A stretch of 32,000 nt of DNA, taken from assembly GCA_963662715.1 (NCBI GenBank), contig OY759724.1, positions 270,001 to 302,000 on the forward strand. The letters are read 5' to 3'. Both the position numbers and the translations under genes were made by a program. The notes under the pieces are model-generated. The model saw only the letters and a list, made by a program, of their open reading frames with translations, had not been told where the DNA came from and made no database searches. Each line of letters begins with the position of its first letter. The first letter of the stretch is position 1. Shown here piece after piece: positions 1 through 32,000 of the stretch. The DNA is from Candidatus Omnitrophota bacterium (GTDB lineage: Bacteria > Omnitrophota > Gorgyraeia > Zapsychrales > JANLHA01).

Positions 1-459
1 ATACGCTTCTATCATGAGAATAGCTTCTTTGCCCACAGTAGATTTATGAGGGAAAGACGCTACGCCCGACTCAATGGCCGCGGCAGGCTGATTAGATTCC
101 ACATATTTAATTAATCCCGCCATGTCCTTCTTGCCGATCCACCCCTCATATATTTCTGACTTTAAAGAACGGTTGGGTTTAGTGAGGTGCTGCACTATCA
201 CATTTTGTTTGGTGGCAAGAAAACGCAGTAATTTTAAAGGTTCAGGATGACTATCTTCTGTAAACCAGATATAGTTAACCGTGACAGGAGCACCTTTCAT
301 TTGTTCATTAACTGTTTTGGCAATCATTTCTTCATATTCTGTATCTGAGAGAGGTTCCAGGTAAGGGAAGTCGGAAGATGTGACTTTTGAGCGGGTGGCG
401 GCTACTATTATGAATACAGCCCAAGAAATACAAGCCAACAATATAAGTTTCTTGCTCAT
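1..459 (-). CDS. hypothetical protein with hydrophobic N-terminal anchor/signal; 3' end runs off window
   Basis: Minus-strand frame is open from ATG at 459-457 to the window edge (153 codons, no stop). It is absent from the supplied track, presumably because it is open-ended. Begins MSKKLILLACISWAVFIIVAATRS. No family recognised and no obvious SD. Confidence 0.45.
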   Translation of the reverse strand, partial: MSKKLILLACISWAVFIIVAATRSKVTSSDFPYLEPLSDTEYEEMIAKTVNEQMKGAPVTVNYIWFTEDSHPEPLKLLRFLATKQNVIVQHLTKPNRSLKSEIYEGWIGKKDMAGLIKYVESNQPAAAIESGVASFPHKSTVGKEAILMIEAY

Positions 460-518
460 ATTAATAATACTATACCATATCTCTGGTAATTTTTTAAAGA
501 TTGATAAAAAACAGCGAG

Positions 519-545
519 CCTGCATCAAGGAGATAGCGATGCAGG
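519..545 (-). terminator. candidate intrinsic terminator downstream of the 621..968 ORF
   Basis: 8-bp stem CCTGCATC/GATGCAGG (519-526 and 538-545) with an 11-nt loop. On the minus strand a T6 run follows about 8 nt after the stem. Lies ~75 nt past the ORF stop. Confidence 0.3.
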
Positions 546-620
546 GAAAGTATTTATTTGCGGTTATTTTTGAATTAAATGGGCACCTTGTGGGGACCAA
601 GAACCCCTATTTTAAAACAA

Positions 621-968
621 CTACACCAAGGCAGCGAATAACCTTACCATATCTAATAAAAAGAAAAAAACTAGGCCTATCCAAGCAAGACACATAAGCG
701 GTCCTTTGGGAATAATGTAGGCTAATTTATTGTCAGAGGCACTCAATTTTGGATGAGCCAGTTCCACTTTCTTAAAAATCAAGACGCCTAATGAATCTAG
801 TATCATCGCGGCTGATATCCCCGCAAGGGGCATGATTAAAACGCTCTTCCTAGTTAAATAGAATATAAAAACGCAAACGAAAAGGACTACTAAATAAAAA
901 CGTATTTTTAGCCTACTTAATTCCAAATCTTTTGTTGTCGCATCCCTTGCCCACCACTGAATTGGCAT
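621..968 (-). CDS. small multi-pass membrane protein, unknown function
   Basis: 115-aa ORF with about three hydrophobic stretches (FYLVVLFVCVFIFYL, IMPLAGISAAMILDSLGVLIF, LMCLAWIGLVFFFLL). No family recognised. Confidence 0.45.
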   Translation of the reverse strand: MPIQWWARDATTKDLELSRLKIRFYLVVLFVCVFIFYLTRKSVLIMPLAGISAAMILDSLGVLIFKKVELAHPKLSASDNKLAYIIPKGPLMCLAWIGLVFFFLLDMVRLFAALV

Positions 969-1084
969 GATCCCATCCTAGGATTAAATGTTGTTTTTCT
1001 TCCGATCTTATTTATACTGACCCCAGTTAACAAATTTGACTAAATGGTGTAGAATTGAGTTCCAAGGAAAGGAGCCCAATTCTG

Positions 1085-1198
1085 ATGAAAAAACGCCAAT
1101 GGACCAGCCAGCAAAAGACCCAAATCGTGCTTGAAGGCCTTAGTGGGAAAATCGACTTCTTGGGGACTGGCACTTTCATTTTAAAGACTTCCGCTTAA
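1085..1198 (+). pseudogene. relic of an IS3-family orfA (HTH transposase subunit)
   Basis: MKKRQWTSQQKTQIVLEGLSGK... parallels RRKFTPDEKIRIVLEGLRG of the intact orfA at 4700. Both share an AGGAAAGGAGC block upstream of the ATG. Similarity is lost after ~22 codons, and the ORF stops at 1196-1198. Confidence 0.5.
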
Positions 1199-1204
1199 AC
1201 AATG

Positions 1205-2439
1205 CTATTCTTCCATTTCATCAACAAAGACTGTTTGATCGCCAATTGTTGCACGTAATCTTCTATTTTGCACAGGGATATCTATATATTCCGCCAGCCG
1301 GCTACCTTTTTCTGCCATATTTAAACATAAGCGCAAATATGCCTTTGAAGTGATATGGAACCCATCAAAGGTTTCATAATCGGTAGCTCCCAACTCGGCT
1401 AAATCAGAAAAGTCGTAAAACTCAAAGCCATAAGATTTAAAGAGAGGCTGTAGGGATAGGGATAACTTCCACATATACCCATATTTCTCACCGTAAGACT
1501 GTAATTTCTCATAAACAACATGCGCGAAAGGCGGCGCAAGAAAGCAATGACGTGAATATTGCGGGCCCGGCACTCGATTAGAAAGCCCTCGACTTCTCTA
1601 AGTGCAGAGACAGAAACATCATCCCCATATTCAAAACGGTTATCCCCCGAGGCTATTCTTCCCATCTCGTGTTTGAATTCTGTATGAGTCTCTGAAGTCA
1701 CCTTATAATCACTGCCCACATCTGCATAACAATAACTCCCATCGTTCCTATAACCCCGATGACTTATCAGTGCGCTGAGCCCAACCGCATTTCGTCTTTT
1801 TTCTTCAGACAGCAGGTCATGCAGAGAAAATTTTTTCTTAAAGAAATCATCATAAATCTCACGCCATTTGGTTAACAAAACAAACAAACCAAACGGCTCG
1901 TTATGAATTCTGTTATTGCTTTGGGTCAACTCTTTTTTATTACCCGCCCAGTTGTCATTAAAAACCCAGTGATCAAGCCCAAGCAGTAGGACATCCGGCT
2001 CACTCCCCCGGGGAATTTTCCTCAAAACAAATTTTAGATCTTCGATTCTTTCAATAGTTTGACTAGCGTTGTAAAAATCCTGCCTTTGCTTAAAAAAGTT
2101 TGCCCTCATTTGATTTGTCCTTGAACTCCCCAAAGAAAGAATCCTTGGCTTTCTTAATTTCAAAGACAACAATTTGTAATACTGATCGACTCCTGTATAG
2201 GCTCTTCCGAAGAAAACATCCTGCGGACTTTCGCTTTGGCGGTGAATGACCGTCTTCAACGAAGTAATTTCTCCAGATTGAACTAGCACAAACAACGGGA
2301 ACAATAATACTAAAGAGAAAGCAAGCATAAAAGGGACAAAACAGATAAGCTTGCGTCGTATTATTTTGGCAGACTTAAGGGAAAAAAGATCGTGATCAAA
2401 ATTGAAAATAGATAAATTCATTTCCACCGTAATTCCCAA
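1205..2439 (-). pseudogene. SGNH/DltD/AlgJ-like partner of the MBOAT protein, disrupted by a frameshift near 1530-1545
   Basis: Two overlapping ORFs in different frames (1399..2439 and 1205..1573) join into one sensible protein: ...CRARNIHVIAFL / APPFAHVVYEK.... It has an N-terminal TM anchor, LSLGSSRT (block I-like Ser) and FDGFH (DxxH-like block V). Its start overlaps the MBOAT stop. Confidence 0.6.
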
Positions 2440-3826
2440 ATATAATAATAAGGACTAAAAAAGCATTATAAAGCAAAGCTTTGGCAAAAGGATTCATTCT
2501 ACGCACTACCATTAAATCATCATGCCAGTACTGAAAGAACTGCACGCAAACCAGCGGTAAGGAGTACAGGGCGATGGTCAACAATGTATCTTTCAATCCA
2601 TACCCAGACACGACACGAAAATCAGTTATTAAGGCTGTGACTTGAATCCTAAGGTGCGACAAAGATTCTGAACGAAAAATCAGCCATCCAAAGCATACAA
2701 AATGAAAAAAACACAGCATGCGGATACCGGACCACATGCGGCGAAAAATAACGTTTTTAAATTCAGGAATAAGGGATATAAACGGCAGCAAAATGCGATG
2801 AATCGCTAATAACGCCCCATGGTAAAAACCCCAGAGGACAAAAGTCCACGCGGCACCATGCCACAAGCCGCCCAAAATCATCGTGATAAACAGATTTCTT
2901 AAGGTAACAAGCCGTCCTTTTTTGCTACCGCCAAAGCTAATGTATACGTAATCCCGCAGCCAAGTCGATAAACTAATATGCCATCGCCTCCAGAATTCCT
3001 GCGGATTTCTAGCGCAATAAGGCAAGTTAAAATTAACCATAAGATCGATCCCCATGCATTTCGCTAGGCCTCGAGCTATGCTTGAGTATCCGGCAAAATC
3101 TCCGAATATTTGCACAGCAAAAGCGTACATGCCGAGCAATAAAAACACCCCGTTGCATTCACCTTTATTAGAAAAAATGTCATTGGCTATACGCGCGACA
3201 TTATCGGCAACAAAAACCTTAAGAACATACCCCCATAAAATAAGATAAGCGCCTTCCGACATTTTCTCCAAAGTTATTCGGCGGGGTTCTGTAATTTGCG
3301 GCAGAAGGCTTTTCGCCCTCTCTATGGGACCAGCAACAAGCTGAGGGAAGAAAGCCACGAAAAGAGCGAAATCAAAAAAATTCTTTGTGGACCGCAATTT
3401 ATAGCGATAAATATCAAAAGTATAACTCATTGTCTGAAACGTATAAAAAGATATACCAACCGGCAAGATAACATGAATTAAGTTCAGGTGGACGGGGACC
3501 CCCCAAAAAGCCAGTAGTTGCTGGAGATTAGCAGCAAAAAAATTAAAATATTTAAAAAACCCGAGAATTGACAAATTCGTGATTATACTGAGAGATAAAA
3601 ACAATTTTCGTTTTGAGGGATCTTCTGTTTCGTTTATCTTGATGCCGCAGAAGAAATCGATGACAGTAGAAAGCCAAATGAGCGACAAAAACCGCCAATC
3701 CCAGGCCCCATAAAAAAAATAGCTTGCGACAAGAAGCAGCCTGTTCTGCCACCGATGTTCGAGGACAAGGTATAAAGCATAAACACCCAGGAAAAAAACG
3801 ACAAATTCTAGCGAATTGAAAAGCAT
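2396..3826 (-). CDS. MBOAT-family membrane O-acyltransferase (AlgI/DltB/PatA-like)
   Basis: 476-aa polytopic protein carrying WRRWHISLSTWLRDYVYI and GGLWHGAAW (conserved MBOAT His). Confidence 0.9.
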   Translation of the reverse strand: MLFNSLEFVVFFLGVYALYLVLEHRWQNRLLLVASYFFYGAWDWRFLSLIWLSTVIDFFCGIKINETEDPSKRKLFLSLSIITNLSILGFFKYFNFFAANLQQLLAFWGVPVHLNLIHVILPVGISFYTFQTMSYTFDIYRYKLRSTKNFFDFALFVAFFPQLVAGPIERAKSLLPQITEPRRITLEKMSEGAYLILWGYVLKVFVADNVARIANDIFSNKGECNGVFLLLGMYAFAVQIFGDFAGYSSIARGLAKCMGIDLMVNFNLPYCARNPQEFWRRWHISLSTWLRDYVYISFGGSKKGRLVTLRNLFITMILGGLWHGAAWTFVLWGFYHGALLAIHRILLPFISLIPEFKNVIFRRMWSGIRMLCFFHFVCFGWLIFRSESLSHLRIQVTALITDFRVVSGYGLKDTLLTIALYSLPLVCVQFFQYWHDDLMVVRRMNPFAKALLYNAFLVLIIIFGNYGGNEFIYFQF

Positions 3827-4194
3827 ATAGAAATTAAGTAGCGCGCATATGTGTGAAATATCTTATAAATTTATCTTGGAAATACATGATTAGACTGCAA
3901 GGTTGAAAAAATATTATATCTGATTAATTAAAAAGTTGTCAATGGCGATTACTTAGATTATTATGTCTTTCCAAAATATATTAACAGCTTGGGTAAATTT
4001 TAGTATGATTAAAAAAGTGGCCAATGGGGACTCTTTGGGCACCACAAAAAAACGACACATCATTTCCCGGCACAACAAAAACTTTAGGAAAAGGACTTCC
4101 CGATAAAACTAAAGCATGACTTGTCGAAGTGACACCGAGAAGTACGCTCGAACAACCTATCTTCAAATATGCTATTTCTTTTCATGATCGGCAT

Positions 4195-4556
4195 TTACTG
4201 ATCTTTCATTCCAGCCTTCTCACTATCCTGAAATTCACCTGCTTTCCATAAACCGACTTGCTCAACAATATTCCCTTCTTCATCTTGAAAAATTTTTCTC
4301 CCTTGACCATCAAACTTGTTGTTTTTAAATTCTCCTTTATAAAAAGAACCATTGGCATAAATCATCTTCCCCTTTCCATCGCATTGACCATTTTTAAATT
4401 CGCCTTCATAACGGGAGCCGTCTGCATAGGTAAACACGCCCTTTGACATAAGTCCTATTTTGAATTCTCCCTCATAACGGGAGCCATTCACCAACACAGC
4501 AACACCATTCCCGTCAGGCAAATTATTCTTAAAATCACCTTCATAAATATTCCCTC
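4195..4556 (-). pseudogene. 3' part of a MORN-repeat protein gene split by the IS
   Basis: Four to five ~23-aa repeats of the form xxGxxYEGEFKNGxxxGxG. The repeat frame stays open upstream of the annotated Met (GNIYEGDFKNNLPDGNG) until TGA at 4557-4555, which is IS-derived sequence. Confidence 0.7.
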
Positions 4557-4576
4557 ATTTCGTTTGAAGACATACA
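4557..4576 (+). repeat. displaced terminal 20 nt of the IS right inverted repeat, abutting IRL with a 1-nt spacer
   Basis: ATTTCGTTTGAAGACATACA. The 23-nt tract 4554-4576 (this 20-mer plus the preceding CTC) is identical to the reverse complement of 22742-22764, where it is contiguous with the IS 3' end. Confidence 0.75.
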
Positions 4577-4577
4577 G

Positions 4578-4607
4578 TGTTTCCAGTCAGCAAAATTGAG
4601 ACAAATG
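4578..4607 (+). repeat. IS left inverted repeat (IRL)
   Basis: TGTTTCCAGTCAGCAAAATTGAGACAAATG aligns ungapped with TGTATGTCTTCAAACGAAATGAGACAAATT (22742-22771). Match is 19/30, including the terminal TGT and a TGAGACAAAT block at positions 20-29. Confidence 0.6.
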
Positions 4608-4699
4608 AGCGGATAAAAATAAGAGAGAAATTTTAGGGTTGAGAAGCCCTGATTTCGGCTCCATAATGAGGCTTTAGGCCTCAGGAAAGGAGCAAAAGA

Positions 4700-5032
4700 A
4701 TGAGCAAGCCAAAAGATGTTGTGAAAGAAATCCGCAGGGCAACCCGCCGAAAATTTACCCCAGACGAAAAGATCCGCATTGTGCTGGAAGGTCTTCGGGG
4801 AGATATCCCGATATCTGAAATCTGCCGAAAAGAAGGCATCGCCGCATCCGTTTATTATAAATGGTCAAAAGAATTTCTTGAGACGGGCAAGAATGGTCTA
4901 ACCCGTTCAACAATGAGGGAGGCCACTAGCGATGAGGTGAAAGCGCTAAAGAACGAGAATGCCGATTTGAAGCGGGTGGTGGCGGATTTGACGCTGGATT
5001 TGGTGAAATATAAAAAAAGTCTTGGCATGTAG
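4700..5032 (+). CDS. IS transposase orfA (HTH, Transposase_8-like, C-terminal coiled coil)
   Basis: 110 aa with RRKFTPDEKIRIVLEGL...ISEICRKEGIAASVYYKWSKEF. GGAAAGGAG SD lies upstream. Confidence 0.85.
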   Translation: MSKPKDVVKEIRRATRRKFTPDEKIRIVLEGLRGDIPISEICRKEGIAASVYYKWSKEFLETGKNGLTRSTMREATSDEVKALKNENADLKRVVADLTLDLVKYKKSLGM

Positions 5033-6041
5033 ACGGCGGTACGGTCGCATGAAGGGACGAGATAAACTAGAAATCATTCGGGTGGTGGAATCCTCTGGTT
5101 TAAGCGCAACGAAAACACTAGAAAAGATCAATATTCCACGTGGTACATACTATCGATGGAAAAAGAGGCTCAAAGAACACGGTTATCGAGGGCTTCAAGA
5201 CATGAGGCCCCATCATCGCAGGATGTGGAATCAACTCACACCGGATGAAGAAAATACGATCATGGAAGTTGCGTTATTGAACCCGGAATGGTCAAGCAGA
5301 CAGGTCAGCTTATATATATCTGATCGTTGTGGCTTCAGTATTTCAGAGTCAACGGTCTATCGGCGGATGAAAGCCCACGGATTGATCAAGGAACCAGACA
5401 TCAGGAGATTCCCTGCGGGGAAAGAATATAAGATCAAGACGATCCGGATAAATCAACAGTGGCAAACCGATGCGACTTATTTGAAAGTTGACCGATGGGG
5501 TTGGTTTTATCTGATTAGCGTGCTGGATGATTATTCCCGGAAGATATTGGCTTGGCAGTTGAAGAAATCGATGCGGGCAGAAGACTTCAGTGATGTCGTA
5601 GAGTTGGCCTGTGAATTTTCCGGTATCACCAAAGACGATAAAGAATCTGTCCGGTTGGTGAGCGATAATGGTTCAGCGCTTATTTCAAAAGACTTCGGAG
5701 ATTATCTCGAAGCCAAAGGGTTGGGCCATATCCTGGCCTCGCCGTACCATCCGCGAACGAATGGCAAGATCGAGCGGTTTCATCGAAGCGCCAAGGAGAC
5801 GATTCTTCTGCATGTCTGGGATAGCCCTGAACGGCTTGAGGATGAAATCGCGCGATTTATTCACTGGTACAACTCACGGCGTTATCATGAAGGGATTGGT
5901 AATGTGACACCGGACGATGTTTATTATGGACGGCGTGATCAGATACAAAGACGAAGGCAAAATTTGAAGCAAAAGACTATTCTTGCCAGAAGGAAATATA
6001 ACGGTAAAATAATGAATATTGGAGCTGAAATCGTCTCTTAA
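5022..6041 (+). CDS. IS transposase orfB (HTH + rve DDE integrase core)
   Basis: DDE triad context: QWQTDATYL, LVSDNGSA, YHPRTNGKIERFH. N-terminal region has a second HTH (IPRGTYYRWKKR), as in IS481-type transposases. The frame is open from 5007. Possible starts are TTG 5022, ATG 5049, or a fusion to orfA. Confidence 0.9.
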   Translation: MACRRRYGRMKGRDKLEIIRVVESSGLSATKTLEKINIPRGTYYRWKKRLKEHGYRGLQDMRPHHRRMWNQLTPDEENTIMEVALLNPEWSSRQVSLYISDRCGFSISESTVYRRMKAHGLIKEPDIRRFPAGKEYKIKTIRINQQWQTDATYLKVDRWGWFYLISVLDDYSRKILAWQLKKSMRAEDFSDVVELACEFSGITKDDKESVRLVSDNGSALISKDFGDYLEAKGLGHILASPYHPRTNGKIERFHRSAKETILLHVWDSPERLEDEIARFIHWYNSRRYHEGIGNVTPDDVYYGRRDQIQRRRQNLKQKTILARRKYNGKIMNIGAEIVS

Positions 6042-6058
6042 ATTAAATTGCAATTTGT

Positions 6059-6227
6059 CTCGTGACACAACGCAACGGTCTTTTTCCGTAACCTGTTGAT
6101 TCTCTTTGACTTGCCATGAAATAGGTGCTCCTTTATACAAACTTTTAAATGGTTGATACAGCTCGAAATCTGTAAGCTTTACATCTTCAACTTTGATATA
6201 TCGTACCATCATATCATATTCGTTCAT
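6059..6227 (-). pseudogene. 5' part of the IS-split MORN-repeat gene
   Basis: MNEYDMMVRYIKVEDVKLTDFELYQPFKSLYKGAPISWQVKENQQVTEKDRCVVSR. The rest of track ORF 5874..6227 reads into the IS. It joins in frame to 4554 and downstream once 4557-6061 is removed. Confidence 0.6.
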
Positions 6228-6250
6228 CTCGGCAGATGAACGAATATGAT
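6211..6250. repeat. perfect 18-bp inverted repeat with 4-nt loop spanning the start codon of the MORN gene
   Basis: TATCATATTCGTTCATCT cggc AGATGAACGAATATGATA. The ATG at 6227-6225 lies inside one arm. Confidence 0.8.
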
Positions 6251-6344
6251 AAAATTGTCTACAACTGAATAAGATGCAATATGTTATATTAATTTTACTG
6301 AGTCGTCAAGGTTGGCTCTTAATGTAGGTGAGCATATTAATTTA

Positions 6345-8021
6345 TTAAACGTGTTCGTTACTTAAAAGCGAATAAATTTTATTTTTGATATCCGGGATTA
6401 AAGCTGGCTGAACGCTAAAATTTCTGATCCCAATATTTAACAGCTCCTCAGTAAAATTCTGATTTCCGGCTAGTTCACCGCAAATACAGCACTCTTTACC
6501 ACAATCCTTTGCTTTTTGAATGGCCGTTTTCAAAGCAGGCAGAATTAATTGATTTCCGGCTTCATAATAATCTGAAACATCAAGTTTTTCTCTTCCAGCG
6601 GCCATCACATATTGGACCAAATCATTGGTTCCAAAACTTATAAAGTCACATTGTTCAAGAAGTTCATCAATGCACATAAGGGACGCGGGTGTCTCAATCA
6701 TTGCACCCAAAGGGACATCTGCATTAAAGGGAATACCGTCTTCCGCAAGCCTTTGCTTCTCTTGCGCAAGATACTGTCTGACCGCCTTCACGTCCTTAGG
6801 CAGCGAAACCATTGGAATGACTATATGAACATTAAATTTTTTGCGTAACCTTAAAAAAACACGAAGCTGCAACTCCAATAAACGAGGATATTTTAGCAGA
6901 AAGCGAATGCCATTTAATCCCAGGGCAGGGTCTTTCAAATCAATAAAGTTTAAAAAAGGCAAAGATTTGTCTCCTCCAATATCAAGCAGACGTAAATAAA
7001 TATTTTGTTCTGATAAACAATTTAAGGTTTTTGTTAATTTCCGAAAAAGCTCATCTTCCGTTGGAAGATTATTTTTCCCCATATAAAAAGGCTCCGTCCG
7101 ATAAAGTCCAATGCCGTCGGCTTTAAAACTTTTAGCCAACTGAAATTCACTATATGATGATACATTAGCGTACACTCGAACAGGCTGGCCGTTCTTCTCA
7201 AGTGAAACTCCTTGTATTTCTTGAATTATTATTTTTTTTGATTTTAACCGCTCCTGGATCAAACGGGGATAGGATTTAAGTTCTTCCTGTGTTGGATTAA
7301 TTATTATCTCTCCATTATCGCCATCAACGGCAACTTTATGATCCGAAAGAAAAGCACCGTTCGTAATATTTATTTTTGCTACAAAAGGTATATCTAACGC
7401 CCGGGCAAGTATTGCGGCATGAGAATTTTGCGTCCCCTCAATCGTCACAATAGCTTTAGCATTTTTTATATTCAGCAACGCCGTATCCGAAGGAAGCAGT
7501 CTTTGTGCAAAAATAACGGCATCTTTAGGAAGGGTTGTTAAGTCATTCTTATTAACACCCAAAAGAACCTTGAGCAGGCGTTTACCGACATCGACAATAT
7601 CATTCGCCCGATCTTGGAAAACATTGTTTTTAGCGCCGCGTAATTTCTGCTCATGCCGCTGAAAAACATTTTGAACAACTTGCTCCACATTTAACAGCTT
7701 GTTTTTTATCTCATCTTCAATCTCTCTAATAAGACTAATATCCCTCAACATCATTTGATGGGCACCAAATATCTCAGCATGTTTTGCATCAATATTCGAG
7801 GTTACTTGAGATTTTAAACTAGCAAGATCATGATGCGCCTTGTCTATGGCGCTTTTTAACCTATGGACTTCACCCTCAACTTGATTTTCATTAATATTCA
7901 TAAATTCAAATTCCCGAGTCAAAATATCCTGGTAATAAAAAATATGTCCAATTGCAAAGCCCGTAACGATAGTCTCTCCGTTAAAAACAATTCGATCTGA
8001 AAAATTTTCGGTCATAATCAC
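6345..8021 (-). CDS. ptsI: phosphoenolpyruvate-protein phosphotransferase (PTS enzyme I family), no GAF domain
   Basis: 558 aa. Phospho-His region GTQNSHAAILARALDIPFV, PEP-binding TIM-barrel motifs GIGLYRTE and FISFGTNDLVQY. Confidence 0.85.
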   Translation of the reverse strand: MIMTENFSDRIVFNGETIVTGFAIGHIFYYQDILTREFEFMNINENQVEGEVHRLKSAIDKAHHDLASLKSQVTSNIDAKHAEIFGAHQMMLRDISLIREIEDEIKNKLLNVEQVVQNVFQRHEQKLRGAKNNVFQDRANDIVDVGKRLLKVLLGVNKNDLTTLPKDAVIFAQRLLPSDTALLNIKNAKAIVTIEGTQNSHAAILARALDIPFVAKINITNGAFLSDHKVAVDGDNGEIIINPTQEELKSYPRLIQERLKSKKIIIQEIQGVSLEKNGQPVRVYANVSSYSEFQLAKSFKADGIGLYRTEPFYMGKNNLPTEDELFRKLTKTLNCLSEQNIYLRLLDIGGDKSLPFLNFIDLKDPALGLNGIRFLLKYPRLLELQLRVFLRLRKKFNVHIVIPMVSLPKDVKAVRQYLAQEKQRLAEDGIPFNADVPLGAMIETPASLMCIDELLEQCDFISFGTNDLVQYVMAAGREKLDVSDYYEAGNQLILPALKTAIQKAKDCGKECCICGELAGNQNFTEELLNIGIRNFSVQPALIPDIKNKIYSLLSNEHV

Positions 8022-8038
8022 CGCTCATCTTTTTAATA

Positions 8039-8515
8039 TTAAATAGTTTTTTTTGAACACTCGTTCAATCGCTTCTCGAGTTCCGCAACCTTTTTACGAA
8101 GATTGTCGATCATATTCTGGTCAGTAACATCTTTAAAAGTAATGATGATTAACTTCGTTCGGTTGGCTTCCATAACAAACCGGCAGGCATTAAGTAACAT
8201 TGCCCTCTTCCCGATACCAGGAAAATCATGTTCGACTTCAAAGTTATCAAAACTCTTATTTTTAGGAAGAATGTCTTCCAGTAAATGCCTAAGTTTTGGA
8301 ATGTCCCACTGACCATCGCCCAATTCATAAATAAACTCTTCTTCGGTCTCTTCAGGAACTACGCCAAAAGTCTGATAGAAAGCGCGATTGGCTAAGGCCA
8401 CCTTTAAATCTCCATACAAAATGATTAAGGGATTATGCACGGTATTAATAATACGGTCTGTGTATCCAAATGCATCTGCGGTTGCCAACTCATTCATTTT
8501 TTCTTTGTAGCTCAT
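8039..8515 (-). CDS. stand-alone PAS-domain protein with C-terminal coiled coil
   Basis: 158 aa. NPLIILYGDLKVALANRAFYQTFGV...IYELGDGQWDIPKLRHLLEDILP...FEVEHDFPGIGKRAMLLNA resembles the PAS module found after CheB/CheR fusion proteins. Stops 17 nt before the enzyme I start. Confidence 0.75.
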   Translation of the reverse strand: MSYKEKMNELATADAFGYTDRIINTVHNPLIILYGDLKVALANRAFYQTFGVVPEETEEEFIYELGDGQWDIPKLRHLLEDILPKNKSFDNFEVEHDFPGIGKRAMLLNACRFVMEANRTKLIIITFKDVTDQNMIDNLRKKVAELEKRLNECSKKTI

Positions 8516-8941
8516 GTTTTATCTCCATTCATTAAAGTAATAATTTTAGACTTACTTGAAACGAGCTAATGCCATATTTGCCTGAGCATCAAAAATTTTT
8601 TGCGCAGGAACTACCGCAGCTACGATGTTTTCTATCTGTTCTTTTTGAGTACGTTGCTTCCTGACTTTCTGGATAAGCTGCTATGACATCCCTAATATAA
8701 ATTGAAAGCCTCTTTTAAGTTATTATTCGAATAATGCTATTTATATGCCACCGCATAGGCTTGAGCAGATTTGGGAAATTTTTTGATTTTGGTTTTCATA
8801 ATTTTTCCTCTATTTCCCCTTTTTGGATCTAACCCTATCAGAATTCGATTATACTTCATTAAAATTCTTATAATACGGCTTCTCAGTACAATTTTTCTCC
8901 TGAGAAACGTATAGTTGCTATTTGAAACTTGGCATCGACAT

Positions 8942-10903
8942 TTATATTTTCAACAATTTATTCTTCTCCGCATATCGCAAGACGGTCCAGACATAAGCGG
9001 AGTGACTCCACGTGAGAGGCGAAACACAAAGAGGTGAACCAGTTGTCGGGTGAACCTGCTCGGCAAGCACCCCGGACGGAAGCGCATTTTTTCTGCACCA
9101 TTCAAAATAAGGAAGAGTTGCTTGAAGCTGTTCTTGGCTTTCGGCCTGATCGATAAAATATTCTGCTAACCAGAGCGTGGAAATAAACCACGGATTTCCG
9201 GGAATATCTTTTGGACAATCAGCTGTGCGCTGATACACATCCCCTTGGTATCTGGCACATCCTTCAACAGGTGTTTTGAGCCATAACTGATCCCGCACAG
9301 AATTAACGGTCTCAATCATTCGCGAATCTTTGGGATTCAAAACTCCAAGAGTTGCCAAGCTTAACAAACTGATATCAATTACTTCATCAAGCTCATAACC
9401 CCCTTCTACCCTTGAAGCGGAACGGGCATATCTTTTTAAGCTATCATGATAAAGATGTTCCTTAATCCCCCCCACGATTTCATCAGCCACAGCATCATAC
9501 TTTTCAGCCAGGGAAGCGTCTTGAAAAAGTTTTGCAAAATTAGCCGCGGCTCTTAAGCCCGCAATCACTGAGGCCGCCGTATATGCGTGCAGGGCATAAC
9601 GTTCTTCCCAAAGATCATAAGATGGTAACGGCAATAGCGTCTGAGGATCCCGGTAACTGACGAGAAAATCGGCTGCCTTTAGAATAAGGTCATTGTAAAG
9701 AGGTCTAACATATTCTATATCTTTTAAACTCTCATAGTGAATCCAAAGAGCCCATAAAGTTAAAGCCGTTGAGTCTTCCTGTATCGGGAGAACCTCTTTG
9801 CCGTCAATTAACCAAGAATGCCAATTACTAGCAAGAGATCCATCTGGATTGTAATGCTGAAATAAATAACCTTCGTCCGTTAAAACACGGGCGCAGAAAT
9901 CAAAATATTTCATACACGCATGCGTATAACCGGCCTTTGCCAAAGCAGCAGCGACAAAAGCTCCGTCTCGGCCCCACATATATGAATAAGTATCTTTCCC
10001 AAAACGAATAATATCAGAATCATTGGCGGCAATAATAGCTCCGTGATTATCAATTTGGGTTCTTAAGATCAACAGACTTCGGTCAAAAATGTCGGTTACA
10101 GATTTGGGCAAGCATTGGAGGTCTAACGAATCTTTGCCTACCCATGTCTTCCAGTATTGCAACGATCGTTTGAGGAGATCTTCAGGTGTTTTCTCATGAA
10201 CTTCCAAATTAAGCTTGGCGACTTCCGGATAAGTCATCCCCGCTGCTATCCAATAATAGGTCGTTGTTGTCCCTTTCGCAGGCAAATCCAGCCACATGCC
10301 GATGGTAGAATGCGGCGATCCCCACGCACAGGCCTCTCCACTAAGTTCTCCGTTTTCTGTTTCTTTTACTGTTTCCAAATCTCCCGTCACCTCTCTTCTT
10401 CCACATGCAAAATGCTGAACTCCCCACTTGTCATGAGCCCAGCAACTAATCAAAAAATACCGATGAATTTTGTAATGGATTATCGAACAGCTTCGAGGAT
10501 CAAAATAAGCAGTACCTCCAATATCATTTCCATAAAGATTGAATTCATGACTGAAGAAAATACGAACTTCTCGGGCTTTATCTTTTAGATTATTTACTTC
10601 GATTTTTTTGATGTAGATGTTTAAATCCAAATCGATCACATCCGAACATCGGATTTCTAACTCCAAGGTTTCATTCTTTAAAAAAACATCCGTCACAAGA
10701 CTTTTATCTTGATATCTTAAATCCTTTTTCCACTCGCGCTCTATCCTTGAATATTGACCATCCACCCATATGCCAAAGATAAAAGGTTGTCCACTTGAAT
10801 GATTTTCCTGTCCGATAAAAGGATAATAAATATCACGAATTTGATAATTCGAATCAAAGTTCAGAAGAAAAGATCCATTACTTACAGGGATGTCTTTTGG
10901 CAT
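8942..10903 (-). CDS. GH15-family glycoside hydrolase (glucoamylase/trehalase-like)
   Basis: 653 aa with an N-terminal beta-sandwich domain and an (alpha/alpha)6 domain. Motifs YMWGRDGAF and YDLWEER. Confidence 0.85.
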   Translation of the reverse strand: MPKDIPVSNGSFLLNFDSNYQIRDIYYPFIGQENHSSGQPFIFGIWVDGQYSRIEREWKKDLRYQDKSLVTDVFLKNETLELEIRCSDVIDLDLNIYIKKIEVNNLKDKAREVRIFFSHEFNLYGNDIGGTAYFDPRSCSIIHYKIHRYFLISCWAHDKWGVQHFACGRREVTGDLETVKETENGELSGEACAWGSPHSTIGMWLDLPAKGTTTTYYWIAAGMTYPEVAKLNLEVHEKTPEDLLKRSLQYWKTWVGKDSLDLQCLPKSVTDIFDRSLLILRTQIDNHGAIIAANDSDIIRFGKDTYSYMWGRDGAFVAAALAKAGYTHACMKYFDFCARVLTDEGYLFQHYNPDGSLASNWHSWLIDGKEVLPIQEDSTALTLWALWIHYESLKDIEYVRPLYNDLILKAADFLVSYRDPQTLLPLPSYDLWEERYALHAYTAASVIAGLRAAANFAKLFQDASLAEKYDAVADEIVGGIKEHLYHDSLKRYARSASRVEGGYELDEVIDISLLSLATLGVLNPKDSRMIETVNSVRDQLWLKTPVEGCARYQGDVYQRTADCPKDIPGNPWFISTLWLAEYFIDQAESQEQLQATLPYFEWCRKNALPSGVLAEQVHPTTGSPLCVSPLTWSHSAYVWTVLRYAEKNKLLKI

Positions 10904-12078
10904 AATGTCCTTTCGTCTATAATCTGTTGATACAACTCTGCATATTTTCCGGCCATACTAGCGATTGAAAAATTATCTTTAATGTGACGACGACAGTCAC
11001 TGGGACTTATTTTGGAAATTATTTTAAACGCTTCAAGCATATCCTGCATTGAATCCAAGACGAAACCTGTTTTTCCATGAATAACAATTTCCGGTACTGA
11101 GCCTTTATTAAACGCCAATACCGGCGTCCCGCATGCCATAGATTCAATTAAGACAAGTCCAAAAGGTTCACCCCACTGAACAGGAAAAAGTGTTGCTTGG
11201 GCGTGACTGTACCATAGTTTCTTTTGTTCACTATCAATTTCTCCGATATAAATAATTTGTTCTCCTGAATTGAGAATAGGTCTCATAACTTTCTTATAAT
11301 AATCGTTACCAACAAAAGGTCTGTTAGCGTCAGTCACAAAATCAATTGATTTTTCTAATTTCCTAAAAAATACCCGGTCTTTTGTTTTATTCTGGACATT
11401 TCCGGCAAGAATAAGCTGGGAATCTGTTTTCTTTGCAATCTCTATGGCTTTATCTTGCCCTTTATCTTGAGTGATTCTTCCAATCGAAAACAGATAGTCC
11501 TGTTTGCCAGCATTGCTTTTGAACGGATAATCTTCGACATCAATGCCATGATGAATAACCTTTTGCCCATTGACTAAGCCCCGGTGTTGCTTTCTTTGAT
11601 ATTTGCTAATCGGGACAAAATATGCACTAGAAAAAGAATTGAGCGATTCATTCCAACGCTTAAACGACCCTTTTTCTTCTGCCGGGACATGGAGGGTCAT
11701 AACAATCGGCAAAGGACTTTTAAAAACACCTTCAAAAATATATTCTGCCATACACGCATCGTGCATATGGATGATATCAATATCACCTTCTTTTGCTCTT
11801 TGAAGCGACGTAGCAAGATGTTCTCGCATTTGTCCCTGCTGTTTACGAGTGTTTTTGCTACAATATTCGCTGAAGCCATTCTCAATGGTTGTAAAATGTT
11901 CCCCAATAACTGACGAATCACCAGAACAGGCAACAATCGAACGGTGACCCAGTTTATGTAACCCTTTGTCAATGTTATAAATAACCGTCTCAATTGGCCC
12001 ATAACCCAAATCCTGTCTAATTGGCCTGTTTAACGTTGCGATATGGAGTACTGTTATCTTTTTTGTAGTTTTTATCAT
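10882..12078 (-). CDS. GT4-family glycosyltransferase
   Basis: 398 aa with GEPFGLVLIESMACGTPVLA (E-x7-E region). Overlaps the GH15 start by 22 nt and the helicase tail by 62 nt. Confidence 0.85.
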   Translation of the reverse strand: MIKTTKKITVLHIATLNRPIRQDLGYGPIETVIYNIDKGLHKLGHRSIVACSGDSSVIGEHFTTIENGFSEYCSKNTRKQQGQMREHLATSLQRAKEGDIDIIHMHDACMAEYIFEGVFKSPLPIVMTLHVPAEEKGSFKRWNESLNSFSSAYFVPISKYQRKQHRGLVNGQKVIHHGIDVEDYPFKSNAGKQDYLFSIGRITQDKGQDKAIEIAKKTDSQLILAGNVQNKTKDRVFFRKLEKSIDFVTDANRPFVGNDYYKKVMRPILNSGEQIIYIGEIDSEQKKLWYSHAQATLFPVQWGEPFGLVLIESMACGTPVLAFNKGSVPEIVIHGKTGFVLDSMQDMLEAFKIISKISPSDCRRHIKDNFSIASMAGKYAELYQQIIDERTLCQKTSL

Positions 12079-13300
12079 TTGATATTTTTTTCTTATTTGC
12101 GTTAATAAGTTTTATTTTTCTAAATTCTTGTTTAGTTTTTCTGTGAGAGGCATTATCATTATTTTTAACAAATTCAGAACTAGAAAAGTTTGGATGTTTG
12201 GAGCGGGGCAATGTCATTTTTATTAATTTCTCGATTTTGTTAATATCGTGGCTTTGTGCCGGTGTCGCTAAAGTTGCGGAATGTCCTTCTTTTCCGGCCC
12301 GTCCGGTTCGTCCTATCCGGTGCACGTAATTCTCCACATCATCAGATAAGTCATAGTTAACTACTAATTCTATCATCTTAACATCAATGCCTCTGGCGGC
12401 AATGTCCGTGGCCACTAAGACACGGTATCGGCCACGCTTAAACCCTTCAATAGCCTGGTTTCTTTGTCCCATAGAGCGGTTAGAATGGATTTCCGTCGAC
12501 TTAATCCCAAACGCCCGGATATTACGGGCCACGCGGGAAGTTTTATGTTTTGTTCGTGTAAAAACCAACACCGGCCCGCGGTATTGATCCAATAGCATCT
12601 TTAAGACATTATTTTTCAAAGATTCCTTCACAATAAACAGCTCTTGCGAAATATCTTTAACAGTCGTTCCTGACGGGGCAATTTCAACAGTGATCGGTAA
12701 CAGCATATGCTTCGTTGCTAACTTCAAAATATCCGGCGGCATCGTTGCCGAAAAAAGTAAAGTTTGTTTTTTATTGGTAACACACCGTAAAATACTTTCG
12801 ACCTGCGGCGCGAACCCCATATCGAACATCCGGTCAGCTTCATCCAGCACAACGACATGTACTTTTCCCAGATCTATCGTCGCCCTATAAATATGATCGT
12901 TCAGTCTCCCGGGAGTAGCAATAATAACATCGGGATTTCTTTTAAGGCTCGATATTTGTCCAGGCATTTTAACTCCGCCGATTAATACAACACTTCGCAT
13001 CGTGAATGACTTTAAGAATGGACTCAAAGCTTCTTCAATTTGCAAAGCTAATTCTCGCGTAGGAACAAGAATTAAAGCCTGCCCGCCTTCAGATGCCAAA
13101 CGCTGAATAACCGGAATACCAAACGCCATGGTTTTGCCTGTACCTGTTTGAGCGACACCTATGATATCTTTCCCCTCCAAAGCGACAGGAATGGCTTTAT
13201 GTTGTATGGGCGTCGGGGCGATAAATTTTAACTTATTTAATACTTTTAGCATTTCGGGCGCGATGCCTAAATGATAAAATGTTACATTTGATTGACTCAC
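12017..13300 (-). CDS. DEAD-box ATP-dependent RNA helicase with Lys-rich C-terminal tail
   Basis: Q motif PTPIQ, AQTGTGKT, DEAD, SAT, HRIGRTGRAG. Confidence 0.92.
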   Translation of the reverse strand: MSQSNVTFYHLGIAPEMLKVLNKLKFIAPTPIQHKAIPVALEGKDIIGVAQTGTGKTMAFGIPVIQRLASEGGQALILVPTRELALQIEEALSPFLKSFTMRSVVLIGGVKMPGQISSLKRNPDVIIATPGRLNDHIYRATIDLGKVHVVVLDEADRMFDMGFAPQVESILRCVTNKKQTLLFSATMPPDILKLATKHMLLPITVEIAPSGTTVKDISQELFIVKESLKNNVLKMLLDQYRGPVLVFTRTKHKTSRVARNIRAFGIKSTEIHSNRSMGQRNQAIEGFKRGRYRVLVATDIAARGIDVKMIELVVNYDLSDDVENYVHRIGRTGRAGKEGHSATLATPAQSHDINKIEKLIKMTLPRSKHPNFSSSEFVKNNDNASHRKTKQEFRKIKLINANKKKISNDKNYKKDNSTPYRNVKQAN

Positions 13301-13349
13301 AATTCCTCCAAAACGTTTTGTTTATTTTAATATCTTTCCATTGTATAAT

Positions 13350-13499
13350 TTATTTCAAAGTTTCTCCCCGATGGACATTACAATATTCTTCAGAATTATA
13401 AATACTCAACCGCTGTTTACATCCTAACTTTTTACATACTCGTCCACTCTTAAATATTTTAATCTTGCCAGTTTTCTTTGTTTTTCGAGGATGCTTCAT
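13350..13499 (-). CDS. 49-aa basic Zn-ribbon-like microprotein, coupled to infA
   Basis: MKHPRKTKKTGKIKIFKSGRVCKKLGCKQRLSIYNSEEYCNVHRGETLK has a Cx4C...Cx2H pattern. Its ATG begins 2 nt after the infA stop. Below the track length cutoff. Confidence 0.4.
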   Translation of the reverse strand: MKHPRKTKKTGKIKIFKSGRVCKKLGCKQRLSIYNSEEYCNVHRGETLK

Positions 13500-13501
13500 A
13501 T

Positions 13502-13726
13502 TTAGTTTTTGTGCCTAAATGTTATTCTGCCTTTGCTTAAGTCATACGGTGAAAGACCTAGCGTTACCCGGTCTCCGGGGATAATCTTAATAAAAAACTT
13601 CCTCATCTTTCCAGCCGGATAAGCAGTAACCATGTGCCCGTTTTCTAATTCGACCAAAAACTTCGCGTTAGACAACGCTTTCGTGACGATTCCTTCAACT
13701 TCGATAGCATCTTCTTTAGTCATCAT
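13502..13726 (-). CDS. infA: translation initiation factor IF-1
   Basis: 74 aa with [63 protein letters not shown]. Confidence 0.95.
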
Positions 13727-13743
13727 GAAATCCTGTTATGTTC

Positions 13744-14052
13744 TTAATACCTTCTTTCCCCTCTAAAATTATTGTTCCGAGGATTTCCTCTTCTCCCTCC
13801 ATGCGAACTTCTATTCATCTGAGGCCGGGCTTCATTAATTGTAATTCTGCGGCCCTTAATTTCCGTGATGCCCTGCATCGCGGCTTGCGCTTCTGTTCTA
13901 TTTGGCATTTCTACAAAACCAAAGCCTTTAGAATCCCCTGTAAATTTATCTCTGATGATCTTAACAGATTCAACGTGCCCGAAGCCTCCAAACACTTCCT
14001 GCAAATCATCTCCCGTAACATCATATGAAAAATTACCGATATAAATGTTCAT
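13744..14052 (-). CDS. RRM-type RNA-binding protein with Arg/Gly/Asn-rich tail
   Basis: RNP-2 IYIGNF, RNP-1 KGFGFVEM. Confidence 0.9.
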   Translation of the reverse strand: MNIYIGNFSYDVTGDDLQEVFGGFGHVESVKIIRDKFTGDSKGFGFVEMPNRTEAQAAMQGITEIKGRRITINEARPQMNRSSHGGRRGNPRNNNFRGERRY

Positions 14053-14078
14053 TTCTAAAACTCTCTTTTTTTCTAATT

Positions 14079-14153
14079 TTATTTTTTTTTGTCTTTTTTG
14101 GCCTGCTTCTGTTTATTGCTTTTCGTCTTATCCTTCTTTCCCTTATCTCCCAT
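14079..14153 (-). CDS. possible 24-aa Lys-rich micro-ORF
   Basis: MGDKGKKDKTKSNKQKQAKKDKKK, preceded by AAAGGAG with 7-nt spacing. No other support. Confidence 0.25.
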   Translation of the reverse strand: MGDKGKKDKTKSNKQKQAKKDKKK

Positions 14154-14191
14154 GAGTATTCTCCTTTATGTCGCAGTTATGATTATTATAA

Positions 14192-14394
14192 TTAGCACCG
14201 TCTAATATTAATCGCATCCGCATTAGATCCACCGCCTATTCTTTCAAACCAAACCTGATCTCCGGTTTTTAGACTGCTCCTGTCTCTTCCCACAATATTT
14301 TGCTGTTATTAAAACTGATGATCCAACCCTGCATGTCTGCAATAGTCCCGCCATTGTTATGGCCGGTTATGCTTCTTACTTTCCCCTTTTCTAT
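14192..14394 (-). pseudogene. degraded cold-shock-domain-like paralog (ATA in place of start codon, plus frameshift)
   Basis: AAAGGAG SD followed by ATA GAA AAG GGG AAA GTA (IEKGKVRSITGHNNGGTIADMQGWIISFNNSKILWEETGA). The sequence continues in another frame as LKTGDQVWFERIGGGSNADAINIRRC. Length is 203 nt, not a multiple of 3. Confidence 0.4.
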
Positions 14395-14415
14395 TTATCA
14401 CTCTCCTTTAAAATA

Positions 14416-14688
14416 TTAGTCATAAGAACAATACAAACTGTTCAGATCATATTCTATCTCTTCAATATCATTTTGATGATCTTTTTTTATATATGGACGA
14501 ATGTGAAATGCAAGGCGTCCTTTATAAGACGACTGTATTTCAAATTCAACTTCCTGCCCTTCCATTAATTCAGCGAAAGGTATTTCCCATAAACAGTCCT
14601 TATGAAAATGAAGTTCTTCTCCAATGTCTGCATTTATCTTTCCATATTCTTTATCGTGAAATAATTTCGAGATGGTCCCCACCTGCAT
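14416..14688 (-). CDS. cold-shock-domain-like (OB-fold) small protein with acidic C-terminal extension
   Basis: GTISKLFHDKEYGKINADIGEELHFHKDCL...EGQEVEFEIQSSYKGRLAFHIRP follows the CspA pattern GxVKWFNxxKGFGFI...VFxH...L.EGQxVxF. Confidence 0.6.
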   Translation of the reverse strand: MQVGTISKLFHDKEYGKINADIGEELHFHKDCLWEIPFAELMEGQEVEFEIQSSYKGRLAFHIRPYIKKDHQNDIEEIEYDLNSLYCSYD

Positions 14689-14704
14689 AATATGCCTTTC
14701 TATA

Positions 14705-14904
14705 TTAAGCCTTCCTTATATTGATTGCGATATGGATGTTTTTAATATTATCGACTTCAAAAAAAAACTGAATCCCCTTGAACTAGACCGATCCCTTTCT
14801 ATAATACTCGCAGCATAAAATCTGACATCTACATCTGATGCGCGACTTATTGTTCCCAGGCCACAACTTTTATCATACGATTTGATAATGCCCTTCTCCA
14901 TCAA
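14705..14904 (-). pseudogene. cold-shock-domain-like paralog interrupted at an A9/T9 homopolymer (pseudogene, phase-variable, or sequencing error)
   Basis: MEKGIIKSYDKSCGLGTISRASDVDVRFYAASI... One extra T in the T9 run (plus-strand A9 at 14759-14767) would give ...FFFEVDNIKNIHIAINIRKA*, which parallels VEFEIQSS..LAFHIRP of the neighbouring paralog. Confidence 0.5.
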
Positions 14905-15321
14905 TAGACCCCCTGAAGCGATTATCCATATATGATTCTTTTAAAAAAAATCCAAAACAAACTTAGCTTTAATCCATTAATCGTAAAGTTAATAAAATAA
15001 TAACCTAAAGCCGACCGTTATTTTATCAACCTATCCTATCAATGATGAACTTTCACAAGCTAGAAACCGACATTACAAAACCCCTTCTCTCCAGCTTGGT
15101 TTTTGTCCTCATCTCCAAGATAACACGATCCGGCATGACATAATGAGCTTCTTTAAAATTTTTAAAAAATAAATAGATGAGAATTATGGCAGACTGCCAA
15201 TAGGAATGTATGGTGAGGCCTGTCTTTGGTGGGATATCTATTCAAATTTTATGTTATAAGTATAACATTATATAGAAGCAATAACTATGATTATTTTTGG
15301 ATGGCGAGTTATCTTGAGCGC

Positions 15322-16896
15322 TCAATTGGATTCCTTTAAATGCTTTTTAGCTTCCTTGAGTTTATCTATAAATGGGCCCTTTTTAAATTCTGAAAACCAC
15401 CCCTTTACAACAAACCATCCCGCGAAACGAACAAGGGTATTTCTCCAGGGACGATACCACTTTTTCCACCCCAAGCGAATATTATACAAAAAGAAAATGA
15501 GGGTGGGGAAAAAAAATATATTCAAGCCTATTACAAACACATATTTGAACTGATAGAATTTGCCCATAATCTTCTTTACGGAGTAAAGCATTTCTTCAGC
15601 GGTCATAGGCGCATCTGGTTCAAATACAGGAAAATTGCCATCATAATATTCCCAGCCCACATCTTGTTTCGGGTAAATTCTATTTTGTTTTTTTAAGCGA
15701 TTCCGCAATTCTGTTCCTGGTAAAGGAACCGGCAATAAGACTTGCAGTGTGTCAATTTTTGCTTGTCGGATAAACCTTCTAAAATGCTTTATTCTTTCTT
15801 GAGCTGTCATATGAAAACTTATATTTTCCTTCATCGGATAACCAAAAATAAACATGCCATGGACCAAAAAACCGGACTTATGAAAGAGCCTCGTTAAGTC
15901 GACCATGCCTTGAGGCTTTATATGTTTATTCATGGCGTTCAATTCTTCTTCTATGGGCGATTCGTAACCGATAGCCACCATGTTTATCCCCGCTTTTCGC
16001 ATCGCCGTTAGTAATTCTGTATCTTTAGCTTTATCCAATCGAATCTGAGCCGAAAAATCCAACCTTTTACCAATGCTTTTTTGATAGTGTTCAAGCATTT
16101 GGCAAAATCGTATTGTCTCATTGCGCTGCTGTCCGAACAGATCGTCGACGATAAAAAAATGTCTGGCATCTTTGGTTTCCAAGAGAAAACTAATCTGCTG
16201 AAGAAGCCTCTCCGGTGTCGCAAACCGGGGCTTACCTTTAACGGTGCAAAACTCGCAATTCATGCCACACCCCCGTATTCTTTCCACGGGGTAAACCTTG
16301 ATTTTTGCATACCGCACGAGAGAAAAATCCGGCAGAGGCAGTTTTTCAAAATCGGTCAGCAAAATTCTTTTTTCAGTGATAACGACTTTTTCTTTGCTTT
16401 TGTATGCTATTCCTTTTATTTTAGGTAAATCTGTTTTAGTTTCCAACGCATGGATAAGCTCTTTTATAGTCTCTTCCCCTTCACCGATAACCACATAATC
16501 AATATGCGAATTCAACGCTTCTTCAATATTTTCATCAACAAAGTGTTGCCCGCCTGCGATAGTAATAATCCCCTTGTTTTTATAAAAACGGGCAATATTA
16601 TACAGTCGTGGTATTGTGCTGGTTAATCCGCCATACAATCCAACAACATCCGCTGGTCTCAGTTGTTGCAACAATTCATGGTCAGCCCCTATTGGGGGAC
16701 TTTTGGGGCCATATCGACGAAGATTATTTTCATCAATAACCTCAACATCCCATCTTTCCATTTTATTAACAACACTGGCAATAGACACAGGTCCTAACGC
16801 AGTCGTTTTATTAGCAATATTTGAATAAATATTAAACGTCGGAAAAGCCGGAATGACGATTCTGAATCTGTGTCTTTTCTTTGATTTATTTAACAT
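15322..16896 (-). CDS. class-B (B12-binding domain) radical SAM enzyme with hydrophobic C-terminal segment
   Basis: 524 aa. N-terminal Rossmann-like B12-binding region (VVGLYGGLTS, IITIAGGQHF), CGMNCEFC CxxxCxxC cluster, and C-terminal YVFVIGLNIFFFPTLIFFLY followed by a Trp/Arg-rich amphipathic tail. Confidence 0.85.
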   Translation of the reverse strand: MLNKSKKRHRFRIVIPAFPTFNIYSNIANKTTALGPVSIASVVNKMERWDVEVIDENNLRRYGPKSPPIGADHELLQQLRPADVVGLYGGLTSTIPRLYNIARFYKNKGIITIAGGQHFVDENIEEALNSHIDYVVIGEGEETIKELIHALETKTDLPKIKGIAYKSKEKVVITEKRILLTDFEKLPLPDFSLVRYAKIKVYPVERIRGCGMNCEFCTVKGKPRFATPERLLQQISFLLETKDARHFFIVDDLFGQQRNETIRFCQMLEHYQKSIGKRLDFSAQIRLDKAKDTELLTAMRKAGINMVAIGYESPIEEELNAMNKHIKPQGMVDLTRLFHKSGFLVHGMFIFGYPMKENISFHMTAQERIKHFRRFIRQAKIDTLQVLLPVPLPGTELRNRLKKQNRIYPKQDVGWEYYDGNFPVFEPDAPMTAEEMLYSVKKIMGKFYQFKYVFVIGLNIFFFPTLIFFLYNIRLGWKKWYRPWRNTLVRFAGWFVVKGWFSEFKKGPFIDKLKEAKKHLKESN

Positions 16897-17145
16897 TATT
16901 AGGATTTAATTTTTGTAAATATCAGCTTTTCTTATATCAATTTTGGGCAGCTAGGACTTTTGTGAATTGGGTGGATTAAAAAAACTCTAGACCCAATTCT
17001 AAAAAAAATTTGTATAACCAAATTAATTTCAACTATTTATAGCATTTATCAGCCTCAGCAGTATTTCACCGTAGTGATACGTACGGTCAGCCCACAAATT
17101 TTTAGATAAATTTTTTTCATAAGTATTGAGGTTAATCTATATATT

Positions 17146-17716
17146 TTAAAAATCTATCATAAATGTCTTTCTCATCAAATAATGAGGGATCCTTGATGGC
17201 TCCCCCGGCCGCCGGCGTAATGATCCCGTATCCACATGGATACCAATTGCCAAAGCCGTAGCCACATCAGGCGTGGGAACAATACCGTTCTCCTGTAAAT
17301 ACAAGGCAATAATCGTCGAGGAAGCACCGTATTCACTTCGGATATCAAGAAAGTCAACATCGTCCGGCTTGACTCCCAGGTGATGGTCGATGACGCCTAT
17401 GACCGTTCCCCGTTCGCTAGCAACATTGTCATTACCCTTGCAGCCGTCAACAATGATCACTTGATCTTCTTCCTTAATATCGGCACCTTCCACGTTTCGC
17501 ATGACAATACCCAGGATCTTTAACCATACGTTCAATGGGATTGGTCTGCAACTCTCCTTCATATAGGATCGATGCCTCGATCCCGTTCTTTTTTAAAAAA
17601 TACTGCAACCCGAACGCCGAAGCTACAGCATCAGGATCCGGAAAATCATGAGTCTGTATTAAAACAGCCTTGTCTTTGTTTAAAACGTGAAGTAATCTTT
17701 GTGATTTTGTATTCAT
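17146..17716 (-). pseudogene. DHH-family phosphoesterase (NrnA-like), frameshifted near 17523-17535 and lacking a DHHA1 domain
   Basis: ORFs 17474..17716 and 17146..17562 join as ...NPIERMVK / ILGIVMRNVEG.... Motifs HDFPDPDAVAS, IIVDG and VIDHH are present. The protein ends ~190 aa in, and no DHHA1 region follows. Confidence 0.7.
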
Positions 17717-17753
17717 AAGAACTTACCGGTATTCTTTCTATCCTTTTATCTTC

Positions 17754-18178
17754 TTATTTCCCCTGATTAATCACCGTATTAGTCGCCTGTTTCAGCGTTT
17801 CTTCATCTGCCAGATAATATGATTTTAACGGTTTTAATGTTTCATCCAGTTCATAAACCAGGGGGATACCTGTAGGTATATTTAAATTGACAATATCTTT
17901 ATCGGAAATATTATCTAAATATTTAACCAACGCTCTTAAACTATTTCCGTGTGCAGAGATGATTATTCGTTTGCTTTCACGTAAATAAGGTTCGATATCG
18001 CTATGCCAATAAGGCAAAAATCTGTTTACCGTATCTTTTAGGCTTTCACAGTGTTTCCTAAATATCAATCATTTTTCTTACATGCCCATATCTAGCCTTA
18101 GCTATTTTTTCCATAGTCATCCTGCGTATCTTCTCCATACGGTCATCCAAACACTTTAAGATATACTTTTTTACTCAT
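17754..18178 (-). pseudogene. gpmA: 2,3-bisphosphoglycerate-dependent phosphoglycerate mutase relic (C-terminal ~100 aa only)
   Basis: [13 protein letters not shown]...[52 protein letters not shown]...NQGK matches the GpmA C-terminus. The N-terminal ~150 aa with the RHGES catalytic motif are missing. Only ~110 nt separate the relic from the fetB stop. Confidence 0.75.
18055..18148 (-). repeat. copy A of a ~90-nt imperfect direct repeat flanking fetAB
   Basis: Shares the identical cores TTCCTAAATATC (18055-18066) and CATAGTCATCCT (18112-18123) with copy B, in the same order and with similar spacing (57 vs 52 nt). Additional matches ATATCTA, TTAGC and CCAT(A)CGG.CA.CC. Confidence 0.5.
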
Positions 18179-18180
18179 AG

Positions 18181-18966
18181 TTATATAAAAATGTCTTGAT
18201 TCAAAGTACCGTACTTTGAGAAACAAACACGTAACGTCAGAAAAATGGTGAGAAAAACACTTGTAATAGTACTAACCACAATTCCTATCATAATCATAAT
18301 TTGATATTTAATAGCCACTTCAGGGCTCGTTCCTCCTAATATAACACCTGTCATCATTCCTGGTAGGGCTACTATCCCCATAGTTGCCATTGATGCAAGC
18401 GTTGGTTTAAGAGCAAGTTGAACACTTTCTCTCAAATAGGGTAAAATAGCTTCGTTGAAAGTTGCACCGAGAGATAATGTGTATAGAAACCTTTTTGTGT
18501 CTTTTTTGATATTTTTATAAAAAGCGGAAATGCCGATAATATTGCCTCTTAAAGAATTACCCAGAAGCATTCCCCCGAGAACGATCAAATATCTGGCGTC
18601 AAAAATATAATCAAGTCGTATGACAAATATGTTGATATAAAAAATAACCGCAAATGTTGCTATAGCGAATGATATAAAAACCGGCACAAGGATTTTACCC
18701 GGCTTCATCGAAGATCCGCGAATAGCCGAAAAAACCGCTACTAAAATCATCACAATAAGCCATGATAGGTTAATATAAGCTTTATTCCATAAAAACAGAT
18801 ATTTCAAAAACACACCGATAAGAACAAGCTGAACGGTCATCCTGCCGGCGGAAGTCAAAAGCGGTTTAATAAGGTCGAGGCCGTAAAGACGGCTTAAAAT
18901 AACCGGGACAGCCAACAATAAGAATGCTAATAACAGCGAATATACAGAAATATCTATTGTTTCCAC
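18181..18966 (-). CDS. fetB: ABC exporter permease, FetB/YbbM (UPF0014)-like
   Basis: 261-aa multi-pass membrane protein. Overlaps the upstream ATPase gene by 13 nt. Confidence 0.75.
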   Translation of the reverse strand: METIDISVYSLLLAFLLLAVPVILSRLYGLDLIKPLLTSAGRMTVQLVLIGVFLKYLFLWNKAYINLSWLIVMILVAVFSAIRGSSMKPGKILVPVFISFAIATFAVIFYINIFVIRLDYIFDARYLIVLGGMLLGNSLRGNIIGISAFYKNIKKDTKRFLYTLSLGATFNEAILPYLRESVQLALKPTLASMATMGIVALPGMMTGVILGGTSPEVAIKYQIMIMIGIVVSTITSVFLTIFLTLRVCFSKYGTLNQDIFI

Positions 18967-19592
18967 GTTTTTTTCTCCAGATCGAAAACTTTCACATTAG
19001 GATTATCCAGCCATACAGCGTCATGTGAGATGCTGACAACCGTCCAATCCTTTCGTTCTATAAAAAAATCAGCGGTCTTTTTCTTGAGATTCTTATCCAA
19101 AGCTGATGTCACCTCATCCAAAAGAAAAACATTCCGTTCTAATAAAACAGAAACTATTATGGCTACCCTCTGCCTCTCCCCGCCTGAGAGGTCGGAAATA
19201 TCTTTAGCAAGCAGATCACGGCTTAGTTCAAAGAAATCCATTAATTCGCCTATTCTTTCCTCACTGAAATTCAGAACATGATTCGATTTTATCCCGGCAA
19301 CAAAAGAAAACCAATCCGAGACTTTATAATCGCCTAAGCTGACATCTTGATCAACAAACGCTACTTTTTCCCTTACGTGCCAGATTGTGTGTTCATCAAC
19401 AAGCGCCTCATCAAAAAGCACTTTCCCGCTTTGAGGCTCCACGAAACCAAGTACAAGACCAAAAAGCGAGGATTTGCCAAGGCCGGATCTACCTAAAAGG
19501 ACAACCTTCTCACCTTTAGCGATCTCACAAGAGAAATCGTTGAAAATCACCTTGCCGTCAAAATCTAACTTTATTTTTTCATACCTAATCAT
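18954..19592 (-). CDS. fetA: ABC transporter ATP-binding protein, FetA/YbbL-like
   Basis: Walker A GRSGLGKSS, signature LSGGERQR, Walker B VFLLDE. Confidence 0.8.
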   Translation of the reverse strand: MIRYEKIKLDFDGKVIFNDFSCEIAKGEKVVLLGRSGLGKSSLFGLVLGFVEPQSGKVLFDEALVDEHTIWHVREKVAFVDQDVSLGDYKVSDWFSFVAGIKSNHVLNFSEERIGELMDFFELSRDLLAKDISDLSGGERQRVAIIVSVLLERNVFLLDEVTSALDKNLKKKTADFFIERKDWTVVSISHDAVWLDNPNVKVFDLEKKTWKQ

Positions 19593-19644
19593 ATTGCTTT
19601 TCTACTCCACCAACGTCGCGGCGAGCGACATTTCTATCAAGGTA

Positions 19645-19730
19645 TTCCTAAATATCCTCAATATTTTATATATCTATATCTATTAGCAATTTTCATCATA
19701 GTCATCCTATAAGCTAGCCATCGGCCAGCC
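19645..19730 (-). repeat. copy B of the ~90-nt imperfect direct repeat flanking fetAB
   Basis: TTCCTAAATATC at 19645-19656 and CATAGTCATCCT at 19697-19708. See copy A. Confidence 0.5.
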
Positions 19731-19769
19731 GTAGGTTTTCAGAAATATTTTCTTGTATTTTTATTCATA

Positions 19770-22037
19770 TCAATTAGTTGTGTTGAATATCGCTTCCAAA
19801 TATTTCCCAGTATAACTCTTCTTGCATTTAATCAAATCCTCGGGAGTTCCTTCAAATAATATTTTTCCTCCTTTAGAACCACCTTCAGGACCTAAATCTA
19901 TAACCCAATCCGCATGTTTGATAACATCTAAGTTATGCTCTATAACAATTACTGTATTATCATTATCAACTAGGTTTTTTATTATTTTCATTAATTTATT
20001 TATATCTGCCATGTGAAGCCCTGTTGTTGGCTCGTCCATGACATAAATATTTCCTTTTTTGTGTAATTCGGATGCTAATTTTACCCTTTGGCATTCTCCT
20101 CCTGATAGCGTGCTCAATGGCTGCCCTAGCTCTAAATATTCAAGGCCTACGTCACATAAAATCTGCAGCTTTCTCTTAACTTGAAAATTATCAAAAAAAT
20201 CTTTTACTTCTCTTATTGTCATGTTCAGGACTTCAAAAATATTTTTATCCTTATATTTTAATTCCAAGACTTCGTCGGTATATCTTTTTCCGTTGCATTC
20301 GTCGCAGGTAATCTTTACTTCGTCCATAAAGCTCATTTCAAAGCTGAGTGTTCCTAACCCTTTGCATTTTGGGCAAGCTCCTTTAGAATTAAAGCTGAAT
20401 AATGATGGCATCTCATTGTTTGCTTTAGCAAATTCCTGCCTTATCAGATCAAATACACCTATGTAAGTTGCAGGATTTGAACGAGAAGATTTTCCAACAG
20501 GCGATTGATCGATTATTATTGTTTCTCTGTTTTCTCTCAAGAACACATCATTAATCAGGCTGCTTTTCCCTGATCCTGCAACTCCTGTGATACAAGTCAT
20601 CACTTTTCTTGGAATCTTTGTTGACACATTTTTCAGATTGTGCAGCGTCGCATCCTTGATCCCTATATAATCGTTCCATTTTTTTCTGTTGTTATCCGCC
20701 CTTTCTTTTTTATTCAGATATTCTGCTGTCAGTCCTTTTGATCTCTTCAACCCCTCAAATGTTCCTGAATAAATTATTTCTCCACCCAAACTTCCTGCTT
20801 TTGGGCCGATATCAATAATATGTTCCGCACATCTAATCAGAGCAAGGTCATGCTCCACGACAAAAACGCTGTTTCCTTTATCTTTCAATTTTACAAGCAT
20901 CTCAATTAGTTTGTTGACGTCTCTTGGGTGAAGCCCGATTGATGGCTCATCCATTATGTACATCATATCAACAAGGTCGCAGTCAAGCTGTCTTGCCATT
21001 TTTACTCTCTGGCTCTCGCCCCCAGAAAGAGTTGCAACAGAACGGTTCAAAGAAAGATAACCAACGCCAATCTCGATAAGATGAGAGAGTATCTGCCGCA
21101 TCTTTTGAACCATCGGCCTCGCAATATCCCCCTCAATGCTTCCAATAAAATTGTAAAGTTCGCTAAATTCCATGTCTATCAATTCAGGAATTGTCTTCCC
21201 ATTAAGCTTCACGCTTCTTGCTTTCTCGTTAATTCGTGAACCTCCACAGGAATCACAATCAGAATACACAAAATATTTTTGGTAAGCATCTTTCCTGTCT
21301 TTGGATAATTCATCTTTTGCCTTATTTACATATATCCTTTCAAGCTTCCTTACGATGCCTTCATAGTTTTTAGTATAAGTTCCTGCCCCATGCTTTTTTT
21401 CTATAGGGATTGATTTTGCATAAAGAAAATCATTAAGTTCCTTTTCGGAGAAATCTTTAATCTTTTTATCAACATCGAATAGATTGATTGCAACCATCTC
21501 TCTCCAATTCCAGCCACCAACCTTGTGGTCGGGATGGTTTATTGCTCCTTCTCGTATGGATTTTTCTTTATCTAATATCATATCAACATCTACTTTTATT
21601 CTCTTCCCAAGACCTTTGCAATCAGGACACATCCCAGAAGGATGGTTAAATCCAAAAACAAAAGAAGGCCCGATAAACTTATCTCCACATCTTGAGAATA
21701 ATAATCTCAAATAGGTATAAAGTTCTGTTGCTGTTCCAATCGTGCTCCGCAAGGTTATTCCCATCCTTTTTTGGTCAATCACTATCGCTGTTGAAATATT
21801 TTTGATCTCGTCAACAGGAGGTTTTGAAAGCTTTGGCATCCGTGACCTGGCAAAAGAAGAGAATGTTTCGATAAGTTGCCTTTGAGATTCTGTATATACA
21901 GTATCAAAAACAAGGGATGATTTTCCAGAGCCAGATACACCAGTAAAGGCAACAATCTTATTCTTAGGAATCTCTAAAGAAACCCCTTTAAGATTATGCG
22001 TTCTAGCATTTCTAATAATAACTTTGTCGTGATTCAT
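19770..22037 (-). CDS. short UvrA-family ABC ATPase paralog (class II-like, 755 aa)
   Basis: Two ABC modules (GVSGSGKSS / LSGGESQR and GVAGSGKSS / LSGGECQR). Zn modules CPDCKGLG, CDSCGG, CPKCKGLG and CDECNG. About 185 aa shorter than canonical UvrA. Confidence 0.9.
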   Translation of the reverse strand: MNHDKVIIRNARTHNLKGVSLEIPKNKIVAFTGVSGSGKSSLVFDTVYTESQRQLIETFSSFARSRMPKLSKPPVDEIKNISTAIVIDQKRMGITLRSTIGTATELYTYLRLLFSRCGDKFIGPSFVFGFNHPSGMCPDCKGLGKRIKVDVDMILDKEKSIREGAINHPDHKVGGWNWREMVAINLFDVDKKIKDFSEKELNDFLYAKSIPIEKKHGAGTYTKNYEGIVRKLERIYVNKAKDELSKDRKDAYQKYFVYSDCDSCGGSRINEKARSVKLNGKTIPELIDMEFSELYNFIGSIEGDIARPMVQKMRQILSHLIEIGVGYLSLNRSVATLSGGESQRVKMARQLDCDLVDMMYIMDEPSIGLHPRDVNKLIEMLVKLKDKGNSVFVVEHDLALIRCAEHIIDIGPKAGSLGGEIIYSGTFEGLKRSKGLTAEYLNKKERADNNRKKWNDYIGIKDATLHNLKNVSTKIPRKVMTCITGVAGSGKSSLINDVFLRENRETIIIDQSPVGKSSRSNPATYIGVFDLIRQEFAKANNEMPSLFSFNSKGACPKCKGLGTLSFEMSFMDEVKITCDECNGKRYTDEVLELKYKDKNIFEVLNMTIREVKDFFDNFQVKRKLQILCDVGLEYLELGQPLSTLSGGECQRVKLASELHKKGNIYVMDEPTTGLHMADINKLMKIIKNLVDNDNTVIVIEHNLDVIKHADWVIDLGPEGGSKGGKILFEGTPEDLIKCKKSYTGKYLEAIFNTTN

Positions 22038-22741
22038 TTTCTTCCGCTTGTTGCTATTTAATTAGTTTTAATAATTTTACGATTCTTTTCTCCTTAATCT
22101 CCTTCAAAGCCTTGATTTCTATTGGTAAGCCATGATCAAATATTTCTTGAAGCTCTTTGTAAAACATATTGAAAAATATCTCAAGATAGAAAAGAAGGAC
22201 ATATATTTATTCTTAAAAAAAATTGATGGCCTCTGAATCCCATAAGAGGGAAAATCAGGTATTAATATAAAAATCACCACTAACAGCAGGTTCGTCAACA
22301 TATATTGTAGGTGAAAATTTTTCTTTTCTTATCTTTACACAGTCACCACGGAGAGTTTTTTAATAGCGCTTCTAAATTGGTATAAAACACATCTATCTAA
22401 ACGGCCTTCTTTTTATGAGCATTGTTGAACAGGTGATCTCTTCTTCAAGATTATGATACTCTTCTTTCTGTTTTCGTATATACCCCTCAAACAGCTCTTT
22501 TTTATGTGGATACTTCAACATTAATTCGTGACACCTTCTCTGTATGTCTTGATACTATTTTTCATATTCATTTTTATCACTTATTTCATCACTGAGATAT
22601 TCCTTGATAATTTCCATATCAGCCGTTTTTATTTGGTTTGTCAGTTCCTTCTTTGTTCTAATTATCGCATGGGTAGAATCGTTACTTTCTTTCATATACC
22701 CATCATCGAGTATGATGATACCATTGTCGCATAATAGCGGT

Positions 22742-23049
22742 TGTATGTCTTCAAACGAAATGAGACAAATTGCAATTTAATTTAAGAGACGATTTCAGCT
22801 CCAATATTCATTATTTTACCGTTATATTTCCTTCTGGCAAGAATAGTCTTTTGCTTCAAATCTTGCCTTCGTCTTTGTATCTGATCACGCCGTCCATAAT
22901 AAACATCGTCCGGTGTCACATTACCAATCCCTTCATGATAACGCCGTGAGTTGTACCAGTGAATAAATCGCGCGATTTCATCCTCAAGCCGTTCAGGGCT
23001 ATCCCAGACATGCAGAAGAATCGTCTCCTTGGCGCTTCGATGAAACCGC
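22742..23049 (-). mobile_element. 3'-terminal fragment (~308 bp) of a second, inverted copy of the IS
   Basis: 22762-23049 matches 5774-6061 in reverse complement, with a single substitution by eye (AAT to GAT, N to D). It additionally carries the 20-nt IRR tip (22742-22761). Its 5' side ends abruptly inside orfB. Confidence 0.85.
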
Positions 23050-23526
23050 ATACTTCCGAGCGATATACTTGATTTTCTTCCATCTTCTCAGAGCATAAGG
23101 CTGAACATCACATTGAGGGCCGAAATAATTCTTGCACTCTTGAAGAACCATATCACAGAGGTCTGCTTGGATACCTCGAATGAAGGAATGGATGTGAACA
23201 CCCCTCCTTGACGTATTCCGCTCGCAAATCACAAGGCAATGGATATATCGCTCATAAAACTTCTTGTAATCACGGTTGAGGTACTTGAAGAAATGCTTGT
23301 ACGCATCCTTAGCCTCGGTCTTACCCGTCGCCCTCGGGAAAGTCATCGTTGCGTACAAATCGAAAGGCCCCAGTTGCTTAATCAGCTTGCCGAATCCCCG
23401 TATTCGGTCGTATCTGCTTGTCGTTTCCAACGCTTGCAGTTTTAACAGCTCTAACATATAAAATCCCCTCAAGGGTGATGATTCATCACGCCTAAATGAC
23501 TGCATCCAATGTATGTATGTCACCAT
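23050..23526 (-). pseudogene. HUH-type rolling-circle replication initiator (Rep) relic, C-terminally truncated by the IS fragment
   Basis: Motif I-like FDLYATMTF, HUH motif GVHIHSFIRG, and Tyr motif IKYIARKY at the breakpoint, spaced ~45-50 aa apart. The last 17 codons of track ORF 22999..23526 are IS sequence. Confidence 0.55.
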
Positions 23527-23535
23527 ACATAACGA

Positions 23536-23568
23536 AGCCTCCTGCGGGAAGAAGCCGCACAGGAGGCT
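23536..23568 (-). promoter_or_regulatory. strong stem-loop sequestering the Rep SD (or a replication-origin hairpin)
   Basis: AGCCTCCTG(CGG)...(CCG)CA CAGGAGGCT: 9+3 bp with a 2-nt bulge. On the minus strand the 3' arm contains AGGAGG, 7-11 nt upstream of the ATGs. Confidence 0.35.
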
Positions 23569-23707
23569 AAAATCACCACACTTTCACCACGTCAAAAGGC
23601 CAAAATCGACCTTTGATGAGGTGAAGATGTCTTGCAATAACTGGATTTAACTTGTAATAATTGTTTCGTTCTCTCGTCGAGAACTTGTGGATTTGGTGGG
23701 AAAGTGT

Positions 23708-23727
23708 TGGGGCATCACAGGATGCCC
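23708..23727. other. 8-bp GC-rich hairpin immediately downstream of the tRNA-like fragment
   Basis: GGGGCATC acag GATGCCCC. No T-run follows on either strand. Confidence 0.4.
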
Positions 23728-23735
23728 CAGAAGAT

Positions 23736-23762
23736 ATGGTGGAGGTGCGGGGAATCGAACCC
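23736..23762 (-). other. tRNA/tmRNA 3'-end fragment (attachment-site core copy 1)
   Basis: The reverse complement GGGGTTCGATTCCCCGCACCTCCACCA comprises part of the T-stem 5' strand, the T-loop TTCGATT, the T-stem 3' strand CCCCG, the acceptor 3' strand CACCTCC, discriminator A and CCA. No D or anticodon arms lie upstream, so it is not an intact gene. Confidence 0.6.
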
Positions 23763-23864
23763 CTATCAATTATAAAGGGCTAAAACAAATGGTTTTCGGA
23801 AAATTTTTCAAAAAACCACCACATAAAAACCACATGAAATTTTTGAGTGAAAAATTTGACAAAA

Positions 23865-23884
23865 AATGGTGGAGGTGCCGGGAA
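23865..23884 (-). other. second, shorter tRNA/tmRNA 3'-end fragment (attachment-site core copy 2)
   Basis: TGGTGGAGGTGCCGGGAATC matches copy 1 at 19/20 positions and lies 129 nt from it. Confidence 0.5.
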
Positions 23885-23964
23885 TCTCCATCAAGATGTA
23901 AATAATCCTTAAAAAGAAAGTATGTTACAGACATTTTCATCAATTCCCCCACATAAAAACCACA

Positions 23965-25107
23965 TTAAATATTCTTGGCTATTCGATAAACCAATGCAAA
24001 ATCATTTTGTGAAATTTTCTCATTACGCGCCACAAGTGTCCTTACAGCAGTAGCTCCTATTGTCGCAATGGCCAATATAAGCCCCCCCACTGTAAATAGC
24101 TGTTGTTGCTCTTGTACGACACCTCGTAAGAATGTCGTAATTCCTGCCCAAGCCATTCTGTCACTAAACAAATTTTCAAGGAATCTATCAGTATCTCTCC
24201 TATCAAGCATTAAAACATCCCCTATTTCATGTTCTACGTTTTGACGAATGAATTTCTCTACATAGACTGGGAGATTTTCAAGATTGTCTGGAATAGTTAA
24301 CTCCTGAGCAAGTTGATGACATTTTAAACGGAATCGTTGAATTTCTGGTCCATGTTCATTTAACAGCTCTATGATGAAATCTATTTTTTCTTTATCAAGC
24401 GGATCAAGCCGTGGAGAAAGAATTTGACGAAATAATTCCCATTCTACAATATCTATATCTATATTTTGCCCAGTTTGGATGGGTTGCATATGAATCGACA
24501 TTTTTGAAAATAACGTTATAAGATTTTGGTTTGTAAGCAGAATCCTCGCGTTTGCTTTTATAAAATCTTTAAAAACAAAAAGACGCAAAAAATATGACTT
24601 CACAAGCAACTTTTCAACTACCTTTTGATGGACTATCTCATCATAATAGCGATATACTTTTTCCCAATCTTCATCATACTCATAATATTTTTCGAACAAT
24701 AAATGCCTCATAAATTCACCGTAAGCATTATACTGATTACAAGACAGTTTTAATTCATCAAAATTAATCCCCAACATTTCATAAAAACTAGACATTTCAT
24801 CAATTGCTCTAGAACTAGCCGAATATTTCAACATGCACACAAGAATCTTTTTTAAAGGTTTAAATAAATCAACTGTAGTGTTCGATAAATGTTTCATCTG
24901 AATCCAGCTATAAAATTGTTTCTCGAATGTATTCCTCCAACTTGGATTACGTAATTCAACAAGCCTCGGGAAAGGAGAATAATCTAAGGGATATATCACA
25001 GGTGTTTGAGTTAAAATGATCGGCCCGTCAAAATACAAAAATGTTGCGCCACTAATCTGCGAGGCATCTGTGATAGGATCTGGCCATATAAAGGTTGGTG
25101 CACTCAT
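23965..25107 (-). CDS. orphan 380-aa protein with a single C-terminal TM helix; cargo gene between int and att
   Basis: AGGAAG SD 6 nt upstream. Lies 32 nt downstream of int. Mostly helical-looking sequence, with C-terminal LFTVGGLILAIATIGATAVRTLV. No family recognised. Confidence 0.6.
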   Translation of the reverse strand: MSAPTFIWPDPITDASQISGATFLYFDGPIILTQTPVIYPLDYSPFPRLVELRNPSWRNTFEKQFYSWIQMKHLSNTTVDLFKPLKKILVCMLKYSASSRAIDEMSSFYEMLGINFDELKLSCNQYNAYGEFMRHLLFEKYYEYDEDWEKVYRYYDEIVHQKVVEKLLVKSYFLRLFVFKDFIKANARILLTNQNLITLFSKMSIHMQPIQTGQNIDIDIVEWELFRQILSPRLDPLDKEKIDFIIELLNEHGPEIQRFRLKCHQLAQELTIPDNLENLPVYVEKFIRQNVEHEIGDVLMLDRRDTDRFLENLFSDRMAWAGITTFLRGVVQEQQQLFTVGGLILAIATIGATAVRTLVARNEKISQNDFALVYRIAKNI

Positions 25108-25139
25108 GCAATCTTCCTAATATTTTCTAAAAATAACTT

Positions 25140-26240
25140 TTATACTGAGCTCATTTTTAAAACTTTTGTTCTTCCCTCTTCCGTCGAGTGAGAATAATAT
25201 TTAATCAGCACATTAATATCCGTATGGCCGGTAATGGCCATGACATCCCGAATGGGCATATTTTTTAACCCGGCCTCCGTGATCAATGAATGGCGAAAAT
25301 CGTGAGGGGTTACTCTTTTCTTAATTGTTCGTTGGCTGACACTTGCTAGATATTCGCGAAAATGATTACTTGATATTTTATTACCTAATGAATTCGGAAA
25401 CAACCAAATATATCCTTTTTGTCTGAAACTAAATTGTTTAATGACACTAGCCAAATCGTCGTCAATCGTTTCCAGGACAAACTCCTTTTTGTTTTTTCTG
25501 ACTTCTGGATCAAGCCGAATTAGAACTGGATTCAGACCACGAAATTTAACATTTTCTTTCTTAACCGATAATACCTCCTCGATACGCCAACCAAGCCGAA
25601 TCAACATATACGTGACACCATAGTATTCAAGACGATGCTGCTTTATAGCTGCAAGGAGCTTTTGCTTGTCAGTCTTTGTTAACTCCTTGTACTTTTTTTG
25701 CATTTGAAAGGGCTTCTTAAACTCAGATAAATATTCACTCACTTCTTTTTTACAATACCCTAAACGCACAAGGCGACTAAAAACTCCTTTAAGAGTCCCC
25801 AATTCAGAACGCCACCCCTTCTTTCGTCCCTGGTCATTCACCACAAAATTCTTATATTCATTAAAGACATCTGTAGTAATCACATTCACATTCTGAATTT
25901 CGGGATACTTATCAGGAAGAAACACGAAGAAGAAAGTATTGTAGGTATTTAATGCCCGGCTAATTGTTTTCTTTCGAAGATTATCCCCTTTTAAATCCCT
26001 GATAAATTGTTCCTTTAAAGCATCGAAAGCGATATTTCTCTTTCCTGCTCGTATCTCATCCTTCGAAATAACTGTTTGCTGAATCAGCCGTGATTTTTCC
26101 TGGTAAGCTTCGTACATTGAAGCTGCTTTAATACGTTTGAAAATTCGCGGGCCTTTGTTGGGAAGCTGAAAGTTAATTTCAAAGACTCCGTCCTTAATCT
26201 TTCTGACACCCAGAAACTTTTTAGACGATTTGTATCTCAA
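25140..26240 (-). CDS. int: tyrosine site-specific recombinase (integrase)
   Basis: LGWRIEEVL (Arg), HDFRHSLIT (HxxR), ITGHTDINVLIKYYSH (His, Tyr). TTG start with a GGGGGAG SD. Confidence 0.9.
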   Translation of the reverse strand: MRYKSSKKFLGVRKIKDGVFEINFQLPNKGPRIFKRIKAASMYEAYQEKSRLIQQTVISKDEIRAGKRNIAFDALKEQFIRDLKGDNLRKKTISRALNTYNTFFFVFLPDKYPEIQNVNVITTDVFNEYKNFVVNDQGRKKGWRSELGTLKGVFSRLVRLGYCKKEVSEYLSEFKKPFQMQKKYKELTKTDKQKLLAAIKQHRLEYYGVTYMLIRLGWRIEEVLSVKKENVKFRGLNPVLIRLDPEVRKNKKEFVLETIDDDLASVIKQFSFRQKGYIWLFPNSLGNKISSNHFREYLASVSQRTIKKRVTPHDFRHSLITEAGLKNMPIRDVMAITGHTDINVLIKYYSHSTEEGRTKVLKMSSV

Positions 26241-26394
26241 TTAACACTCCCCCCTTATTATCCGACAAAGGCAGGCTGTGCTTAAGCTTGAAAAAATACC
26301 CTGTAACTGGCTTTTGAAATTTGAAAGATAAGGAAAGGAGAATTGACTACGGGAAAGAATATTTCGAAAACAATCAGCGTGGAATCCAGAAAAT

Positions 26395-26438
26395 ATATAT
26401 CTCATCATAAAGAAATGGGTATTCATGATGAGATATAT
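26395..26438. promoter_or_regulatory. 14-bp perfect inverted repeat upstream of int (candidate operator or weak terminator)
   Basis: ATATATCTCATCAT, a 16-nt loop, then ATGATGAGATATAT. Lies between the 68-aa HTH gene stop (26462) and the int start (26240). Confidence 0.3.
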
Positions 26439-26461
26439 TATAAACGTTATCCGTTTATAAT

Positions 26462-26668
26462 TCAAGCATTTTTCTTGCCGGGCTTTGGCCCTGGCTTTCG
26501 CTCCTTTGCTAAAAACCGTTTCAACGAATTTTCGTCGATAAGCCAAACTGTCGTATTCCGGGTTGTCTTCGCTTGACGGCCTTTGATTGTCCCCTTGCCT
26601 AAAAGCAAACGAAGATACCCGGTGGAAAGGCTGTACTTCTGGGAAGCCTCCCAGGTTGTCATAATCAT
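26462..26668 (-). CDS. small HTH DNA-binding protein (excisionase/regulator-like) with basic Pro/Lys tail
   Basis: TTWEASQKYSLSTGYLRLLLGKGTIKGRQ...VWLIDENSLKRFL follows the pattern of excisionase-family HTH proteins. Confidence 0.6.
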   Translation of the reverse strand: MIMTTWEASQKYSLSTGYLRLLLGKGTIKGRQAKTTRNTTVWLIDENSLKRFLAKERKPGPKPGKKNA

Positions 26669-26735
26669 GAAGGTATTCTATCATTTTTTCTCTTACATTT
26701 CTTCGATTTTAAACAAAATACCCAAATACAAGTAC

Positions 26736-26918
26736 CTACTCAACACTCCCCTCTTTAAACCAATTCCAGAATTCCGATGAAATAGCGAAGATTCTTTTTC
26801 CCCTTCTGTAAAGAGGACATTTAGACCGTTTTTGCCAGCGTCTGCTTTGTATAGTATTAGGCGTTACATGCAAAATCTTGGCAAGCTCCTCTACCGTTAG
26901 CGTTTCTTTAACTTTCAT
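26736..26918 (-). CDS. xis: excisionase-family (MerR/AlpA-like) HTH protein
   Basis: LTVEELAKILHVTPNTIQSRRWQ...PLYRRGKRIFAISSEFWNWF. Confidence 0.7.
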   Translation of the reverse strand: MKVKETLTVEELAKILHVTPNTIQSRRWQKRSKCPLYRRGKRIFAISSEFWNWFKEGSVE

Positions 26919-26953
26919 TTATCTCCTCCGTTTCTCACAACAAAGATATCAAT

Positions 26954-27400
26954 TCAACTACTATCCTTCTCCATTAAGGCAAGCACTCGTTTCTTGCGGA
27001 TGACCGCTGACTGCTTTGCATTATTTTTGTTTTCGTCATTAACCTCCGGCGTATGGAACAAATAGGCATATAAAAACGCATCAATTAGTTTTTCGATCCT
27101 GTCCACCTTCCCGGACAACCTGTCATTCAAGGTTGTAATGCTGGTGCAGATGATTTCACGGGTTTCTTCTATCGTCGAATGAAAAGTAGCACCGGATTTA
27201 TTTACGTCTACCAATCCCAACTCATTTAATAATTCCTTATGTTCAAGCGTCATTTGGGCATAGTTGATGATGGCATTGCGCATAAATTCTGAAATTGAAA
27301 CACCCTGTTCCTGCGCCAGCATGACGAACAGTTTATTCTCATCGGCAGTGACTCTAACGCCTATGGTTTTTGTTTTATGGGCCGTAGATTTATTAGTCAT
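26954..27400 (-). CDS. ribbon-helix-helix (MobC/CopG-like) protein with helical C-terminal domain
   Basis: TIGVRVTADENKLFVMLAQEQGVSISEFMRNAI. The preferred start is ATG at 27400, which forms an ATGA overlap with the traF stop. The track ORF starts at TTG 27415. Confidence 0.6.
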   Translation of the reverse strand: MTNKSTAHKTKTIGVRVTADENKLFVMLAQEQGVSISEFMRNAIINYAQMTLEHKELLNELGLVDVNKSGATFHSTIEETREIICTSITTLNDRLSGKVDRIEKLIDAFLYAYLFHTPEVNDENKNNAKQSAVIRKKRVLALMEKDSS

Positions 27401-27939
27401 AATCTTCTCTCGCAATCTGTTTGCTTAAACAAAAAAACAGGCTGCAAAACATACTTAACTTGCACCGGCCCCCAATAACGGGAGTCCCAGCTATTTGGTT
27501 TATAATCCGACATCAACCAGTACTGTTTTTCTTTCAATCTAATCGGAACATCATAATCTCGAAGGACACGCCTTCCATGCGAATCTGTATCGAGCAGAGG
27601 ATACCCGTTATAAACCTTACTGTTAATACGTATACTATCCTGTGAAACGTCAACCATATCACCCGGCACAGCTACGATCTTTTTAAAAACCGGATTGATT
27701 CCGGTTGAACACCATCCCGTCTGAAGATATCCTCGCTCAAGTCCAAGCTCGGCCAATTCCGGCGTCAGACAAGTGGCTGCCAGCATACCCCTTTCGGCAT
27801 CAGCTGAAACCTTTCGATATATTCCCAAAGGCATACTCTCCGACAAATTTACACGAAATCCATAAACACCAAGAACAAGACAAACTCCGAGAATCGTTAT
27901 CAAAAAGACCGTAATAAATCGTAAAATTCTCTTCATCAT
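27397..27939 (-). CDS. traF: conjugative transfer signal peptidase TraF (S26 family)
   Basis: N-terminal TM helix, SESMPLG (catalytic Ser), KKIVAVPGD, SWDSRYWGPV. Confidence 0.8.
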   Translation of the reverse strand: MMKRILRFITVFLITILGVCLVLGVYGFRVNLSESMPLGIYRKVSADAERGMLAATCLTPELAELGLERGYLQTGWCSTGINPVFKKIVAVPGDMVDVSQDSIRINSKVYNGYPLLDTDSHGRRVLRDYDVPIRLKEKQYWLMSDYKPNSWDSRYWGPVQVKYVLQPVFLFKQTDCERRL

Positions 27940-29876
27940 AAAAGCATCCTGTCGTCTTGCTCTTTTGGTTCTTCCTGTACCCCATACAATGCCTCAACCG
28001 GATTTTCTTCCGCTGTCTGTTCCGTCTTCTTTTCACGATACTCAGGAAATGCAATTTGTTTCATGTCTATGCTAAGACGATCTGAATGTTCCGGAGCCGG
28101 AATCCTCGCACGGGAATTCAACTCATGATCTTGGTAGTATTTCATTTTCTTCCCATGGATCGGCGGCATGTTCGACACAAAAATCAGTGTGTCTTCAGGC
28201 GGCAATCGCATGGTTTCATCGACCGTAACTAACGGCCTTTGGGCTTCTTGTGTCCCCTGTGAAATACCGGCATTCACTAATTGTGTACGTTTTCTCGTCA
28301 GATTCTTCGAATGTTTAATCACCGTAGACGCTCCGGCCATATGGGACAGGTTTTGAGCGGTTTCCAGTTTATTCGGCGCAAAGGCAATTCTAACCCGACA
28401 ATTTCCTGTGATCGACTCGTCCCGCCCATACGTCGAAAACAATTGGCTTAAATCCTGCAAGACAATAAACCCTTTAAGTCCATACCCAGCCATGTAGGCA
28501 AACGCATCCTGAATAAATTCCATACGGCCCAAAGCAGCAAACTCATCGAGCATCAATAAAAGTCTGTTTTTGTGTTTCCTGTTAATGCGCCCGTCTTTGA
28601 GGATCATTTTGTCTTCGACCAACCGTCTTACAATCTGATTCAAAATCAGGCGCACCACCGGCTTCACCCTCGACATATCTGAAGGTGGAATCACCATATA
28701 GAGGCTTACCGGTTTTTCATAGTCCATCAAATCTATTATTCGGAAATCCGATACAGAAGTGTTAGCCGCAATGATCGGGTCACGATACATCGCTAAAAAA
28801 CTCAAAGCCGTTGAAACTATTCCCGAGCGTTCTTCTGTAGATTTGTTTAGAAGTTCCCGTGCGACACTACTGATAACCGGATGTGTTTTCGTAGCATTGC
28901 CGCTTACCGGATTTATCCACCCTCTCTCTTGCTCAGGATCATGGATTGTTTGCAACATAGATTCAAAGGTGTCTTCAACTGTAGACTCAGGATTAGATAA
29001 AAAATTGGTAACACCTGCCAAGGTCTTATCTTTCTCAGCATAAATCACGTGAAGAATCACCCCGGTCAACAGGTTATAGGCAGATAACCGCCAATGATCA
29101 TGCTTTCCTTTACCGTCAGGATCGACAATCATATCCGCGATATTTTGGACATCCCTGACCTCATTCTCTCCGAGGCGCACCTCATACAAAGGATTCACCC
29201 GTACACTTGAACCATCGTTACTGGTAGGATCAAATTTCATAACAAAACTTTTCAATTTTTCTTTCCTCCATCTAGCTGTCAACAGCCAATTTTCAGACCG
29301 GATATCAAGAACGATAACGCTTTCACACCACGATAATAAATTCGGAACAACCAGCCCAACACCTTTACCGGAACGTGTCGGAGCAAAACAAACGACATTC
29401 CCCTCATCGTCAAATTTCAAATATTCGGTTCTTCGGTCATGTTCAATGGCCCCTATATATAGACCTTGTTTATTCCCAACAAGCCCGGCTTGACGAATCT
29501 CTTTATAATCAGCCCAGTGTGCGCTCCCGTGTACATCCGTCTGAGTATCGAGCGTCCGTAAATAATTCATAAATATCGCTAAAGCCATGGATACCCCAAC
29601 TGTAGCAATAAAAATCTGCATTCCTTGTCCTAGTGTTTTATGGTCAACAGGATAATCCCTGCGCATCAGCTGCCACTTGAAAATATCAATCGGATTATAA
29701 AATCTTCCAATCAACGGTTTTCCTAATTCAGGCCGGTAATTTAGCTTCTTAGCAGTAAATTGGGTTGCTGTACAAAGGCCAAAGACAATACCCAAAAATA
29801 TCACTACAAGACAGGCCAAGCTCAAAAAACCTGTATGTCGTTTCGGAAGTTTATATAACGGCATATTGTCTAACAC
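27936..29876 (-). CDS. traG: type IV coupling protein TraG/VirD4
   Basis: Two N-terminal TM helices, HGSAHWA, Walker A APTRSGKGVGLVVPNLL, Walker B LLLMLDEFAALG. Confidence 0.9.
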   Translation of the reverse strand: MLDNMPLYKLPKRHTGFLSLACLVVIFLGIVFGLCTATQFTAKKLNYRPELGKPLIGRFYNPIDIFKWQLMRRDYPVDHKTLGQGMQIFIATVGVSMALAIFMNYLRTLDTQTDVHGSAHWADYKEIRQAGLVGNKQGLYIGAIEHDRRTEYLKFDDEGNVVCFAPTRSGKGVGLVVPNLLSWCESVIVLDIRSENWLLTARWRKEKLKSFVMKFDPTSNDGSSVRVNPLYEVRLGENEVRDVQNIADMIVDPDGKGKHDHWRLSAYNLLTGVILHVIYAEKDKTLAGVTNFLSNPESTVEDTFESMLQTIHDPEQERGWINPVSGNATKTHPVISSVARELLNKSTEERSGIVSTALSFLAMYRDPIIAANTSVSDFRIIDLMDYEKPVSLYMVIPPSDMSRVKPVVRLILNQIVRRLVEDKMILKDGRINRKHKNRLLLMLDEFAALGRMEFIQDAFAYMAGYGLKGFIVLQDLSQLFSTYGRDESITGNCRVRIAFAPNKLETAQNLSHMAGASTVIKHSKNLTRKRTQLVNAGISQGTQEAQRPLVTVDETMRLPPEDTLIFVSNMPPIHGKKMKYYQDHELNSRARIPAPEHSDRLSIDMKQIAFPEYREKKTEQTAEENPVEALYGVQEEPKEQDDRMLL

Positions 29877-30009
29877 CTTCTTTCAAGAAATCTAGAACCC
29901 CAAAAATAAAACAGGCCCACCCCGAAAAAAGCCCGGCGCCGGGAATAGGCCTGCTTTAACAACATATGGGCGAACATCGACGCTGTCACCCTACCCGCGT
30001 GATCTGCTC

Positions 30010-31461
30010 CTACCTGATTTTTTTATTGATAGACATATTTGGGGAAAGAATCCCAATTTTCTGAAAATTGTCCAAGCGGTCTTTCATTGTCTTAATAAAC
30101 TTCCCCCGGAATGTCGAAGTGTTCAAATTCACAAGATCCTCGCGATTCCGTTTTAAATAATCAATCGCATACTGGTCAGCCTTTGTGAAGGACTTTGTCC
30201 TCTCAATAGTACTTAGCGGCCCCCAATTGGTGAACGACAAATAAGTTTTCTTGACGCCATTCTTTTTATAAGACTTGACTTGCAGATGCACGGTATCTCC
30301 GTTTTTAATCTTTTGCCTATCCCTCTGTCTGATCATCTCATTCTTAGGATGGGTATAATGAATTTTTCCATCCAAACCTTCAATCAACATGTAGCGTTTG
30401 TCGTTTTGTTCATTGTGCAAGCCAAAGCCTACCACACGTCCGACAACATGCTGGCCTTCTTTAAGCTGGGTATAAACCAACGGTAACGAAGGATCAGAAA
30501 TATGTTTGAGATGCATGGTCTTTCGTTTGATAATATCCTGTGTCATCTGATAGGTCTTAAGACCGTCTTCCAAGTCTTCGGATACATTCCAGGTCAGGAC
30601 ACCGGTTTTACTGACAAATCCCATTGCCTCCAAGTATTGAAGACGTCCTAAAATCTGCAATCTCTTCTCTGTTTCAAAAAAACTTTCAGGAAGCTTTCCC
30701 TTAAACGTTAATCTACCGGCATCATCTTTCATACGCAGAATATCCCTATCAAGTTCTGTCAACCTGTTTTGAGAAATCGTCTTTTCCCGGCGTCTTAAAA
30801 TATCACTGTTTAATCGGACACCTATTTGCCGAGTAGCCTCTTCCCTTGAGCGGAAACGTATTCCTTTCTTAATATAATTTTTGTTCATAATAAGTTCATT
30901 TCCCATCTCATCCTTTCCCCTTAAAACAATATGCACATGCGGGTCATCGGTGTTGTAATGATCAATCGCCATCCATTCCAATCGCGTCCCCAAATCCGAT
31001 TCCATTCTCTGCATAAGATGACGGACATGCACCTTTAAATCCATACGCTCTGCCTGTTCGGGAGAAACAATAATCTTAAACACATGCCCGTCACCTTCCT
31101 TTTGCCAGGCATCAAGTTTTTGTGATAAATCAACCTCTTCTTCCTCTGCTGAAAATCCCTTGCCACGCCTGCCCTCTATCTGCGCACCCTCACGTTCCAA
31201 ATACCGACCATGCGCTTTCCACTGTCCGGAATGATGATTCACCGCGTAAGAAACCTTCACCACACTATTTTGAAAATTCCTCCCAGGATAAAAAAACCGT
31301 CCGCTCCCCTTAATTTCACTAGTACCTTCCCGTGTTTTATTAACAGCAGCTTTAATTAACCAAAGCTGTCCAAAAGATGTTGACTTCTCAAACCTTCGCC
31401 TTGAAGAACGGACGCGCAACAGCAACTCATTTATGTCATCTTTATTTTTGTGCAGAACCAT
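30010..31461 (-). CDS. relaxase/mobilization nuclease with DUF3363-type C-terminal region (VirD2-like, MOBP-type)
   Basis: WMAIDHYNTDDPHVHIVLRGKDEMGNELIMNKNYIKKGIRFRSREEATRQIG carries the HxDxxxPHxH-type metal motif typical of this family. Confidence 0.85.
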   Translation of the reverse strand: MVLHKNKDDINELLLRVRSSRRRFEKSTSFGQLWLIKAAVNKTREGTSEIKGSGRFFYPGRNFQNSVVKVSYAVNHHSGQWKAHGRYLEREGAQIEGRRGKGFSAEEEEVDLSQKLDAWQKEGDGHVFKIIVSPEQAERMDLKVHVRHLMQRMESDLGTRLEWMAIDHYNTDDPHVHIVLRGKDEMGNELIMNKNYIKKGIRFRSREEATRQIGVRLNSDILRRREKTISQNRLTELDRDILRMKDDAGRLTFKGKLPESFFETEKRLQILGRLQYLEAMGFVSKTGVLTWNVSEDLEDGLKTYQMTQDIIKRKTMHLKHISDPSLPLVYTQLKEGQHVVGRVVGFGLHNEQNDKRYMLIEGLDGKIHYTHPKNEMIRQRDRQKIKNGDTVHLQVKSYKKNGVKKTYLSFTNWGPLSTIERTKSFTKADQYAIDYLKRNREDLVNLNTSTFRGKFIKTMKDRLDNFQKIGILSPNMSINKKIR

Positions 31462-31465
31462 ATAT

Positions 31466-31741
31466 TCACCTCATCATTTTGTTAATAGAAATCTTTTTAC
31501 TTCGGGTAAAATCAACCTTCAATCCTTGTTGAGTTTGGCGGACGGCAATCACGTTCCCTACCTTGAATTTCTTTACATAATCGCCTTTGACCCTCAATAT
31601 CCATTTCTTCTCACGATCCTCAAGAACAATATCGGATATCTTTTGTATTTTTTGATCAGGAGATTGCCGAATACTCTTGATTGTTCCCCTAACCTGCCTC
31701 CCAGGATGAAGCTCAATTTTTTTCATTTTTTCTTCTGCCAC
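31466..31741 (-). CDS. 91-aa hypothetical protein upstream of the relaxase (possible relaxosome accessory)
   Basis: Its stop lies 4 nt before the relaxase start, a position analogous to TraJ-type accessory genes. Weak eyeball resemblance to the relaxase C-terminal segment. Confidence 0.5.
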   Translation of the reverse strand: MAEEKMKKIELHPGRQVRGTIKSIRQSPDQKIQKISDIVLEDREKKWILRVKGDYVKKFKVGNVIAVRQTQQGLKVDFTRSKKISINKMMR

Positions 31742-31757
31742 GACTTTATTCCTATGC

Positions 31758-32000
31758 TTAATTCGTCAACTCAAACAAGCTCACGATACGATTAAACGAC
31801 ATGTCCTGTCTCATTTTTATATTTTGTACGATATATCTTTCTCTCCTTCGATCATATCCTTGTACTTTGAGAATTTCTTTAATCGTCCTTCCTGCTAAAG
31901 TCCCCGGTGCCCTTGCGATAAAGATAATTACATTGATCGTATCAGCAATAACCTCCGGTAAAGGTATGACATTACCTTCACGGATCAACTGCTCAATTCG
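31758..32000 (-). CDS. virB11: C-terminal part of a VirB11/TrbB-family T4SS ATPase (5' end outside window)
   Basis: The frame is open to the window edge. LIREGNVIPLPEVIADTINVIIFIARAPGTLAGRTIKEILKVQGYD resembles the C-terminal block of VirB11/TrbB ATPases. Confidence 0.55.
   Translation of the reverse strand, partial: RIEQLIREGNVIPLPEVIADTINVIIFIARAPGTLAGRTIKEILKVQGYDRRRERYIVQNIKMRQDMSFNRIVSLFELTN

Follow-up and report, generated by a model that had tools for sequence, protein, structure and literature searches.

A circularly permuted insertion sequence copy with abutted ends in an Omnitrophota genome

Minicircle junctions of insertion sequences (ISs) are transient, and as a rule only PCR or engineered systems reveal them. 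Among members of the IS3, IS30, IS21 and IS256 families, both minicircles and tandem dimers in which the right and left inverted repeats abut (IRR-IRL junctions) are established (PMC9333248). The inverted repeats of IS2 have TG...CA ends and each consist of a terminal domain for cleavage and an inner domain for protein binding, and a 1-bp spacer between the abutted ends is the native functional state of its minicircle junction (PMC3299598). The tandem dimers or IR-targeted insertions of IS30, IS911, IS3, IS150 and IS21 carry the head-to-tail order IRR-spacer-IRL in chromosomes or plasmids (PMC9333248); these tandems have two complete ends, are unstable and are resolved by the transposase at the tips. 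Non-canonical joints at 2–4-nt microhomologies, near or into the IS ends, accompany the removal of ISApl1 in Tn6330 and the IEE-stimulated excision of IS629, and a preprint proposes that microhomology guides the strand switching during copy-out by which an IS is lost (10.1101/2023.06.07.543989).

Here, we describe a 1.5-kb IS copy, in a 32,000-nt stretch of an uncultivated Omnitrophota genome (hereafter the window), that is opened 20 bases inside its right end while its tips are still joined head-to-tail within the copy. The canonical element is 1504 bp long and corresponds to positions 4578–6061 followed by 4557–4576, with ends TGTTTCC... and ...GAAGACATACA. On the forward strand, the left edge of the permuted copy is marked by CTC (4554–4556), which represents either IS positions 1482–1484 or flank sequence, followed by the terminal 20 nt of IRR (4557–4576, IS positions 1485–1504), displaced to the left of IRL. 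A single G at 4577 separates this tip from IRL (TGTTTCCAGTCAGCAAAATTGAGACAAATG, 4578–4607, IS positions 1–30), and the abutted tips read ...GAAGACATACA-G-TGTTTCC... at 4566–4584. At the opposite edge, the copy stops at ...CAATTTGTCTC (6061), 20 nt before the true end, in the inner part of IRR (AATTTGTCTC, 6052–6061, IS positions 1475–1484). This part includes the conserved ATTTGTCTC block, which can also be written GAGACAAAT. CTC recurs at 6059–6061 and is followed by a G at 6062, where both the next IS base and the base in homologues of the flank are A. The IS content is complete, with positions 1485–1504 at 4557–4576 and positions 1–1484 at 4578–6061; only the spacer G and the ambiguous CTC are extra. 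The exact complementarity of the two pieces requires that a circular or tandem template was broken once; truncations arising independently would not give it. Both junctions lie away from the TG and CA tips, which excludes normal strand transfer.

The junction resembles that of IS2 in its 1-bp spacer and TG...CA ends. The IS2 junction, however, is free, short-lived and reactive and has complete inverted repeats, whereas the junction described here is fixed in the chromosome with only the last 20 nt of IRR beside IRL, the inner IRR block being 1.5 kb distant, at 6052–6061. The IS2 junction promoter requires a 17-nt spacing; a scan across the IRR-G-IRL junction found no σ70-type promoter, although the promoter rules of this host may differ from those of σ70. 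The head-to-tail order is also that of the chromosomal and plasmid tandems, but the window copy is not a tandem (IS)2 dimer of two full copies: its upstream partner is reduced to the 20-nt tip (20–23 nt with the ambiguous CTC), and its outer joints are inside IRR, not at the tips. The joints themselves resemble those of the ISApl1 and IS629 events, with the difference that those events remove the IS and this one leaves a complete, permuted IS behind.

A partial copy on the reverse strand (22742–23049, IS positions 1197–1504), inverted relative to the full copy, provides an internal reference for the right end. Its IRR is intact and contiguous and ends at ...CAATTTGTCTCATTTCGTTTGAAGACATACA, after which unrelated DNA (ACCGCT...) begins. 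It matches 5774–6061 at 287 of 288 positions (the mismatch is at 5961, A versus G) and 4554–4576 at all 23. The resulting inverted repeat between the two copies spans 288 nt with 99.7% identity, 16.7 kb apart. The 23-mer formed by CTC and the tip is found at only two places in the window, the permuted and the partial copies, against a chance expectation of 0.00. IRL and the reverse complement of IRR agree ungapped at 19/30 positions, including TGT and a 10-nt block, TGAGACAAAT; at least 19 matches to the IRR end are reached by just three of the 63,940 30-mers in the window, IRL itself counted. The first-pass annotation had reported the 3′ end of the partial copy with its 19/30 match to 4578–4607, the 20 nt missing at 6061 but present at 4557–4576 ahead of G4577 and IRL, and CTC at both edges; each of these was reproduced in the raw sequence. 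The event is recent, since the full and partial copies differ at one of 288 positions and both IS genes are open. An IRR-tip-like 12-mer is located 189 nt from the partial copy.

Comparison with related elements delimits the IS independently. Fourteen relatives (67–73% amino acid identity) can be aligned through the 20-nt tail and diverge right after ...GAAGACrTACA, and, in relatives with retained upstream sequence, the left flanks diverge directly before TGTTT. The sequence at 4557–4576 is homologous to the IRR tips of these 14 relatives and of the closest relative, L162 (84.6% nucleotide identity), all of which end in ...GAAGACrTACA; the L162 contig terminates at ...ATTTGTCTCATTCAGTCTGAAGACATACA. 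TGT...ACA ends with an internal GGGAC/GAGAC block also occur in ∼30 more distant relatives, and the bases just outside TGT and ACA are unconserved. Judging from these alignments, the boundaries of the IS group are a TGTTT... start and a ...TGAAGACrTACA end. The canonical TG...CA termini, the opening inside IRR and the abutted IRR tip-G-IRL junction, all claimed from the window alone by the first-pass annotation, thus agree with the ends of the relatives. Canonical relatives (L001 and L081–L086, from Planctomycetota, Omnitrophota and Sedimentisphaerales assemblies, and L162) share the inverted repeats (TGTTTsC...GTCTCA...TGAAGACrTACA), the gene layout and the A7G motif described below, and have lengths of ∼1504–1531 bp. 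Those with both ends are in canonical order, unlike the permuted window copy, and a search of 162 related loci and of viral contigs recovered no further abutted IRR-IRL or permuted copies.

The element is an IS of the IS3/IS481 DDE superfamily. It encodes orfA (4700–5032, forward strand, 110 residues, HTH_Tnp_1, 3.7e-14) and orfB (5022–6041, forward strand; first ATG at 5049, 330 residues), a DDE (rve) transposase (Pfam rve, E = 6.3e-22) that carries HTH domains of its own at the N terminus. The best protein matches in genome and metagenome scans are 67–70% identical. OrfB scores 177.7 bits against the NCBIfam IS3 profile NF033516, above its cut-off of 160, and 189.1 bits against the IS481 profile NF033577, below its cut-off of 224 but spanning positions 2–282 of 284. 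The single-ORF organization of IS481 is contradicted by the separate orfA. Two consecutive overlapping ORFs, orfA (HTH) and orfB (DDE/rve), are as expected for the IS3 family, as are the imperfect 5′-TG...CA-3′ terminal inverted repeats (19/30 here, and kept in relatives). The programmed -1 frameshift at A6-7G that yields the IS3-family OrfAB fusion is not found, despite an A7G slippery run inside the overlap (5012–5019, forward strand). The frame of orfB relative to orfA is +1 in the window copy and L162 but -1 in the 67–70% relatives; a -1 slip at A7G would lead to a stop after 12 codons, and deletion of one A would give a 446-residue fusion. A promoter-like site, TTGAGA-17-CATAAT, precedes orfA (4639–4667, forward strand). 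The window contains no canonical copy with both flanks from which a target duplication could be read, and visual inspection of the listed flanks of relatives revealed a matching 3-bp repeat only in L105 (cag/cag).

The two flanks, as judged from their homologues, are truncated pieces of unrelated ORFs and do not form two halves of a single target. On the left, a MORN-repeat ORF on the reverse strand (4195–4556; Pfam MORN, E = 2e-21) is open up to the junction and lacks a native start; at least C4554 probably belongs to one of its Gly codons. The exact match of the MORN protein is confined to the 3.36-Mb source contig, the next homologues are 40–50% identical, and no second MORN fragment is present elsewhere in the window. 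The right flank is a 139-nt reverse-strand ORF fragment (6063–6201), 3′-truncated by the junction, with 92% nucleotide identity to positions 689–827 of L161 and no match in Pfam, NCBIfam or PHROG. Two protein homologues (P0049 and P0244) run past ..VVS/T with L..T..RW, a continuation that is absent here. Homologues of this type predict ACAA or TCAA at 6059–6062, compared to the observed CTCG; as the natural bases differ, CTC cannot be demonstrated as a target microhomology on the right. Given that the flanks are truncated pieces of unrelated ORFs, this was not a clean insertion, and the truncation together with the CTCG mismatch implies that DNA was lost in the event or that the site had been rearranged earlier. 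The locus is bordered by ptsI and an MBOAT gene, and synteny with the closest PtsI relatives (85% identity) stops near position 6245. No empty site was found in public data, and Rfam and tRNA scans of the window gave no matches. The flanks can be fused in frame into a single 175-residue MORN gene, but this candidate was rejected, as homology places the right flank within the interior of another ORF, which continues past the junction in two homologues. A sequence at 19.7 kb resembling the P0049 tail was likewise rejected as the missing half of the right-flank ORF, because it and the end of the fragment overlap; it is a decayed copy in its own right.

Most likely, the permuted copy is the fossil of a transposition intermediate, circular (or tandem), that host repair and not the transposase joined to the chromosome. 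The precursor would have been a unit-length form with abutted IRR-G-IRL ends: a double-stranded minicircle of the copy-out/paste-in pathway, a head-to-tail tandem unit, or a circle that homologous recombination excised from a tandem. This form would then have been broken, or the template switched, between IS positions 1484 and 1485, at a point 20 bp into IRR that separates the conserved inner block from the catalytic tip, and both ends would have been attached by host illegitimate joining, either end joining or replicative template switching. The homology at the joints would have been 0–3 nt on the left and none on the right, where one extra G was added, and chromosomal DNA would have been lost. 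Joints with 0–3 nt of homology and a 1-nt filler are typical for illegitimate joining. The product is a complete, circularly permuted copy with intact genes that would be immobile on its own, as the CA-3′ tip is missing from its right end and the tip adjacent to IRL is without the presumed transposase-binding part. If the transposase does bind the inner block, the 20-nt tip would be left free of it, which would account for the stability of the fossil junction. We put transposase-independent joining, inside IRR, of a unit-length circle or tandem unit with IRR-G-IRL at a little better than an even chance. The narrower reading, in which a copy-out/paste-in minicircle with a 1-bp spacer was captured in its entirety by host illegitimate joining at a break 20 bp inside IRR and left this natural fossil, is offered more tentatively, at slightly below even. 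The capture of a circle or dimer junction suggested in the first-pass annotation is plausible; its implicit premise, one target entered through a single CTC-guided crossover, does not hold, because the flanks are unrelated and the right side shows the CTCG mismatch and the extra G. Transposase-dependent routes (intramolecular deletion or inversion from a dimer junction, autointegration, nested insertion with CTC duplication, and cointegrate formation) were discarded on paper, since all would place IS tips at the new joints, and the joints also differ from those expected of a type IIS cut at GTCTC.

The same structure could in principle have arisen from a tandem of a truncated copy, the G and a full copy at 22.7 kb through two inversions. 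In the first, illegitimate inversion between CTC at 4.55/6.06 kb and an inverted GAG in IRR of the truncated copy would have moved the tip, the G and the full copy to the left locus; in the second, RecA-dependent inversion over the 288-nt repeats would have reset the orientation of 6062–22741, with the end that lacks the tip at 6061 and the intact IRR at 22742. Such a history would account for the existence of the partial copy, the near-identical inverted repeat that it needs is present, and inversion on paper does yield a canonical IS, with tip-G before it, from the permuted copy. Nevertheless, it demands a tandem precursor, a 16.7-kb inversion mediated by 3 nt and a second inversion, and the flanks must still have adjoined beforehand. 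Genes and GC skew are co-oriented within and outside 6062–22741, and with this undisturbed orientation no net inversion need be invoked; zero inversions is simpler, and we regard the two-inversion history as unlikely. Somewhat less likely again is the insertion of the IS next to a resident IRR, which would create IRR-G-IRL, followed by separate deletions of all but the 20-nt tip of the resident copy and of the last 20 nt of the new one. IR-targeting is known to produce chromosomal IRR-IRL junctions (PMC9333248), IR-like fragments adjoin IS ends in three related loci (L121, L142 and L085), the IRR tip is truncated in another (L002), and the 12-mer near the partial copy resembles an IRR tip. Against this, two unrelated deletions would have had to end at the same IRR position, after CTC, and to sum to exactly one IS, a coincidence of ∼1 in 10^3.

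An assembly artefact, in which a repeat was wrongly resolved, seems improbable to us. IS copies are classic sites of misassembly and only a single assembly is available, but the novel joints and the canonical IS-flank joints have no more than 3 nt in common, and overlap or k-mer assemblers would need supporting reads to create them. The insert is also an exact permutation rather than a collapse or expansion, and the source is a single contig of 3,360,633 bp. Finally, the copy might be read as canonical, with ends ATTTCG... (4557) and ...AATTTGT (6058), CTC as a 3-bp target duplication, and an end-CTC-start junction in the partial copy. CTC does form direct repeats around a ∼1.5-kb unit, and duplications of 3 bp are common for IS3. 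However, relatives are contiguous through ...GTCTCAyTTTkGyTGAAGACrTACA and diverge only after ACA, their starts are all TGT, and the proposed ends share no inverted repeat, in contrast to the 19/30 match and 10-nt block of TGT...ACA. Copies starting ATTTCG... and ending ...TTTGT, which the first-pass annotation had named as one observation that would overturn its interpretation, are absent across more than 40 relatives, and by these sequence comparisons the reading is refuted, with almost no probability left to it.

The locus is an unusual single-locus curiosity, not a new system. Preserved in a genome, such a junction would reveal the spacer length and end sequences of an IS from an uncultivated lineage without experiment, and it suggests a rarely considered fate of IS circles. 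If minicircle capture is correct, it would constitute a transposase-independent route of entry into the chromosome, yielding an immobilised copy with intact transposase genes and a preserved junction. The copy is also an annotation trap: its intact genes and CTC...CTC edges mimic an IS with a 3-bp IS3-type target duplication, so automatic pipelines would call a normal IS with the wrong termini and miss its immobility.

Immobility may nonetheless be reversible. Homologous inversion across the 288-nt repeat could convert the permuted copy into a canonical one; on paper, the inversion isomer reads ...GTCTCATTTCG...ACA-ACCGCT at the left locus. The inverted partial copy thus makes the 16.7-kb segment, which carries housekeeping genes, potentially invertible, and each inversion would toggle the full copy between a dead and a transposition-competent form.

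The partial copy (22742–23049), inverted relative to the full copy at 4554–6061, is identical to 5774–6061 at 287 of 288 positions (the sole mismatch is at 5961) and to 4554–4576 at all 23. The partial copy runs without interruption from ...CAATTTGTCTC into ATTTCGTTTGAAGACATACA; the full copy has them at opposite sides, and there the displaced 20-mer is followed by a single G and then TGTTTCC.... The 23-mer at 4554–4576 is unique to the two sites within the window, with a chance expectation of 0.00. The first-pass annotation had read these data as a permuted IS with termini TGT (4578) and ACA, the 20 nt absent from its right end lying on the other side, one G before the left terminal inverted repeat (IRL); that arrangement is indeed present in the sequence. 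We built the canonical 1504-bp sequence on this reading (4578–6061 followed by 4557–4576) and compared it by BLAST with relatives from public assemblies; these abound in the two collections scanned, neither of which contains the source genome. The alignments continue through position 1504 in relatives of 67–73% amino-acid identity. Fourteen relatives share the end ...TTTGTCTCAyTTTTGCTGAAGACrTACA with complete divergence beyond it, and, in those with upstream sequence kept, the left flanks diverge just before TGTTTGCC. About 30 more distant relatives follow the same plan (TGT, ..C.GTCAGC and a GGGAC/GAGAC block ∼20 nt from the start, with the mirror image at the right end), and the contig of the closest relative, L162 (84.6% nucleotide identity), stops at ...ATTTGTCTCATTCAGTCTGAAGACATACA. 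The ends of all these relatives confirm the TGT...ACA termini. The claimed match of IRL to the reverse complement of the right repeat (IRR) also holds, with 19 of 30 positions identical and a 10-nt block among them. Of the 63,940 30-mers in the window, just 3, IRL itself being one, match this well or better. Alternatively, the termini could be ATTTCG (4557) and TTTGT (6058); CTC would then be a target duplication of 3 bp, and an end-CTC-start junction would lie in the partial copy. This reading is refuted by the shared ends of the relatives and by the IRL/IRR match. The full copy is therefore an exact circular permutation of the 1504-bp IS, plus one G, with the opening at IS positions 1484|1485.

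The left flank of the insertion is a MORN-repeat ORF, open up to the junction and without a native start. Joining the flanks by one CTC gives an in-frame ORF of 175 aa, but a simple insertion into a MORN gene was ruled out, since the right flank is the interior of an unrelated ORF. This flank (6063–6201, minus strand) shares 92% DNA identity with L161, a metagenome contig of unrelated origin, on which its counterpart lies inside a longer ORF, P0049, that continues ...VVS-LLPTAGRW...; a second homologue, P0244 (on contig L165), continues ...VVT-LKRTVDRW.... As both extend past the junction, the window fragment is cut on its 3' side exactly there. Positions 6059–6062 are CTCG in the window and ACAA or TCAA in both homologues; thus, the right-hand CTC is IS sequence and G6062 belongs to neither IS nor flank. 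The earlier structural reading, of an IS opened inside its IRR, is supported, while support is only partial for the proposed capture of a circle or dimer junction at a CTC microhomology within a simple target. The left-hand CTC may be either flank or IS sequence: C4554 probably completes a MORN Gly codon and T4555 poorly fits the Asn/Asp codon that precedes Gly in other MORN repeats; both are weak arguments. We found no other MORN fragments in the window and no close homologue of the MORN ORF in 5.8 billion clusters, and synteny breaks off near 6245 in the nearest PtsI relatives, which are 85% identical; consequently, the empty site is not reconstructable. Chromosomal DNA was lost, during the event or earlier.

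The segment just downstream of ptsI (6063–6258) is a graveyard of foreign DNA, with a 25-nt hairpin (6205–6229/6234–6258) and then the 139-nt ORF fragment of the right flank, whose L161 counterpart adjoins an IS200-type transposase. The right-flank ORF has no assignment in Pfam, NCBIfam or PHROG. The 3' tail of the P0049/P0244-type ORF recurs in two decayed, intergenic copies at 19640–19740 and 18050–18140 (minus strand), one downstream of a UvrA-like gene, the other of a neighbouring one. They have TACGGYTGRCCG..TGG as their core, along with a short MTMEKIA-like reading (compare L161 833–890 and L165 about 400–480), and match no Rfam family. Additionally, the source contig, of 3,360,633 bp, carries a second PtsI paralogue (76% identity), and the names of PtsI homologues suggest a host near Candidatus Omnitrophota or Auribacterota.

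In normal IS3-type integration, a minicircle is cleaved at both tips to give flank-TGT...ACA-flank. Neither joint of the full copy is at an IS tip. Transposase routes (intramolecular deletion or inversion from a dimer junction, autointegration, nested insertion with CTC duplication, and cointegrate formation) were rejected on paper, as each puts IS tips at the new joints, contrary to the sequence. The sequence appears to require a template with IRR and IRL already abutted over one G, and a single discontinuity at 1484|1485. Candidates for this template are a minicircle, one unit of a tandem, and a circle released from a tandem. Its outer ends would have been joined to the chromosome over 0–3 nt of homology at the left joint; the right joint has no homology and one extra nucleotide. 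Joints of this kind are characteristic of illegitimate end joining or of replicative template switching. The functional minicircle junction of IS2 has a spacer of exactly 1 bp (PMC3299598), like the one G of the full copy. IRR-IRL junctions arise in replicons via dimers and IR-targeted insertions (PMC9333248), and a proposed cause of IS loss is strand switching guided by microhomology during copy-out (preprint 10.1101/2023.06.07.543989). The permuted copy is a rare rearrangement product from known components, useful both as an annotation trap to be aware of and because it naturally records a minicircle-type junction; a limited full-text literature search turned up no published permuted IS copy like it. 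The break separates a conserved inner block, ATTTGTCTC, from the terminal 20 bp. This block is presumably the transposase-binding part, by analogy with IS2 and IS911, and its separation from the tip would explain an inert fossil junction. No sigma-70-type junction promoter is detectable, and no other abutted or permuted copies were found among 162 loci or in viral contigs.

An inverted repeat of the final 288 nt of the permuted copy lies 16.7 kb away, so homologous inversion of 6062–22761 would yield a canonical full IS preceded by tip-G. In the inverted isomer, a complete IRR would be followed by ACCGCT..., and a tip-less fragment would be left beside the right-flank ORF fragment. Almost all ORFs of at least 90 aa, inside and outside the segment, are on the minus strand, and GC skew is uniformly negative over both boundaries, the IS itself excepted; the orientation seen now is thus undisturbed, and a history with no inversions is the simplest. 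It is possible that two inversions led to the present state, but this is costlier and still needs the same two illegitimate joints. At 22541–22552, in the same orientation as the intact IRR end of the partial copy and 189 nt away from it, lies a 12-mer, TGTATGTCTTGA, that shares 11 of its 12 positions with the IRR tip TGTATGTCTTCA. It could be left over from an older end, be an IR-like target or reflect chance, with 0.3 matches expected when one mismatch is allowed. The partial copy cuts the 3' end of an ORF (22999–23526, minus strand) with weak likeness to replication-initiation proteins (PF23343, 22 bits, under the cut-off; phrog_3584), suggesting a plasmid-like or phage-like element integrated long ago.

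The IS encodes orfA (4700–5032; HTH_Tnp_1) and orfB (5022–6041; an rve DDE domain and its own N-terminal HTH domains), with a GC content of 45.1% compared to 39.3% for the window. OrfB passes the NCBIfam cut-off for IS3 (177.7 vs 160 bits) and misses that for IS481 (189.1 vs 224 bits), covering the whole IS481 profile. The frame of orfB relative to orfA is +1 in the window IS (5012–5049) and in L162 (346–376), and the canonical -1, at the same A7G motif, in relatives of 67–70% identity and more distant ones. A -1 slip at A7G in the window IS leads to a stop after 12 codons, and removal of one A gives a 446-aa OrfAB. Compared with the relative L086, a 1-nt deletion just past the orfA stop accounts for the shifted frame. 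Expression may involve transcriptional slippage, for which IS1447 is a precedent (PMC6211511), or orfB alone, given its span of the full IS481-type profile.

Among the relatives with both ends, whose flanks were inspected by eye, just one has a 3-bp direct repeat. Three relatives have anomalous ends: in L002 (1850–1870), IRR lacks its last 7 nt; in L085 (after 1520), an inverted IRR-tip-like sequence lies 14 nt past its IRR; and in L121 (3–34), an IRL-like 16-mer directly abuts IRL.
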